Source of the DNA: Ferroacidibacillus organovorans
GTDB taxonomy: Bacteria > Bacillota > Bacilli > Alicyclobacillales > SLC66
Direction: 5' to 3'
DNA: 55,329 nucleotides
Assembly: GCF_001642725.1 (NCBI RefSeq)
Contig: NZ_LSUQ01000013.1
Span: 1-55,329 of the forward strand
In this document: positions 1-55,329 of the stretch, one piece after another
Layout of the letters: each line of letters begins with the position of its first letter
How positions within the stretch are numbered: position 1 is the first letter of the stretch
Program-made: the position numbers and the translations under genes
The notes under the pieces: model-generated
What the model saw: the letters and a program-made list of their open reading frames with translations, nothing else
Told to the model about the DNA's origin: nothing
Databases searched by the model: none

Positions 1-57
1 TGGCTCTATTCGATTAACGAGGTGGCTCTAAACTATTAACCTAGTGGTCCTACGGCA
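1..57 (-). mobile_element. Possible IS21-like terminal repeat region running off the window
   Basis: Minus strand begins TG at 57. Two copies of TGGCTCTAnnnnATTAAC at 22-bp spacing (1-18, 23-40), resembling the tandem transposase-binding repeats of IS21-family ends. Confidence 0.35.
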
Positions 58-172
58 CTGAAATATTCACTTGACCCCTGTATCATTGGGATCCTCCTCC
101 TCCTTTTTGGGCTATGAACCCATTTTCATAGCAATCGGAGGAAGGCTCCATAGACACATTTTGTGGGGAAGT

Positions 173-763
173 TCAGTTTGCAAAATATTGATTTGAGTGG
201 CGTAGGCGGGATAGGCCGTGAAACAACCCAACGCTCACTCCCATTGGCAGTGCTTCGCGCCAAATCCGTTTCCACAGCCCAATCCGCTTCACAGGACGGT
301 CTCTGCCACGGGGTATCTCCAAGGAGGGCTTGGCGACGAGGACACACTGCCAGAACCCTGTTTCCATCGAATCCATCCGCGCCTTCCACCGTTTATACCA
401 TCGCCAAACGGTTTTGGAGGAAATGGGGCCGGAAGGGTAGGGGACCGATTCGCCCACTTGCTCCAGCGACTGCCCGTTTTCGTGTTCAAGCAATACATTT
501 TCTTGCAAATCCCATATACATCGCTGGTAACGGCCAATGAAAGATGGATATACAGTTACGGTTTTACCGCAGGCTTCACACCTGAACCGGAACAAACGAA
601 TGCGGTCTCTGTGCTTCCCGCAACACACATCCCGCTCGAACTGATCGTGCTTACTTAAGGGATGTTGCCTCCCACAACGGGTACACGTTTGTGGACGAAT
701 TATGGATAGATCTGGATGCTCACAAAACTCCAAATAAGAATGGACATTTGATAACGGATCCAT
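173..763 (-). CDS. DUF6431-like zinc-ribbon protein typical of Mu/IS481-like transposons
   Basis: CxxC motifs (CTRCG, RFRCEACGKTVTVYPSF) and an HTH-like KTVWRW segment, the layout of the accessory gene that precedes DDE transposases. Confidence 0.65.
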   Translation of the reverse strand: MDPLSNVHSYLEFCEHPDLSIIRPQTCTRCGRQHPLSKHDQFERDVCCGKHRDRIRLFRFRCEACGKTVTVYPSFIGRYQRCIWDLQENVLLEHENGQSLEQVGESVPYPSGPISSKTVWRWYKRWKARMDSMETGFWQCVLVAKPSLEIPRGRDRPVKRIGLWKRIWREALPMGVSVGLFHGLSRLRHSNQYFAN

Positions 764-810
764 GTATTATGTAGGCATATTCAGGCGTGCGTAAGCACGA
801 CCTTGTGGAG

Positions 811-855
811 AGAAGAGAGACCAGGCCGCCAAAACCTGAGGTCTCTCTTCTTTTA
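811..855. terminator. Strong hairpin upstream of the DUF6431-like gene
   Basis: AGAAGAGAGACC(811-822)...GGTCTCTCTTCT(840-851) followed by TTTT on +. Confidence 0.5.
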
Positions 856-943
856 TGCCATTACCCTCCCGCTGATGGTTGTCGTTTCAACGATGATCTG
901 CATACGACAATCATTGACAAAATCCTTCGTCAAACGGGGCGAC

Positions 944-982
944 AAAAAACCGCTCATCCGCGGTCAAACAGCGTGAGCGGCT
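944..982 (-). terminator. Rho-independent terminator-like hairpin
   Basis: Minus strand CCGCTCA...TGAGCGG followed by TTTTTT. Confidence 0.4.
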
Positions 983-1420
983 ACAGAATAGCTCGATGAA
1001 TTGAAACAGGAGATCATCAATCAGATGGTGTAATTTCACGTTTACAATATGGGATTTAAGTGAAACGAAAATCTTCGGGAATACTTGCCTTGCTTGAATT
1101 TTTGGCTATTTATTGGTCGTTCCATATATATTTATGAATAATCAAACGTATTATGTCAAATCTAACAGCTTTCGTGGGTGCGCTAAGAGAAAGGTAAAAA
1201 GGATAGCTCAGCATTAGCGCGGTATTGACCGACTCTGCGAAAATATCAGAGGACAATATGTTATGGATATCTCAAAACTGAGCACACGGATGACGTTGTT
1301 CGAGTGGTAACAGCGGAGAACGGGTAAGAGGAAAGAGTAGGAATTAGGTTGTGAATCAATTTGATAGAGAATGTATGCTGTGTGATAATAAAAGGAAAAC
1401 TTGAAAAGGAGATTTTCCGT

Positions 1421-3166
1421 TTGGGCAATTTTAAAAAATGGGCTTGGATAGAATCTAGTCTGCTCGGCCTTATCTCTTTGGTCGTATATTTAGCTAATGG
1501 TATATTTACTAACCCATCAGGTGACGTCGTACCTGCATCTGTGCTTCCATTTTCCATAATACTGCATCATAATTTTTATATCGGACGCTATCTTATGTTT
1601 TCTCATCAAGATAGCCCCTATTATTTGGATGCCTTCAAAAATCATTTTATTTCTGCATATCCCATAGGCTCTGCCATCACGGCGCTCCCAGTTTATTTAA
1701 TATTTCTGCTCTTTGGCGGTCATGCGACTGCTATCACGGGCGCGATTCTGGGAAAGATTAGTGCGTCGATTATTTCTGGCGCATCAGTCATTTGGCTTTA
1801 TTGGACTATGGAACGTCTATCGATCAAGCGGTCAGTAAAAATTGTTTTCGCTATTCTCTACGGCTTGGGATCCGAGACGATGTCTATAAGCAGTCAAGGT
1901 TTGTGGCAACACGGTCCTGCACAATTTTGGATAGTAGGATTCTTGTATTTTGTGGTCATGGCCTATGATAGAGAAAGAGCACGAGCTTGGATTTATATCT
2001 GTACCGGAATATCGGTAGGTATGATATTGCTGTCGCGTCCCGTAGATTTACTTTTAATTCTTCCCTTCCTTATTTTACTTAGGAATCAGCATATTAGGAA
2101 AAACATATGGATAACAGTGGCTACATTCGTTCCTTTTCTTGCTTTTAACATGGCTTATGATCATTATTTCCATGGCCACATAGTTTCAACTGGATATGGA
2201 TCGGTGGCTAAAGAATTGTCATTGTTCAGTTTTCCTCTCATTCCCGGTCTGCTAGGAAATCTCTTCAGCCCTAGCAAAGGCCTGTTCGTGTTCATGCCAT
2301 GGGCTCTCATATCGTTTGCGTGGATCACCAGATTTCGCTCACAACGATTTAATAATTCAATTTATTTCCCTGCGCTTCTCTCTTTTTTTCCTTACATCGT
2401 ACTGTACGCTCTTTATTATCAATGGTCAGCTGGGGCCAGTTACGGACCTAGATACATGACTGATGTACTACCGCTGTTAGCAATATTAGGATCCGGATAT
2501 ATGACTAACTTAAATATAGCTAATTTAACATTACTAAAACTCAACACGTTTCGTGCATTGACTGGGCTAGTAATAGCATGGAGTATTGCGCTGCAACTTC
2601 TTGGAACTTATGTGCCTGGCGGTTCTGCGTGGAATGATGCATACAGTCCGAATAATTTCTTTACTCCGCTATGGATAATTCGAGGAAGTGAAGCGGCATA
2701 TTATTTCAATACACTCAAGTCATCGTTGTTGCCAGCAGCGCCAATTACTAAACCAGATGCCATTTTCTCGAATATGCAATTGTTATACAAACCGTATATT
2801 TACGAAAAAGGAATCATGCCATCTATTTTTATTCCTAATACAACATATGTCGGTACCGTTGTGGTAAAGAACGCTGGTAGCCAAGGATGGTCTGCGTATC
2901 CGTCGTCATCCGGGGGCGATGTCGTCCATTTTAGCTATAACGTGTGGCAACATAGAAAACTGATTGCGTCAGTTTCAGGCCTACGCTCAGCCCTGCTCCA
3001 CTCCGTGCAGCCTGGTAAAAGTATAAAGATTTACTTTCATTTTGTTACTCCAAGCATTCCAGGAAAATATACCTATGTGTTTACCCTCGTTGACGAAGGA
3101 GTGTGTTGGTTTCAAAACGAATTGAGTTCCACCAACGCGGACATCGCAACTATTAAAGTTGGTTAA
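1421..3166 (+). CDS. Polytopic GT-C-type (PMT/ArnT-like) glycosyltransferase with C-terminal extracellular Ig-like domain
   Basis: TTG at 1421 after AAGGAG. About 12 hydrophobic segments; SGD luminal loop, SQGLWQH, SPSKGLF, YGPRY motifs; C-terminal VVVKNAGSQGW...PGKYTYVFTLVDEG Ig-like pattern. Visibly AT-rich. Confidence 0.65.
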   Translation: MGNFKKWAWIESSLLGLISLVVYLANGIFTNPSGDVVPASVLPFSIILHHNFYIGRYLMFSHQDSPYYLDAFKNHFISAYPIGSAITALPVYLIFLLFGGHATAITGAILGKISASIISGASVIWLYWTMERLSIKRSVKIVFAILYGLGSETMSISSQGLWQHGPAQFWIVGFLYFVVMAYDRERARAWIYICTGISVGMILLSRPVDLLLILPFLILLRNQHIRKNIWITVATFVPFLAFNMAYDHYFHGHIVSTGYGSVAKELSLFSFPLIPGLLGNLFSPSKGLFVFMPWALISFAWITRFRSQRFNNSIYFPALLSFFPYIVLYALYYQWSAGASYGPRYMTDVLPLLAILGSGYMTNLNIANLTLLKLNTFRALTGLVIAWSIALQLLGTYVPGGSAWNDAYSPNNFFTPLWIIRGSEAAYYFNTLKSSLLPAAPITKPDAIFSNMQLLYKPYIYEKGIMPSIFIPNTTYVGTVVVKNAGSQGWSAYPSSSGGDVVHFSYNVWQHRKLIASVSGLRSALLHSVQPGKSIKIYFHFVTPSIPGKYTYVFTLVDEGVCWFQNELSSTNADIATIKVG

Positions 3167-3429
3167 TAAGTCAATCTGAATTCGGTAACTTCAGGTAGCC
3201 GGTAAATGTGGACGTCTTATCGGGGTCAATGGTGATAATTGTCGTGCTAAAACTTACCCTTGAATCCCGACAGCATTGTTCAGTAGTGGCATGTTCGTAA
3301 GCGTGAAAGGGAAAGTAACTGTATTGGGTGTCGTCATTTCGTTTTCGTATGCGTCCAAATAGAAGATGAATTTCTTCGTTGTTCCGAGATCGGGCTATGC
3401 ACAATAAATAGTGATTTAGCTTTGACAGT

Positions 3430-3462
3430 GAAACACATGGAGTTGTGCCATGTGTTTCTTTT
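3430..3462 (+). terminator. Terminator-like hairpin upstream of rml operon
   Basis: GAAACACATGG-7nt-CCATGTGTTTC followed by TTTT. Confidence 0.5.
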
Positions 3463-3520
3463 GTGTGTAGTAGGAGTATGATAAAGTCAACATTGAGAAT
3501 GACTTGGACGTGGTGATGGC

Positions 3521-4384
3521 ATGAAGGTATTGATCGCAGGTGCGGGCGGTATGCTTGGCACGGATTTGCAGAAGGCGTTTGCAGACACGCCATGCATCGC
3601 GCTCACGCGCAATGAACTGGATATCACGCAGGAGCTTGCGGTGCGCGAGGCGGTTCAGATGCATCGTCCGGACGTGATTCTAAACGCGGCGGCGTACACG
3701 AATGTGGATCGCTGTGAGACGGAGATTGATCAGGCATACGCGGTGAATGCGGTCGGCGCGCGCAATGTGGCGGTCGCCGCCGAGCAGATTGGTGCGCGGT
3801 TGGTTCATGTGAGCACGGATTATGTGTTTCCAGGGGTCAGTGACCGTCCGTATCGCGAGGAAGACGAAACGGGACCGATCGGGGAGTATGGCCGGAGCAA
3901 ACTCGCCGGAGAACAGCTCGTGAGAAGCTTATGTAAAAAACATTATATTGTGCGAACGTCTTGGCTTTATGGAAAACACGGCCCGAATTTCGTGAAAACG
4001 ATGTTGAGGATAGGGAGAGAACAGGGTGCGGCGCGCGTCGTGGATGACCAGGTGGGGAGTCCGACGTATACGGCCGATCTGGCGCAGGCGATTCGGACGC
4101 TTGTCGAGACGCCGCAGTACGGCGTTTACCATCTGTCCAATCAGGGCGCCTGTTCGTGGCACGCGTTCGCGGAGGATATTTTTACGCTGGCGGGCGTCGA
4201 TGTAAACCTTCAGGCGATCAAGACACACGAATTTCCGCGCCCCGCAAAACGCCCGGCGTATTCGGTGATGGACAACATGATGTGGCGACTAAGCGGCCAT
4301 GCGTCGCTTCGCCACTACCGCGCGGCACTCGTTGCCTATTTGCGGGAGACGGACGAGATTCAGGGAGGAGATCACACCTCGTGA
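3521..4384 (+). CDS. rfbD: dTDP-4-dehydrorhamnose reductase
   Basis: GAGGMLG Rossmann motif, STDYVF, YGRSK, DQVGSPT, RPAYSV. Confidence 0.95.
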   Translation: MKVLIAGAGGMLGTDLQKAFADTPCIALTRNELDITQELAVREAVQMHRPDVILNAAAYTNVDRCETEIDQAYAVNAVGARNVAVAAEQIGARLVHVSTDYVFPGVSDRPYREEDETGPIGEYGRSKLAGEQLVRSLCKKHYIVRTSWLYGKHGPNFVKTMLRIGREQGAARVVDDQVGSPTYTADLAQAIRTLVETPQYGVYHLSNQGACSWHAFAEDIFTLAGVDVNLQAIKTHEFPRPAKRPAYSVMDNMMWRLSGHASLRHYRAALVAYLRETDEIQGGDHTS

Positions 4385-5445
4385 AGGCGCTTATTCTAAG
4401 TGGAGGTACAGGGTCGCGTTTGCGACCGCTCACGTACACGGGCGCAAAGCAACTGATCCCTGTGGCGAACAAACCGATCTTGTTTTATGCGATTGAAGCG
4501 ATCCGCGAGGCCGGCATCACGGAGATCGGCATGATCGTCGGAGAAACGGGAGCCGAGATTGAGCGCGTGGTTGGTGATGGACAAGCGTTTGGTGTGAAGA
4601 TCACGTACATACCGCAGGAGGCGCCGCTCGGGCTTGCGCACGCAGTCAAGATCGCGGAACCGTTTATCGGAGCGGACGATTTTCTCATGTTTCTCGGGGA
4701 CAATTTGGTGCGTGACGGGGTACGCGCGTTTTCTGAGCAGTTTCAAACGAGCAAGCCAAACGGCATGATTCTTTTGAGTCGCGTACCCAATCCACAAAGG
4801 TTTGGCGTGGCGGAGATTCAAGGCGGTCAGGTTACACGACTTATCGAGAAGCCGAAGGTTCCGCCGAGCGACTTGGCGCTGGTGGGTGTGTACTTGTTTG
4901 ACCGCTCGATCTTTCGCGCGGTCAACGAGATTGCGCCGTCGGCGCGCGGAGAGCTTGAGATCACCGATGCGATCCAGCACCTGATCGATCACGGCTACCG
5001 CGTCGAGGCGCACATCATCGACGGTTGGTGGAAAGACACGGGGAAGCCGGAAGACATGCTGGAGGCTAACCGCATGATGGTCGAGAACATCACGCCTTCG
5101 TGTGACGGAAAGGTCGATCAACATTCACAGGTGATCGGTCGCGCATGCATCGCGTCGGGCGCGGTGATTGAGAATAGTGTGATTCGCGGCCCTGTCGTGA
5201 TTGGGGCAAACGCGGTGATCAGAAATTCGTATATCGGGCCATTCACGAGCATCAGCGAGGGTGTGCGGATCGAAGGCAGCGAGCTTGAAAACAGCATCAT
5301 CCTGCAAGATACGGTGATCGAGTTTATTCCGACAAGGATCGACAGCAGCCTGATCGGGAAGAACGTTCACATCTCCAAGGTGATTGAACGGCCGAAGGCA
5401 CTGACGTTTGTGCTCGGGGATAACAGCCGCGCCGAAGTGCAGTAG
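4381..5445 (+). CDS. rfbA: Glucose-1-phosphate thymidylyltransferase, long form with C-terminal left-handed beta-helix
   Basis: GTG at 4381 after GGAGGA, overlapping rfbD stop. GGTGSRLRPLT..KQL, EKP, RGELEITD, WWKDTG and hexapeptide tail. Confidence 0.92.
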   Translation: MKALILSGGTGSRLRPLTYTGAKQLIPVANKPILFYAIEAIREAGITEIGMIVGETGAEIERVVGDGQAFGVKITYIPQEAPLGLAHAVKIAEPFIGADDFLMFLGDNLVRDGVRAFSEQFQTSKPNGMILLSRVPNPQRFGVAEIQGGQVTRLIEKPKVPPSDLALVGVYLFDRSIFRAVNEIAPSARGELEITDAIQHLIDHGYRVEAHIIDGWWKDTGKPEDMLEANRMMVENITPSCDGKVDQHSQVIGRACIASGAVIENSVIRGPVVIGANAVIRNSYIGPFTSISEGVRIEGSELENSIILQDTVIEFIPTRIDSSLIGKNVHISKVIERPKALTFVLGDNSRAEVQ

Positions 5446-5513
5446 GGAGAATACGCTGTAGAGCGACGCGTGCTGTGAGGTGCATAAGCGTAGACTTGGA
5501 AACGGGGGATGGC

Positions 5514-6488
5514 ATGGTTTCGCGACTGTTGGTGACTGGTGGCGCAGGCTTTATTGGTTGTCATTTTATTCGCATAATGCTTGAGACGCATTCGGATCTG
5601 CACATTGTAAACCTTGACGCGCTTACGTATGCGGCCAATCGCGAGGCATTGCGTTCTTTCGACGGAATTCCGCGCTATACGTTTGTGCAAGGGGACATCA
5701 CCGACGCGGTACTTGTTGATCGCCTGATGCAGCAGGTGGACGGAGTGGTCAACTTTGCCGCTGAATCGCACGTCGATCGCAGCATCGCCGATCCGGGAAT
5801 TTTCGTAAAGACGAACGTGTTGGGGACGCAGGTGCTGCTTTGTGCGGCGAGACAGCATGGCGTGAAGCGCTATCTGCAAGTGTCGACGGATGAGGTGTAC
5901 GGGACGCTTGGCGCAAAAGGGCACTTCACGGAAGAAACGCCGCTTGCCGCGAACAGCCCATACTCGGCGAGCAAGGCGGGCGCCGATTTGATGGTGCGCG
6001 CGTATCACGAGACGTTTGGCCTTCCGACGCTGATCACGCGCTGCTCGAACAACTATGGACCTTACCAGCATGACGAGAAGTTGATCCCTACGCTGATTCG
6101 AAAAGCACTGCGGAATGAACTTCTGCCAATCTATGGCGACGGACAGAATGTGCGCGATTGGCTGTTTGTGGAGGATCACTGTCGCGCGATTGACCTTGTG
6201 CTGCGTGAAGGAACGGTCGGTCAGGTGTATAACGTAGGTGGACACAACGAGTGGAAAAATATTGATATCGCTAGATTGATTCTAAGTATGCTAGGGAAGT
6301 CGGAATCGCTGATCTCGTATGTGGATGACCGTCTGGGGCATGACCGCCGCTATGCGATTGACGCAAAGAAGATGCAGGATGTGTTTGGCTGGGTACCTGA
6401 CGTGACGTTTGAGCAGGGAATTCAGTCGACGATCGCGTGGTATGCCGAGCATTACGCCACGTCGAGCGCGAGGAGTGAAGAGCGATGA
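5514..6488 (+). CDS. rfbB: dTDP-glucose 4,6-dehydratase
   Basis: GGAGFIG, AAESHVDRSI, STDEVYG, YSASK, NNYGPYQ, GHDRRYA. Start moved to ATG 5514. Confidence 0.95.
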   Translation: MVSRLLVTGGAGFIGCHFIRIMLETHSDLHIVNLDALTYAANREALRSFDGIPRYTFVQGDITDAVLVDRLMQQVDGVVNFAAESHVDRSIADPGIFVKTNVLGTQVLLCAARQHGVKRYLQVSTDEVYGTLGAKGHFTEETPLAANSPYSASKAGADLMVRAYHETFGLPTLITRCSNNYGPYQHDEKLIPTLIRKALRNELLPIYGDGQNVRDWLFVEDHCRAIDLVLREGTVGQVYNVGGHNEWKNIDIARLILSMLGKSESLISYVDDRLGHDRRYAIDAKKMQDVFGWVPDVTFEQGIQSTIAWYAEHYATSSARSEER

Positions 6489-7027
6489 AGGTGGAACCGC
6501 TAGGATTGCCAGGCGTCTTTTTGATTACGCCAACGGCGCACGGCGACGCGCGCGGATTCTTTATGGAGAGTTATCGCCGTGACGTTCTCTTGGCGCACGG
6601 GGTCGACATCGAATTCGTGCAGGACAATCACTCGCTGTCCGCACAAAAAGGTACGGTGCGAGGGCTCCACTACCAGGAAGAGTCGATGGCCCAGACGAAG
6701 CTGTTGAGAGTACTGACAGGTTCCGTGTATGATGTAGCAGTGGACATTCGCCGCGATTCGCCGACGTATGGCAAATGGGTCGGTGTGACCTTGAGCGCGG
6801 AGAACCGCCAGCAGATCTTGATTCCGAAAGGGTTCGCACACGGCTTTTGCACGCTAGAACCAAACACACAGATCCACTACAAAGTCGACGCCTACTATTC
6901 CTCGGCACACGACCGCGGCATTCGCTGGAACGACCCGGCGATTGGGATCGACTGGCCCGTGACGGAGGCAGAAGCTGTGCTGTCTGCGAAGGATGCGGCG
7001 TCGCCGATGCTGAGTTTCTTAGAATGA
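6485..7027 (+). CDS. rfbC: dTDP-4-dehydrorhamnose 3,5-epimerase
   Basis: DARGFFME, QDNHS, RGLHYQ, GFAHGF, WNDPAIGIDWP. Confidence 0.95.
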   Translation: MKVEPLGLPGVFLITPTAHGDARGFFMESYRRDVLLAHGVDIEFVQDNHSLSAQKGTVRGLHYQEESMAQTKLLRVLTGSVYDVAVDIRRDSPTYGKWVGVTLSAENRQQILIPKGFAHGFCTLEPNTQIHYKVDAYYSSAHDRGIRWNDPAIGIDWPVTEAEAVLSAKDAASPMLSFLE

Positions 7028-7135
7028 GGTCACGGACAGAGATACGATAGGATCATAATCGCTCCATTTGTTTATGGTCACTGAGGACGCTCTGTGGGAA
7101 AATGAGTTTGAATCGATCAAATTGGAGGGGATAGC

Positions 7136-7822
7136 TTGCTCAGTGACCGAGATTTAAAAAGACTGGCGCTTACGCATGAACTTATCACTCCGTTTGATCT
7201 TAATGATTTTGAAGGTGCAACGATCAATCTAAGGCTTGGACAAACGATTCGAAAGTATATCTCGGATGAATCGATCATCCTCGGAAAAGAAGTTTTCGAA
7301 GATGATTATTTGGAGATCGATCTCACGGAGAATGATTTTTTCCTGGAACCAGGAGAGTCTGTTTTGATACAAACCTATGAATTTATTAACGTTCCAGAGT
7401 CGCTAAGTGCGCGTGTTTATGAACGATATAGTATCAAATCACTGGGCCTTATGATTAGTCCGGCGCATTACCTCACTCCCGGATATCGCGGAAATATCGG
7501 CCTTCTGGCGATAAACCACTCTGCTGTACCGATCAGGCTGACGCCAGGTATCAAGATTTGTCAGATCGGATTCTTTGCGTTGTCGTCCATTCCCTTAAAA
7601 CCCTATGAGAAACAAGATGGTAAGTATATGGACGCCAAGGATGTAAGCATTTCGAAGTTGCACTTGGATAAGGATATCCAGGAATTTTTAAAACAAAAGG
7701 GTATCTCGCGTGTGTCTGATGATATGGCCAAAGCGCTGGGAGATCATTTAATGGGGCATATTCGTGAATCTGCAAAGCGACTTGCCGATACCATTCGATA
7801 TGAACAGGATTTATTCGCGTGA
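7136..7822 (+). CDS. dCTP deaminase/dUTPase-fold protein with substituted catalytic residues and a 50-aa histone-fold-like C-terminal extension
   Basis: MLSDRDL, INLRLG, PGYRGNI, PGIKICQ, GKY motifs of trimeric Dcd. GRSSLAR reads ERYSIKS and the LE motif reads LL. TTG start after GGAGGGG. Confidence 0.75.
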   Translation: MLSDRDLKRLALTHELITPFDLNDFEGATINLRLGQTIRKYISDESIILGKEVFEDDYLEIDLTENDFFLEPGESVLIQTYEFINVPESLSARVYERYSIKSLGLMISPAHYLTPGYRGNIGLLAINHSAVPIRLTPGIKICQIGFFALSSIPLKPYEKQDGKYMDAKDVSISKLHLDKDIQEFLKQKGISRVSDDMAKALGDHLMGHIRESAKRLADTIRYEQDLFA

Positions 7823-8175
7823 GTGATTTGAGGGATATTGTAACTCGACATGTTGAAGACCAGCTTCGTAGTGAGTTCCCAGTGAAAGAATTCAGTGACG
7901 AGCAATTGTCTAAAATTCTAGATAATAAACGCGCAGATGGCAGTATCAATCGCGAAGTCAATCGTATTCTTGACACTTTTTTAGAGGAAATTGAAGAGAA
8001 CTCTTCCAAGAAAAAAAGAAGACGCATCCTCAATTTCTCATTTTCAGCCGCTGGCCTGATCCTCACAACGATCATCGGATATGCCGTAAACATGACCAAT
8101 TGGTCTATGGTGATTGGTATGATCATTGCGATGTTGATCGTCAATGCGTTGTTCTTATTTTTTGCTGATCAATAA
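7819..8175 (+). CDS. Small protein with two C-terminal transmembrane helices, translationally coupled to the Dcd-like gene
   Basis: GTGA overlap; soluble helical N-terminus, then KKKRRR and two hydrophobic stretches. Confidence 0.75.
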   Translation: MSDLRDIVTRHVEDQLRSEFPVKEFSDEQLSKILDNKRADGSINREVNRILDTFLEEIEENSSKKKRRRILNFSFSAAGLILTTIIGYAVNMTNWSMVIGMIIAMLIVNALFLFFADQ

Positions 8176-8276
8176 GCTGTTACTTTGTGAAGGAGGCGCT
8201 GATGTAGAGTTGTATGTGGATGAAATGGGATTTGGCGCGTATTGTATTTCATCTTCTTACAGTGTCCAACCATCAA

Positions 8277-8305
8277 TTGATACGTTCAATTACACGTGTT
8301 ACAAT
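8277..8305 (+). promoter_or_regulatory. SigA-type promoter of hicAB with palindromic operator
   Basis: TTGATA-17nt-TACAAT, with palindrome ACACGTGT (8292-8299) in the spacer. Confidence 0.55.
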
Positions 8306-8328
8306 GAGAGTCAGGGGCGATGGAGACG

Positions 8329-8529
8329 ATGAAAAGCTATTCGTCCAGAGAGCTTATAAAAATCATCGAAGCGGACGGATGGTATTTCGTCAGAGCAGTT
8401 GGCGACCACCACCAGTACAAACATCCAACAAAACTCGGCAAAGTTACCATCACTCATCCTGTGAAAGATGTACCTCTCGGGACGGTTAGAAGCCTATTTA
8501 AGCAGGCGAAATTGCCCATACCTCAATAA
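8329..8529 (+). CDS. hicA: HicA family mRNA interferase toxin
   Basis: SSRELIKIIEADGW, GDHHQYKHP, VTITHP, GTVRS. Confidence 0.9.
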   Translation: MKSYSSRELIKIIEADGWYFVRAVGDHHQYKHPTKLGKVTITHPVKDVPLGTVRSLFKQAKLPIPQ

Positions 8530-8589
8530 GACTTTCAATACCATCGAATACGCGCAGTCCGGTAGAAAGTGCATAGGAGATGATTCTGC

Positions 8590-9000
8590 GTGACGAAAGA
8601 CCGCTACGTGTATCCAGCCATTTTTGATTATGCAGATGATGGTATTTCCATCCAGTTTCCAGATCTCCCCGGCTGTTTGCCATGCGCACAGAGCACGGAG
8701 GTTGCAATGAAAAATGCGCGCGAAGCGATGGCACTCCACTTGTACGGAATGGAACAAGATTGCGATGCAATTCCGGAGGCAACACCCATTCATAAACTAC
8801 GAGCTGCCGAGAATCAGGCTATCGTGCTCGTTGAGGCGTGGATGCCACCTTTCCGGGACGAAATAGAAAAGAAGGCCGTTAAAAAGACACTGACCATCCC
8901 GAAGTGGTTGGATGACTTGGCGGTTGATCAGCACGTAAATTTTTCTCACCTGCTTCAGGATGCGCTTAAGCGATACCTCGGTGTCACAGATAAACAATGA
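8590..9000 (+). CDS. hicB: HicB family antitoxin
   Basis: YPAIF, FPDLPGC, AREAMALHL, VKKTLTIPKWL, VNFS. Confidence 0.9.
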   Translation: MTKDRYVYPAIFDYADDGISIQFPDLPGCLPCAQSTEVAMKNAREAMALHLYGMEQDCDAIPEATPIHKLRAAENQAIVLVEAWMPPFRDEIEKKAVKKTLTIPKWLDDLAVDQHVNFSHLLQDALKRYLGVTDKQ

Positions 9001-9016
9001 AGGATAGGAGTCGCAT

Positions 9017-9742
9017 CTATCTCGCGATCGTATGATGCCGCATGTCCCTCTTTACGACGCTGGCGGCGCTTCTCAACTGTTCTTCGCTCGCAGGGGAGAG
9101 TTCGAGTGCAACAGATAGCTTATGCAGGGTACGCAGCGGATCGTCGAGCAGCGTGTGATAATCGATGATCGTGGCCTCGTCCCAAGCGGTATCCCCTTGA
9201 TCGGCGCGCGTTTGCGAGACAAGGGCGAGGTGTGCGTGGATCGCGTTCATGTGTAACTGCCAGAGGGCGAGGGATTTCTCCTGCGCGAAACCGTCGCGCA
9301 CGGCGAGGGATGCGGCGACTTCGTGGGGGTTGCGGGTCATGACGACGTAGCGCGCGTCGAGGTCGAGCGTCTCGATCAGTCTCGCCCAAAGCGGCAGCAG
9401 CAGGCAGGTGCGCGGGTCTTTGAACGCGAACACGTCGGTGTTCTGAAACTCATACGCGATGAGCATGGTCATGATCCCTAGTGCTTCGTTCGCTATGTCG
9501 GTCTCCCACCACGCGTCGGGCATGGGTTCCGTGCTGTGCCAGGTTCGCCCTATCGTTTGCAAGAGGCTTTCCTGCACAATCACCAGGTTCTCATTCTCAA
9601 AGTAGCCGTCCGGGTTGTCTGCCGCCCCTTTTAGCGTCACGCCGAGGGGCACGCCGAGTCTGTGAATCATGTGGGTGAGCACGGACGTCCCGCTGCGGTG
9701 CATCCCGAGAATGAGAATGAGCTTTTGTTTGGCGTTTGGCAT
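9017..9742 (-). CDS. Sulfotransferase family protein
   Basis: ILGMHRSGTS PAPS-binding loop, NPDGYFE, KDPR, RNPHEVAASL. Confidence 0.8.
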   Translation of the reverse strand: MPNAKQKLILILGMHRSGTSVLTHMIHRLGVPLGVTLKGAADNPDGYFENENLVIVQESLLQTIGRTWHSTEPMPDAWWETDIANEALGIMTMLIAYEFQNTDVFAFKDPRTCLLLPLWARLIETLDLDARYVVMTRNPHEVAASLAVRDGFAQEKSLALWQLHMNAIHAHLALVSQTRADQGDTAWDEATIIDYHTLLDDPLRTLHKLSVALELSPASEEQLRSAASVVKRDMRHHTIAR

Positions 9743-9804
9743 CTGCGATTTCCTTTCCCCTATCGCGCAACGGCGAACTCGCGCGGCTGCGTGATAAACC
9801 CCTT

Positions 9805-9861
9805 CCTATACCTGCAAACACATCCTGATCCTGCAAGCTTATCCTAAACCTGCAAGCTTTA
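9805..9861. repeat. Three imperfect 19-bp tandem repeats in a divergent promoter region
   Basis: CCTATACCTGCAAACACAT / CCTGATCCTGCAAGCTTAT / CCTAAACCTGCAAGCTTTA. Confidence 0.75.
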
Positions 9862-9977
9862 AAAAAGATTAAAATTTTCTAAGCCTTGAAACCTACCGAA
9901 GATTTTCATCGTCTTTTCATATGCTTGGTGTTCCCTTTTGGTATGTTCAACCAAAGCATAAACACGGAGGATATTTC

Positions 9978-11942
9978 ATGCATCGAAATAAACGTACCGT
10001 TACATCCCTTTCCATCGCGCTTTCCCTCGCGTCCGCTCTCCCGCTCGTCTCGATGCAATCGCAAAACGCGTTTGCCAATTCCTCTGCGTCCTCTCCCTCT
10101 GTGACGTCCGCCACCTACGGAACGGCCACAGGTGCGCCCGCCCCGACGATCGCGCCGACAGGAACGACAACAGGGACGACCACGACCTCGCCCAGCAGTG
10201 GAGGGTCATCGAGTAGTACAGGCACGTCCCCCTCATCGCCTGGCGGTTCGGGTTCGACGCTTACTTCACCGTCGTCGACTTTGACCCCACCCTCGTCCGG
10301 CACAAGTGTGATCACAAGCACACCGTCCACGCCTGTCAACCCGGTTACCGGCGCGCCGATTCTCTCCGGCAGTCAGGGCAACCCGTCGGCAAATGGTTTA
10401 TCGTCTTCTACAGGCGCGGCGCCACTCGTCAATTTCGCGCATGTCGGGTCTGTTTCGTGGACCTCAAATGGACCGGCCGACGCGCAGTTTCAGAAGCTTG
10501 AAAAGCGCTACGACGCGAAGTTGCTTGGCAATCCGCACTGGCACGGCTTTCTCAACCAAGAGGGCCGCACGATCACGGTAAACCTCTATTATTTGCATAC
10601 GATCAACGGCCTGTCGATCCAGATGGAACAGGACCCAAAGGCGGGCATTTTCTACCCGTCCCACGTTGACTTCGAGGTCAATCTGTATGGCAAGTGGTAC
10701 ATGCTCGGCTCCGTGCCGACGAAGATTCCGCAGAGCGCGAGCGGCAACTCGACGCAGTGGTTCGCCGTGCAGACACACAACTTGCAGGCGAGTGAGTTTC
10801 GTATCGTGTTCCCCGTGACCAACTGGGTGTTCACGCGCAATCTCGGCATCTGGGGGAGTGACTTCTCCGTCCCCACGTCGCAATCGCTGCCGAATCTGCC
10901 GCAAGTGCCGAAACCGTTCACTCAGATGATGTCCATCTTTGATCCGCGCTCTGCGGGGATTCGCAACATGATGCTCGCGTACAGCGGAAGCTACGGACAG
11001 ATGGGGACGTGGACGACGAAAGATTTCCTGCCTGTCACATCGTACCTGCTGCAAAACGGGCAGATCGGCGGGCGGCTGTTTGACACGGTACTCTTTCTTC
11101 CGTATACCCTCGCGCAAAACCAGCAGGCGTGGCTGAGCTATCTCAATAATCTGTTCGCCAAAAATGAGCAGTTGAGCGCGCTCAACCAAGCGATGGTAAA
11201 GACGGATCAGGGCATGAACAAGTTTGGGTACAACCCATACCCAAAGGAAAAAGTGGTAATCGCGCTACCGTATCCGTCATACCATTCAGGAGCGTGGGGG
11301 CTTTTGGGCGGACAGATCCTCTCGTTTACGCCGACGCCGTCTGATCCAGGGAGTGTCGCGAACCGCCTGACGGCGATCCAGTGGTATCTGAATACGTTCC
11401 TCGCGAAGTGGAAGCAGGCTGGATTCAGCAATCTATCCCTCACCGGATTCTATTTGAACGATGAGACGGTGCACTACACGTTCCCCGGCGAGGTGAACCT
11501 GATTCAGGGTACGAGCCAGATGGTGCAGAAGGCGGGCTACCCGCTCTTTTGGATTCCCTTTTATGACGCGGGTGGGATCGAGGACTGGCAGAGTCTCGGC
11601 ATTAACGCCGCGTGGATTCAGCCGAACTATGCGATTCAAGGCAAGGCGGCGCCCGCAGGCCGGGTTGCCAATACGGTGCAGCTCGCCAAAGACAACGGGA
11701 TGGGCGTGGAGCTTGAACTGCCGACGGCGGCGCTGACCAGCCCCCTCTATCGGAATCTGTATCTCTCCAGTCTCCAACAGTTCCAGCAGGCGGGGGCGGC
11801 GGGCTCGGTGTCGCACGCGATGTATGCGGGATCGAAGGTTTTGACGCAGGCGGCCTACTCGACGAATCCGGCGGTGCGCGCGCTCTACGATCAAACGTAC
11901 GCGTTTCTCGCCAATCAATCGAATGGGGCGCAGGTGAATTGA
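9978..11942 (+). CDS. Secreted protein: Ser/Thr/Pro linker, discoidin-like beta domain, DUF4855-like putative glycoside hydrolase barrel
   Basis: ATG after GGAGG; signal peptide ending AFA; LFDTVLFL, VVIALPYP, LFWIPFY, QPNY, MGVELE motifs. Confidence 0.65.
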   Translation: MHRNKRTVTSLSIALSLASALPLVSMQSQNAFANSSASSPSVTSATYGTATGAPAPTIAPTGTTTGTTTTSPSSGGSSSSTGTSPSSPGGSGSTLTSPSSTLTPPSSGTSVITSTPSTPVNPVTGAPILSGSQGNPSANGLSSSTGAAPLVNFAHVGSVSWTSNGPADAQFQKLEKRYDAKLLGNPHWHGFLNQEGRTITVNLYYLHTINGLSIQMEQDPKAGIFYPSHVDFEVNLYGKWYMLGSVPTKIPQSASGNSTQWFAVQTHNLQASEFRIVFPVTNWVFTRNLGIWGSDFSVPTSQSLPNLPQVPKPFTQMMSIFDPRSAGIRNMMLAYSGSYGQMGTWTTKDFLPVTSYLLQNGQIGGRLFDTVLFLPYTLAQNQQAWLSYLNNLFAKNEQLSALNQAMVKTDQGMNKFGYNPYPKEKVVIALPYPSYHSGAWGLLGGQILSFTPTPSDPGSVANRLTAIQWYLNTFLAKWKQAGFSNLSLTGFYLNDETVHYTFPGEVNLIQGTSQMVQKAGYPLFWIPFYDAGGIEDWQSLGINAAWIQPNYAIQGKAAPAGRVANTVQLAKDNGMGVELELPTAALTSPLYRNLYLSSLQQFQQAGAAGSVSHAMYAGSKVLTQAAYSTNPAVRALYDQTYAFLANQSNGAQVN

Positions 11943-12098
11943 GCGGAGGCTCGCGGCAGTGAGGTGGATGCGCACGCTTTATGATGTGCCGAAAATTGTC
12001 ACTGCCGCAGGGCGACCCCCAAAAAAGGATAGGGGTGCCACGAAAGCATTCGTAGAGACTTGAGAGAGTCCAAGAATCTTTCTGAGGGAGTGTCACCA

Positions 12099-13742
12099 AT
12101 GAATCAACGATTTGGCAAATTAGCATCAGGTTTGAGTGCGGCAACGCTCGTGCTCGGAATGGTCGCAGTGCCGACCGCAGCTTTCGCAAAAGAAAAACAT
12201 ACGGTTAAGTCACACGCTACGAAGTATATGGATCACCACAAATCGAAGAAAGATCACGGCGATGGAAATGGAAATGGAAATGGAAACAGCAATTTTGGCG
12301 GAGGCTTTTATGGAAGCGGTTGGCTCACATTGCCGACGCTCCCCACACCGCCGACACCGCCGGCTGGGCAAGTACCACCTGTGGGGCCGACGCCACCGAT
12401 TGGAACAACGCCGCCACCTGTTAACTTGGGCGCGGGTGGCCTTGCTTGGGTGGAGGATGGCAAGGCGCCGAAACACGGCGGGGACAACCACTGGGGCGGC
12501 AGGTTTGGACGGTATGACGCGACGGTGCTGGTCAGTCTGATGCAGCGGGCGGAAAACTACTATGATCCGATCGTGACGGCAGAAGTGCAGAAGGTTCAGG
12601 CGGAACTGCAGAGCATCTCGGCGACGGTGAGCGCGTCGGCAACGGTGGCGGCAACCGCGTCGGAACTCACGGTCAATCAGCAGATTCAACAGTTGGCAAC
12701 GCAGATCAGCACGGAGACGGATCCGCAGGCGCTCGCGGCGGATGTACAGCAGTTGGAGCAATTGGCAAGCCAACTCCACGATATGGTGCAATCGGAAGAT
12801 AACCAGGATAACTCGGGAACGCTCCAGGCGGATGCGCAGCGTCTGCAGGATGTGCAGGATCAGTATGTCCGGGTGCTTACGAATCTCAAAGACGTGTTGG
12901 CGCGTCTGCAAGCGGGCGGCTACTCGCGCGGCGACTTGCACGAGGCGTACGGTGTGCTTCGCGAATACAGCAGTGTCAGCATCAACGATGTGCGCATGTT
13001 AGAGCGGATTGACATGCAGCTCGCCATGTACGCGGGGCAGTCGGGAACGGCCACGACGGGTACGACGACGGGCACTACGACCACGACGGGTACCACGACA
13101 GGTACGACTACCGCGACGTCCGGGAGCACGGTGACGCTCTCGACCGGAACGGTGACGGCGGGTCAAGCCGTGAATGTCTCGGGCACGGTGTATGACGCGA
13201 ACGGATCTGTGGTTGCCAATGCGCCTGTGGTTGTGACGTTTGACGGGATTACGGCGACGGGCACGACGAATCTGAGCGGCCAATACGCAGTATCGGTGAC
13301 GCCGACTGCGGCGGTTACGAACAGTGCGGTAGCGGTTGTCGCGGCTGGCAGCACGATCAGCACGGCGGCTGACGTCGCGAGTGTGACGGCGGGCGCTCCG
13401 GCGATCCTCCGAAGCAATGACACGTCGGTGGAATCTGTTCAGGCGAACAATGCGCAGCCACTCATCACGTATCAGTTGCTTGACGCGTATGGCAACCCGG
13501 TTTCCGGGCAGACGATCAACTTTGCGGTGCGTCAAGCGGTCGGATCGACCACGGAGGCGAGCAATGAAGTGACCGAGGCGGCAGGCAGCCTGTCTGCGCC
13601 GAGCGCTGTGACGAATGCGCAAGGCCAGGCAACAGTGACCTACACGGCGAGCGCGACGGCTGACGCGGATGGCGATCTGCTTGACACCATCGTCGCGACG
13701 AACAACAACCTCTCGAACACGAGTGCGCAGTTCAGCTATTAA
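12099..13742 (+). CDS. Secreted surface protein with Pro-rich, coiled-coil, Thr-rich and C-terminal Ig-like (Big_1-type) regions
   Basis: Signal peptide ending AFA; GN and TTTG low-complexity repeats; DAYGNPVSGQTINF and TNAQGQATVTYT invasin-like Ig motifs. Confidence 0.7.
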   Translation: MNQRFGKLASGLSAATLVLGMVAVPTAAFAKEKHTVKSHATKYMDHHKSKKDHGDGNGNGNGNSNFGGGFYGSGWLTLPTLPTPPTPPAGQVPPVGPTPPIGTTPPPVNLGAGGLAWVEDGKAPKHGGDNHWGGRFGRYDATVLVSLMQRAENYYDPIVTAEVQKVQAELQSISATVSASATVAATASELTVNQQIQQLATQISTETDPQALAADVQQLEQLASQLHDMVQSEDNQDNSGTLQADAQRLQDVQDQYVRVLTNLKDVLARLQAGGYSRGDLHEAYGVLREYSSVSINDVRMLERIDMQLAMYAGQSGTATTGTTTGTTTTTGTTTGTTTATSGSTVTLSTGTVTAGQAVNVSGTVYDANGSVVANAPVVVTFDGITATGTTNLSGQYAVSVTPTAAVTNSAVAVVAAGSTISTAADVASVTAGAPAILRSNDTSVESVQANNAQPLITYQLLDAYGNPVSGQTINFAVRQAVGSTTEASNEVTEAAGSLSAPSAVTNAQGQATVTYTASATADADGDLLDTIVATNNNLSNTSAQFSY

Positions 13743-13794
13743 AGGAAGCGAATGTGCGTGTGCGTGTGAGCATGCATGGCAGTGCGTAGATCAG

Positions 13795-13830
13795 GAAGGG
13801 GCTCCCGAGATCGCTCGGGGGCCTCTTTTT
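13795..13830 (+). terminator. Rho-independent terminator
   Basis: GGGGCTCCCGAG-loop-CTCGGGGGCCTC followed by TTTTT. Confidence 0.7.
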
Positions 13831-13914
13831 AACAAGCGCACAGGCTTTTTAGTGTGTGGTTGATATAATGGGTATAACGGTTTGAAACGGGGATAGAAAT
13901 AGGGGGAGTGAGCG

Positions 13915-14187
13915 ATGTCAACTGGAGTTGAACCTATGGATAGAGTTCATCGTAAAATAACGAGGATTGGGAATAGCCTGGGCGTTACATTCGCAAAGGA
14001 TTCACTGCGAAAACTGAATTTAAACTTAGGGGACGATGTTGATATCATCGTGAATGAAAAAGCAGGTGAAATTGTGATTCGCAAGGCGATTTCGCTTCCT
14101 CAAGGGCTTGATCCAGCATTCTTTGAAACGCTGGAAACAAACGCAAATCGCTATCGTCAGACGATTGAAGGATTGAAGGATCGATGA
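13915..14187 (+). CDS. AbrB/MazE-family antitoxin
   Basis: RKITRIGNSLGVT motif; ATGA overlap with the toxin gene. Confidence 0.85.
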   Translation: MSTGVEPMDRVHRKITRIGNSLGVTFAKDSLRKLNLNLGDDVDIIVNEKAGEIVIRKAISLPQGLDPAFFETLETNANRYRQTIEGLKDR

Positions 14188-14606
14188 TCAAGTATCTAAC
14201 CCCCGAAGAGGTCATTGCGATTCATCTCTATGTAATTCATGAATTTTCTCCGGGTGAGCAGAGTGGTGTAGCGTTTCCAGACATGCTCGATTCTGCGATC
14301 CATCGACCTAGACATTCAGCTTTCGGTGAAGATGCATATCCTGGAATATTTGAAAAAGCGGCTGCATTGTTTGCGTCGCTCGCACAAAATCATGCTTTTC
14401 ACAATGCAAACAAAAGAACGGCCTTTCTCTCGTTGCTACAGTTTCTTAGTTATAACGGATATGTTTTTTTGATGGATCAAAATATGAGGTTATTCGCGAT
14501 GACATTGGACAGCAAAAGGTCGTTCCTTTTCATGGCTAACCATCCTCTGATATTGGGAGAGTGTCGAACTTCACGAGAACATGCACAACATTACATCAAA
14601 TCATGA
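14184..14606 (+). CDS. doc: Doc/Fic family toxin, C-terminus possibly aberrant
   Basis: HAFHNANKRT Fic motif and FGEDAYP..FEKAAAL. Sequence after about 14480 no longer resembles Doc and overlaps a convergent gene. Confidence 0.8.
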   Translation: MIKYLTPEEVIAIHLYVIHEFSPGEQSGVAFPDMLDSAIHRPRHSAFGEDAYPGIFEKAAALFASLAQNHAFHNANKRTAFLSLLQFLSYNGYVFLMDQNMRLFAMTLDSKRSFLFMANHPLILGECRTSREHAQHYIKS

Positions 14607-14920
14607 ATTTCGATTCCCGTCCGCAGGATTTCGTCAACGATGCCAAGACGCTCCTCAAGTTCCTTGTTCGTAAAAGCTAAGGGTTCTATATCGACTGGGT
14701 ATTCCATGGCGTACCGCAATAAATAGGTAATTCCTTCTACTCGTGACATGGACTCGAAGTGGTTGGAGAAAATAGCGAGATCGACATCGCTTTCTGAATT
14801 AAAATCTCCCTTCGCAAAGGAGCCAAATAGAATTGCTTTGCTCACGGGTATCTGACGTTTTATTTTCTCTAGATAGTCGACGATGGTTAACTTTATTTCT
14901 TGAGGGACATGACCGTCCAA
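14591..14920 (-). CDS. Minimal nucleotidyltransferase (MNT), no HEPN partner seen
   Basis: ILFGSFAKG....SDVDLAI polymerase-beta motif; start uncertain. Confidence 0.8.
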   Translation of the reverse strand: MDGHVPQEIKLTIVDYLEKIKRQIPVSKAILFGSFAKGDFNSESDVDLAIFSNHFESMSRVEGITYLLRYAMEYPVDIEPLAFTNKELEERLGIVDEILRTGIEIHDLM

Positions 14921-15081
14921 TGCCAGTGTGGGTTCCTCCGATCATCTTTGTCATCACTTTTAATGCTAAGTATACACTTGTTAATGCTCATTGAGTTCAG
15001 AAACTGAGGATTCCGTGTGCGAGTAGGGGGGCAATAATATATAATGAACGTACATATTTTGTGTTCTAAAGGGGAGGTTCT

Positions 15082-15264
15082 ATGAGCGCGACTGTCAATC
15101 GACTTGTGGAGGAATTCAAGAGACTGTCTGACGAAGAAAAGCGGGAAATGATTGAGAAGCTTGAGGCAGAGGAATTTTACCGTCAGGTTCTTCAATATTC
15201 ACTGCGTGACTGGGATTATGCAAAGGACGATGCCTACAATGACCTATTTAAACCGTTAGGGTGA
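15082..15264 (+). CDS. Small acidic antitoxin-like protein, orphan
   Basis: Strong RBS GGGGAGG; ends WDYAKDDAYNDL, a tail seen in small antitoxins upstream of MazF/PemK genes; no toxin ORF follows. Confidence 0.5.
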   Translation: MSATVNRLVEEFKRLSDEEKREMIEKLEAEEFYRQVLQYSLRDWDYAKDDAYNDLFKPLG

Positions 15265-15290
15265 AGTGAGACCGCCGCGCAGTGCGGCGA

Positions 15291-16946
15291 TCACTGATCC
15301 TGAATGCCGAGCATCTGGTGTGTGCTGTTCAGCAGACTCGCCGGCGGGTTGAACCACTGCGGCTGTGTGAGAAAGAGATCGCCGGGGCCGGGATACTGCT
15401 CGCCGGCGGACGTCAGGATGTACTCGCGCGACCAGGTCGGGTCGAAGTACACCCACGCGCCGCTTATCCACGAGCGATTCCAGGCGTGTCCGGTGTTGCC
15501 GTTGTCAACCTGCGGTGACGCCGCGTCGTTCGCGTAGCCGACGACCATCTCTGTCGGGATGCCGAGCGCGCGCAGCATGGCGTCTGCGACGTTCGCGTAG
15601 TCCACGCAGATGCCTGAGCGCGTCGCGAGCGTTTCTTCTGTCGTGCTCCAGCCATAGCCGCCATTTTTGAGCAGCGGCCCGTTGTAGCCGATGTGGTTCA
15701 TCTCCCAAGTATAGACCGCTTGCGCCTTCGCAAGTGGTGTCGCGGCGCCTGCCGTGATCTGTTTTGCCAGCGCTTGCACAGATGGGTCGAGCCAGTTTGC
15801 CCACGCGGAGGCGAGCATGCCGAGCTGTTGATCGCTGTCCTGACCGCTGTAGGTGAGTGTGAACGGAGCCGTGACCGACTGGTGCGCCGTGTCAAACGTG
15901 TAGGTGAGCGACGTCATCTTGGTCGTCAGCGGCGGTGCAGCCTGCACTTGATAGGTGTCGGCGGGAAACGGGACGTGCAGTAAAACGCTGAAGCTTCCGT
16001 TTGCCGCGACAGGAACGTCGTAGATCCACTGCGCGGATTGGCCTGTCGCGTCGCCCGACTCGTTGATCTCTACCCACACAGAGGTCAGTGGCGCGCTGTG
16101 CGCGACAACGTGTCCCGTCGCGTAGACTTGCGGCAGCGCGGGATTGTAGAAAACGCTCGTGAGATCGACGAGCGGATGCACCCCTTTCGCGGGCGCGGCG
16201 ATGGTCGCCTGGCGCAGTGATTTGTTCGCTGTGAGCGCAGCCGTTGTCGGCGCAATCGAAAAGACAAGCTCGCCGCTTGCCGGCGTGCCGGGCAGTGCAT
16301 AAGGTGTCACGTAAGGGGTCGGCTTTGTGATTTTCTTGGGAACGTAAGCCACCCTTTTCTGCTGTGCGATTGTCTGCCGAACGCGCGCGGCGAGGAATGG
16401 AAGTTCTGCCTGTGTCGCATACAGCGGGGCGTTCGCGGTGATCCAGCCTGAGCGCTTGGCAAACGTCAGCGGCGCGAGTCCCTTGGTTGATACACCGAGC
16501 ATTCTAATCAGTCCGGTTACCGCCGTCTGTTGCGTCACGCGATCGCTAAATCCAAAGTGTTGCGCGTGATCAGCCAGCGTGAGGTGCGCCTCGATCGCTT
16601 GTGTCACGAGTGCGGCGAGCGAGAATGGCACATCTGCGAAGTGAAACGGGCGTACCGTTTTTGCGGTGCGGTGCGCAAAGGTGTGCATCGCCCACTGCAC
16701 GAACGCGCCTTTGGTCAGCATTACAGGTCGCGCAGCGACGAGCATTTTTCGAGTTGTCGCATGCGTGTGCGCAGGCAGCTGTGTGACCGTGCGGGCGTAG
16801 GTCATTGTTCGCGCGACCGCGTGCGAGCGAGTCACAGGTAGTGTCTGTGCAAACGCGCCGACAGGGCTGCCGAGGGCGAGGCCGAGCGCGGCGAAGGAAG
16901 AGATAAAGGTGTGATTTTTTCTTGGTGTCCGAACGCGCGCGGTCAT
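15291..16946 (-). CDS. Secreted transglutaminase-like (cysteine protease fold) protein
   Basis: Signal peptide ending AFA; catalytic triad GICVDYA / GHAWN / FDPTW; ATG 16946 after AAGGAGG. Confidence 0.8.
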   Translation of the reverse strand: MTARVRTPRKNHTFISSFAALGLALGSPVGAFAQTLPVTRSHAVARTMTYARTVTQLPAHTHATTRKMLVAARPVMLTKGAFVQWAMHTFAHRTAKTVRPFHFADVPFSLAALVTQAIEAHLTLADHAQHFGFSDRVTQQTAVTGLIRMLGVSTKGLAPLTFAKRSGWITANAPLYATQAELPFLAARVRQTIAQQKRVAYVPKKITKPTPYVTPYALPGTPASGELVFSIAPTTAALTANKSLRQATIAAPAKGVHPLVDLTSVFYNPALPQVYATGHVVAHSAPLTSVWVEINESGDATGQSAQWIYDVPVAANGSFSVLLHVPFPADTYQVQAAPPLTTKMTSLTYTFDTAHQSVTAPFTLTYSGQDSDQQLGMLASAWANWLDPSVQALAKQITAGAATPLAKAQAVYTWEMNHIGYNGPLLKNGGYGWSTTEETLATRSGICVDYANVADAMLRALGIPTEMVVGYANDAASPQVDNGNTGHAWNRSWISGAWVYFDPTWSREYILTSAGEQYPGPGDLFLTQPQWFNPPASLLNSTHQMLGIQDQ

Positions 16947-17031
16947 ACGGTCGCCCCTCCTTTTCCGAGTCATCTAGTAGGATGATCTTAGCACGTCGCG
17001 CGCGCGTTTTGGTCTGTCAGTTTATGGGCAT

Positions 17032-17062
17032 AAAAAACAAAAAGCCCGTCCGAAGACGGGGT
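17032..17062 (-). terminator. Terminator of the cold-shock gene
   Basis: CCCGTC-TTCG-GACGGG then TTTTGTTTTTT on minus. Confidence 0.75.
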
Positions 17063-17089
17063 GTACATTTCATTTGCATAAGAGATGGA

Positions 17090-17287
17090 TTAAAGCTTGT
17101 TTACATTGGCTGCTTGCGGACCGCGCTGTCCTTCAACAATATCGAATTCGACTTGTTGACCTTCTTCGAGCGTGCGGTATCCGTCGCCGCTGATCGCGGT
17201 GTAGTGGACGAAAACATCGTTTCCGCCATCGACACGGATAAATCCGTAGCCTTTTTCGCTATTGAACCATTTAACGACACCTTGCAC
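17090..17287 (-). CDS. Cold-shock protein (CspA family)
   Basis: [13 protein letters not shown] (RNP1), DVFVHY (RNP2), GPQAANV. Confidence 0.95.
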
Positions 17288-17483
17288 TAAGAAATCCCCC
17301 TACGGAAAGTACAACCTACGTACTTATTTAGATGTAGTCTCTCACAAACCATATCATTTTGGCAAGATACTGTCAATTACCGAAACCAATAAATTTCCAT
17401 TGATCCTTCAACATCCTTCTACTATCCTATGATAGGTTATGGATAAGAAGATTACACAGTATGGTGCAAAGGAGTTCTCTTTC

Positions 17484-18467
17484 ATGCGAAAGTTGACGAA
17501 AAACGCGCTCGGATACTCGACCGGACTGATCGCGGGTGTCGCGCTGTTTGGCGGCGTCACGTTTGCGAGCACGGGTGTTCGCTCGATTCTCGCGGAATAC
17601 GCGAACATTGGCATCAACGTCGGCGGGCGCACGATTCACACCAGTGCGCAACCTTTCATTTATAACAAGAACGTGTACGTCCCGATCAGCACGATTGCGA
17701 TTGGACTTCACGCGACGGCAACGTGGAACGGACCGAAAAAGAGTGTTGAAGTCGGCGCGCCTTTTGTGCCGCAGGTTCAGACGGGAATGCTTACGTACTA
17801 TGGTTTACCCGTTTATAGCGGAACGCATACGGTCACGCTCAATCAGCAGCAAGACATCGCGGCGTACGCGCTGGCGGCGATTGCTAACTTGCCTTTCTAC
17901 AATGATACGCGCACAAACACGGTCTATATCGGGAAGGGGCCAGCGTCTGGTCTCCCGCTGAGCGCATTTTACGATGTGCACGATGTGGGCGATTATGCGC
18001 GCTCGTTTAACGGTGGGATCGGGCCGATCTACGGGTGGAGTCAGGGTGCCCCGCAGATCGCTGGACAGACGTATAACAACCTCGATTCGCTCGTGTGGGG
18101 TACGGCGTCAAGCGGCCCTTCGCAGGTTCCGGGCGTCACGTATGCGATGAATGGAAACTTCACGTCGATGACGGGGATGTTCGGGCTCGATGACGCGTCG
18201 GATGGGCATGAGGCGGTGCAACTCACGATCTCTGGGGACACGGGCAACGGGACGATGAAGACGCTTTATCAATCGCCATGGATGAAGCGCGGCGTGGCGG
18301 CGACGCCAGTCTCCGTGGATTTGACGGGCATGAAGCTTGTCAACGTGTCGTTTAGTGTGGAGGCGCTGCAGAAAAACGGTTCTGCGGGTACGGTGTATCA
18401 AGCGGGACAGACGTTGCCATCTGGCATGATTACGGACATCGACTTTGCAAATGTGCGCGTCCACTGA
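17484..18467 (+). CDS. Secreted protein with copper-amine-oxidase-N-like stalk domain and C-terminal NPCBM/NEW2-like domain
   Basis: Signal peptide; PFIYNKNVYVPI; FTSMTGMFGLDD...VSVDLTG. Confidence 0.6.
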   Translation: MRKLTKNALGYSTGLIAGVALFGGVTFASTGVRSILAEYANIGINVGGRTIHTSAQPFIYNKNVYVPISTIAIGLHATATWNGPKKSVEVGAPFVPQVQTGMLTYYGLPVYSGTHTVTLNQQQDIAAYALAAIANLPFYNDTRTNTVYIGKGPASGLPLSAFYDVHDVGDYARSFNGGIGPIYGWSQGAPQIAGQTYNNLDSLVWGTASSGPSQVPGVTYAMNGNFTSMTGMFGLDDASDGHEAVQLTISGDTGNGTMKTLYQSPWMKRGVAATPVSVDLTGMKLVNVSFSVEALQKNGSAGTVYQAGQTLPSGMITDIDFANVRVH

Positions 18468-18533
18468 CGTGCCTGAATCGAATCTGGTCGATTACTTGGC
18501 TTATTGATTTGAAACGAGAGGGGAAAACGTTCT

Positions 18534-19508
18534 ATGAATCCACGCCCGTTTGTGCTCGGGGCGGTCACGAGTCTCTTGCTGGCCGGAGGAACGGCGTATG
18601 CAAGCGCTACGTTTCGGCACATTGAAGCGTCTTATGCGAACATCTCGATCCAGGTCAACGGCAAACCGGTGCCGACGAGTGCGGAACCGTTTATCTATAA
18701 CAAGAATGTGTACGTTCCAATCAGCACGGTGGGGCATGCGCTCGGCGCGAACGTCCAGTGGATCAACAACCCGGCGACGGTGAAGGTGACGCCTTCAAGC
18801 ACGGTGCACCCTGTCTCGGTCTATTACAATGGACAAGCGCTCCCGTCGGGGATTACGGATGGGTCGACGTTCCTCGATGTGCCTGCGTCCTCGACGGCGT
18901 ACACTTCGGTGACGGGGCTTTTGCCGACGATTGACAGCGCGGGCAATGTGGATATCAAGCAATCGACGCCTCCCGCGTTTCCAACAGGGTCGACGCCGCT
19001 TGTCTTATCGATGCAGCCGACGCATTTGTATGGGGACTTTGCGAATACGAACCTGTACCCGAAGGGGCAACTGTCTGGCTATTGGAACGCGACGGTGCTA
19101 GGACAAGTGTACCCAGGGATCTACACGATGGAGTGGGGCGTCGTTCCGGGGACAGCTGCGCAGGTTCCGGGCGTCGATTATGCGCTCAACGGAAAGTACA
19201 CGACGTTTAGCGGCACGCTTGCGATTGATGACCTTTCAAAAAATTACGGCGGCGCGGTGCAGTTGGTGTTTTTGGGAGACGGCAAAACGATCGGGCAAAC
19301 GGGCTGGGCCCACGGTGGGACGGAGCCAATCTCGTTCTCGGTGCCCGTCGCGGGCGTCCAGACGCTTGAGATTCAGTATGAGGTCAAAGGGCCAAATGGC
19401 AACATCCATTTGATGGGTTCGACCTATACGCCGCCTGCGATCAATCCAGACGGCTCGAAGACGGATCCAATTCTCGTTGTCGATTTGATGAACGCGGCAT
19501 TGCAATAA
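18534..19508 (+). CDS. Paralog of preceding secreted stalk/NPCBM-like protein
   Basis: Shares YANI..TSAxPFIYNKNVYVPIST and QVPGVxYAxNG with the upstream gene; YTTFSGTLAIDD...FLGDGK. Confidence 0.6.
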   Translation: MNPRPFVLGAVTSLLLAGGTAYASATFRHIEASYANISIQVNGKPVPTSAEPFIYNKNVYVPISTVGHALGANVQWINNPATVKVTPSSTVHPVSVYYNGQALPSGITDGSTFLDVPASSTAYTSVTGLLPTIDSAGNVDIKQSTPPAFPTGSTPLVLSMQPTHLYGDFANTNLYPKGQLSGYWNATVLGQVYPGIYTMEWGVVPGTAAQVPGVDYALNGKYTTFSGTLAIDDLSKNYGGAVQLVFLGDGKTIGQTGWAHGGTEPISFSVPVAGVQTLEIQYEVKGPNGNIHLMGSTYTPPAINPDGSKTDPILVVDLMNAALQ

Positions 19509-19597
19509 ATTGTTAGGCGGCCTTCCCTCGCTTCCCGCGGGTTCTCTGCAGGTGTACAATAGAGAAATCCATAGGTTGCGAGAGAGGGGAATGGCAC

Positions 19598-20596
19598 TTG
19601 GCGCTCGTCGATCGGTTTGAACGGGTTCACGATTATCTGCGTATTTCGGTCACGGATCGGTGCAATCTCCGATGTGTCTATTGCATGCCGGCGGAAGGCA
19701 TGCAGTTTTTGGATGAGTCGGAGGTCATGACGGATGATGAGATTGTCGGTATCGTGAAAGCTGGCGCAGAGCTTGGCATTCGCAAGCTGCGCATCACGGG
19801 CGGTGAGCCGACGGTTCGCAAGAATTTGGTGGAGCTGGTCGAGCGGCTGGCGGCGATTCCGGGGATTGAAGATATCGCGCTGACGACGAATGGCATGACA
19901 CTGCGGGAACAGGCGCACGCGCTCAAGCGCGCGGGGATCTCGCGGCTCAACTTGAGTCTTGACTCGATGAAACCGGAAGCGTTTCAGGCGATCACGCGGC
20001 ACGGGGATTATGTGCGCGTGTGGCGGGGGCTTGAGGCGGCGATCGAGGCGGGGTTCTCGCCGATTAAGTTGAACGTGGTGCTGGTCAAAGGATTTAATGA
20101 GACGGAGATCGTCGAGTTTATCCGCCTGACAAAAGAGTGGCCGCTGATCGTGCGGTTTATCGAGTATATGCCGATCGGACAGGACGCAGAGCAGTGGCGC
20201 GCGCGCTATGTTCCGCTGACGCAGGTGTTCGAGGAAGCAAAAGCGGCGGGGCTCACGCTTGAGTCGGGGGATCAAGTGCGCGGCAACGGGCCTGCGGAGT
20301 ATTTTCGCGTGCCGGGATTTGCGGGGCAGATCGGCCTTATCCACCCGGTGAGCGATCACTTTTGCGCGACGTGCAATCGCCTGCGTCTTACGGCGGATGG
20401 GAAGCTGAAACCGTGTCTCTATTGGGAAGACGAGGTGTCGGTGCGGGACTGCGCGCACGATCCGGAGAAGCTCAAGGAGCTTTTTTATCGGGCGCTGAAG
20501 CTGAAGCCGGAGAAACACGAGATGGCGCGCGCGGGGGAATTGCTTGAGAATGGGCTCACACCGACGTGGCGCGCGATGTCGCAGATCGGCGGCTGA
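19598..20596 (+). CDS. moaA: GTP 3',8-cyclase (molybdenum cofactor biosynthesis)
   Basis: YLRISVTDRCNLRCVYC, TGGEP, FCATCNRLRLTADG..KPCL, C-terminal MSQIGG. Confidence 0.95.
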   Translation: MALVDRFERVHDYLRISVTDRCNLRCVYCMPAEGMQFLDESEVMTDDEIVGIVKAGAELGIRKLRITGGEPTVRKNLVELVERLAAIPGIEDIALTTNGMTLREQAHALKRAGISRLNLSLDSMKPEAFQAITRHGDYVRVWRGLEAAIEAGFSPIKLNVVLVKGFNETEIVEFIRLTKEWPLIVRFIEYMPIGQDAEQWRARYVPLTQVFEEAKAAGLTLESGDQVRGNGPAEYFRVPGFAGQIGLIHPVSDHFCATCNRLRLTADGKLKPCLYWEDEVSVRDCAHDPEKLKELFYRALKLKPEKHEMARAGELLENGLTPTWRAMSQIGG

Positions 20597-20671
20597 CGTG
20601 TGGCGAGGCTTGTGGCGTCGTGAAGGTCGACGGGCGTGTGGCGAGTGTGGTCTGCTCGCGCCGGGTGACTG

Positions 20672-20731
20672 AAACCGATTTGTTCCCTGCTGTTTCTATG
20701 CGGCAGGGAATGAATCGGTTTTTTATTTTTT
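20672..20731 (+). terminator. Long hairpin terminator between convergent genes
   Basis: AAACCGATTTGTTCCCTGC...GCAGGGAATGAATCGGTTT followed by T-tract. Confidence 0.65.
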
Positions 20732-21199
20732 GTTGAATAGTCCGTCAAGGAAATGGATCATGGTCCTGCTTGTCCTTTTATTCGAAAATAAAGATATATT
20801 ATAGATGATCCCGGTTTTAACGTTTTCCATGGAATGACCAGGGAGATTGACGATCATGAGTTGATCTTCGGATGTATTCTGATAGCGAAGGCTTATATAA
20901 TAATCAATTGGCGGGAGTGGAAGCCCGCTATAAATTGCACCCCTCGGGATGACCCCATACTCTTTGTTGAGGAGATCCATTAACGTTTTAATTTGCTTTG
21001 ATTGGTGGATATTAAAGAGGCGTGACTGTACATTCGTGGATGCGTACACGCGGGTTACAATAACCAATTGCGGGTTGGGCGAGAGCGATTGAGAGGCGTA
21101 TCCTGGGGATTGTAAACCATGAATGACAATGCCTGCCGTGATCAGTAGGGCGACAGCAATACCTACAATATACACTTTTCCCTTTGCGTTGATGATCAT
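20723..21199 (-). CDS. Hypothetical membrane-anchored protein
   Basis: Likely ATG 21199 after GAGG; N-terminal hydrophobic helix VYIVGIAVALLITAGIVI; AT-rich. Confidence 0.55.
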   Translation of the reverse strand: MIINAKGKVYIVGIAVALLITAGIVIHGLQSPGYASQSLSPNPQLVIVTRVYASTNVQSRLFNIHQSKQIKTLMDLLNKEYGVIPRGAIYSGLPLPPIDYYISLRYQNTSEDQLMIVNLPGHSMENVKTGIIYNISLFSNKRTSRTMIHFLDGLFNKK

Positions 21200-21242
21200 G
21201 TACGCACCCGCCTCAGATCGCAGAATATAAAGATTGCGGAAA

Positions 21243-21541
21243 TCAAGATGCGTCAATAGGTGGCCACTTCCGAGATGAATGGAGGACACGAAGAATCTCA
21301 ACCCGATCCTGCAGGACTCGATAATGGAGAACAAATGAAGTCTCAATTATCACGAGTTCCCTCGTTCCGCTGCTTTAACACCTTGTACAATGGCATGAAT
21401 CTGCCGGTCCTGCGTCTCTAAATAGTCTTGAATGCTTGGCTAGCCAGATCGGCCTGGGTGCGGTCAGTGGCTTTTGAAAAGACTTCCAAACGATCCTTGA
21501 CTTTGGAAGGGATACGGACCAGTCAGTGTCACTGTTTTCAT
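21243..21541 (-). pseudogene. Decayed RHH antitoxin / RelE-ParE toxin module with frameshifts and internal deletion
   Basis: After GGAGG-ATG, stitching frames gives MKTVTLT/VRIPSKVKDRLEVFSKATDRTQADLASQ/IQDYLETQDRQIHAIVQGVKAAERG (RHH antitoxin), running directly into GTRELVIIETSFVLHYRVLQDRVEILRVLHSSRKWP (ParE C-terminus). Confidence 0.75.
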
Positions 21542-21732
21542 GGGGTCAACCTCCGTTGTGTACATGCGAATAGTATAATACACAGAAGAAAACAAGTGAT
21601 CACTCCCCTTAATTACTTAAATGCGGTATGGGTATCTCGGTCAAATCCATCAAACACGAGGCATGTCATGCCCTTGTCGGGTGCCTGAAATCGATTCGTT
21701 TGATAAATCCTTTAAAAATGCTTGAAAAAGGC

Positions 21733-21761
21733 TTGTCACACCGTGTCGTATCTTGTAGAAT
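21733..21761 (+). promoter_or_regulatory. SigA-type promoter
   Basis: TTGTCA-17nt-TAGAAT. Confidence 0.55.
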
Positions 21762-21767
21762 CAAGAG

Positions 21768-22015
21768 CATGGAGAATAAGCAATTGGGTAGAGTTTCTGC
21801 GCGTAGGGCGTAGTTTTCTAGTCCCCCCTAGAACGCATGTCCCCATGGCGTTCTACGCGCAACTTTATAGCAATTTTTATGGATTCATTCTTATATCTTC
21901 GCGGCATGACTGCGCGGTGTGCGGATTGCCTGTTTCGTCAGGATGACCTTGACTGCACCCACGAGTATGATCTTCGGCGTGACCTTACCACCCTTCGCGG
22001 GTGGTTTTTCTTTTT
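21768..22015 (+). ncRNA. Candidate structured small RNA or attenuator leader
   Basis: Bounded by promoter and terminator; long hairpin with C-rich loops; no convincing ORF. Confidence 0.4.
21987..22015 (+). terminator. Rho-independent terminator
   Basis: ACCACCC-TTCGC-GGGTGGT followed by TTTTCTTTTT. Confidence 0.7.
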
Positions 22016-22066
22016 CTCAGCGATGTTTGGACATCCTAAGAAAAAGTGACGAGGGGGCATCTGCTC

Positions 22067-23200
22067 GTGAAGCGTTTTTTTCGATCAGGTCTTATGGCGT
22101 TTGGCGTAACTGGCGCGACGCTTTTGCTGGGGTACGCATGGATGGCGCGCCAGCCAGCGCCGATCCGCATGGTGCCGGCGCAGACGTCGGCCGTGGCGGC
22201 CGCGCAAACAAACGGGGAAGCACCGCGCACGGGAGTCGCGCAGCCAGCGCAAGGGGCAGCGGGATCGTCTGGCGCGCCAGGTGTTGTGGGCATGCCAAGC
22301 GACGCGCAGGGCGCACCTGATACGCCTGCCGCACAGACGCGAGCGGGGACGGCGCAGACACGAACGCAGACGGGGACGGGTGCTTCTCCTGCGCAAACGG
22401 ATGAATCGAGTTCAGCGCTATTGCAGTCGCTGTTTCACGCATCGCCGCGGCAGGCGGCTCCGCTGTGGCTGATTGTCGGGACGGATTCGCGGGCGGGTGA
22501 GTCTGCCCGCTCGGACACAATGCTTTTGGCCAAGAGCAATGCGGCAGGGACGCGCGTGCTGCTTATCTCGGTGCCGCGCGACATGCGTGTCGCGATCCGC
22601 GGCTATGGTATGACAAAGGTCAATCACGCGCTTGCGTACGGCAATCTTCCTCTTCTCAGAAAAACGCTTGATGAGACGTTTGGCTTCCATATTGATCACG
22701 CGCTGTCCGTGGATTTTGACGCGTTCAAGGAATTGGTCGACGCGCTTGGCGGCGTGCCGATGACGGTGGAGCGCGCGATGGATTATGACGACGCGAGCGA
22801 CGGAACGCACATTCACTTGCGGCCGGGGCGGCAAATCCTCGATGGGAAAAAGGCGCTTGACTATGTGCGCTTCCGGCATGACGCGCTTGCGGATACGGGT
22901 CGTATGGAGCGCCAGCAAAAGCTGCTGCGGGCGATTGTGACGACGAATGTGCCGCCAGACCATTGGTTTGCGGTGGCGAAGACGGCGGTGACGATGCCGA
23001 CGCACTTGCACACGGACGCGAGTGTGTGGGAGGCGGTGACCGCGCTCATGCATGTGATGCTGAGTCCGCACCACACGGTCGTCACGGAGATGATGCGCGG
23101 GCGAAATGCCGTAGACCCGATAGACGGCTTGTGGTATTTTTACGTAGATCCACGCGAATTGTACAAGGTGCGCGCTGAGATCGACCACTTTGGAAAATGA
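22067..23200 (+). CDS. LCP (LytR-CpsA-Psr) family cell-wall glycopolymer transferase
   Basis: N-terminal TM, GTDSR, RSDTMLL, SVPRD, ALDYVRFRH, DTGRMERQ. Confidence 0.9.
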   Translation: MKRFFRSGLMAFGVTGATLLLGYAWMARQPAPIRMVPAQTSAVAAAQTNGEAPRTGVAQPAQGAAGSSGAPGVVGMPSDAQGAPDTPAAQTRAGTAQTRTQTGTGASPAQTDESSSALLQSLFHASPRQAAPLWLIVGTDSRAGESARSDTMLLAKSNAAGTRVLLISVPRDMRVAIRGYGMTKVNHALAYGNLPLLRKTLDETFGFHIDHALSVDFDAFKELVDALGGVPMTVERAMDYDDASDGTHIHLRPGRQILDGKKALDYVRFRHDALADTGRMERQQKLLRAIVTTNVPPDHWFAVAKTAVTMPTHLHTDASVWEAVTALMHVMLSPHHTVVTEMMRGRNAVDPIDGLWYFYVDPRELYKVRAEIDHFGK

Positions 23201-23213
23201 TGAGGGTCGCTAC

Positions 23214-23960
23214 GTGAAACAGCCAGACGAGACGGTGCTATGTATCTTAAATGTTCCATTTACAACCTATACAGAGAATGAAGTGATCGCGCGCTGTACA
23301 GACTATGCCATGGATCAAAAACCGCATGTGGTCATCACGGCAGGTCCTGAGTTTGTGATGCACGCGCAGCGCGATCCTACGCTTTTGCCGCTGCTTGAAG
23401 GTGCGGATCTGATCACGCCGGATGGGATCGGCATCGTACTCGCTGCGCGCTTTCACGGCCATTCTGACCTGGAGCGTGTGACGGGGGTCGCGCTTGCGGA
23501 AAAGCTGCTCGCGCAAAGTGCCGCGCGCAACTTTCGTGTTTTTCTTCTCGGCGCGTCGCCGGAGTCAAACGAAAAAGCGCTGAATGCTGTCAGAGCGTTG
23601 TACCCGGAACTTGTCGTGAGCGGGCGCAACGGCTACTTTGACGCGACGGAATTGCCTTCAATTTTAGAACAGATTCGAAATTTTGAGCCACACATTCTGC
23701 TCGTAGGACTTGGACAACCACGGCAGGAACGCTTCATTTGGGAGCATCGCGACGCGCTGTCCGTTCCACTGATGATCGGGGTGGGTGGAACCATTGACAT
23801 TCTAGCGGGCACGGTCAAACGTGCGCCGGCGCTGTTTCAGCGGATGCATCTGGAGTGGCTTTATCGGCTCCTCACGGACCCGAAACGGTGGCGTCGACAG
23901 TTGGCGCTGCCCCAGTTTGCGTATCTGGCGTACCAAGAACGGCTGCGTAAGGGGTCTTGA
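23214..23960 (+). CDS. tagA: WecB/TagA/CpsF family glycosyltransferase
   Basis: PDGIGIV, RVTG, GLGQPRQE, GVGGTID, RAP, LEWLYRL. Confidence 0.85.
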   Translation: MKQPDETVLCILNVPFTTYTENEVIARCTDYAMDQKPHVVITAGPEFVMHAQRDPTLLPLLEGADLITPDGIGIVLAARFHGHSDLERVTGVALAEKLLAQSAARNFRVFLLGASPESNEKALNAVRALYPELVVSGRNGYFDATELPSILEQIRNFEPHILLVGLGQPRQERFIWEHRDALSVPLMIGVGGTIDILAGTVKRAPALFQRMHLEWLYRLLTDPKRWRRQLALPQFAYLAYQERLRKGS

Positions 23961-23967
23961 GATACGA

Positions 23968-24954
23968 TTGAGTGAGTTTTTTTTACGATGCACACGCTTT
24001 GTCGTGACACTATCGCTGCTTTGCTCTACGCTGCTTATTCGCATACCGAACGCATTTGCCGCAAATGACTCGTCCAGGGGACAAACTGCGCTTTCACATT
24101 TGGGTAAAGCGCGATCGGGACTGTCAGGCGGCGCGCTTGACGTTTCAATGAAAGCGCAACCCTTTTCTCTGCTGCTCGTCGGCATTGATCGCGACCCGGA
24201 GAGTCCGCTTGCGTGGCGCCATCAGGAAATGCAGGCTGACGCGCTCGTCTTGCTCACGGCGCGTCCGGAGACGGGTGTTGTCGATGCGTTACATATTCCT
24301 CGCGATACGCGTGTCGTTGACGCGCGCGGGAGGTACCAAAAGATCAACAGTTTGCTCCTCTCGTCAGGTTCTGGGGGACTCAAGCGCGCGGTGGAACACT
24401 TGACGCATCAGCCGATAAGCGCCATGATGTCGCTTGATTTTGCCTCATTTCGCAGAGTGATGGCGCACCTCGGGCCCTTGCCGTTTCATGTGGATCGGAC
24501 GGTGGATTCGCCGGAGGGCGTACACGTGCGCAAAGGGTGGCAGCGTCTGTCGCCACAGGCGGCGCTCGCAGTCGTCCGCTTTCGCCACGAGCCGCTCGGG
24601 GATATTGGACGAATTCATCGGCAGTCGCGGTTTTTGCGCGCGTTGATTTGGCATGTGGGAGGGCTTCCTTATCCGGTGTTTGCGGCGTGTATCAAACTGA
24701 CGACGACGGATCTGACGCCGGGTGCGACGCGTCAATTGTATGACGCCTTACAGGGGCTCCGCGCATATCACGCGCATACCGTACCCGGCAATTTCAGTGT
24801 GGGGAGTCCGAGCTATTGGCTGGTCGATGAGGACGCGATGGCGGTTTGGCGCGATGAGTGCAGTGAAGAAATGGGTGCCGTTCCTGCCCTTTCCCACCCG
24901 CTTGAGCGCGCGGCGCGCGGCGACGCGGATGACGGGCGCGACCGCTCGCTGTAG
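23968..24954 (+). CDS. Second LCP family protein
   Basis: LLVGID, ADALVL, IPRDT, KIN, VRFRH..GDIGRIHRQ; start uncertain. Confidence 0.8.
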   Translation: MSEFFLRCTRFVVTLSLLCSTLLIRIPNAFAANDSSRGQTALSHLGKARSGLSGGALDVSMKAQPFSLLLVGIDRDPESPLAWRHQEMQADALVLLTARPETGVVDALHIPRDTRVVDARGRYQKINSLLLSSGSGGLKRAVEHLTHQPISAMMSLDFASFRRVMAHLGPLPFHVDRTVDSPEGVHVRKGWQRLSPQAALAVVRFRHEPLGDIGRIHRQSRFLRALIWHVGGLPYPVFAACIKLTTTDLTPGATRQLYDALQGLRAYHAHTVPGNFSVGSPSYWLVDEDAMAVWRDECSEEMGAVPALSHPLERAARGDADDGRDRSL

Positions 24955-25071
24955 GTGGGATTTGCCCCAAGATGTGACGTCCTAAATTGCGTGATTGGAG
25001 CCACACTAGACCTGTACACCGAATGCAATGCGTCGCAATCAAGTGTCGCGACGCGTGAGGAGGTCACACGG

Positions 25072-25296
25072 ATGGCGAGTGGATTCACGCAAGTGGTAAA
25101 GGGCGCGCATAAGGCGCTCGATGATCTGAAGTACGAAATCGCGGGCGAATTGGGTCTCCCCGTCCATCAGGGCAGTGAGGATTATTGGGGGAACGTGATG
25201 ACGCGTGATGCGGGAACGGTGGGGGGTCATATGACGCGCAAGCTTGTGGCGTTTGGCCAACTGGCGTTAAAGGGGAGTCAGCCGGAAGGGAAGTAA
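25072..25296 (+). CDS. Alpha/beta-type small acid-soluble spore protein
   Basis: ALDDLKYEIAGELG and G.VGGHMTRKLV; RBS GAGGAGG. Confidence 0.9.
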   Translation: MASGFTQVVKGAHKALDDLKYEIAGELGLPVHQGSEDYWGNVMTRDAGTVGGHMTRKLVAFGQLALKGSQPEGK

Positions 25297-25468
25297 TGTT
25301 CGAGGGTACGGCTGGGTGGCTGCGTGAGCGGCCGCCTTTTTCAAGTTAGGAGCGTGTGTGTTTGACTCCGAACCAGGAGTGACCGTGAACCCGAACCGGG
25401 CCTTCTTCATATCGTGAGGGAAGGCAATGGCCTAAAACACAGGGCTTGGGAAAGGGTGCGCGTGGAAA

Positions 25469-26299
25469 ATGTCTGTTTTTCCGTCGATTCGCTTGGGGTC
25501 CACAGGTCACTACGTCCGTCTTTTGCAGGCCGATCTAAACGGTTTGGCGCTCAATTATAACGGATTTGCGCTGGATGGACATTTTGATCAAAAGACGAGT
25601 GACGCGGTCAAGAATTTTCAGGATCGATTTTCTTTGAATCGCGACGGCATCGTCCGAAACAGCACATGGAAAGTTCTCGTGGATAATGTGTTGGCGGTGC
25701 AGCGACTGTTAAAGCAAAATGGGTACCACGCGGGTTACGCGGACGGCTGGTTTGGCGCGACGACGACGGCGGCAGTCATCGCGTTTCAAAAAGCGCACGG
25801 TCTCTATCCTTCGGGGATTGTTGACCCGAGAACGAGACAAGCCCTGTTTCATCCACACGACAAGGATCACTACCAAAATCGGCCGACCTCTGCCTCGCTT
25901 GACTCGCTCAATCCGCACGTGGCGGCGATGGCTAGACGCTTTCTTGAGTTGACACGGGCGAACCACATGGATGTGCGGATCTACACGGCGTTTCGCAGTT
26001 GGGATGATGAAGATCGCCTGTTTGCACAAGGGCGATGGACGCCGGGGCCGATTGTCACAAATGCGCGCGGAGGAGACTCTTACCATAATTGGGGATTGGC
26101 GTTTGACGCGGCGCCGTTTGAAAACGGCGCGATGACGACGGATGTCTCAAAGTTTAGGCTGATGGGTCAGCTTGGCAAGCAGGTGGGATTGCAGTGGGGC
26201 GGCGATTTTAAGAGCATCGTGGATTATCCTCATTTCCAACACACCTTTGGGCTAAATACATGGGATCTTTTGGATGGCGTCCGACCGCCTGGGGAATAG
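25469..26299 (+). CDS. Peptidoglycan-binding domains plus M15 family L-Ala-D-Glu peptidase
   Basis: Two PG_binding_1-like repeats (DGHF..T..AVKNFQ; DGWFG..T..AVIAFQ); SYHNWGLAFD and DYPHFQ zinc motifs. Confidence 0.85.
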   Translation: MSVFPSIRLGSTGHYVRLLQADLNGLALNYNGFALDGHFDQKTSDAVKNFQDRFSLNRDGIVRNSTWKVLVDNVLAVQRLLKQNGYHAGYADGWFGATTTAAVIAFQKAHGLYPSGIVDPRTRQALFHPHDKDHYQNRPTSASLDSLNPHVAAMARRFLELTRANHMDVRIYTAFRSWDDEDRLFAQGRWTPGPIVTNARGGDSYHNWGLAFDAAPFENGAMTTDVSKFRLMGQLGKQVGLQWGGDFKSIVDYPHFQHTFGLNTWDLLDGVRPPGE

Positions 26300-26425
26300 G
26301 AGCAAACGGGGTATATCGGCGTGGATGCAGCGTCGTCCGGATGGCGCGGGCGGATGCTGCATCGTCATCGCGTTCCACACGGCCCGCAAACGGGGCTGTA
26401 TTTTGTTCTGGGTAAAATCTGTTCG

Positions 26426-26454
26426 TTGACACAGATTGTCTCGTATAATACAGT
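26426..26454 (+). promoter_or_regulatory. Putative SigA promoter of metK
   Basis: TTGACA-17nt-TACAGT, with an overlapping TATAAT. Confidence 0.45.
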
Positions 26455-26488
26455 TACAGTGTTTGTGCAGAGTCAGGAGGTGTCTTTT

Positions 26489-27682
26489 ATGGCGAAACGC
26501 CGTTTATTTACATCTGAATCCGTAACTGAAGGACATCCCGATAAAATATGCGATCAGATTTCCGATGCGTTGCTTGATGCGTTCTTAAAACAAGATCCAT
26601 ATTCGCGCGTAGCTTGTGAAACTTCTGTGACAACGGGACTCGTCTTGGTGGCGGGTGAGGTGACAACGGAGGGCTACGTGGATATTCCACGCGTTGTTCG
26701 CGAGACGATCCGCAGCCTCGGTTATACGCGCGCCAAGTACGGCTTTGACGCGGATACGTGCGCGGTGATCACGTCGATTGACGAGCAGTCGCCGGATATT
26801 GCGATGGGCGTTAACAAGGCGCTTGAGGCGCGCTCGGGCGAGATGTCTGATGATGACATTGAGGCGATCGGTGCAGGTGATCAGGGGCTGATGTTCGGGT
26901 TTGCGGTCGATGAGACGGAAGAATTGATGCCGTTGCCGATTTCACTGGCTCACAACCTGGCGCGGCGGCTTTCCGAGGTGCGCAAGCAGCGACTGGTGTC
27001 CTACTTGCGCCCGGATGGCAAAACGCAGGTGACGGTGGAGTATGAGGATGACCGTCCAGTTCGCGTCGATACGATTGTCATCTCAACGCAGCACCATCCG
27101 CTGGTGGACAAAGAGACGATTGAGCGGGATCTGAAGCGACTTGTCGTGGAAGAAGTCGTGCCGCGCCATTTGCTTGATGAGAACACGAAGTACTTCATCA
27201 ATCCGACGGGTCGCTTTGTCATCGGCGGACCGCAGGGCGACGCGGGACTCACGGGCCGCAAGATTATCGTTGATACCTATGGCGGCTATGCGCGTCACGG
27301 CGGCGGTGCGTTCTCTGGCAAGGATCCGACGAAGGTTGACCGCTCGGGCGCGTACGCGGCGCGCTATGTCGCGAAAAACATCGTGGCGGCAGGCCTCGCC
27401 CGCAAGTGCGAAGTGCAGATCGCGTATGCGATTGGCGTCGCTCGCCCTGTCTCCATCATGGTAGATACGTTTGGCACGGGTACGCTTGAGGATGAGCAGA
27501 TTGCCGCGCTGGTATCGGAGCACTTTGATCTGCGCCCGGCGGGAATTATTCGCGCGCTCGACTTGCGCCGCCCGATTTATCACCAGACGGCTGCCTACGG
27601 TCACTTTGGCCGCACGGATCTGGATCTACCGTGGGAGCGTACGGATCGCGCTGAAGCTTTGCGGGCGGCAGCGCTGCGCTGA
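26489..27682 (+). CDS. metK: S-adenosylmethionine synthetase
   Basis: [32 protein letters not shown] after AGGAGG. Confidence 0.97.
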
Positions 27683-27752
27683 GTGGTTGATGCCGCTGCG
27701 TGCATCGCTGAGTGATGGGTGACATCGCATAGTTCTCTACGCATAAGTTTCT

Positions 27753-27841
27753 GGGTACCCCCAAAAATAAACTGGATGGTACGAAACCTAATGGTGAAAA
27801 ACCCTAACCCCTATGGCGCCGCGAAAGCGGCGTTTTTTTTT
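27753..27841 (+). ncRNA. Candidate sporulation small RNA, CsfG-like
   Basis: CATAnnnT-type -10 at 27742; AACTGGATGG..AAACCT..ATGG core and C-rich tract recalled as resembling CsfG; ends in a strong terminator. Confidence 0.4.
27816..27841 (+). terminator. Rho-independent terminator
   Basis: GCGCCGC-GAAA-GCGGCGT followed by T-tract. Confidence 0.85.
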
Positions 27842-28023
27842 GTTTGAAGATGTTTGCTTGAAGATGACTGTCGCGATAAGACTGGGTCAGAGACTGAGAG
27901 GGGAGGTGCACTATCGCCAACTGTCTACCATCATCTGCCTATCGGGACAGATGTGTAACCGCTAATCGCTCCTCAGCATACTGTGAAACCCAAGTGCGAG
28001 AAAGCGATGGGAGGACGTTATGT

Positions 28024-28455
28024 ATGATCGATGCGTTGATCATTTATGGCCTCGCGTTCTATGGCGCGATTTTGCTGATATGGCAACTCTTGCACCGTTT
28101 AAGTCACAGGGTCGATGGGTGTCACGCGCAGGTTATTGTGGTGGTCGAACACGCGCATTTATGGGTGGAATGGTTCATTCGAACGCTATCGCTTCAGTGT
28201 TTTGCGCTTGGGAGAAATGCGTCGGAAGTCGTGCTTATTGATTTGGACGGTATGGGGGAGACGGCGCAAATCATTGAACGCATGCAATCCTCATTTCCAT
28301 TCATCACATACGTTCCCAGTTCGCGGAATCGCCGTTGGAGCGATATTCTTTCAATCCTTGAGACGGCGAAACAGACACAGGCGCTTTTACTGGAAGTTCA
28401 CACAAAGGATGAGATTCAGCAGGCGGTGCAGATGATTAGTCGCGTCGTGAAGTAA
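28024..28455 (+). CDS. Hypothetical membrane-anchored protein with a degenerate GT-A-like N-terminal fold
   Basis: ATG after GGGAGG; N-terminal TM; VIVVVE...VEWFIR...VVLID...ETAQII pattern. Confidence 0.55.
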   Translation: MIDALIIYGLAFYGAILLIWQLLHRLSHRVDGCHAQVIVVVEHAHLWVEWFIRTLSLQCFALGRNASEVVLIDLDGMGETAQIIERMQSSFPFITYVPSSRNRRWSDILSILETAKQTQALLLEVHTKDEIQQAVQMISRVVK

Positions 28456-28693
28456 GCGCCTGGAGATCATTTGCGCGTGGAAGAGCGAGCTTGCGGCAAT
28501 GGGTGCACGATGGCAAACCTGAACGCGATGCGTGAAAGAATCACGCGCGATAAGATTCAGATAAAATATTGGAATTCTTTGCCGTTGAGACTTGCCAGAT
28601 TGTAAAAAACAGGTTAATCTTCTAGTATTCTTACTAAGCTAAACATCCTAGGACAAGACTCCTAGGTTTCCTCGACCATGAGGAGGAACACTG

Positions 28694-30424
28694 TTGAATA
28701 ACGAAGTTGGTACCAGATACCGAGTTTGTCTCGCGTTGATGGTGGCCGTGGCCTCTCTCCTCTTTATTTACAACATGATGACAGCTCCGGTCAATTCTCC
28801 ACACGAAGGCAATGGACTGCTTTTGCTCGCCTATGTGACACTCCTGTTATTTACGTGGCTCTTTCCCGTTCGACTCGGTGAACAATCGATCAATGTCTCC
28901 CTTGGAATTATTGTGCCGCTGTATCTTCAGTTTGGCGTGGTACCGACGGTGATTGTTGTGAATGTCGCCTGGTTTCTGAGCCATCTCGTCATGAACCGGC
29001 AGGTGCGCTCTCATCGCTTGATTGCGAATTTGAGCATGATGTCACTCATGGCGATGTTTTCTGATCTCGGATTTCGACTTGCGGCTGGATTCGGGCCACC
29101 TATTTCGTGGTCTGTCTCTCCGCTCAGCTATGCGACTCCGATTATCGTGTTTATGAGTGTCCACTTCCTGTCAAACTATCTGATTACACTTATCTTGGAA
29201 GCGGTGCGAACGGATGGAAAAGTCGGCGCCTGGAGTATGGGCGTGCTGTGGGATCTTACTGCCTTGGGGATTGAATCACTGATTGTCATCCTTTTGGTTA
29301 GCCTGCAACACGCGCTTGGCCCCATTGCCCTTTTGTATACGGTGCTACCCTATATCGCCTTGATCTATATCTTTCGGCTGTATTCCAATCTGGTGATTGC
29401 AAATCGACAACTCTCTCTGATTAGTGACCTTACCATAAAGTTAAACAAGGACTTGAATGAAGAAGAAATGTTGGATACGCTGCTCAAAGGTGTCATGGAT
29501 CTTGTTGTCGCATCTGCGAGTTTCGTCTTTGCACCACACGACAATGGATACTTGACTCCGATCGTGGTGAGAGGTTCGTCCGCAGAGATGGAGAATCAAA
29601 TGCGGGATGTGACCTATCTTGGGGCAGACCCGAAGCGATTGCCTGACGCATCGAATTGGCTGCGAACTACGGCGGATGCCTCCCTTGTGTATCGCGAACC
29701 TGTGCACCCTGCGTTGCGCGCAAATTCTGTGCTGAGCGTTCCGATTCAGCATGATGAGTGCATGCTCGGTATGCTTGTCGTGACACACGCAGAACGCATC
29801 CACTACTCAACGCGCGATCGCGAGATGCTTCAAATTCTTGCGAATCAGGCGGCGATCGGATGGCTCAATGCGCAGCGCCTCAAACGCTCTGAGCAGCAAA
29901 CCGTTATTGATGAATTGACAGGGTTGTTTAATTATCGCTATTTTGAAACCATGCTCCCTGTGTTGTGTAGGCGTGCAGATGAGAAAAAGGAATCCTTGAC
30001 GCTCCTCGTCCTTGATTTGGATAAATTCAAATCAATCAATGACGAGTATGGTCATCTCCCTGGAAACGAAGTGTTAAAAGCAGTTGCGCAGATCATTCGC
30101 GAACAAGTGCGTGACGGGGATGTCGTATGCCGCTATGGTGGAGAAGAATTCACGGTAATTCTACCCGGCGCAAACTCTGAAGTTGGCATGTACATCGCTG
30201 AACGTCTGAGACAATCGATCGCTTCGACGAAAATTTTGATCCCGCCTCAGGGGAACACGGTGATGTTCCCACTCAGCGTTACAGTCAGTATCGGTGCGGC
30301 TACCTATCCCGATACGGCGGATGTACCGCAGAGTTTGCTTCGAAATGCGGATCGAGCCATGTACGTTGGTTCGAAGCAGCGTGGAAGAAACCGTGTGGCA
30401 CTCTATGGTACACATGACGCATAA
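28694..30424 (+). CDS. Membrane diguanylate cyclase (TM sensor, GAF, GGDEF)
   Basis: About 7 TM segments, GAF-like region, DELTGLFN, DLDKFKSINDEYGH, RDGD I-site, RYGGEEF. Confidence 0.92.
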   Translation: MNNEVGTRYRVCLALMVAVASLLFIYNMMTAPVNSPHEGNGLLLLAYVTLLLFTWLFPVRLGEQSINVSLGIIVPLYLQFGVVPTVIVVNVAWFLSHLVMNRQVRSHRLIANLSMMSLMAMFSDLGFRLAAGFGPPISWSVSPLSYATPIIVFMSVHFLSNYLITLILEAVRTDGKVGAWSMGVLWDLTALGIESLIVILLVSLQHALGPIALLYTVLPYIALIYIFRLYSNLVIANRQLSLISDLTIKLNKDLNEEEMLDTLLKGVMDLVVASASFVFAPHDNGYLTPIVVRGSSAEMENQMRDVTYLGADPKRLPDASNWLRTTADASLVYREPVHPALRANSVLSVPIQHDECMLGMLVVTHAERIHYSTRDREMLQILANQAAIGWLNAQRLKRSEQQTVIDELTGLFNYRYFETMLPVLCRRADEKKESLTLLVLDLDKFKSINDEYGHLPGNEVLKAVAQIIREQVRDGDVVCRYGGEEFTVILPGANSEVGMYIAERLRQSIASTKILIPPQGNTVMFPLSVTVSIGAATYPDTADVPQSLLRNADRAMYVGSKQRGRNRVALYGTHDA

Positions 30425-30490
30425 AGATTGTGCACTGCGTTCTTTTTGGGTATGTTAGATCTTTGAAATGTTAAGTGATGGAGGTTTTTT

Positions 30491-31840
30491 GTGTTTTCTA
30501 CATTTTATGAGTCTGTCGCCTATCTCTATCAATCCTACAATGATGCAAAAAAAAAATTCGTTTTTGGCTATGACCGCGAAACGCGTACACCTCACTATAC
30601 GAGAATCCTTCTTGATTCGATCGGCGCGCCTGATCAGCACACGAAAACGATTAAGATCACCGGAAGTAAAGGAAAGGGGACGACGTCGCGCTTTACTGCC
30701 CGTCTCCTTCAATCGCAAGGTAATAAGGTGGGCCTTTTTACGAGCCCGCACATGGTCGACTTTACGGAGCGAATTCGAATTGACGGCAAGGCGATTTCAG
30801 AGGATGATTTCATGGCCATTTTGTCGGATCTTGTTCCGGCGATTGAGCAGATTCGCCGTGAACTTCCTGACCATGCATATCTTGGACCTGTCGGCATATT
30901 AGCCGTCGTCGCGGCGCGTTATTTCTATTTAAATGATACTGACGTTAATGTGTTTGAACTTGGTCGCGGTGCACGTCACGACGATGTGAATCAAGTGCGG
31001 GGAGACATGGCGATTCTTACTCCGATTCGCCTTGAGCACAAGGAGCAGTTAGGTCCAACGCTAAACGATGTGGTATGGGAAAAGGCAGGAATTATCCAAG
31101 CAGGCGCAAGTGCGATTGTATCTGCGTCGCAACTTCCAGAAGTTACGGTGCTTCTCAAGCAACAGGCAGAGGCGCAGGGCGTGCCCCTCTTTTCACGCGG
31201 TATTGATTTTCACACAGACATTCTGTCCTCTTCTATTGCGGGGTCGCACATTCGCTATTGGTCTAAACGCGGTGTTTCGTCTGACTTTGAACTCACGATG
31301 CCTGGAGAACACGCGATTGAGAATGCGTCTGTTGCCATGTTTGCTGTCGAGCTGTTTTTAAAAGGCGAGTTGCGCAATGAATCTTGGCGCAACGCAATGC
31401 GAGAGGTGAGCGTCCCGGGACGCGCGCAGTGGTTGCCTGGGACATCGGAGGGAAGGCCTGCGGTGCTGCTCGACGGAACGATTCATCGCGACAGTGCCCG
31501 AGAAATCGTGCGTTTAGCCAAATCAGCTTTCGCATCCCGCGTCGGCGTCATACTCGCCGTCCCTGAAGATAAGGACTACGAAGGTGTCATTGAGGCATTC
31601 GCGGAGATTGCTTCTTTCTTTATCATCACGCGCGCCGCAAATCCGCATCTGGTATTCTCCCCCAACGCAAGCGCGTATGCCCGACAATACCGAACGACAC
31701 TTGAATGCGCTACGCTTGCTGAGAGCGTACATGCAGCGTGTCAGACATTGGGCACACGAGATTTATTAATCATTGCAGGTACGCAGTCACTCATCGGCGA
31801 TGCGTTGCAGTTCTTCTCTATTCAGACGAGGGATGCATAG
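30491..31840 (+). CDS. FolC-like folylpolyglutamate synthase / Mur-ligase family protein
   Basis: P-loop ITGSKGKGTT, GLFTSPH...ERIRID, LEH...LG, EKAGII, PGR, GTQSLIG; several canonical FolC motifs diverged. Confidence 0.75.
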   Translation: MFSTFYESVAYLYQSYNDAKKKFVFGYDRETRTPHYTRILLDSIGAPDQHTKTIKITGSKGKGTTSRFTARLLQSQGNKVGLFTSPHMVDFTERIRIDGKAISEDDFMAILSDLVPAIEQIRRELPDHAYLGPVGILAVVAARYFYLNDTDVNVFELGRGARHDDVNQVRGDMAILTPIRLEHKEQLGPTLNDVVWEKAGIIQAGASAIVSASQLPEVTVLLKQQAEAQGVPLFSRGIDFHTDILSSSIAGSHIRYWSKRGVSSDFELTMPGEHAIENASVAMFAVELFLKGELRNESWRNAMREVSVPGRAQWLPGTSEGRPAVLLDGTIHRDSAREIVRLAKSAFASRVGVILAVPEDKDYEGVIEAFAEIASFFIITRAANPHLVFSPNASAYARQYRTTLECATLAESVHAACQTLGTRDLLIIAGTQSLIGDALQFFSIQTRDA

Positions 31841-33093
31841 CGGCGAATAGACGCGATCAGTTCTTCGATCTCTTCGACGGCGTCTGTTGCGCGTAGCGTT
31901 TCAATGAGTAGTTCAGAAGTTTTCGCCATGTCATCGTACCGTCTAAGCGTTTGTTGTTCTTGAAAGGCGGCTTTTAAAACCGTTTTTCGCAGCGGATCTT
32001 GAATGGGCTTTTCCTGAACCCATCTCACTAAGTGGTCTGCGCGCTCTGCGTATGCATCGGGCCACAACTCGTACGTGTCAAGCGTATTTTGTATGGCAAT
32101 CGCGACGCCTTCGCCAAACGTCTCCTGCCAAAGTGCTTCAAGCAGCGCGTAGCTCAATTGCTGTTGCGGCGTACCTGCGAGTTCCAATTGGTGTTTTGCG
32201 AGTGTCATGAAGGTCTCGCTTTGTTCAAGGTTGCGGTTTTGAATCGAAGTCCTGGCAGCGTGGATGGTGGCGTCGAGGGACAAGGCAATCCACGCTCGCG
32301 CATCCAGTCGGCTTTTGAGGTGAGCCATCTGCTGAAACTTCGCGGATTCTGCTGAATAAGGTTCTGCGCGCCACGCAGCGAGTGAGTCTTGTAGCATTTT
32401 GTCTGCGTAGGTTGTAAAGCTTGGGTGTGCCGGAAACGGGCTTTCGCGAATGAATGCAGAATCGTCTGTGCGAGATGATGCAGACGCTTTTGGCAACACT
32501 CCTGGTTCAATCGATGAGAGCAACACGTCTACCTCAGACTGTAGAATTCCCTGAGAAAGCTGCAGTTCCTCACTCACATAGCGTGTTTTGCGATACAAGT
32601 AGGCGGCCGTATCCTGATCTTGCAGGATCATGTGTAAGTCACCGATCTTTTTTAGAATCTCCGGCAGAAGTTCAACGTGATACTCTTTTGCGAGTGAGAG
32701 GGCAGTATGGTATCGGGCGTAGGCTTGTTCCAATTGGCGATTTGTCTCAGCGATCTGCCCGAGGAGAAAGTGGACGGCTGCAACGTTTGGAATATCACTT
32801 CCCAACTTGCTTAAAACTTCTTTTGCATCGGTGACGCGTCCGAGTGCCAGACATAACGCTGCAATTTCAATTCCCTGCGTGCGCGTTGCATCCTCACCTT
32901 GTGTAACCTCGTCCAATTCACCGACTGCGTCGAGCCGCTCCGCAATCTTTTTAAGGAGGGCAGAAGAAGGTTGCGCTTTTCCCGCCTCGATTTGGCTAAT
33001 CATACTCGGGGTGACAATGTCTTTTGCCAATTGCGTCTGCGTCATGCCGCGCATCAATCGCAACTCGCGAATACGTTGACCAATCGAAGTCAT
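31822..33093 (-). CDS. XRE-family HTH regulator with TPR repeats
   Basis: IGQRIRELRLMRGMTQTQLA...SMISQIEAGKAQPS followed by TPR-like helices. Confidence 0.8.
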   Translation of the reverse strand: MTSIGQRIRELRLMRGMTQTQLAKDIVTPSMISQIEAGKAQPSSALLKKIAERLDAVGELDEVTQGEDATRTQGIEIAALCLALGRVTDAKEVLSKLGSDIPNVAAVHFLLGQIAETNRQLEQAYARYHTALSLAKEYHVELLPEILKKIGDLHMILQDQDTAAYLYRKTRYVSEELQLSQGILQSEVDVLLSSIEPGVLPKASASSRTDDSAFIRESPFPAHPSFTTYADKMLQDSLAAWRAEPYSAESAKFQQMAHLKSRLDARAWIALSLDATIHAARTSIQNRNLEQSETFMTLAKHQLELAGTPQQQLSYALLEALWQETFGEGVAIAIQNTLDTYELWPDAYAERADHLVRWVQEKPIQDPLRKTVLKAAFQEQQTLRRYDDMAKTSELLIETLRATDAVEEIEELIASIRRYASLV

Positions 33094-33195
33094 GATCCGT
33101 CCCTCATTCATTTTAGTTTATGATATAGAAACAGGTTAATCTTCCATGCAGAAAGTTGCAAGGGGATGTTACTTATTATTTTGGAGATTTACTTT

Positions 33196-33209
33196 TGTCA
33201 CATGTGACA
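33196..33209. promoter_or_regulatory. Perfect 14-bp palindrome, candidate operator
   Basis: TGTCACATGTGACA between the divergent HTH-TPR gene and phoU. Confidence 0.4.
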
Positions 33210-33291
33210 CTCAGACTATTGGATGCACGTTCTTGATTTGATTCGAGTTCAAATTTAGAGATAATGGAATCGTGGCATCGCAACATGAATC

Positions 33292-33334
33292 TTTACAACA
33301 ACTTGACAAAAAATAAATCATATCGTGATAGGAT
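33292..33334 (+). promoter_or_regulatory. Pho-box-like repeats and extended -10 upstream of phoU
   Basis: TTTACA-N5-TTGACA (11-bp period), then TGnTAGGAT. Confidence 0.45.
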
Positions 33335-33357
33335 GAAAACAGCAGGAGGGGTTTAAG

Positions 33358-34017
33358 ATGGAACCGCGACGACAATTTCATCAGGACTTAGAAACCCTCC
33401 AGCAAGATTTGCTTCGCATGGGCGCATTGGTTGAAGAATCAATTTATAAAGCCGTGCGCGCTCTCACGGATCAGGATCCAAAACTTGCTGAAGAAGTTCT
33501 CGAAGGCGATGATCAGATCGACCGCATGGAGATCGAGATTGAGACGCGGTCGCTACGCTTGATTGCGCTTCAGCAGCCGATGGCTGGAGATTTGCGCATT
33601 TTGGGGACCGTCTTGAAAGCGGTCACCGATCTTGAGCGTATGGCAGATCACTCGGTCGATATCGCCAAAGTGGCTCTGCGGGTCAACCGGCAACCGTGGG
33701 TAAAACCGCTGATTGACATACCGCGCATGGCGAATATCGTTCAGGGCATGGTGAGAGACGGCCTGAATGCGTATATTCGCCGCGATGTTCAGATGGCGGA
33801 AACGCTCGCGACACGCGATGACGAGGTTGACGGATTGTACGGACAGATTTTTCGTGAACTGCTCGTGCTCATGCTGTCGACGCCTACGTCTGTGGAGCAG
33901 GCGACGCAGCTTTTGATGGTCGCGCAGTTTCTTGAGCGCATCGGCGATCACGCCACAAATATCGGCGAGTGGGTTATCTACATGGTCGACGGGGTGCGCC
34001 GCGACCTGAACGTTTAA
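33358..34017 (+). CDS. phoU: Phosphate signalling complex protein PhoU
   Basis: QQPMAGDLR, DLERMADH, LERIGDHATNIGE. Confidence 0.95.
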   Translation: MEPRRQFHQDLETLQQDLLRMGALVEESIYKAVRALTDQDPKLAEEVLEGDDQIDRMEIEIETRSLRLIALQQPMAGDLRILGTVLKAVTDLERMADHSVDIAKVALRVNRQPWVKPLIDIPRMANIVQGMVRDGLNAYIRRDVQMAETLATRDDEVDGLYGQIFRELLVLMLSTPTSVEQATQLLMVAQFLERIGDHATNIGEWVIYMVDGVRRDLNV

Positions 34018-34018
34018 G

Positions 34019-36259
34019 GTGGCCACGCAACGTCTGCGGGCGACGACTGAAAAGCTCTTGGCAGGCGGACAGAGTGGGTTTGCCGCGTTACGCTTGAGGC
34101 TTCCAAACGGCGATACGCTCACCGCCATTGGACAATTTGACGAAGTGCCCTTGGGCGCTGAGTGTGACTGGGTCGGTTCCTTTGAATTTCACCCGGTTCA
34201 CGGGCGTCAGTTTCGCGTCTCTACCTTCACTGTCGTCCTTCCCACGAGTACACTCGGAATGGAGCGTTTTCTCGCGAGTGGCGCTTTTCGGGGGATCGGT
34301 CCGAAGACTGCGAAGCGTATCGTCGACACGTTCGGCGTGCGCACCTTGGATATCTTGCGTGAAGATCCGCAAGCGATCAAGAAGGTGCCGGGAATCTCTC
34401 GCGCCAAAGCGGAAGAACTCGCCAAAACGTTGGCGGAAAAAGGTGAACTGTCTCGACTGGGCGCCTTTTTGACAGGGCATGGCATGGGAATCCACCTCGC
34501 AGATAAGCTGGCAGGCGTATATGGTGGAGGACAAGCTGCACTGCAGGTGCTTCAGACGGATCCCTACCAAACGATTTCGGACGTGCGCGGGATCGGCTTT
34601 CGCACGGCGGATCAACTCGCGGCCGCGCTTGGCATTGATCGCTTGGCGCCTGCACGCGTCACAGCGGCTCTGCTGCATGTGCTCGACGCATCCATTGAAA
34701 ATGGGCACATCTATCTCCCATACTCCATGTGGCTCGAAGAAGCGATCGCGCTTCTCGGCATTGAGAAGGATGCGGTTGCGGCAGAGGCGCAACGCCTCCT
34801 GGCACGCGGGAGTGTGGTAGCCGAACAGCACGAGCTTCCGGAGTTGTGCATTTATGGGGCGCGTCACTATCGCTTGGAAACGCAGACGGCGTCGCTGTTG
34901 CGCGTCCTGAAACAGGGTGGGAGTCTCTCTGGCGCGCTCTCGCAGGGAACTGCGCCGCGTGAGGGATCATCGCTCGAAAGTATGCAAGAGGGCGCCGTGG
35001 GCGACGGTGCGCAAGAATGCGCAAATGCGAAAGAGGATGACACGATTCAAGCGCTGTCCGAGGAGCAGTTGAGCGTCTCTAAGCTGGTTGACGATCACCC
35101 GCTTGTGATTTTGACGGGAGGTCCAGGAACGGGAAAGACGACTGCCATTCGTCACGTGGTCTCCTTTTTCGAAACCCTCGGCGCAACGGTTGTGCTCGCT
35201 GCCCCCACAGGAAAAGCTGCCAAGCGTTTGGCGCAAAGCACGGAACGTCCCGCCCAAACGATTCATCGGCTGCTTGAGATGGGAAAAAACGCCCAAGGCC
35301 GCTTTGGTTTCGGGCGCGACCGGAGTCACCGGATGGACGGGAATCTGTTTATCATTGATGAGGCTTCAATGATTGACGCGCCCCTGTTTTACAGTGTGCT
35401 CGAGGCGCTGCCTGATCAGGCGCACGTTTTGCTCGTCGGAGATCCGGAGCAGTTGCCGGCGGTCGGACCAGGCATGATTTTAAAAGACCTTATAGACTCT
35501 TCACAGTTTCCCATTGTATCTTTATCTTTTGTATTCCGGCAGGGACTCCATAGTCAGATTATTCGAGTCGCACACGAGGTGCGGATGGGGCGTATTCCCC
35601 AGTTTAAACAGGATCGTGAGCGACAAGAGTGCTTTTTTATCGAGGAAGACCGCGCGGCGAACGCGGCTGAACGGATTGCCGAACTCGCGACGGAGCGCTT
35701 GCCGCGCTATGTGGGGTATGACGCGCACCAGGGGATTCAGATTTTGTCTCCGATGAAGCGTGGACACACTGGTACGGATCGATTGAACGAAATCATCAGT
35801 GAGCGTCTACGGATGAGCGATGAAGCACTGCGCGTGGGTGAGCGCACGTTTCGCGTCGGAGATCGCGTGATGTATACCAAGAATGACTATGACCGCGAGT
35901 TGTTCAATGGGGACACAGGGCGAATTGAAGCGGTCACGCGCGACGCGCTGGTGGTTCGCTTTGCAGATGAAACGCTGGAGAGACGCATGGAGTTTACAAA
36001 AAACGAGGCGCACGCGCTGATCCAGGCGTACGCAATCTCTGTTCATAAGAGCCAAGGCAGTGAATACAACACGGTGATCTTGCCTGTGATGCGCGAACAC
36101 GCGGTGATGCTCTTTCGGCAGTTGCTGTATACGGCGATGACGCGCGCCAAATCCCTCTTGGTGTTGGTGGGGACGCGCTCGGCGTTGGAGCTCGCCGTGC
36201 GGCAAGAACAGATGAATCAACGGTTTACTGGGCTATCCTGGCGTTTGAAGGATCGCTGA
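34019..36259 (+). CDS. recD2: ATP-dependent RecD2-like DNA helicase
   Basis: HhH GIGPKTA and GIGFRTAD; GGPGTGKT, APTGKAA, DEASM, GDPEQL, HKSQGSE, LYTAMTRA. Confidence 0.92.
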   Translation: MATQRLRATTEKLLAGGQSGFAALRLRLPNGDTLTAIGQFDEVPLGAECDWVGSFEFHPVHGRQFRVSTFTVVLPTSTLGMERFLASGAFRGIGPKTAKRIVDTFGVRTLDILREDPQAIKKVPGISRAKAEELAKTLAEKGELSRLGAFLTGHGMGIHLADKLAGVYGGGQAALQVLQTDPYQTISDVRGIGFRTADQLAAALGIDRLAPARVTAALLHVLDASIENGHIYLPYSMWLEEAIALLGIEKDAVAAEAQRLLARGSVVAEQHELPELCIYGARHYRLETQTASLLRVLKQGGSLSGALSQGTAPREGSSLESMQEGAVGDGAQECANAKEDDTIQALSEEQLSVSKLVDDHPLVILTGGPGTGKTTAIRHVVSFFETLGATVVLAAPTGKAAKRLAQSTERPAQTIHRLLEMGKNAQGRFGFGRDRSHRMDGNLFIIDEASMIDAPLFYSVLEALPDQAHVLLVGDPEQLPAVGPGMILKDLIDSSQFPIVSLSFVFRQGLHSQIIRVAHEVRMGRIPQFKQDRERQECFFIEEDRAANAAERIAELATERLPRYVGYDAHQGIQILSPMKRGHTGTDRLNEIISERLRMSDEALRVGERTFRVGDRVMYTKNDYDRELFNGDTGRIEAVTRDALVVRFADETLERRMEFTKNEAHALIQAYAISVHKSQGSEYNTVILPVMREHAVMLFRQLLYTAMTRAKSLLVLVGTRSALELAVRQEQMNQRFTGLSWRLKDR

Positions 36260-36287
36260 CATCCCATTTGGTAGAGGAGATCGGAAC

Positions 36288-36986
36288 GTGAGCCAGAAGC
36301 TGCTCGTCGTCGATGATGAAGAGTCGATTCGTACATTGGTTCGTTACAATCTCGTTCAGGCAGGCTTTGACGTTACGCTCGCAGAAGATGGCGAGGCGGG
36401 GTTTCAACAGATTCAGCAGGACACGTTTGATCTGCTGATCCTCGATTTGATGATGCCGGGCATGAGTGGGCTAGAGATATGCAAGCGCATGCGTCAGATG
36501 CACAAAGATACGCCGATCATCATGCTGACGGCGCGCGGCGAAGAGATCGATCGAGTGCTTGGCCTCGAAATGGGGGCGGATGATTATATTACGAAGCCGT
36601 TTAGCCCACGCGAATTGGTGGCGCGCGTGCGCGCGGTGCTCAGGCGCAAGGGCGAAGGGGAGCGCGAACAGGAGCAACAGGAGATTTTCCAGGTTGGCAC
36701 GGTGCGGTTGGACGTGTCGCGTTACGAAGTGACCGTAGATGGAAAACTGATTGATCTGACACCGCGCGAGTTTGACCTACTCTACTTTTTATTGCAGCAT
36801 ACGGATCGGGTGGTCAGCCGCGATCAACTTCTGGATCGCGTGTGGGGATACGATTATGCGGGTGACACGCGGCTTGTCGATGTGCATGTGAGCCACTTGC
36901 GTGAAAAAATTGAGCGTGACCCTAAATCGCCGCGGTATATTAAAACGGTGCGCGGTGTTGGCTACAAGTTTACGCGGAGTGAGTGA
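36288..36986 (+). CDS. phoP: OmpR-family response regulator, PhoP-like
   Basis: VVDDE, DLMMP, GADDYITKPF, TRLVDVHVSHLREK, TVRGVGY; phoU context. Confidence 0.8.
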   Translation: MSQKLLVVDDEESIRTLVRYNLVQAGFDVTLAEDGEAGFQQIQQDTFDLLILDLMMPGMSGLEICKRMRQMHKDTPIIMLTARGEEIDRVLGLEMGADDYITKPFSPRELVARVRAVLRRKGEGEREQEQQEIFQVGTVRLDVSRYEVTVDGKLIDLTPREFDLLYFLLQHTDRVVSRDQLLDRVWGYDYAGDTRLVDVHVSHLREKIERDPKSPRYIKTVRGVGYKFTRSE

Positions 36987-38293
36987 GTGTGGTGTATCTC
37001 GATTTTGCGCTGGTTCTCACGGTGCTGTCTCTGTTTTCGATCATCGTTATGGGGTTGCGCGTGGCGCAGTACAGGAGTATGGGGCGTGAACTGATCAAGT
37101 CGCTCGAAGACGTCCTCTATGAAGGCGCGCATCATCAATTGGAGTGGCCGGATTTGCCGGAGCGCAGCTCGGCGTTGACTGAGCTGCGCTTGCGCGTGCA
37201 AAGCGCGGTCGTGGCGTTACGCGAAGAGCGAGAGAAGACGGTGCAAGAGCAGAGCAAACTGAGCGGTATCCTCGGACATATCTTAAGTGGTGTCATGATG
37301 CTTGACCGGGCTGGACGCATCGTTTTCGTGAACCCTGCGATGGAGACGCTGTTTGGATTGCCTGCGGAAAATTGGATCGGCAGATGGCACTGGGAAACGG
37401 CGTATCCGTACGAGGTGGCGGCGCTCGTTGACGAGTCGCTGTCGCTTGGCACGACGCAAAAGCGCGAGGTCACGGTGCATAAGCCGCACGATTTGACGCT
37501 TGAAGTGCATGTCACCCCCATTCTGCACTCGACGGGCGGCGTCGCGGGTGCGGTGCTGCTTCTGCACGATGTGACGGAGTGGCGCAGACTTGAGAGCATG
37601 CGCAGTGATTTTGTGGCGAATGTGTCGCACGAGTTGCGAACGCCGATCACAGCGCTGAAAGGGTTTGCGGAAACACTGCTCGATGGGGCGCTTGATGATC
37701 CTAAGGTGGCGCGTGAGTTTCTCGAAATCATTCGCGCGGAAGCCGATCGCATTACGCGACTCGTGAACGATCTCCTGGATCTCTCAAAGATTGAGGCAAA
37801 ACAGGTGCCGCTTCATATGGAGGATGTGTCCCTTCGCGAGATGTTTGCGCGCGTCACGCAGGTTTTCATCGCGGATGCGAAACAAGAGGGCGTCACAATT
37901 CAATCGGAACTTCCAATCCCAGATGTGCGCGTCTATGCTGACATTGACCGCTTGCAACAGGTACTTGTGAATCTGGTCAGCAATGCGCTGCAATTTACGC
38001 CGCGCGGAGGGCAGATTACGCTTTCTGCCGAAGCGGTGCATGACCGGATGGTTGTTCGGGTGCGCGATACGGGCGCGGGCATTCCTGCTCAGGATTTGGG
38101 GCGTGTGTTTGAGCGGTTTTATCGCGTTGACAAGGCGCGCAGCAGGCGATCGGGCGGAACTGGCTTGGGCCTTGCCATCGTCAAGCACATCGTGGAGGCG
38201 CACGGCGGGCGTGTCGGTGTCTCCTCTGAATTCGGTCAGGGGAGCGAGTTTTTCTTTGATCTTCCGACGTCACAAGAGACGACTCCTCTCTAG
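36983..38293 (+). CDS. phoR: PAS sensor histidine kinase, PhoR-like
   Basis: FVANVSHELRTP, FERFYRVDKARSR, GGTGLGLAIVKH. Confidence 0.85.
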   Translation: MSVVYLDFALVLTVLSLFSIIVMGLRVAQYRSMGRELIKSLEDVLYEGAHHQLEWPDLPERSSALTELRLRVQSAVVALREEREKTVQEQSKLSGILGHILSGVMMLDRAGRIVFVNPAMETLFGLPAENWIGRWHWETAYPYEVAALVDESLSLGTTQKREVTVHKPHDLTLEVHVTPILHSTGGVAGAVLLLHDVTEWRRLESMRSDFVANVSHELRTPITALKGFAETLLDGALDDPKVAREFLEIIRAEADRITRLVNDLLDLSKIEAKQVPLHMEDVSLREMFARVTQVFIADAKQEGVTIQSELPIPDVRVYADIDRLQQVLVNLVSNALQFTPRGGQITLSAEAVHDRMVVRVRDTGAGIPAQDLGRVFERFYRVDKARSRRSGGTGLGLAIVKHIVEAHGGRVGVSSEFGQGSEFFFDLPTSQETTPL

Positions 38294-38450
38294 TATAAAG
38301 ATGAGCGTTTAGTTGATCTCCAAAATGATGATCGTTTCATTCGCGATTCTATGCTAATCTGTGAAAAAATGGTGTGGGAACGCGACGTCGCGGGGTGCCG
38401 TTTAGCATAGATGGATGCTCACGGAAGCGCGATGAGATGGAGTGTGCGGG

Positions 38451-39326
38451 ATGAAGATTGCGATCGTTACAGATAGTACGGCGAATTTGACAGAAGAAGA
38501 GTGTAAAGCGTGGGGCATTTCGGTGGTTCCACTCTATTTGAATTTGGGCAGTGCCTCGTATCTTGATGGGGTGGAATTGAGCTCTGAGGAATTCTATAAA
38601 CGCATGAAGGACGAGAATACGCTGCCAACAACTTCCCAACCGTCTCCCGGACTATTTTTAGAGACGTTTGAGCGCCTTCTCAAGACGCATGACTGTGTGG
38701 TCGCTGTTTTGTTGAGCGGAAAGCTGAGTGGAACGGTGCACTCTGCCGAGACGGCGCGCGATCTTCTTTGCACCGAGCGCATCCATGTGATTGACTCACA
38801 GGTCGTAGAGTATGCGCTCGGCGCTTTAGTGCTTGAGATGGCAAAGGCCGTGCGGCTTGCGGATGAACAGGGCACAGTGTGTGATGTGCAGGGACTGGTC
38901 GAGCGAATGGCGCAGATTCGCGCGGAGATGCATATGTACATCGCGATGGACTCGCTTGAAAACTTGCGACTTGGTGGCCGAATTGGGGCGGCTGCCGCTC
39001 TGCTCGGCTCGATGATGCAGATAAAGCCTGTGATTTGGCTGAGTGATGGTCAGGTTGGCGTGTTTGAAAAGGTGCGCACGTATAAAAAGGCAGTCGACTC
39101 GATCATGAGTCGGATGTTCGAGCAGATGAGGAACGCAGGGCCGTGCGAAATCATGTTGATTCACAGTGTGACTGATCTCGATGTCGTGAGACGCTGGGTG
39201 GATACGGTCAAAGAAGCGCTTCCTGAGGCGCGTGTATCGTATCGCATGTTGGCGCCGATCGTTGGCGTGCATGTGGGATTTGGGGGACTGGGAGCAATCT
39301 ATTATGCGCGGTGTGAGGCGCAGTGA
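38451..39326 (+). CDS. DegV family fatty-acid-binding protein
   Basis: IVTDST, PTTSQPS, LSGKLSGT, GGRIG, IKP, VHVG. Confidence 0.92.
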   Translation: MKIAIVTDSTANLTEEECKAWGISVVPLYLNLGSASYLDGVELSSEEFYKRMKDENTLPTTSQPSPGLFLETFERLLKTHDCVVAVLLSGKLSGTVHSAETARDLLCTERIHVIDSQVVEYALGALVLEMAKAVRLADEQGTVCDVQGLVERMAQIRAEMHMYIAMDSLENLRLGGRIGAAAALLGSMMQIKPVIWLSDGQVGVFEKVRTYKKAVDSIMSRMFEQMRNAGPCEIMLIHSVTDLDVVRRWVDTVKEALPEARVSYRMLAPIVGVHVGFGGLGAIYYARCEAQ

Positions 39327-40195
39327 GCGGTGAGCGCAGGAGCCGCGCCAGTCGCGATGACCACCGTGCCAGCCGCGATGACCACCGTGCCAGCCCTCAA
39401 ACGATGGGGCAGGTGCGTCGGATGCGTCAGATTCGCCAGGTGCGTCGAGCATTTCGGCGAAAGTATTTCGCGCTTCGCGTGAAGCGGATGACGATGACAC
39501 TGTTTTACCCGATGGCGGCAAAATGTCCGCGCTGTGAGAAGCTGTTTCACCACGTTCCGCTGGATGTGGCAGCTCCGCAATTGTGCAGCGACTGTGACCG
39601 TGATGTCGAACCATTGACCTCTGGAATTTGCTCCGTGTGCGGTCGAAAAACAGCGAACGGAATCTGTCGAGAGTGTGCCAAGGGTGTTCACTCTTTTTTT
39701 GCTGCGAGAGCCTATGCTTCCTATGACGGAACGGCAGAGCACCTTATCAAAGCGCTAAAATATCAGGAAGATTTTCGCGTGTTGCCCATCTTACAGACGT
39801 GGATCTGTGACGCGTACGCCGCGCACTATGGCTATTTCGACATGATCGCGCTTGTTCCCGTCCCCATGTCGATTGAAAAGGAACGAAGTCGCGGATTCAA
39901 CCTCTCCTATGAGCTGGCGCGCGCCGTTGCGCGGCGGTTCCGTTTGCCGATGATCGAACCGCTTTTGCGCATCGCGCAGGATAAGAGTCAGACGGTGCTG
40001 CACGGATGCGAGCGCAGAAACGCGATGGAACACGTGTTTCGCTGTGTCGATGATGCGCGATCGCTCGTTGGCAGGCACCCCTATTTGCTGATCGTTGATG
40101 ATGTGTTGACGACCGGTGGAACGGCTGACGCTTGCGCGCGTCGACTGTTTGAGGTTGGGGCACAGTCCGTGGAAGTTTTGACGATCGCGCGCTAG
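39323..40195 (+). CDS. comFC: ComFC-family double zinc ribbon / phosphoribosyltransferase protein
   Basis: CxxC pairs, LKY, VPVP, RGFN, LIVDDVLTTGGT; start uncertain because of a repetitive N-terminus. Confidence 0.85.
   Translation: MSGERRSRASRDDHRASRDDHRASPQTMGQVRRMRQIRQVRRAFRRKYFALRVKRMTMTLFYPMAAKCPRCEKLFHHVPLDVAAPQLCSDCDRDVEPLTSGICSVCGRKTANGICRECAKGVHSFFAARAYASYDGTAEHLIKALKYQEDFRVLPILQTWICDAYAAHYGYFDMIALVPVPMSIEKERSRGFNLSYELARAVARRFRLPMIEPLLRIAQDKSQTVLHGCERRNAMEHVFRCVDDARSLVGRHPYLLIVDDVLTTGGTADACARRLFEVGAQSVEVLTIAR
39343..39395 (+). repeat. 21-bp tandem repeat, about 2.5 copies
   Basis: CCGyGCCAGyCGCGATGACCA twice plus CCGTGCCAGCC; encodes RASRDDH in the comFC frame. Confidence 0.8.
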
Positions 40196-40262
40196 TCTTG
40201 TAAATTATCCCATAGAGAAGTAGAGTATGAATAGAGATCTTCTATGAGGGGAGACCGCGAAA

Positions 40263-40649
40263 GTGATGTTGGCCAACTGTGAAGTATGCAACCGTCTATT
40301 TGCACAAACTGTCAGTCCTATGTGTCCGGATTGTGCAAAAAAAGAAGAGGACGATTTTGAACGAGTATCGCATTACTTGCGAGAAAATCGACAAGCAACG
40401 ATTAATGAAATTGTTGATGCATTAGAAGTGCCAAAAGGGCTCATTCTAAAATTCTTGAGAATGGGTCGACTTGAGCAGAGGGAATCTCTTAGTTATCCTT
40501 GTGAGGGTTGTAGTACGTTAATAACAAAAGGAAACTATTGTGAAATTTGTCAAGTGAAAAAACAGTTGATCATGGATCAAGTATCCAGTGGATTAAAGCG
40601 TACAAATTCAAAATCATCGAATGGATCCTATTATAGTCGCTCTCATTAA
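40263..40649 (+). CDS. yvyF: YvyF-like flagellar operon zinc-binding protein
   Basis: LANCEVCNRLF, CPDC, FERVSHYLREN, FLRMGRL; follows comFC. Confidence 0.8.
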   Translation: MMLANCEVCNRLFAQTVSPMCPDCAKKEEDDFERVSHYLRENRQATINEIVDALEVPKGLILKFLRMGRLEQRESLSYPCEGCSTLITKGNYCEICQVKKQLIMDQVSSGLKRTNSKSSNGSYYSRSH

Positions 40650-40677
40650 TAAGGGTGAGACGAGGAAAATCCTCTTC

Positions 40678-41046
40678 TCACTCTTTCACTTGAGCCCATG
40701 TTTTGGCCCAGCTCTCCCAAAATTCAATCGCACTTGCACGCTCTTCTGATTGTTCATCAATGATGTTTGGTTGCATGTACCAATTTATGCTCAGTCGATA
40801 GAAATAGGCGTACGTTTGATCCGTTTTCTGGGCTGCTTCTAGCGTAAGATCAAGCGAAGAGCGCAAAAAGGAGATAATCTCCTGCAATTGTTCAATTTTG
40901 GCTCGTCCCTCCATCACTTGATGATTGAGCGCGTCGGTGTGAATGCCGCGAACAAGGATTGCTGCCTTTTCGTGTAGTTGAGATAATTGCACATGTAAAG
41001 GTGTGGTCATCACACTTTGCGTTTGGTAAGATGCGATACGGTTCAT
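40678..41046 (-). CDS. fliS: FliS-like flagellin chaperone, in-frame internal start
   Basis: AAGGGAG 8 nt before ATG 41046; SYQTQSVMTTP, QEIISFLRSSLD, YAYFYRL, terminal W..TWAQ match the FliS pattern. Confidence 0.7.
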   Translation of the reverse strand: MNRIASYQTQSVMTTPLHVQLSQLHEKAAILVRGIHTDALNHQVMEGRAKIEQLQEIISFLRSSLDLTLEAAQKTDQTYAYFYRLSINWYMQPNIIDEQSEERASAIEFWESWAKTWAQVKE

Positions 41047-42933
41047 AAAAAGCTCTCCCTTCTTGGTTTGGATCATTTGTCCAAGCTGTTTGCTAATATT
41101 TTGTAATAGCTGCGAATCTGGAAACAGTGTCAAGCCGTCTTCAACGTGTTTAAGCGCTTTTTCCGTTTGATTTTTTTGCAATAATAAATCACACTCCAGT
41201 GCGATTTTTGAAATGGTCACGGGTGTTTCGAGGCTTTTTACGATGAGTGCCTCGACGAGTGGAAAGTGTCCTTTTTGAAAGGAAGATAATGCATCCCATT
41301 CTAGCCATAGACTGTGTTCTTGCAAGGGACGGCAACCTTTGAAAATGTCTTTACGCGAGGTGTGTCTAAACCACCCATAAAAGTGATCGGCGTCTTCTGC
41401 GTATGGAAAAAGTAATGCAATGAGTGGGTAGGCGCGCGCGGCGATCAGATCCTTGATCACGCCGCTGAGAAGGCCGCCCTGAGAGGGCGTTCTGATCCAC
41501 GCTGCGAGGTTTCGGCCGCGACTGGTATGATCAAGTAATGAATAGCCAACTTCTTCACGGCCCTCCACCACGTGGATGATCCCGTTTATAACACGTGTCA
41601 TTTCATCATCAGAATTTGCATACGCAGATCGAAGCAGTGTGTACTTATCTTCGCAGTCCGTGAACCACATGCCTCGCTGAATCCATTCGGTTTTACCGAC
41701 GCGTGCCGCAATTCGTTCGATTACGTTTTCAGCGCCCGGCAAACGAAAGAGTGCGTACGATTCAGCGTAGATAGAGAGGCACAGCGCATCTTGAATTCTT
41801 GACTCAATATTTGTTTTGAGGAAGTCTTCATTTGCGGGCATGAGACTCAATAGATACGGAATAACGGTGTCAAAGGATGGATTTTCAAGAAAGGATTGCA
41901 AATACCATTTCTGTGCGGTGACAGGGTCACCGAGATGCATATAACACATCCCCATGTCAAAGGAACTATAAAAAGTGGACATTCCTTCCAATGTATCGAC
42001 AAAACTGAGCTTAGGTTCACCTACTCGTTTGCATTCCTTTAAGACTTGAATTGCCTTTTGGTAATTTCCCTTTCCCATATAGGCAATTGCCATTTTTCGA
42101 TAGAGTTCTGCGATATAAGGAAAGCGCGTCACGCCTTGCTCTGCGATCATGATCGCTCTATCCCAATCTTTTAATTCTGAGGCTGCTAAGGAACTGATGT
42201 TAAATAACCTCGGTAAATATAAAGGGAGCGCATCTGCAGACAAATCTTTTACCAGATCATATGTTTCTTCATAAAGTGGGAGGACATTTTTAAAATCTCC
42301 GATTCGCGCATACTCTACAATCATGTTTACAAGATGAAAGGGGTCAGACCGAGTTTGATCAAGTTGTTCTTTAAGCATGGCCATGTTTCGTTCGGGTTTC
42401 CTTTTGTGGGCAACAAATTCGCTGATATATCCAACATGGTGTATGGTGATAGGTGAGAACATAATATTATGGAACTCATGGTTTGTACCCAGATCAATTT
42501 GCTCATGAATGGAACCCGTATAGCGGTGTTTTTGCTTGAAGATTCTAACGGATTGTATAGGTGACGTTTTTGTTAATTTATTTACGCTACCCAAATAGTT
42601 GACGATTTGGACAAGGTAACCGTCAGCGGAGTTTGCTTCAAGAAAGGTGCGTATTTCAATCTGATCTTCTTCTTTAAAGTACTCGTCCGCATCAATGGTT
42701 AAAATATAGGTACCTTGAGCTGCTTCAATTGCTTTATTACGAGCGTTTGAGAAATTCCCATCCCACGTATAGTGAATGATATGTGCTTCATGATTTTTGG
42801 CGATTTCGAGTGATCGATCTGTACTTCCTGTGTCTGCAATGATGATTTCGTCTGCAATTCCTTTGAGCGAACGGAGGCATCGATCCAGGAGTAATTCTTC
42901 ATTTTTAATAATGAGGCAGGCTGTTAACAGCAT
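40678..42933 (-). CDS. GT2 glycosyltransferase with TPR repeats fused to C-terminal FliS-like chaperone domain
   Basis: CLIIKNEE, DTGSTD, FSNARN, IDADE, IHEQ, HVGY; TPR region; last 122 aa FliS-like. Confidence 0.85.
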   Translation of the reverse strand: MLLTACLIIKNEELLLDRCLRSLKGIADEIIIADTGSTDRSLEIAKNHEAHIIHYTWDGNFSNARNKAIEAAQGTYILTIDADEYFKEEDQIEIRTFLEANSADGYLVQIVNYLGSVNKLTKTSPIQSVRIFKQKHRYTGSIHEQIDLGTNHEFHNIMFSPITIHHVGYISEFVAHKRKPERNMAMLKEQLDQTRSDPFHLVNMIVEYARIGDFKNVLPLYEETYDLVKDLSADALPLYLPRLFNISSLAASELKDWDRAIMIAEQGVTRFPYIAELYRKMAIAYMGKGNYQKAIQVLKECKRVGEPKLSFVDTLEGMSTFYSSFDMGMCYMHLGDPVTAQKWYLQSFLENPSFDTVIPYLLSLMPANEDFLKTNIESRIQDALCLSIYAESYALFRLPGAENVIERIAARVGKTEWIQRGMWFTDCEDKYTLLRSAYANSDDEMTRVINGIIHVVEGREEVGYSLLDHTSRGRNLAAWIRTPSQGGLLSGVIKDLIAARAYPLIALLFPYAEDADHFYGWFRHTSRKDIFKGCRPLQEHSLWLEWDALSSFQKGHFPLVEALIVKSLETPVTISKIALECDLLLQKNQTEKALKHVEDGLTLFPDSQLLQNISKQLGQMIQTKKGELFMNRIASYQTQSVMTTPLHVQLSQLHEKAAILVRGIHTDALNHQVMEGRAKIEQLQEIISFLRSSLDLTLEAAQKTDQTYAYFYRLSINWYMQPNIIDEQSEERASAIEFWESWAKTWAQVKE

Positions 42934-42944
42934 GGTAAAACTCC

Positions 42945-43271
42945 TTATTCAAATTTCCGGCTGGACATTGATTGATTCATTTGGTATGCGCGAAGTGCAG
43001 GGCTCGCTTTTACAAATGACGAAAACTCTTGACTGTTTTGCTTAATGATTACCGAGATTCGTTCGGCAATCTCCTGCGTTTCGTCATAGAGTTTATTGAG
43101 TTGTAACTCGGAAATTGTATCACTCTGTAAAGAGAGCACCAATTTCTGTAGGATAGACGTACGTTCGTAAGCGAGATACGGTAGAGTCTCTACTCTACCG
43201 TTATCGATTGCAAGAAGTACCTCTTGATATAAAGCGTGTGCTCGCTCAACCATCTCATGCGCCGAGATCAT
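42945..43271 (-). CDS. Small helical protein, FliT-like by position and size
   Basis: 108 aa, helical, overlaps the fliD stop. Confidence 0.5.
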   Translation of the reverse strand: MISAHEMVERAHALYQEVLLAIDNGRVETLPYLAYERTSILQKLVLSLQSDTISELQLNKLYDETQEIAERISVIIKQNSQEFSSFVKASPALRAYQMNQSMSSRKFE

Positions 43272-44776
43272 GGTATAGCTGGTGCACTGCTTGAGGATGA
43301 AGCGCTAGAGCCGCCTCCGCCCATAAGTGAGGATAACAAGCTCATCTGTGACTGACTGTGCGCTAATGCGGTATTCAACGCATTGAGTTGGGCAGCGAAG
43401 TTCTGGACTTGCGCAGTAATTTGTTGATTAACTGTGGTCAAATAGTTTGAGATCGACGTTTGCTGCGCGCTGATGCTTGTCAATTCGGTTCCGATCTCAC
43501 CAGAACCAGCGATCGTTCCGTACCTGCTTAGCATCGTGGATACGTTCCCTAGAAGACCGCTTACGGGATATGCACTGGATGAGGTAATACCACTCACAAC
43601 GCCAAAGAAAGATTCAACAGCATTTTGATTTGAAGTGAGAGCTTGTGTAAACAAGGTCTGTCCGTTCTGGAGGGGTGCGCCACCAGCCTGAAACCCTGCA
43701 GAGGGTTGAAATTCGAGATGGCCTGTTGTGGGATCTGTGACAATTCCGATTTGCGCAAGCGCAGAAATTGTCCCACTCCCAACAGATTGATTGAGCGAAT
43801 TGGGCAGTTCAAAAAGTAATTGATTTGTGACCCCGTCTGAAAAAAGAGGGCCAACACTAGCTGCTGTATTACCGCTAGCAGGAGTATACGCTGTGCCACT
43901 GTGTATAAGATCGATGAGAGAGTTATAGGCGGACATCCACGATTGTACAGATTGAATCACACTGCTTGTATTCTGGGAAATTTGAACTGACGATGTCCCT
44001 CCTGACTGCAGTGCAGTGAATGTGACGTCAGGAATCGCATTGGAAAATGTATTGGTCTGCGATTGGACATTGATTGAGCCATCGATTGTGGCAGCTGCGT
44101 TTTGGGCAGTGACGGTTGCTGTTGATGCGGAGAGCTGGCTTGCACCTGTTGAAGTTGCTGAATCAGACAGTGTAAAGGAATTTGACAGACCCGTCTGTGT
44201 CGATTGAAACATCAACTCGTAAGGCGTTGAAGAACTTCCGGTATTGATTACGCTTGCTTGAACTGCGGTCGTCGCATTGTTCACGGCAGCTGCAATTGCT
44301 GAGAGACTCTCACCAGATGTTATTGAAATGGTGACTCCGCTTTGTCCACTTGGCGTGATTGAGAGACTTCCGCTTGCCAGTGTGGAACTTGCAGTGGCAG
44401 AAGACTGATGACCTGCCGTGGCTACATTGACTTGAGCCTGCGCGAGCTGTGTCACTGCGATCGTGTAGTTTGAATTAAGCGCACCCGCTGTAGCAGAAAC
44501 GGCAATGACCGCTGAATTTGAATTGGTAACATTGACAGGATTCCACGTTAATGTGCTTGCCAATGTATTACTCGCGTTTTGAAATGCGCTGAGCGCGGAC
44601 TGAAGCGATGTTAATGCGGTTTGCGTTCCGGACAGTGTGGCAAGCTCTGAAGTGGAAACACCGGTTAGTTGGGCAGTCAAAACCTTTTGCAGGTCCGTTG
44701 TATACTGCGTAACGGGAACGCCAATCCCACCTGGATTCGGAATTGTATTCAATTGTTGCAAGAGGTTGACGGACAT
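43268..44776 (-). CDS. fliD: Flagellar filament cap protein
   Basis: YTIAVTQLAQAQ, AQNAAATIDG, TNTFSNAIPDVT, AYNSLI, GPLFSD; follows flagellin. Confidence 0.85.
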   Translation of the reverse strand: MSVNLLQQLNTIPNPGGIGVPVTQYTTDLQKVLTAQLTGVSTSELATLSGTQTALTSLQSALSAFQNASNTLASTLTWNPVNVTNSNSAVIAVSATAGALNSNYTIAVTQLAQAQVNVATAGHQSSATASSTLASGSLSITPSGQSGVTISITSGESLSAIAAAVNNATTAVQASVINTGSSSTPYELMFQSTQTGLSNSFTLSDSATSTGASQLSASTATVTAQNAAATIDGSINVQSQTNTFSNAIPDVTFTALQSGGTSSVQISQNTSSVIQSVQSWMSAYNSLIDLIHSGTAYTPASGNTAASVGPLFSDGVTNQLLFELPNSLNQSVGSGTISALAQIGIVTDPTTGHLEFQPSAGFQAGGAPLQNGQTLFTQALTSNQNAVESFFGVVSGITSSSAYPVSGLLGNVSTMLSRYGTIAGSGEIGTELTSISAQQTSISNYLTTVNQQITAQVQNFAAQLNALNTALAHSQSQMSLLSSLMGGGGSSASSSSSAPAIP

Positions 44777-44803
44777 ACGCTCATCTCCTTAAGGTCTTAG
44801 GGA

Positions 44804-44829
44804 GGACTCGGGCGGTGAAGCCCGAGTCC
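44804..44829 (-). other. GC-rich hairpin without U-tail between flagellin and fliD
   Basis: GGACTCGGGC-6nt-GCCCGAGTCC perfect 10-bp stem. Confidence 0.6.
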
Positions 44830-44845
44830 ATCGTGTCTGCGAAGA

Positions 44846-45685
44846 TTAGCTAAGTAATTTGAGGATTGCTGCAGGCTGTTGTTGCGCCTGGCCAAGCATC
44901 GAAAGACCAACTTGCTGAAGAACTTGGTTCTGGCTGAACTGCGTATAGGCGGCCGCCATGTTCGTGTTCGTGATAACGGACTGCGCGTTTGAAAGGTTTT
45001 GCGATTCATTCTGAAGGCCGGTAATGCGATAGTTCAACTGATCCTGAACAGAGCCTAGGCTCGCTTGGTTGCTCGACAATAGGGAAATTGCCGATTGGAT
45101 TGCGGAAATTGCAGAAAGCGCAGCCGATTGGGATGTAATGTTGACAGATGCTGCAGATACGCCGAGTGAAGCTGACGTGATGTTATAAAGACTGAATGCG
45201 AGTTGGGACAGGCTAGATGAGTCAAACCCGACTTGCAATGTGACGACTGCGGAACTGGATCCATTGAGCAGGTGAATGGTGTTGAATTGTGTGCTGTTTG
45301 CCGTATTATCTACCTGAGAGACAAGGGCGTTCATCTCAGACTGCAGGTTGTTTAGATCCGCCGTATTCTGTGTTCCGTTGGCCGCTTCGACAGCAAGGCT
45401 GTTCATGGTTTGCAGAATGCCTTCGACCTGGTTCATCGAGCCTGTCGCAGTCTGAATCAAACTAACGCCTTGTTGAGCGTTTTGCACAGCTGTGTTGAGT
45501 CCGTTGACCTGGGAGGTCATCTGCTGGGAGATCGCATATCCAGCAGGATTGTCAGCAGCCGAGTTGATGCTGTTGCCAGATGATAATTGGGTGTAGGACG
45601 TGTTGATGTTGTTTTGAACGTAGTTCAAGTTGGACAAAATATTGGATGCTGCCGAGTTGTTGTTTACACTGAAATTGACTGACAT
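44846..45685 (-). CDS. fliC: Flagellin
   Basis: LSSG.SINSAADNPAG, QFN...LLNG, LQVG, LGSVQ, VLQQ...MLGQAQQQP..ILKLL. Confidence 0.92.
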   Translation of the reverse strand: MSVNFSVNNNSAASNILSNLNYVQNNINTSYTQLSSGNSINSAADNPAGYAISQQMTSQVNGLNTAVQNAQQGVSLIQTATGSMNQVEGILQTMNSLAVEAANGTQNTADLNNLQSEMNALVSQVDNTANSTQFNTIHLLNGSSSAVVTLQVGFDSSSLSQLAFSLYNITSASLGVSAASVNITSQSAALSAISAIQSAISLLSSNQASLGSVQDQLNYRITGLQNESQNLSNAQSVITNTNMAAAYTQFSQNQVLQQVGLSMLGQAQQQPAAILKLLS

Positions 45686-45724
45686 CTAGACACACCTTCC
45701 TGTATAATAGAATGGGGTAAAAAA

Positions 45725-46636
45725 TTAACCGTTTGGCAAATAGGTGACGAGAGATGGCAACAGGATGCTTGCGCCCATCTTCAACGCAGCCTGATAGACG
45801 GTCTGGTCTGTGTTGAATTGAGTAATGACTTGCGCCATGTTCGCGTCTTGGATCACCCCCTTATCCGTACTCAGTGTTTGTGCGTACGTTGATAACTGGT
45901 TTTGTAAAGCGGTCAATCGATCCTGCCTGGCACCTACAGAAGCATTAAGGTCGGAGACCTGGCTGATGTTTGCCTGCAGGTTTGAAAGATCGCTTTGCAG
46001 AGCTGCGTTTGTTCCTGACGCGAGGTCGCTCGCGATGTTTGAAAGTGTCGTCTGTAAGTCTTGCGTTGCCCCGCTTGGCGTCGATTGCATAATCGAAGTT
46101 GCCGTCACATTGATAGATACCTGGATGCCGTTTGCGACCGTGTATTGAATCGATCCTGACGCACCACTTGGTGAGGTTCCTGTCGATAATGCATAACTCG
46201 AAGGTTGGACCTGATCAGCAAAGCCCCCGAAGAGATAGCGATTCTCTACTTTCGTATTGAGCAATTGACCGAGATTGCTCACGTCACTTTGTGCGACGTT
46301 GGCAAGCGCCTGACGGGCAGAGGAACTCGCTGTTGGCGCGTTTAAACCTTCTAGTACAGTAGACTGCAGTGATTGCAGTGTGGTCATCATCGTTTGAAGT
46401 GTGTTACTCGAATTGCTGAGCCACATTTGACCTGCTGCAATCGTTCCTGAATAGGCTGTCGTCTCTGAAAGCGATGCGCGAATGGCCATATCTTGAGAAA
46501 CGGCTAAAGGATTGTCGGAAGGCTGATTTAACGTTTTGCCTGTTGAAAGCTCGAGTTGTAGTGTCTGCATGTTTGCGTTTGCTTGCGTTAAGTTGTATAA
46601 AAATTGGCTTTGCATCATGGACTCTGTGACTCGCAT
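45725..46636 (-). CDS. flgL: Flagellar hook-filament junction protein FlgL
   Basis: MRVT, LSTGK..NQPSDNP, RYLFGG, YQAALK...LPSLVTYL. Confidence 0.9.
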   Translation of the reverse strand: MRVTESMMQSQFLYNLTQANANMQTLQLELSTGKTLNQPSDNPLAVSQDMAIRASLSETTAYSGTIAAGQMWLSNSSNTLQTMMTTLQSLQSTVLEGLNAPTASSSARQALANVAQSDVSNLGQLLNTKVENRYLFGGFADQVQPSSYALSTGTSPSGASGSIQYTVANGIQVSINVTATSIMQSTPSGATQDLQTTLSNIASDLASGTNAALQSDLSNLQANISQVSDLNASVGARQDRLTALQNQLSTYAQTLSTDKGVIQDANMAQVITQFNTDQTVYQAALKMGASILLPSLVTYLPNG

Positions 46637-46649
46637 CTTTTTCCCTCCC

Positions 46650-48161
46650 TTATGGAACGATTCCTAACAAGGTCTGCATCATCGCATTAAACACGGTGAT
46701 ATATTTGGCGGCGGCTCCGTAAGCGTTTTGGTACTGAACCATGAGTGACGCCTGTTGGTTTATATCAACACTAGAAACGGACTGACGCAGTGTTGATGAC
46801 TGTTGAGCGAGCGCCTGAGCGGTCTGGGCGTTATTCTGAACATTTGCGGTTTCGTTTCCGAGTGAAGAAGTCATTTGTGAAATGAGTTGATCTAATGTTC
46901 CTGTTGCGCTTGTTGAAGAGCTTGTTCCACTCGGAGAAGCGATCGTGTAAGAAATTGTGTAGCTCGTATTTTGTTGTGAAGCTAAATAAGATGCAAAATT
47001 ACCGTTCCCGGTTTGGCCGGGAGGTGGGGCGTCAGAGGCCGGCACTGTGTTAGGTGTAATTCCGGAATTTACGCTAAGAATTGCATTGCCGAATGCGTCT
47101 GTTGTGACCGTAAAGAACTGCGGACTCGGTGTGCCTGAATTGATGGGGTAACCTGTAATCGTTGTTCCGCTCGAAGTCGTTCCTGGATTTGTAAATGTTG
47201 AACTGATCTGATTTGCGATACTGCTCAATTGCGATAAGTAATTTCCTGTATCCGTCAATCCCTGACTATCTCCGGCAATCTGTCCGCTGCCGATCAACAG
47301 GTTTACTGAACCTGGTGTTTGCCCCGAAGCGGGTGTTGTGGGCGAATTGATCATCGTTGTGGTAGACGTCCCTGTCGACGAATTGACGATGGTTACAGAG
47401 CCAATCATGACGTTAACCGCTTCGCTTGGTATCGTTCCTGTACCGGAAGGAGAAGGGAATGCATTTGAGGATTGAGTGATTGTGATATTCGCGAGCTTAG
47501 CCATTTTATCGAGAATTGCGCCTCGTTGATCAAGAAGCGTGTTTGGACTCTGTAAGTTCTTTTGGACTGCAAGTATTTGATTGTTTAGTGTTGCCACTTG
47601 CGTTGCATACTGGTTGAACTGCGTGTACTCCTGGGTCACTTGAGACTGAAGGTTGGTTTGAACGGTTTCTAATTGGCTCGTGATCGTTTGCAAGGTTTGC
47701 GCCAATCCTTGGCCTTGAGTAATCACAGATTGACGCGCGGCTGTGCTTGAAGGGTCAGTCGAGAGTGTTTGCCAAGATGCGAAAAATTGGTCGAGCGATG
47801 TTTGAACACTCATGGAACTAGGTTCATTGAGTATACCTTCAATTTGAGTGAGTATCGTTTGATGCGCATTATACATTGCAGAGGTGCCTTGATTTGCTCG
47901 ATCCTGCTCATTATAAAAAGCGTTGATTTGTCGCGATACGGATGTGATTGAGGAACCTTGTCCCATTTGTCCGCCTATGAGCAATCCAACCTGTGTGGAT
48001 GCTGGCGGGAAAGGCGTTGCTTCTGTCGCGTTAGCCGTCTCCTGCACGTAGCCAGGGGTATTAGCGTTTGCGATGTTATTTGCAATCACATCTTCGGTTT
48101 GTTGTGCGCTGTTCAGCGCGCTCATTCCTACATTTAGGGCGTAAAATGTTGATATGTTCAT
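46650..48161 (-). CDS. flgK: Flagellar hook-associated protein FlgK
   Basis: NNIANANTPGY, FFASWQTLS.DP, LLDQR, RQSVSSVD, YQNAY.AAAK. Confidence 0.9.
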   Translation of the reverse strand: MNISTFYALNVGMSALNSAQQTEDVIANNIANANTPGYVQETANATEATPFPPASTQVGLLIGGQMGQGSSITSVSRQINAFYNEQDRANQGTSAMYNAHQTILTQIEGILNEPSSMSVQTSLDQFFASWQTLSTDPSSTAARQSVITQGQGLAQTLQTITSQLETVQTNLQSQVTQEYTQFNQYATQVATLNNQILAVQKNLQSPNTLLDQRGAILDKMAKLANITITQSSNAFPSPSGTGTIPSEAVNVMIGSVTIVNSSTGTSTTTMINSPTTPASGQTPGSVNLLIGSGQIAGDSQGLTDTGNYLSQLSSIANQISSTFTNPGTTSSGTTITGYPINSGTPSPQFFTVTTDAFGNAILSVNSGITPNTVPASDAPPPGQTGNGNFASYLASQQNTSYTISYTIASPSGTSSSTSATGTLDQLISQMTSSLGNETANVQNNAQTAQALAQQSSTLRQSVSSVDINQQASLMVQYQNAYGAAAKYITVFNAMMQTLLGIVP

Positions 48162-48174
48162 CGTTTTTCACCTC

Positions 48175-48492
48175 CTACGCTTTTTCTTGAAAGGAACGGG
48201 ATGCCATAATCGTGCCCATCATTTTCTCTGAGAGTTTTTCGGCCTGCTGAAGCAACTGCTGTTGGGTATCACACATTTTATAAAGTTTGCCAAGTTCATC
48301 TCGTTGAGATGCTGTCAGTTGCGTGTTTTGTGATTCGATCATTCGTACGGAACTGCATTGTTCTGCAATGTAATGCAGCAATACATCTGGCCGGTTTTCA
48401 ATCAATGCAGCTTTCGCATTTTCCAAAGATGTGCGCAATTTGTCGATCCACGAATCAATCGCGTTGCTATTTTCTACAAAATTCGCCGTCAT
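48175..48492 (-). CDS. FlgN-like export chaperone
   Basis: Small helical protein between flgM-like gene and flgK. Confidence 0.55.
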   Translation of the reverse strand: MTANFVENSNAIDSWIDKLRTSLENAKAALIENRPDVLLHYIAEQCSSVRMIESQNTQLTASQRDELGKLYKMCDTQQQLLQQAEKLSEKMMGTIMASRSFQEKA

Positions 48493-48505
48493 TATGGTGA
48501 AAACC

Positions 48506-48778
48506 TCACATCTGGAATTTCGTTAGTTCGCTCGTGTTCATTATTTTTTGAGCGAGTGGACCCAAATCGATTACATAGGCGCCTTGGGCGATCGTCTGCT
48601 TTAATTGATCTAGTTCTTTTTGACGAGTTGCCGAAACCTTTTTTGAGTTTTCAGTCGCTACAGTTTGAGCTGTCTTTTCCTGTTTTACTTGATTCCCACG
48701 TTCTGCTTTAGTCTGGCTGTTTGTCCCGTGTTGAGCAGGTGTGGCGATCGACTTTGATAACGAATTAAAATTTGTCAT
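48506..48778 (-). CDS. flgM: Anti-sigma-28 factor FlgM
   Basis: RQKELDQLKQTIAQGAYVID...AQKI C-terminal motif. Confidence 0.8.
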   Translation of the reverse strand: MTNFNSLSKSIATPAQHGTNSQTKAERGNQVKQEKTAQTVATENSKKVSATRQKELDQLKQTIAQGAYVIDLGPLAQKIMNTSELTKFQM

Positions 48779-48802
48779 CGGTGATCTACCCCCTCACTCC
48801 TA

Positions 48803-48829
48803 TAATCGGTCGTATTTCGACTGATTTTG
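48803..48829 (-). promoter_or_regulatory. Sigma-28-like promoter upstream of flgM
   Basis: CAAA-N15-ACCGATTA versus consensus TAAA-N15-GCCGATAA. Confidence 0.5.
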
Positions 48830-48833
48830 CGCT

Positions 48834-49388
48834 TTATCGCGATACATCCAATTTTTTTTTGAGTTTTTCTATGGTTTTTTGATAACGACGCGTAATGGTT
48901 GAGACAGCCACATCCAAAACGTAAGCAATTTCTGTGAAATTGTATCCATCCTTGATGTGCAAAGATAAAAGGAGTTGTTCATCATGACTCAATTCTTTTA
49001 ACGCATTCATAACGTCCATCCACAGTTCCTGATCAATGTTTCCGTCATCTGATGTAATATCAAGCGCGTGATCAATCGAGATCGTATTTGGCATTTGATA
49101 AGCCTGTAGTTTTTGTTGATAGGAGCGTGTGACTTTTACTGGATACGAATTGCGCACAGCGTCGCGCATAGCAAATTTGACTTGTTGGCGGAAGATGATA
49201 GCCAGCGCGTCAAAATCCCATGGACTACCTTCTTGATTTAGCCTCACACAAAACTGCCACCAACGATTTTTTGCGACCGCTATAAGGTCGTCCGCGTCAA
49301 TGATGCTACTCTTGCGAAGCTGAGTGTAGCGGTACGATAAACGTCGTATATAGGCGGTTTGTTCATCAGTTAATGAAAATAGATCCAT
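48834..49388 (-). CDS. Short sigma-70 family factor, FliA/SigD-like
   Basis: DDL, AMRDAVR, VTRS, region-4 HTH (LSL...GYNFTEIAYVLDVAVSTITR); 184 aa. Confidence 0.7.
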   Translation of the reverse strand: MDLFSLTDEQTAYIRRLSYRYTQLRKSSIIDADDLIAVAKNRWWQFCVRLNQEGSPWDFDALAIIFRQQVKFAMRDAVRNSYPVKVTRSYQQKLQAYQMPNTISIDHALDITSDDGNIDQELWMDVMNALKELSHDEQLLLSLHIKDGYNFTEIAYVLDVAVSTITRRYQKTIEKLKKKLDVSR

Positions 49389-49565
49389 AGATGTTCTCTC
49401 CGTTGATCCGCTTCAATAGAATTGCAAACTATAAGATTTACCATATCACAAAAGGGGACGAAGTGTCTGAAGGAATCAATAATATATATCTAAAAATTCC
49501 GCCGATCGTTGCGCGAGAGGTGTGCGGTGGTATAATAGGTGCATCTTCCACAGGGAGGCTAGCGT

Positions 49566-50123
49566 ATGAACATTCACATTCGTGGTGATCATCATTTGGA
49601 CGTCACGCAAGCTCTCAAGCAGTATGTTGAGAAAAAAGTGGGGCGCATGGAGCGCTATCTTGAGGCTTCGCAAGTGCACGATGTGTCAGTTACGATGAGT
49701 GTCACGCGCGGTATTCATACCGTTGAGGTCATGGTTCCGTTGGGACAAGCTATGCTCAGGGCGGAAGAACGCTCAGACGATATGTATGCGTCAGTCGATC
49801 TGGTGATGGATAAACTTGAAAAACAACTGGAGAAATATCGGCATCGCGCGGGTCAGAAAGTGGGGCACCGCCTTAAAGTAGAAGGTTTCAAAGCAAAAGA
49901 AGGTCCACGCGTAAGCGTGACGGATGAGCAACTGGAAGAAGATGAAGCGGATGTTGTGCGCGTGAAGCGTTTTGATATGAAACCGATGTATGTTTCTGAA
50001 GCGATTCTGCAAATGGATCTTCTCGGTCACGATTTTTTTGTCTTCGCGAATGCAGAGGATGAGAAAACGAGTGTCGTCTATCGCCGACGCGATGGACAAT
50101 TCGGATTGATCCAGTCGCTGTAA
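49566..50123 (+). CDS. hpf: Ribosome hibernation promoting factor, long form
   Basis: VTQALKQYVEKK, DMYASVD, KPM..EAILQM.LLGHDFFVF, VYRR.DG.FGLI. Confidence 0.93.
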   Translation: MNIHIRGDHHLDVTQALKQYVEKKVGRMERYLEASQVHDVSVTMSVTRGIHTVEVMVPLGQAMLRAEERSDDMYASVDLVMDKLEKQLEKYRHRAGQKVGHRLKVEGFKAKEGPRVSVTDEQLEEDEADVVRVKRFDMKPMYVSEAILQMDLLGHDFFVFANAEDEKTSVVYRRRDGQFGLIQSL

Positions 50124-50263
50124 GACGGTATTTGCCGGGCAGTTTGATTTCGCGAGAGGCGTGAAACCTTGACAGGCTCCTTGCATACAACTAGAAAACA
50201 GGGCGTTTTTTCGACGGGGCTTTGTCGTTGAGACGCGTGTGATCGACGGTGTAATGTGAGGGA

Positions 50264-50530
50264 GTGAGAGGCGTGGGACTGCTTGTGTGGATCTTGCAGA
50301 TCATCGCTTTTCTCGTCGTCTGGAAGGTTGTTCATCTTCTTTATTGGAATGCGCGTAAATTGCTTGGCTCTCGGTCGCTGCTTTTGACAATGTTTGTTAC
50401 GTTTTGCATTGCGTTGTTGGCAGTGATCCTGTTTCACGCCTTTCACACCGTTTGGGCGGGCGTGTTGATTGCGGCGTTTGTTCTTGGAATCGGTAACGCA
50501 GAGTACGAGTTGAACCGTGAGGCGCCGTGA
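50264..50530 (+). CDS. Small hypothetical membrane protein
   Basis: Three hydrophobic segments in 88 aa; GAGG/GGAG upstream. Confidence 0.55.
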   Translation: MRGVGLLVWILQIIAFLVVWKVVHLLYWNARKLLGSRSLLLTMFVTFCIALLAVILFHAFHTVWAGVLIAAFVLGIGNAEYELNREAP

Positions 50531-50570
50531 GTACGATGAAGCGCGTGACCTAGATATGCAGTGTGATGGT

Positions 50571-50599
50571 AAGGGAGGGGTCATGCGCCCCTCCCTTTT
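50571..50599 (+). terminator. Rho-independent terminator
   Basis: AAGGGAGGGG-loop-CCCCTCCCTT followed by TT. Confidence 0.6.
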
Positions 50600-50708
50600 A
50601 GGTTGCGCGCACTTAGGCGTACAAGGTACAATGCATTATTAGGGGACGTATGTCTCAACTGCGGTTTTGCAAATCGCCGCTGACAGCAGCGGAGGGAGTG
50701 AAGCCCAC

Positions 50709-53102
50709 GTGATCGGGCTGATTAAACGAGTTGTTGGTAGTACAAATGAGCGTGAAGTCAAAAGACTACTTAAAATTGTTGACAAAGTTCGCGGGCTGGA
50801 GCCGACCTATGAAGCGATGTCGGATGATGAGTTGCGCTCGCAAACGGATCTGTTCAAAGCGCGTTACCAGCAAGGTGAGCGACTTGACGCCATGTTGCCC
50901 GAAGCGTTTGCGGTTGTTCGCGAGGCGGGCAAACGCGTGCTCGGCATGCGCCACTTCGACGTCCAGTTGCTTGGGGGGATGGTTCTTCACCAAGGTCGCG
51001 TCGCTGAAATGAAGACCGGTGAAGGAAAGACGCTCGTTTCTACGCTGCCCGCTTACCTTAATGCGCTGACGGGAAAAGGCGTTCACATCATTACGGTGAA
51101 TGACTATCTCGCACGGCGTGACAGCGAATGGATGGGGCGTATTCACCGCTTTTTGGGTCTCGCGGTGGGGTTGAATGTGCATGGTCTCTCGCACGCTGAA
51201 AAGCAAGAAGCGTATTTGGCTGATGTGACGTATGGTACGAATGCAGAGTTCGGGTTTGACTATCTGCGCGACAACATGGTGATGAATACAGAAGAGATGG
51301 TTCAACGTCCGCTTCACTACGCAATTGTTGACGAAGTGGACAGTATTTTGATCGATGAGGCAAGAACGCCTTTGATCATCTCGGGGCCGGGCGAAAAATC
51401 AACGGATCTCTATTTTATGGCGGATTTATTTGTGCGTTCGCTGGTGCATGAAGAAGATTATACGTTTGATGAAAAAGCGCGCACGGCGAACCTCACCGAT
51501 CAAGGTGTGCATAAAGCGGAGCGCTACTTCCGTCTGGAAAACTTGTTTGACCCACTTCACATCACTACAAATCATCACATTACGCAAGCGCTCAAGGCGC
51601 ATGCACTGATGCATCGGGACAAGGATTACGTCGTTCTCGGCGAGGAAGTCGTCATTGTCGATGAGTTTACAGGGCGGATGATGCAGGGCAGGCGTTATAG
51701 TGACGGATTGCATCAGGCGATTGAGGCAAAAGAAGGCGTCAAGGTACAGAATGAGTCGCGCACGCTCGCGACGATTACGCTGCAGAATTATTTCCGCATG
51801 TATGAAAAGCTGTCTGGTATGACCGGGACTGCCAAAACGGAACAGCAAGAATTTGTCGATATCTATGCGATGGATGTAGTGACGATTCCATCGAATCGCC
51901 CTAATCTGCGCAAAGATATGTCAGATGTTGTCTACAAGACCGTGAAAGGGAAATTTCAGGCGGCTGTCCTTGAAATTGAAGCGAGACATCGCACGGGTCA
52001 ACCGATTCTTGTTGGTACGACATCCATTGAAAAATCGGAGTTACTCTCCGGGATGCTTCGCGCCAAAGGTATTCCTCATCAAGTCCTCAACGCAAAGCAC
52101 CACGAGCGCGAGGCTGAGATTGTCTCGCACGCGGGCGGGCATGGCATGGTGACGATCGCCACGAACATGGCGGGACGGGGAACGGACATTCACCTTGGCG
52201 AAGGTGTCGCAGAATTAGGCGGTATGCATATCATCGGTACGGAACGGCATGAGAGCCGCCGAATTGACAACCAATTGCGCGGGCGCGCCGGTCGTCAAGG
52301 TGACCCAGGGTCGTCTCAATTTTATTTGTCACTGCAGGACGATCTCATGCGACTGTTTGGATCGGATAACATCATGGGGCTCATGGATAAGCTCGGTATT
52401 GAGGAAGACCAGCCGATTGAGAATGGAATGGTCTCAAAAGCGATTGAACGCGCGCAGCGGAAGGTCGAGGCAAACAATTACGATGTTCGCAAACACGTTC
52501 TAAAATACGATGATGTGATGAACAAGCAGCGCGAAGTGATTTATACGCAGCGTCGCCGCATTCTGCAAGAGCAGGTTCTGCGCCCTATTATTGAAGGGAT
52601 GTGCAGGGATCTGGGGGATTTTATGATTCAAACGTATTGCCTCCAAGATCAAGTTCCCGAAGATTGGGATCTAAAGGGGCTTCTTGAATATGGGGAGCAC
52701 ACTTTCTTGACGCCGCATAGAGTGACGGAAGAAGAACTGCGGCGCTTTGAACGAGAAGAACTCCAGGAGTTTTTGTACAATCAGGTGGACGTTGAATACA
52801 ACTTGCGCGAAGAAACGCTGGGCGAGTTCGTTCGCGAGCTTGAGCGAATTGTTCTGCTGCGCACGGTAGATTCGAAGTGGATGGATCACATCGATGCAAT
52901 GGAGACGTTAAGACAAGGCATTCATCTTCGCTCGTACGGTCAGCTGGATCCGCTTACGGCGTATCAACAAGAGGGTTTCCAGATGTTTGAGGATATGATT
53001 CACAGCATTCAGGAAGAGGTCGCTACGTATGTGTTTAAGGCGCAGGTCAACATGCCGGATTTGCCGCCTGAGACGCCGGAGCCGCTTTATACTTCTTCGT
53101 GA
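50709..53102 (+). CDS. secA: Preprotein translocase ATPase SecA
   Basis: [48 protein letters not shown] at 50709 after GGAGGGAG. Confidence 0.97.
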
Positions 53103-53208
53103 TTTTGCAAAGTGAAAATCGTGGGGTAGTAATTAGGTAGACCGCAATGCGCGTGCAGTGTGCGCGTGCATTTTGCGGTCTTTTCAATAGAATCAGGAGG
53201 CGGTTTTT

Positions 53209-54355
53209 ATGGCAGAAACGTTTGGTGAATTGCGTCAACAGCTTTCGATTATGGACCAACGCTTGGTCGACATTGGGAGGTCTCTTTGACGTCCCTGCCA
53301 AAACATCGCGTATTGCACAACTTGAGCATCAAATGTCGATCCCGACGTTTTGGGATGATGCGGATGGAGCTAAACAAGTCATCGCAGAGTTGAATCAGAT
53401 CAAAGGTGTCACGGAGCATTTCGGCGAGATGCGTACACGGATGGATGATCTTGTTTTAACGCTTGAGCTTGCGCAAGAAGAAGATGACGGAGAACTATTC
53501 AAGGAAGCGAACAGAAAAGCGGACGAATTTAAATTAGCGTTGGACGAGTTCGAATTGGAGCTGTTGCTCGACGGTCCGTATGACCACAACAACGCCATCT
53601 TTGAGCTTCATCCTGGCGCTGGCGGGACGGAGTCGCAGGACTGGGCAGCGATTTTGCTGCGAATGTACACGCGGTGGGCGGAAGGTCGCGGTTATAAAGT
53701 CGAGACGCTTGACTATCAGCCTGGTGACGAGGCAGGCGTAAAGAGTGTGACCCTTATGATCAAGGGATACAATGCGTATGGATACTTAAAAGCGGATAAA
53801 GGCGTCCATCGGTTGGTGCGGATCTCTCCGTTTGATAGCTCAGGTCGGCGACACACGTCATTCGCGTCGGTTGATGTGATGCCGGAGCTTGATGACAGCG
53901 TGGAAATTGATATTCGCACGGACGAGATCAAAGTGGATACGTATCGCTCAACGGGAGCTGGCGGACAGCACGTGAATACGACAGACTCTGCCGTGCGCAT
54001 TACGCACCTTCCAACGGGTGTCGTTGTGACGTGTCAGAGTGAGCGTTCGCAAATTCAAAACCGTGCGGTTGCGATGAAGATCTTGGCGGCGCGCCTCTAT
54101 GAGCGTAAGCGCGAAGAACAAGAGGCGGCACTCGCTGCAATTCGAGGCGAACAGAAGGACATTGCCTGGGGTAGTCAGATTCGCTCCTATGTATTTCATC
54201 CGTATTCGATGGTTAAAGATCACCGTACAGGGTACGAGGTAGGAAACGCGCAAGGGGTAGTTGATGGCGATCTCGATGGGTTTGTGAATGCGTATTTGCG
54301 ATGGCAATTGCATCGTCGCTCTTCGCAAACGGATGCTGAGGAGGGGAATTTGTGA
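53209..54355 (+). CDS. prfB: Peptide chain release factor 2, joined by programmed +1 frameshift
   Basis: ATG 53209 frame ends CTT TGA C at 53284-53290; the +1 frame carries SPF and GGQ motifs. Confidence 0.96.
53275..53290 (+). promoter_or_regulatory. prfB programmed frameshift site
   Basis: GGGAGG-TCT-CTTTGAC: internal SD followed by the slippery CTT-TGA-C. Confidence 0.93.
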
Positions 54356-55245
54356 TTGGAAATGAACTCCTGAGTGAACGCGCCGTGACAAGGCGCTTTC
54401 ACGTGGTGGATGCAGTGATGACAGAACACGGCGCGCGAATGGATGCTACTGGGGATCGCTGGTTGCTCGAACAAACGATTGCGACGGGGAGCGAGCGACG
54501 CAATCTTTTGCGAAGAATTCCGCTTGTCGAAGGTTCGGCCGTTCTTGACGTCGGGGTGGGATTTGGAGCGCTTGCGTTTGACGTGGCGGCGCTTTATCCA
54601 GTTCGTGTGGTAGGCGTCGATCAAAATCCAGAGATGATTGACCACGCGACAGTGCTCTGCGAACAAATACGCAGCGCAGATGGATTCATTCCTGGATCTA
54701 CGCTCTCGTTTCAATTGGGGGATGCACAAAAATTACCTTTTCCTGATGGGTCGTTTGACATGGTCATGGCGCGCTTTGTTTTTCAGCATTTATCCGAACC
54801 TATTGTCGCGGCAAAGGAAATTGCGCGTGTCTTAAAGGTTGGGGGTGTGGCGTGTCTCGTCGATGTGGATGAGGCGTTGTCGCTATCTTATCCTGAAGAA
54901 TCCTCTGCGTTTACACTCCTTTATAGTGCGTTTCGAGCGTTGCAGATGGAGAATGGCGGTGATCGTCAAGTCGGGCGAAAACTTGCGCACTATCTCGCGG
55001 AATTTGGGGAGCTTGAAGTCATTGGCACTTTTGTAGACCATCAGGCGCATCACGGTCGACTCTCTGATCTCTCCATGCAACTGACGGTTGCGCGTTTTGA
55101 ACAGGTGCGTAGTGATGTGATCGAGCGGGACCTTTTGGATGCAGAGCGTTATGATCATGCGTTGGAAGCGTTTCGGAGGGAAGGCCAGGCGGCGCGGTTT
55201 CAATCGGTTGGACAAGTCACTGTTTTCGCACAGAAGAAGCTTTAA
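54352..55245 (+). CDS. Class I SAM-dependent methyltransferase
   Basis: [33 protein letters not shown]; overlaps prfB stop. Confidence 0.88.
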
Positions 55246-55329
55246 AAAAGACTTTTGTTAATGGATACAAATTCCAGTATAAAATGTGGGATAAAAGGTT
55301 TGACATGATGCGCGAGGGGTGATATATTA

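Follow-up and report, generated by a model that had tools for sequence, protein, structure and literature searches.

A mobile two-gene cassette encoding a putative dCTP deaminase-fold pseudoenzyme and a small membrane protein: a candidate anti-phage module

We describe a horizontally mobile two-gene cassette, joined in one subclade by a third gene encoding DUF1653, in which a gene for a protein with the dCTP deaminase (Dcd) fold (A) is followed by a gene for a small membrane protein (B). The copy analyzed here lies on the forward strand of a 55,329-nucleotide stretch of DNA from Ferroacidibacillus organovorans (contig NZ_LSUQ01000013.1; hereafter, the window), where A occupies positions 7136-7822 (TTG start, 228 aa) and B occupies positions 7819-8175 (GTG start, 118 aa). 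As judged by alignment, A is a Dcd fold that lacks the deamination residues Ser111, Arg115 and Glu138 as well as the motif-III Asp. It is plausible that the pair is an anti-phage module, for which it is a candidate only.

The locus and its base composition

Both open reading frames are real genes, given that 89 homologs of A were found at E ≤ 1e-3 among 524 candidates, with homologs of B directly downstream of these. The TTG of A is preceded, at a distance of 5 nt, by a Shine-Dalgarno sequence readable as GGAGGGG (7124-7130, forward strand), and the start of B overlaps the stop of A in the tetranucleotide GTGA (7819-7822, forward strand), an arrangement that suggests translational coupling. 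A simple scan of the forward strand between rfbC and A detected no sigma-70-like promoter. An inverted repeat spanning the start codon of A (7076-7091/7133-7148) was set aside because its predicted RNA fold was not significant (z-score −1.31, equaled by 18 of 200 shuffles).

The pair is located between rfbC, which encodes dTDP-4-dehydrorhamnose 3,5-epimerase (6485-7027; Pfam, 1.4e-71), and a HicA/HicB toxin-antitoxin pair on the forward strand (8320-9000), with HicA at 8320-8529 (Pfam HicA_toxin, 1.8e-19) and HicB at 8590-9000 (HicB_lk_antitox, 1.3e-13). In the composition profile, A, B and hicA share an AT-rich islet (7030-8750, no strand assigned; GC 0.41-0.47). The GC content is 0.41-0.43 over 7001-8500, compared to 0.53-0.58 upstream and 0.53-0.60 downstream, and the A and B pair has a GC content of 0.416 against 0.549 in its 4-kb flanks. 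Open reading frames, GC profile and Pfam matches all agree with the earlier note on this DNA, which had described an AT-rich two-gene unit with a GTGA overlap between rfbC and hicAB. Given the difference in composition between the islet and its flanks, the islet was probably acquired by horizontal transfer. Rfam gave no matches in 5000-16000, and no tRNA genes were found in 1-20000, so that neither an RNA antitoxin nor a tRNA integration site is apparent. The pair also has Doc and MNT modules at a distance of about 6 kb. HicA/HicB is a part of the context, outside the cassette, and none of the 136 flank proteins scanned in related loci matches HicAB.

A Dcd fold with the catalytic residues replaced

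Homology of A to the Dcd barrel is evident from its matches to the Pfam family DCD (PF22769, 2.7e-23) and the NCBIfam model TIGR02274, dCTP_deam (113.1 bits, above the trusted cut-off of 92.8), whereas dUTPase models remain far under their cut-offs (TIGR00576, 27.3 vs 102.55 bits). The AF2 model of A (pLDDT 93.2, pTM 0.84) has Dcd and Dcd-Dut structures as its top Foldseek matches (4a6a, E 1.2e-16; 4xjc, TMt 0.90). On the combined basis of AF2, Pfam and Foldseek, gene A encodes a putative Dcd-fold pseudoenzyme comprising a barrel (residues 1-150), a lid (150-178) and added helices (179-227). Set against the known enzymes (E. coli 1xs1/1xs4, M. tuberculosis 2qxx/4a6a, B. halodurans 4xjc), A has the same fold (phmmer E 6.6e-15; Foldseek E ~1e-16, target TM 0.81-0.91) but is alone in having Y, S, T and L at the positions of Ser111, Arg115, Asp128 and Glu138, some 50 extra helical residues and a coupled gene for a membrane protein. 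The extension is predicted by AF2 to form helices 179-188 and 195-227 (7670-7816, forward strand); in alignment A4, canonical Dcd sequences stop near residue 180 and lack it.

The catalytic residues were mapped by HMMER alignment to the E. coli Dcd chains 1xs4 and 2j4h, with numbering from the printed chain positions; all codons given below are on the forward strand. In Dcd, Ser111 and Arg115 of the GRSSxxR loop are residues with a catalytic role. The GRSSLAR segment is replaced in A by ERYSIKS (residues 96-102, codons 7421-7441), with Tyr98 and Ser102 at these two positions. IDPG is replaced by LTPG (residues 113-116, 7472-7483), which places Thr114 at Asp128, in the same column as the catalytic motif-III Asp that activates the attacking water in dUTPase. 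GLL of A is aligned with VLE of the E. coli enzyme, and accordingly, Leu124 (7505-7507) takes the position of the catalytic Glu138, the residue that is changed to Ala or Asp in the PDB entries 1xs4, 2j4q and 2v9x (E138A or E138D variants with bound dCTP, dTTP and dUTP, respectively). The residues that grip the triphosphate in Dcd, Arg110, Tyr171 and Lys178, have their equivalents in R97, Y157 and K163, and Ser112 has its equivalent in S99. The lid motif PYEKQDGKY (residues 156-164, 7601-7627), which includes the Tyr171 and Lys178 equivalents, is kept. Because the three gripping residues are retained, nucleotide-triphosphate binding by A appears plausible. By homology, A would form a trimer.

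These results bear out the comparison made by eye in the earlier note, namely, that the Dcd scaffold is kept, with Ser111, Arg115 and Glu138 replaced by Y, S and L, and that the Arg110 and Ser112 equivalents persist along with the GKY lid. The alignment to Dcd and Dcd-Dut structures that the note had proposed confirms both the fold and the residue losses, through HMMER mapping, AF2 and Foldseek, and identifies the kept residues as R97, S99, Y157, K163 and Y164.

Alignment of the homologs indicates that the same catalytic losses are fixed across the A family. The family consensus at the GRSSLAR site is ERYS(I/V)K(L/S), and none of the 24 rows of alignment A1 has Glu in the E138 column. Among 85 family members, E96 is invariant and R97 nearly so, and P156, Y157, Q160 and Y164 are likewise invariant, as is N127 in the family. 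Position 114 is Asn in at least 90% of these 85 relatives and Thr in the window copy. Four residues of A, R97, Y157, K163 and Y164, are invariant across a set of 28 Asp/Glu-less and canonical sequences. The family is small, with only 24 of 1.84 billion cluster representatives reaching E ≤ 1e-30 against the family profile.

The invariance of Glu96 and Asn127 allows for the view that A is an active enzyme of altered chemistry, in which these two residues form a novel active site and a nucleotide is processed at the membrane. The retention of the pocket scaffold and the lid, and the TIGR02274 score, fit such an enzyme. However, E96 is not kept in the wider Asp/Glu-less clade, where N, T, S, P, Q, A or G is found instead, A has lost four distinct catalytic or ligand residues of Dcd at once, and P0118, a natural fusion of A and B described below, has neither R97 nor the lid. 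We consider altered catalysis very unlikely.

In a tree of 141 sequences, A groups with 52 Asp/Glu-less sequences, for which absence of Glu from the E138 column is the defining feature, apart from 80 canonical ones; loss of both Asp and Glu is thus common to 52 of the 141 best-scoring cluster representatives analyzed. This tree places A in a larger clade of Dcd relatives that lack Asp and Glu and carry varied C-terminal tails. In P0189, the Dcd-like domain is followed by helices and two transmembrane (TM) segments. The tail of P0176 (residues 217-345) matches the PADLOC candidate PDC-M14B at 1.5e-6, and P0181 matches it at 0.0015; neither A nor B does. In a gut phage contig (L023), a gene of this clade is followed by a gene for a 2-TM protein and then by DUF1653, and another member is found in a Helicobacter Mu-like prophage (L020). 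Several leads were discarded: ESM Atlas matches of the P0176 tail (best 0.80, TCAD2 cluster 0.78) fell under the lead threshold of 0.9; two plasmids (L019, L021) and a phage contig (L022) turned out to carry canonical Dcd; and a BFVD fold search returned nothing beyond distant viral models of Dcd or dUTPase, with identities of 24% at most.

The membrane partner and the mobility of the pair

B is a small protein predicted to reside in the inner membrane, with an acidic domain of helices in the cytoplasm and a hairpin of two helices at its C-terminus. From AF2 and hydropathy, the gene (7819-8175, forward strand) encodes an N-domain of three helices (residues 1-60) that is acidic, with a net charge of −6, followed by the basic stretch KKKRRR (64-69) and by TM1 (70-90) and TM2 (97-116), the latter with an Asn in mid-helix; the outside loop NMTNWS (91-96) separates the two TM segments. 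The mean Kyte-Doolittle hydropathy of the two TM segments is 1.71 and 2.67, respectively, and the AF2 helices span residues 4-19, 27-40, 42-60, 63-91 and 95-117 (pLDDT 77). Hydropathy and charge were profiled in 13 homologs; the homologs all have N91, and nearly all have W95. B reaches no curated cut-off in Pfam, PADLOC or NCBIfam, and it matches PADLOC LeoBC weakly (4.6e-4). Word-index searches for relatives of B found at least two and at least nine proteins, and the best ESM Atlas score (0.80, below the 0.9 lead threshold) was not used.

A homolog of B is encoded directly downstream of A in 16 of the 17 loci examined. Six of the 17 represent one shared element, leaving 12 independent loci, and all 10 of these with full-length A carry B. 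The two others are decayed copies, one with a 5'-truncated A next to B (L003) and one with a fragmented A and no B (L015). B begins inside A in 11 of 13 loci, with an overlap of 4-17 nt, and the genes are 4-5 nt apart in the other two. Moreover, the two proteins are fused in nature: in P0118, a protein of 207 aa, a barrel resembling that of A (33% identity, E 6e-33) is followed by the basic stretch and hairpin known from B (hhalign probability 98.6, E 5.5e-16). The linkage to a 2-TM gene reported in the earlier note thus extends to every full-length independent locus. Because P0118 lacks the C-terminal extension of A, we propose that this extension docks B in the two-gene form. Complex prediction with three copies of A (alignment A3) and residues 1-70 of B (alignment A2) scored 0.09 twice, where the mark is 0.32, a result that speaks neither for nor against binding.

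The gene order, with a larger soluble gene first, a small toxic-looking gene second and an overlap of 4-8 nt, resembles that of type II toxin-antitoxin operons, and could be read as an addiction module only, in which the membrane protein B is the toxin, the protein A serves as its antitoxin, and the pair stabilizes prophages and plasmids with no sensing of phage. Carriage of the pair on a plasmid and on prophages, and the proximity of HicAB and of the Doc and MNT modules in the window, would suit this interpretation. Nevertheless, a plain antitoxin would not need conserved nucleotide-lid residues, and the natural fusion is hard to square with a labile antitoxin, so that we view pure addiction as quite unlikely.

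The cassette rides on prophages, on a megaplasmid element and on small AT-rich chromosomal islets. The flanks differ in every related locus; 7 of the 12 independent loci are in prophages (L001, L009, L010, L013, L014, L016, L017) and one is on the megaplasmid pBpOF4-01. In the window, L011, L010 and L014, the pair has a lower GC content than the DNA on either side. Apart from pBpOF4-01, no close family member was found in the phage and plasmid collections.

In the prophages, the pair abuts holin or XhlA genes in L009, L010, L013 and L017, as well as in L014, where it does so after DUF1653, and holin, XhlA or endolysin genes lie within about 4 kb in L001 and L016. This position beside phage lysis cassettes makes a role in the phage life cycle possible: the pair could belong to or tune the lysis cassette, with B, which is small and has two TM segments and a charged part in the cytoplasm, acting like a holin or antiholin and A tying the timing of lysis to the dNTP pool or the state of DNA replication. 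In that case, the copies on chromosomes and on the plasmid would be remnants. However, full-length pairs with no phage gene within 6 kb are found in the window, L011, L002 and the plasmid element, and L001, L013, L014, L016 and L017 each have a holin match of their own. PHROG gives nothing for B itself at E ≤ 0.01, the Pfam matches of B at E ≤ 0.1 include no holin, and the 50,697 records of the phage collection contain no family member at better than 36% identity. On balance, we find a lysis accessory unlikely.

In L016, the gene next to the pair is an Acb2/Tad1-type anti-defence gene (9.8e-23). This sponge-type neighbor, along with the Asp/Glu-less clade members in the phage genomes L020 and L023, raises the possibility of counter-defence or host takeover, whereby an inactive Dcd trimer would benefit the phage by sponging a nucleotide or by poisoning host Dcd or dUTPase through mixed trimers. 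A constant and sometimes fused membrane partner would be unexpected for a sponge, though, and copies exist outside phages too, which makes this scenario a very doubtful one.

Comparison with defence systems and possible function

The defensive dCTP deaminases, which include the nucleotide-depletion system of Tal et al. and AvcD, have the zinc-dependent cytidine deaminase fold and are described as active enzymes that deplete dCTP (10.1101/2021.04.26.441389; PMC10511110). Like A, these proteins are tied to dCTP/dNTP metabolism amid phage conflict; A differs in having another fold and in lacking catalytic residues, and gives no profile match to a defensive dCTP deaminase or AvcD. As A matches no PADLOC model at E ≤ 0.1, the earlier note was right to separate it from these enzymes.

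A closer likeness in organization is to systems in which a cytosolic sensor and a membrane effector bring about abortive infection, as do lambda RexA/RexB and the CBASS and Pycsar 2-TM effectors. Similarly to these, A and B are carried by prophages, combine a soluble protein with a small multi-helix membrane protein and appear translationally coupled, and an operon of soluble and membrane protein conserved on mobile elements was indeed found. They differ in having no PADLOC similarity and no signal-producing cyclase, and in that the sensor would be a putative Dcd-fold pseudoenzyme. The neighborhood is not rich in known defence systems: the 112 flank proteins scanned form no recognized defence system beside the pair and give scattered domain-level matches only. 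The enrichment in defence islands that the earlier note had proposed to look for was, accordingly, not observed. From its proposal of a repurposed nucleotide sensor coupled to a membrane effector, the inactive Dcd fold, the kept triphosphate residues, the strict 2-TM linkage and the mobility hold up.

Herpesvirus dUTPase-related pseudoenzymes have kept the fold of the dUTPase/Dcd superfamily after loss of catalysis and play a role in host-virus conflict; they are eukaryotic viral proteins with monomeric duplicated domains and no membrane partner. They provide a precedent for A, to which they are not known to be homologous beyond the superfamily level. Our literature search found no publication in which a Dcd-fold pseudoenzyme is described together with a membrane partner. 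For PDC-M14, it found no paper text, and the main text of Payne et al. 2024 mentions neither PDC-M14 nor dUTPase nor dCTP.

Among the predictions of DefensePredictor, Table S4 lists WP_002991659.1 (283 aa), named "deoxycytidine triphosphate deaminase", as a predicted, unvalidated novel defence gene (PMC13092281). Inspected by eye, this protein is Dcd-like, with the catalytic motifs absent and one hydrophobic segment; unlike A and B, it is a single fused protein, from another genome. The main text on Fig. 6F highlights an unvalidated system with 'a dUTPase' domain, and the supplement text examined contains neither WP_003320838 nor WP_003320839, the accessions of the plasmid pair (PMC13092281). 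Separately, Table S3 contains rows named 'dCTP deaminase'.

Our preferred explanation, which we advance tentatively and as somewhat short of probable, is that A and B constitute a prophage- and plasmid-borne exclusion or abortive-infection module in which a nucleotide-binding pseudoenzyme regulates a membrane effector. It is favored by a pseudoenzyme on an intact fold, the kept nucleotide residues, the A-B linkage, the fusion, the mobility and the analogous architectures in the Asp/Glu-less clade, as well as by the HicAB neighbor of the window copy and the DefensePredictor label on WP_002991659.1. Against it stand the lack of a PADLOC match for A and of a flanking defence system, Thr114 in the window copy, the lack of a sigma-70-like promoter, the decayed L003 and L015 and the small size of the family; the location beside holin and XhlA genes fits a lysis-related role as well as it fits the position of a moron (accessory gene). 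Under the exclusion model, A would be a pseudoenzyme that forms homotrimers and has kept the ability to bind a pyrimidine (deoxy)nucleoside triphosphate; the choice of dUTP, dCTP or a modified nucleotide as the ligand is purely conjectural. Ligand binding or loss would order the lid and thereby move the C-terminal helices of A, which would hold the cytoplasmic domain of B. The hairpins of B, three per trimer, could then be released or rearranged, oligomerize and leak ions, and the leak would abort the infection or block a superinfecting phage at the membrane.

We also entertain, as a possible but doubtful proposition, that the inactive Dcd trimer is a ligand-gated switch that senses the pool of (deoxy)pyrimidine triphosphates, such as dUTP or a modified dNTP made by a phage, and opens a three-hairpin membrane pore through the lid and the added helices. 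The cassette would then be one branch of a large unrecognized Asp/Glu-less 'dCTP deaminase' clade in which effector tails (TM hairpins, PDC-M14B-like tails and small helical partners) can be interchanged, and which would constitute a new nucleotide-pool-sensing immune family.

The databases name A "dCTP deaminase", and this name, which the NCBIfam curated cut-off would also give, is probably wrong. Because the TIGR02274 score exceeds that cut-off and the name has been assigned, reconstructions of pyrimidine metabolism for these Bacillales may be wrong, whatever the function of A. The natural A-B fusion and the varied tails offer clear constructs for experiments. If the immune function is real, a housekeeping nucleotide enzyme turned pseudoenzyme would be a new sensor fold in bacterial immunity, and direct sensing of the dNTP pool, as opposed to its depletion, would become testable. 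If A is, in addition, a ligand-gated switch of the kind outlined above, a family of immune modules would have been hidden by annotation under the name of a metabolic enzyme.

A Dcd fold with a replaced catalytic set

The pair examined here lies in an AT-rich stretch of the window and consists of gene A (7136..7822, forward strand), a TTG-started ORF for a 228-aa Dcd-like protein with the ribosome-binding site GGAGGGG 5 nt 5' of its start, and gene B (7819..8175, forward strand), a GTG-started ORF for a 118-aa membrane protein; the two ORFs overlap by a common GTGA. The GC content is 0.41-0.43 across 7001-8500 compared to 0.53-0.60 on both sides, and 0.416 in the pair itself compared to 0.549 in the 4-kb flanks. 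The dTDP-rhamnose genes rmlD, rmlA, rmlB and rfbC are located on the 5' side, and the genes for HicA, HicB, a sulfotransferase and a DUF4855 protein on the 3' side. Thus, ORFs, GC profile and neighbours agree with the earlier note, which described an AT-rich two-gene unit with a GTGA overlap between rfbC and hicAB. The start codon of A falls within the 3' arm of a 16-nt inverted repeat (7076-7091 / 7133-7148, 88% complementary), and the predicted stability of the corresponding RNA hairpin does not exceed that of shuffled sequence (z = -1.31).

Elsewhere, the window reads as ordinary chromosome from an endospore-forming member of the Bacillota, with SASP, flagellar genes, SecA and PrfB, and its further AT-rich islets carry Doc/Fic and MNT-type modules. 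Directly upstream of rmlD, a second low-GC islet (AT-rich stretch 1000-3500, GC 0.38-0.42) contains a 601-aa ORF (1361-3166, forward strand), an orphan large protein that has no match in Pfam, PHROG or PADLOC and was probably also acquired horizontally. The third islet (13750-15250, GC 0.42-0.45) encodes two toxin-antitoxin-like pairs, namely, a 90-aa ORF followed by the gene for a Doc/Fic-domain protein (14184-14603, 3.9e-17) and, on the opposite strand, an MNT-type nucleotidyltransferase (14594-14920, 4.4e-12) with a 100-aa partner; the PADLOC candidates matched by Doc and MNT are PDC-S23 and PDC-S09.

The A protein matches the Pfam DCD family (PF22769, 2.7e-23), and its homologs are named "dCTP deaminase" because the score against the NCBIfam equivalog TIGR02274, 113.1 bits, exceeds the trusted cut-off of 92.8. 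The AlphaFold2 model built from an alignment of 85 relatives is confident (pLDDT 93.2, pTM 0.84) and comprises the barrel and the lid followed by two additional helices (179-188 and 195-227). The best PDB matches in Foldseek are Dcd and Dcd-Dut enzymes (4a6a, E 1.2e-16; 4xjc, TM by target 0.90). When residues are numbered by the chain positions printed in HMMER alignments to E. coli Dcd chains, GRSSLAR (G109-R115) corresponds to ERYSIKS (E96-S102) of A, IDPG (I127-G130) to LTPG (L113-G116), and Glu138 to L124, as the earlier reading by eye had proposed. These alignments place other residues at Ser111 and Arg115, to which, following the Dcd literature, we assign catalytic-set roles, as well as at Asp128 and Glu138, so that all four are replaced. 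The equivalents of Arg110, Ser112, Tyr171, Lys178 and Tyr179 are retained. A catalytic role of Glu138 is indirectly supported by PDB structures of E138A and E138D variants with bound nucleotide (1xs4 with dCTP, 2j4q with dTTP and 2v9x with dUTP). Although A is homologous to Dcd, we do not count it among the dCTP deaminases because four defining catalytic or ligand positions fail, and the name given to the family by RefSeq and JGI is likely a systematic misannotation. That A is nevertheless an active enzyme with a new chemistry seems to us very improbable.

Coupling to an orphan membrane protein

A word-indexed search yielded 89 relatives of A at E <= 1e-3 among 524 candidates. They are mostly 225-250 aa long, with a few shorter forms and fragments, and show 40-69% identity across at least 90% of A; all those that carry a name belong to Bacillales genera. 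Across 85 aligned members, E96, S108, P115, G119, N127, Q143, P156, Y157, Q160, Y164, S173 and D178 are invariant, whereas position 114, Asn in at least 90% of the members, is Thr in the window copy.

In a genome scan, a B homolog was found directly 3' of A at 16 of 17 loci. Six of these (L004-L008 and L012) share 99-100% identity across more than 4 kb and were therefore counted as one element, which leaves 12 independent loci. The expectation that the pair stays together is borne out: A is full-length in 10 of the 12, and B is present in all 10. At L003, B is intact and A is short by about 35 N-terminal codons; at L015, B is missing and A is split into two fragments. Among 13 loci (window and plasmid locus L018 included), the A stop and B start overlap by 4-17 nt in 11 and are separated by 4-5 nt in the other two. 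The loci share no DNA outside the pair. We consider it quite unlikely that the pair is a plain addiction module.

B itself has no curated-level or convincing match in Pfam, NCBIfam, PADLOC or PHROG. Its plan is constant across the window copy and 12 homologs. A helical, acidic N-domain with a net charge between -3 and -6 precedes a run of basic residues (+3 to +6), after which come TM1, a loop of six residues in which Asn is invariant and Trp nearly so, and TM2 with Asn, His or Gln in mid-helix. By the positive-inside rule, the N-domain would be cytoplasmic.

A natural fusion joins the two proteins. P0118 (207 aa), a single cluster representative found within the best 150 of an exhaustive profile search, is 33% identical to A over residues 1-146 (E 6e-33), and its C-terminal ~58 residues correspond to the hairpin of B with the preceding basic stretch, loop motif included (hhalign probability 98.6, E 5.5e-16). 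Because the parts that P0118 lacks are exactly the lid and C-terminal helices of A and the N-domain of B, we infer that these could be the docking surfaces of the two-gene form.

Mobile carriage and the slot beside lysis genes

Genomic settings were read from Pfam scans of 136 flank ORFs and small ORFs added later. Seven of the 12 independent loci are in prophages. The pair lies directly upstream of holin and amidase (L017), after the genes for DNA ligase and SRAP and in convergent orientation to holin and endolysin (L014), or between baseplate and lysis genes (L016, Gracilibacillus); tape measure, Dit and holin genes are directly upstream in L013, endolysin, holin and an FtsK-like gene are upstream in L001, XhlA and a TM protein are directly downstream in L009, and in L010 the pair follows a DUF2800 nuclease, SSB, PolA and a holin-like gene. 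Given these neighbours, a function in lysis timing has to be weighed, and we regard it as unlikely. The window copy and that of L011, which is located between rlmH and greA (pair GC 0.336 versus 0.514), are bare chromosomal insertions. An IS200 transposase is upstream in L002; L003 is a 6-kb contig with one weak Pfam match among the flank ORFs, and L015 holds only the broken copy. Plasmid pBpOF4-01 of Alkalihalophilus pseudofirmus (L018) likewise bears the element of L004-L008 and L012, beside an IS4 transposase and copper-resistance genes. This 99-100% identical segment of 4-8 kb, shared by six Halalkalibacter or Alkalihalobacillus species assemblies and the Alkalihalophilus megaplasmid, contains cytochrome b5, GrpB, an M23 peptidase and copZ/copA in addition to the pair, and reflects either very recent transfer or contamination common to draft assemblies.

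In L016, an 86-aa Acb2/Tad1 hairpin-domain protein of the anti-CBASS/anti-Thoeris sponge type (7133-7390, PF24729, 9.8e-23) is encoded 96 nt 3' of B. Even with such a neighbour, it appears very unlikely that the pair is a phage counter-defence or a poison of a host enzyme. The Acb2/Tad1-type gene is followed by a TM-looking ORF of 99 aa and by a tyrosine recombinase gene.

At four loci, a DUF1653 gene (E 1e-20 to 5e-25) begins ~20 nt or less after B (L011 7068-7262, L013 6553-6777, L014 7044-7256 and L017 7065-7265). The window copy has no such gene after B. The occurrence of DUF1653 genes of 64-76 aa in one subclade and, likewise, at 4037-4267 of the distant phage contig L023 suggests a three-gene variant; a literature search found no function for DUF1653, and it matches no solved structure at E < 0.07.

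The predicted enrichment in defence islands found no support: a PADLOC scan of 112 flank proteins detected no recognised defence system beside the pair. The interpretation thus gains partial support; the pair behaves as mobile cargo, typically in an accessory slot beside lysis genes, and less like a resident of classical defence islands.

A wider clade and a possible role in phage exclusion

The A family profile detects 9441 cluster representatives at E <= 1e-3, only 24 of them at E <= 1e-30. By the Asp128 and Glu138 columns, we classed 141 of the top 151 representatives, those in which the core comprised 150 residues or more (ten short rows were excluded), as canonical (both present, 80), dead (both absent, 52) or mixed (9). 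On a FastTree phylogeny built without the motif columns, a quick tree in which many forks lack support, the dead label requires 3 changes compared to a mean of 42.3 upon shuffling, with none of 500 shuffles as low. Dead sequences mostly read xR(S/N)SxxR, xNPG and P(L/I)x(I/L) and have tails that range from 14 to 210 residues; many of them, 225-236 aa long, share the helical extension of A. In P0189, the addition consists of helices and two TM segments without homology to B, and in P0144, P0176 and P0181 of 160-210 helical residues; the tail of P0176 matches the PADLOC candidate PDC-M14B (1.5e-6).

In a Mu-like prophage of Helicobacter trogontum (BK070156.1, L020 3938-4796), a 190-aa dead-clade protein with Asn for Asp and Ile for Glu is encoded by a gene that overlaps a 100-aa soluble helical ORF without a TM segment, between early genes (Gam) and morphogenesis genes. 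In L023, a putative phage contig of 84.7 kb, the dead protein (26% identity to A, E 1e-20) is followed after 1 nt by a protein of 143 aa, which combines a helical N-domain with two hydrophobic segments and matches the B profile weakly (probability 57.6, E 1e-4), and then by DUF1653. Separately, a Priestia megaterium plasmid (NZ_CP071473.1, L019 1883-5609) carries a canonical dcd with GRSS, DPG and TLE beside an rpsN paralog, a (2Fe-2S) ferredoxin, a GTP-binding protein and folE2. This gene set presumably resembles zinc-limitation (Zur) regulons and hints that the Dcd may provide a zinc-independent route to dUTP or dUMP.

Defensive dCTP deaminases are zinc-dependent CDA-fold enzymes. They are unrelated to A, which matches no PADLOC model and, as the earlier note had claimed, has a different fold. 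In prophages, RexAB is a two-gene sensor/membrane-effector system, and cyclic-nucleotide systems have 2-TM effectors; the pair is alike in logic but lacks sequence similarity to either. A full-text literature search returned no description of such a Dcd-like and membrane-protein pair. The main text of the DefensePredictor paper (PMC13092281), where it touches on the matter, refers to a predicted but unvalidated system that contains "a dUTPase" domain, and among the novel defence genes predicted in its Table S4 is a "deoxycytidine triphosphate deaminase" of 283 aa; as given there, these computational entries are the nearest item in print.

The most likely reading, which we favour tentatively, is phage exclusion or abortive infection that benefits the carrier prophage or plasmid and its host. 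It builds on what is observed, namely, a dead fold that keeps its lid residues, the obligate coupling to a membrane hairpin and the fusion with it, and carriage by mobile elements; beyond these, we infer its steps. A would form a homotrimer, like its relatives of solved structure, and may still bind a pyrimidine nucleoside triphosphate. Ordering of the lid upon ligand binding would shift the adjoining C-terminal helices, which would hold the cytoplasmic domain of B, and the B hairpins would then assemble at the membrane as a leak or a block. We offer both the defence role and the ligand of A as hypotheses; the pair itself is a well-defined mobile cassette of a pseudoenzyme and a membrane protein, and a member of a larger, overlooked clade.

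Follow-up and report, generated by a model that had tools for sequence, protein, structure and literature searches.

How flagellin glycosyltransferases find their substrate is unsettled in the field, as is the order of flagellin modification relative to chaperone binding and export. A locus of Ferroacidibacillus organovorans bears on both points. In a 55,329-nt stretch of contig NZ_LSUQ01000013.1, hereafter the window, one reading frame continues from a family 2 glycosyltransferase (GT2) into a domain resembling the flagellin chaperone FliS. Such a join of enzyme and chaperone would tie the glycosylation of flagellin physically to its export. Is the fusion genuine, is its last domain FliS, and does the gene make one product or two?

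Overall architecture of the fusion protein

The fusion gene encodes three regions in a single frame (Table 1). The N-terminal region matches PF00535 (GT2) over residues 6-140 with 84.5 bits in the Pfam search (cut-off 23.3). Its DxD motif lies within IDADE (residues 80-84), and residues D81, D83, and E84 are unchanged in an alignment of 22 fused homologues. The HMM match, the GT-A fold, and the conserved DxD all assign this region to GT2.

The middle region is matched by TPR_2 over residues 275-301 (40.8 bits in the Pfam search) and is helical from end to end in the AF2 model of the 751-aa protein (mean pLDDT 85.8, pTM 0.76). Its Foldseek matches include OGT and designed TPR proteins. The helical part beyond about residue 370 is restricted to FliS-associated enzymes, and shorter paralogues align with residues 3 to about 370 only. 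When the GT2 and TPR-like regions are searched together, Foldseek returns SunS/ThuS (2e-12), GmaR (7x9r; 8e-7, TM 0.53 on the target), and TarS. The fusion protein has the GT2 plus TPR architecture of the GmaR type; in Pfam, the enzyme part matches GT2 and TPR families only and is not of the Maf type. The Shine-Dalgarno (SD) sequence of the main start shares bases with the TAA stop that ends the 108-aa gene upstream.

Table 1 Features of the fusion locus in window coordinates
Feature	Position	Strand	Basis or remark
GT2-TPR-FliS fusion ORF (P0001)	40678..42933	-	Single frame, 751 aa plus TGA stop; ~85 kDa by length
Main-start SD AAGGAG	42941..42946	-	Followed by 7-nt spacer and ATG at 42933-42931; read from sequence
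GT2 (GT-A) catalytic domain, residues about 1-195	42349..42933	-	PF00535, Foldseek
All-helical TPR-like region, residues about 198-626	41056..42342	-	TPR_2 match, helical in model
Internal SD AAGGGAG	41055..41061	-	8-nt spacer (AGCTTTTT) before internal ATG; duplex -13.1 kcal/mol
In-frame internal ATG, Met630	41044..41046	-	First FliS-domain residue; candidate start of free 122-aa FliS (~14 kDa)
FliS domain, residues 630-751 (122 aa)	40681..41046	-	PF02561, profile against solved FliS, model
108-aa helical protein (P0002), candidate FliT-like	42945..43271	-	Between fliD and fusion gene
fliD (filament cap), 502 aa	43268..44776	-	FliD_N, FliD_C; NF005955
Flagellin, 279 aa, presumed substrate	44846..45685	-	Flagellin_N, Flagellin_C

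The C-terminal domain and the FliS count of the genome

The C-terminal region matches PF02561 over residues 634-749, weakly but above the cut-off of 26.7, with 28.0 bits when the full protein is searched and 34.0 bits when its last 122 residues are searched by themselves. In NCBIfam, no model reaches E<=0.01 on the 122-aa domain. A profile built from 21 FliS domains of this type matches solved FliS proteins, namely 5maw_E of B. subtilis (1.5e-8), 1orj_A of Aquifex (2e-8), 1vh6_A (2.1e-8), and 4iwb_A (8.5e-8), covering profile positions 2-118. In the full-length model, the domain (pLDDT 79-92) consists of a short N-terminal helix (residues 632-639) and four long helices (646-669, 673-692, 699-720, and 729-748), in keeping with the antiparallel four-helix bundle and N-terminal cap expected of a FliS domain of about 120-130 aa. 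By its profile matches and predicted fold, the C-terminal domain belongs to the FliS family.

It is also the only FliS of the organism. When the entire genome (3,034,429 bases, 96.8% complete) is searched in six frames, PF02561 gives 1 match at E<=10, the fusion gene, whose FliS domain scores 33.2 bits. A first-pass annotation, made from the letters of the stretch, had described one frame running from GT2 through TPRs into a 122-aa FliS-like end, with AAGGGAG 8 nt before an internal ATG at 41046 and no other fliS in the block. The Pfam matches and the single 751-aa ORF bear out the frame, and the motif and its spacing are confirmed on the sequence. The count extends from the block to the genome (1 PF02561 match in 3.03 Mb), and the C-terminal domain, whose failure to match FliS profiles had been named as a ground for dropping the proposal, matches both PF02561 and the solved structures.

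Fused, split, and canonical arrangements in related genomes

The fusion is old and conserved. Of 41 related genomes, 19 carry it intact, and at 31-37% identity these fusions span two families. In 8 of the 41, neighbouring genes encode the same GT and FliS, and 10 of the 41 have a canonical free FliS without the fusion. GT-linked FliS, whether fused or split, and canonical FliS are mutually exclusive above the cut-off (0/41 genomes with both). All 27 genomes with the GT-linked module are without any other FliS, and GT-linked FliS is always tied to a GT gene, fused or adjacent. The linker between the two parts is 21-34 residues long, with nine lengths among 18 fused genes, and the frame is kept in all. 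In an unrooted tree of the GT, the fused sequences sit on deep branches, with branches of 0.3-2 changes per site.

A search of a 1.84-billion-protein library returns 18 matches at E<=1e-20, of which 10 are fused (749-773 aa), 1 is a fragment, and 7 are free. The public names of the fusion proteins are only "glycosyltransferase family 2" or "hypothetical"; annotation would therefore report such organisms as being without fliS. No description of a GT2-TPR-FliS fusion was found in the literature searched, which lay outside subscription journals.

Recent stop-codon loss had been offered in the first-pass annotation as the alternative to a functional fusion, and the source assembly is a draft of 98 contigs, in which a frameshift or assembly error could occur. 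In metagenome data from three other studies, four runs yield contigs that include the junction, two of which reach across 40600-43000. These four independent assemblies keep the same frame, with 0 indels and 11, 6, 3, and 3 substitutions relative to the window; they bring in no further stop and leave the SD and ATG untouched. In addition, the fusion is found in 18 other genomes and in 23 database proteins of 740-778 aa. The independent assemblies and the further carriers of the fusion leave next to no probability for recent stop-codon loss, frameshift error, or assembly artefact, and we reject all three. Recent stop-codon loss is also countered by the occurrence of the fusion in two families at 31-37% identity, with linkers of differing length that all preserve the frame. 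A stop just before 41046, which relatives or resequencing might have revealed, is absent from the four metagenome assemblies and the 19 fused genomes; an in-frame TGA does occur, in G006 only, one of the split forms.

Among the split relatives, fliS begins either in a 4-nt overlap with the GT stop or no more than about 30 nt after it. The 4-nt overlap (ATGA, GTGA, or TTGA) is seen in A. fastidiosus (L029) and in five genomes that make up part of one clade. It places FliS in a different frame, so that a shift of frame separates those split forms from the fusion. Cultured carriers of the fused gene include Alicyclobacillus hesperidum URH17-3-68, A. sacchari, A. tengchongensis, and A. mali, and A. 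fastidiosus DSM 17978 is an example of a split species. Judged from the genome sequences, the clade in which most lineages carry the fusion, and the remaining lineages an apparently coupled neighbour gene, includes named Alicyclobacillus species. The arrangement may have toggled in evolution with a translationally coupled two-gene form, by frame change (5 genomes, one clade) or by a stop codon (G006 and G001). We offer this tentatively, as one part of the two-output reading set out below.

A probable internal start at the domain junction

An SD and a start codon stand exactly at the first FliS residue of the fusion gene. Taking a strong SD as a duplex of -8 kcal/mol or better, none of the 38 other in-frame ATG, GTG, or TTG codons of the gene is preceded by one. 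The first-pass annotation had proposed checking relatives for both the fusion and its ribosome-binding site, and both are conserved there. The aligned junction codon is ATG in 15 fused genes, GTG in 3, and TTG in 1, and thus a start codon in 19/19. Of the 18 fused genes scored, 17 have a strong SD ahead of this codon, compared with 25 of 13,472 other codons (0.19%); the weakest, that of L011, reaches only -6.6 kcal/mol. The residues encoded by the junction SD vary among genes (GEL, EDF, EEL, GGV, EEG, and others). In split relatives, the equivalent SD and start codon serve the free FliS gene.

Part of the SD signal arises because the linker is rich in Gly, Glu, and Asp. When each gene is shuffled among synonymous codons, the junction SD beats the mean of the shuffles in 17 of 18 fused genes, with per-gene fractions of 0.006 to 0.69 (median 0.14) and a combined p of 2e-6, which is overstated, the genomes being related. 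This contribution of linker composition is compatible with a reading in which only the fusion is made. An 85-kDa protein would then serve as both enzyme and export chaperone, and the internal SD and start would be a remnant of a separate fliS or would reflect, for example, ribosome pausing at the domain boundary. The split forms, in which the same signals belong, or formerly belonged, to a gene of their own, are in keeping with a remnant. However, a remnant is expected to decay, yet the start codon is retained in every fused gene over the long branches of the GT tree. At least 3 changes of the junction codon can be counted, each to another start codon (GTG, GTG, and TTG), although a single-base change of ATG gives GTG or TTG in just 2 of 9 cases. 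The rarity of an SD with an in-frame start at other codons is a further point against this reading. We regard production of the fusion alone as unlikely.

Among the sequencing runs listed as containing the locus, none is of RNA. A sigma-70-type promoter scan of 40200-46000 gives 10 sites against 8.0 expected, with no credible internal promoter among them, and a SigD-like pattern (TAAA-N14-17-CCGATA) has 0 matches in the window. The internal start signal is old and conserved, and free FliS is probably also made from the fusion gene.

Flagellar neighbourhood and the presumed substrate

On the minus strand, the genes are ordered flgM, flgK, flgL, flagellin, fliD, the 108-aa gene, and the fusion gene. 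The FliS-encoding gene thus lies in a late flagellar block, beside fliD and flagellin. The middle of the flagellin is rich in Ser and Thr, and the protein is 61-69% identical to the short flagellins near the fused gene in 18/18 fused relatives. In all 18, the fused gene is accompanied by the conserved short flagellin, fliD, and the 108-aa gene.

This company bears on whether the enzyme acts on flagellin at all. Its best structural matches, SunS and ThuS, are glycocin S-glycosyltransferases with small peptides as substrates, and GmaR is reported to act as an anti-repressor as well (PMC9638930). In principle, the enzyme could glycosylate peptides, as SunS does, or regulate in the manner of GmaR, with its fusion to FliS incidental. 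The model of the SunS family of peptide S-glycosyltransferases, TIGR04195, does match, but with 71.4 bits over the N-terminal half only, against an equivalog cut-off of 350. Moreover, the gene sits among late flagellar genes that travel with it, and its fusion partner is a flagellin-specific chaperone. A target other than flagellin is very improbable, and flagellin is retained as the predicted substrate.

The 108-aa protein P0002 is conserved in its position: of 20 loci scanned, 16 encode it upstream of the GT gene. Its nearest Atlas clusters are named FliT (score 0.90). No Pfam family matches it at E<=10, FliT is matched in 2 of 16 homologues (E 0.066), Foldseek gives a best E of 0.79 (FliT 3a7m_B, E 2.6), and VIA-align returns generic helical bundles only (Z 10 or less). 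Elsewhere in the genome, PF05400 reaches only 12.9 bits. P0002 is a candidate FliT, the lead coming from the Atlas only. As a FliS it is ruled out, with an hhalign probability of 1.2% against the FliS domains.

P0002 also enters into the question of whether the C-terminal domain is an export chaperone. The GT-linked FliS domains form a divergent subfamily that scores 20-55 bits, compared with 109-130 bits for canonical FliS in sister genera, and they never part from a GT gene. GlfM, which is described as FliS/FliT-like, bridges Maf-2 to flagellin (10.1101/2023.12.03.569772). The domain might accordingly be a GlfM-like specificity adaptor only, with flagellin exported without a classical FliS or by way of another small protein, for example the conserved helical P0002 that adjoins the fusion gene. 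Against this, the domain scores above the Pfam FliS cut-off and can be aligned over its full length with solved FliS chaperones, a second FliS is absent from every genome with the module, and P0002 is unrelated to FliS, its nearest named clusters being FliT. A purely adaptor role is improbable, less likely in our judgement than production of the fusion alone.

Proposed mechanism

We consider it reasonably probable that the gene encodes a flagellin glycosyltransferase with a tethered FliS as substrate holder and, by internal initiation, a free FliS as well. In this mechanism, the FliS domain would behave like free FliS and grip flagellin by its C-terminal helix before export, and the gripped flagellin would offer its Ser/Thr-rich middle to the GT2 active site. 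The chaperone would thereby become the acceptor-binding module of the enzyme. A complex prediction of flagellin with the FliS domain gives a median score of 0.63, and an unrelated-protein control scores higher, at 0.75. FliW, the partner of the FliS-flagellin complex in B. subtilis, was not found in this genome; FlhA is encoded. The sugar donor may be a common UDP-sugar, since no dedicated sugar-synthesis genes are present near the fusion locus.

If ribosomes also use the internal ATG, one mRNA would yield the ~14 kDa free FliS in addition to the ~85 kDa fusion, and the free FliS would handle bulk flagellin export. A more specific possibility, which we hold with less confidence than the mechanism as a whole, is that the gene works as a two-output device. 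The internal start would give free FliS and the upstream start GT-FliS, and flagellin captured by the latter would be glycosylated in an export-competent state and then passed to the export gate. If so, the ratio of the two starts would set the fraction of flagellin that is modified, and the chaperone itself would form the physical connection between glycosylation and type III export. The locus offers a natural, genetically simple system for chaperone-mediated substrate delivery, with fused and split versions to compare.

A chaperone-dependent route would not be general. In Aeromonas caviae, glycosylation by Maf1 precedes chaperone binding and needs no chaperone (PMC4065374). Maf-2 requires an adaptor of the FliS/FliT type (10.1101/2023.12.03.569772).

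Comparison with known systems

The closest known system is the tripartite flagellin sialylation by GlfM and Maf-2. In the report by Unay, Kint and Viollier, GlfM is a four-helix adaptor encoded downstream of Maf-2, and the authors speculate on a single-polypeptide form (10.1101/2023.12.03.569772). In both systems, a small gene for a four-helix FliS/FliT-like protein lies directly downstream of the glycosyltransferase gene, exactly the order of our split relatives, and the access to flagellin that GlfM gives its enzyme is what we propose for the tethered FliS. However, the enzyme here is a GT2 (GT-A) with TPRs and without any Maf family in the Pfam search. Its partner lies above the FliS Pfam cut-off and is the only FliS of the genome, whereas GlfM exists in addition to the regular flagellin chaperone. 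Most lineages have this partner fused covalently to the enzyme and preceded by a conserved internal start.

FlmG and Maf-1 likewise combine a catalytic domain with a flagellin-binding helical-repeat (TPR) domain in one polypeptide (10.1101/2023.12.03.569772). They transfer nonulosonic acid and are without a FliS domain, whereas here FliS follows the helical region. GmaR of Listeria monocytogenes O-GlcNAcylates flagellin. It resembles the fusion protein in combining GT2 with TPRs in a flagellar context of Bacillota, but is without a FliS domain and has a second reported role as the anti-repressor of MogR (PMC9638930). Canonical free FliS (5maw, 1orj) shares with the C-terminal domain its family, its length, an end-to-end alignment, and a gene beside fliD; the domain here is divergent (28-34 bits) and forms the C-terminus of a 751-aa enzyme.

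In-frame internal initiation gives long and short isoforms of other bacterial proteins, such as CheA-L and CheA-S and the forms of IF2. As in these cases, one ORF with a second in-frame SD and start codon is predicted here to yield a full-length and a C-terminal product. The predicted short product would differ from theirs in being a complete, independently functional chaperone, and over evolution the single ORF alternates with a pair of overlapping genes. The fusion gene also serves as a clear-cut example of an internal start that is in frame and conserved.

A single reading frame joins a GT2-TPR enzyme to the only FliS of the genome

The first-pass annotation described one open frame running from a GT2 domain through TPRs into a FliS-like domain, with a ribosome-binding site ahead of an internal ATG and no other fliS nearby. 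Every element of this description is confirmed. A scan of only the C-terminal 122 residues gives the FliS domain 34.0 bits, compared with 28.0 bits in the whole protein. Its profile aligns end to end with solved FliS structures (5maw_E, 1.5e-8; 1orj_A, 2e-8; 1vh6_A, 2.1e-8); among NCBIfam models, none matches the domain. Searched in all six frames with the FliS model (E<=10), the whole genome (3.03 Mb, 98 contigs, 96.8% complete) gives a single match, the fusion locus. The main (42931-42946) and internal (41044-41061) starts share a layout, in which AAGGAG or AAGGGAG is followed by a T-rich spacer of 7-8 nt and ATG.

Features of the fusion gene and of its surroundings in the window
Feature	Position	Strand	Remarks
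Fusion ORF	42933 to 40678	minus	single ORF, 751 aa
GT2 domain	residues 6-140 of the 751-aa fusion		Pfam, 84.5 bits
TPR	residues 275-301 of the 751-aa fusion		Pfam, 40.8 bits
FliS domain	residues 634-749 of the 751-aa fusion		Pfam, 28.0 bits, cut-off 26.7
Main start	42931-42946	minus	AAGGAG, 7 nt, ATG at 42933
Internal Shine-Dalgarno (SD)	41061-41055	minus	AAGGGAG, 8-nt spacer, then in-frame ATG at 41046
P0002	42945-43271	minus	108 aa, helical, between fliD and the GT gene
Upstream genes, in listed order		minus	small sigma-like protein, flgM, 105-aa ORF, flgK, flgL, 279-aa flagellin, fliD, P0002
flgL and, directly after it, the flagellin gene	44846-46636		
Sigma-70-family protein, 184 aa	48834-49388	minus	just upstream of flgM

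As an independent check of the frame, contigs from metagenome runs of three other studies were compared with the window over 40600-43000; the sequencing runs found to contain the locus are four metagenome runs and no RNA run. Two contigs cover the region fully and two more span the junction. The four contigs carry no indels and 11, 6, 3, and 3 substitutions. These substitutions introduce no new stop and leave the internal SD and ATG unaltered; one of the runs differs from the window 5 nt ahead of the SD. The reading frame through the fusion is real.

The fusion is conserved among relatives

We searched 41 genomes (the window's own and 40 relatives, belonging to two families in a single order) with the 751-aa protein. 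An uninterrupted full-length match, at 31-37% identity, is present in 19 genomes (18 relatives and the window's), and a full-length match with one in-frame TGA in G006. The GT-TPR and FliS parts occupy adjacent separate frames in seven genomes (G038, G012, G003, G016, G004, G001, and, at a contig end, G013), and the FliS part is unmatched in the other 14. With the FliS Pfam model, genomes with a GT-linked FliS have that form alone, at 20-55 bits; the G001 copy is detected by the protein search and missed by the HMM. Ten of the 14 genomes have a canonical FliS (109-130 bits), and the model finds no FliS in the remaining four (completeness 99, 83, 65, and 60%). None of the 41 genomes has both forms above the cut-off. 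The fusion is thus conserved in relatives and passes the check that had been proposed, and the alternative that its frame arose by recent stop-codon loss fails this comparison.

A profile of 21 GT-linked FliS domains, searched against 1.84 billion representatives, retrieves 18 clusters at E<=1e-20, comprising 10 proteins of 749-773 aa, one fragment of 374 aa, and seven free proteins of 110-121 aa; below these, scores fall to ordinary FliS. A search for the long protein gives 25 matches at E<=1e-10, of which 23 are 740-778 aa and two are fragments on short contigs. Where a source is named, it is Alicyclobacillus tengchongensis, A. sacchari, A. hesperidum, A. sp. SP_1, A. mali, or Alicyclobacillaceae bacterium I2511. 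The long proteins are labelled 'glycosyltransferase family 2' or 'hypothetical', and a single JGI entry bears the name 'glycosyltransferase.../flagellin-specific chaperone FliS'. Databases thus already contain the architecture; a paper describing it was not found in the literature searched.

A start signal is conserved at the junction

In an alignment of 18 fused genes (L002-L014 and L016-L020), the codon aligned with Met630, the first residue of the FliS domain, is ATG in 15, GTG in two, and TTG in one. A 19th fused gene (G024, L028) has GTG, so that all 19 have a start codon here. The codon has changed at least three times, always to another start codon; GTG and TTG are only two of the nine single-base neighbours of ATG. 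A GGAGG-like stretch precedes each junction start codon. Of 18 junctions, 17 reach a duplex energy of -8 kcal/mol with a generic anti-SD, the exception being L011 (-6.6). The internal ribosome-binding site is therefore conserved as well. Elsewhere in the fused genes, an SD of this strength with an in-frame start occurs at 25 of 13,472 codons (0.19%), or 25 of 941 in-frame start codons.

The residues encoding the SD vary by gene (GEL, EDF, EDP, GDE, GDD, EEL, EMV, GGV, GGS, DDE, EGT), so it is a nucleotide pattern that is conserved rather than a peptide motif. When synonymous codons are resampled over the seven codons ahead of the junction, 17 of 18 genes have an actual SD that exceeds the shuffle mean in strength (fractions by gene 0.006 to 0.69, median 0.14); the combined p of 2e-6 overstates the significance, since the genomes share ancestry. 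The signal thus comes partly from a Gly/Glu/Asp-rich linker and partly from codon choice.

Fused and split forms share the start signal

In G038, G012, G003, G016, and G004, the GT stop and the FliS start share 4 nt (ATGA, GTGA, or TTGA) with an SD just ahead, the classic layout of translational coupling. Alicyclobacillus fastidiosus DSM 17978 also has the overlap (GT, 645 aa; FliS, 120 aa; GTGA). At the G006 junction an in-frame TGA is followed by an SD and ATG, and in G001, from the window's genus, ATG immediately follows TAG. Therefore, fused and split forms differ by a frame change or a stop, and the SD and start are common to both.

In a midpoint-rooted maximum-likelihood tree of the GT-TPR part (24 rows; an N-terminal motif filter dropped one ORF from L024 as well as L026 and L028, and the fragments of G001 and G013 were excluded), the six split rows of the overlap type group together in one clade (support 100/99). 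Fused rows account for all remaining deep branches, and their terminal branches are 0.3-2 changes per site long. Whichever the direction of change, the tree indicates that the fused state and the start signal persisted over long divergence. The linker from the invariant Ser (S607) to the junction has nine lengths (21-34 residues) in 18 fused genes, all of which preserve the frame; this too is an argument that the fused frame is under selection. Judged by these comparisons, the fusion with its internal start signal is real, old, and conserved.

Taxonomically, the closest relative is G001, yet its locus (L025) is very unlike that of the window. Its GT part lies over two frames (query residues 2-156 and 155-621), its FliS is free, and its flagellin is long with an internal TGA. 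Therefore, the cassette of the window's genome may have been replaced or acquired. In one genus (L021, L023, and L024, of G012, G016, and G004), the order is GT, FliS, GT, with two tandem GT-TPR paralogues of ~640 aa; therefore, a single free FliS may serve two enzymes.

Structural model of the fusion

The AlphaFold2 model, made from 22 fused homologues, has a mean pLDDT of 85.8 and a pTM of 0.76. A GT-A domain is followed by an all-helical region (198 to 626). The junction lies within the sole long low-confidence stretch (625-643), and beyond it come one short helix and four long ones (646-748). Foldseek against the PDB finds the glycocin S-glycosyltransferases SunS and ThuS (2e-12), GmaR (7x9r, 8e-7), and TPR proteins, the OGT TPR domain among them. 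With 71 bits, the fusion falls short of the cut-off of the SunS equivalog model (350) and hence is not a member of that family. The DxD motif has an established role in GT-A enzymes, and the invariance of D81, D83, and E84 (IDADE) in fused homologues is consistent with an active enzyme.

Flagellar neighbourhood

A YvyF-family gene, with ComFC-like and DegV genes behind it, converges on the fusion gene from the opposite side; hpf, secA, and prfB lie past the flagellar block. We take the block to resemble the late flagellar region of B. subtilis, but with the GT-FliS gene in place of fliS. In B. subtilis a fliW-csrA pair lies between flgL and the flagellin gene; no such pair intervenes here. FliW (PF02623) has no match in the 96.8% complete genome (E<=0.01), and FlhA is encoded elsewhere. 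The 184-aa protein, possibly a short flagellar sigma factor, is matched by FliA/WhiG models in region 4 only, with scores far under the cut-offs of these models. A search of the window for a SigD-like promoter pattern found none. A second GT2-TPR paralogue, encoded elsewhere in the genome (G000:C2:75273-76235; 368-aa frame, 27% identical over residues 3-337), is shorter and lacks the C-terminal helical extension and FliS.

P0002 matches no Pfam family and is modelled as a three-helix bundle (pLDDT 89.5). Fast-evolving helical proteins of this type (~100-120 aa, with an R-[RK]-A-Y-like motif at the end) occur between fliD and the GT gene (L003-L021), and 16 of 20 scanned loci have one ahead of the GT gene; their alignment leaves out L017, L019, and L020, where the ORFs are other or doubtful. 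The closest Atlas clusters carry the name FliT (score 0.90). P0002 may be a FliD chaperone or a third component of the glycosylation module.

A probable flagellin glycosyltransferase with its own flagellin-binding partner

In all 18 fused relatives (L107-L125), a flagellin of ~279-285 residues, 61-69% identical to the window's, is encoded no more than a few kb from the fusion gene. Across the two families it is far more conserved than the enzyme (31-37%). Flagellin frames in the split genomes measure 431-465 aa (L128-L131), and genomes with canonical FliS have other flagellins. The fusion gene thus appears to travel with its presumed flagellin substrate; the pairing represents few independent events, so it may reflect shared descent.

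FliS binds the C-terminal D0 helix of flagellin. In the module, which we predict to be a flagellin glycosyltransferase with a dedicated flagellin-binding partner, the FliS domain would hold the flagellin C-terminus and thereby keep the Ser/Thr-rich middle close to the GT2 site. The conserved SD and start suggest that one message would yield both the fusion and free FliS, the latter possibly needed in excess of the enzyme for thousands of exported flagellins. Besides family knowledge, the proposed holding of flagellin draws on the TPR domains of FlmG and Maf-1 and on GlfM with Maf-2, precedents for such a partner (10.1101/2023.12.03.569772). The literature searched describes neither a partner that is a genome's only FliS and is joined to a GT2 enzyme nor conservation of a start signal at the point of fusion. 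In Aeromonas, flagellin glycosylation is reported to come before the chaperone and to be independent of it (PMC4065374), the opposite of the order proposed here. Therefore, the GT-FliS module would be a different solution.
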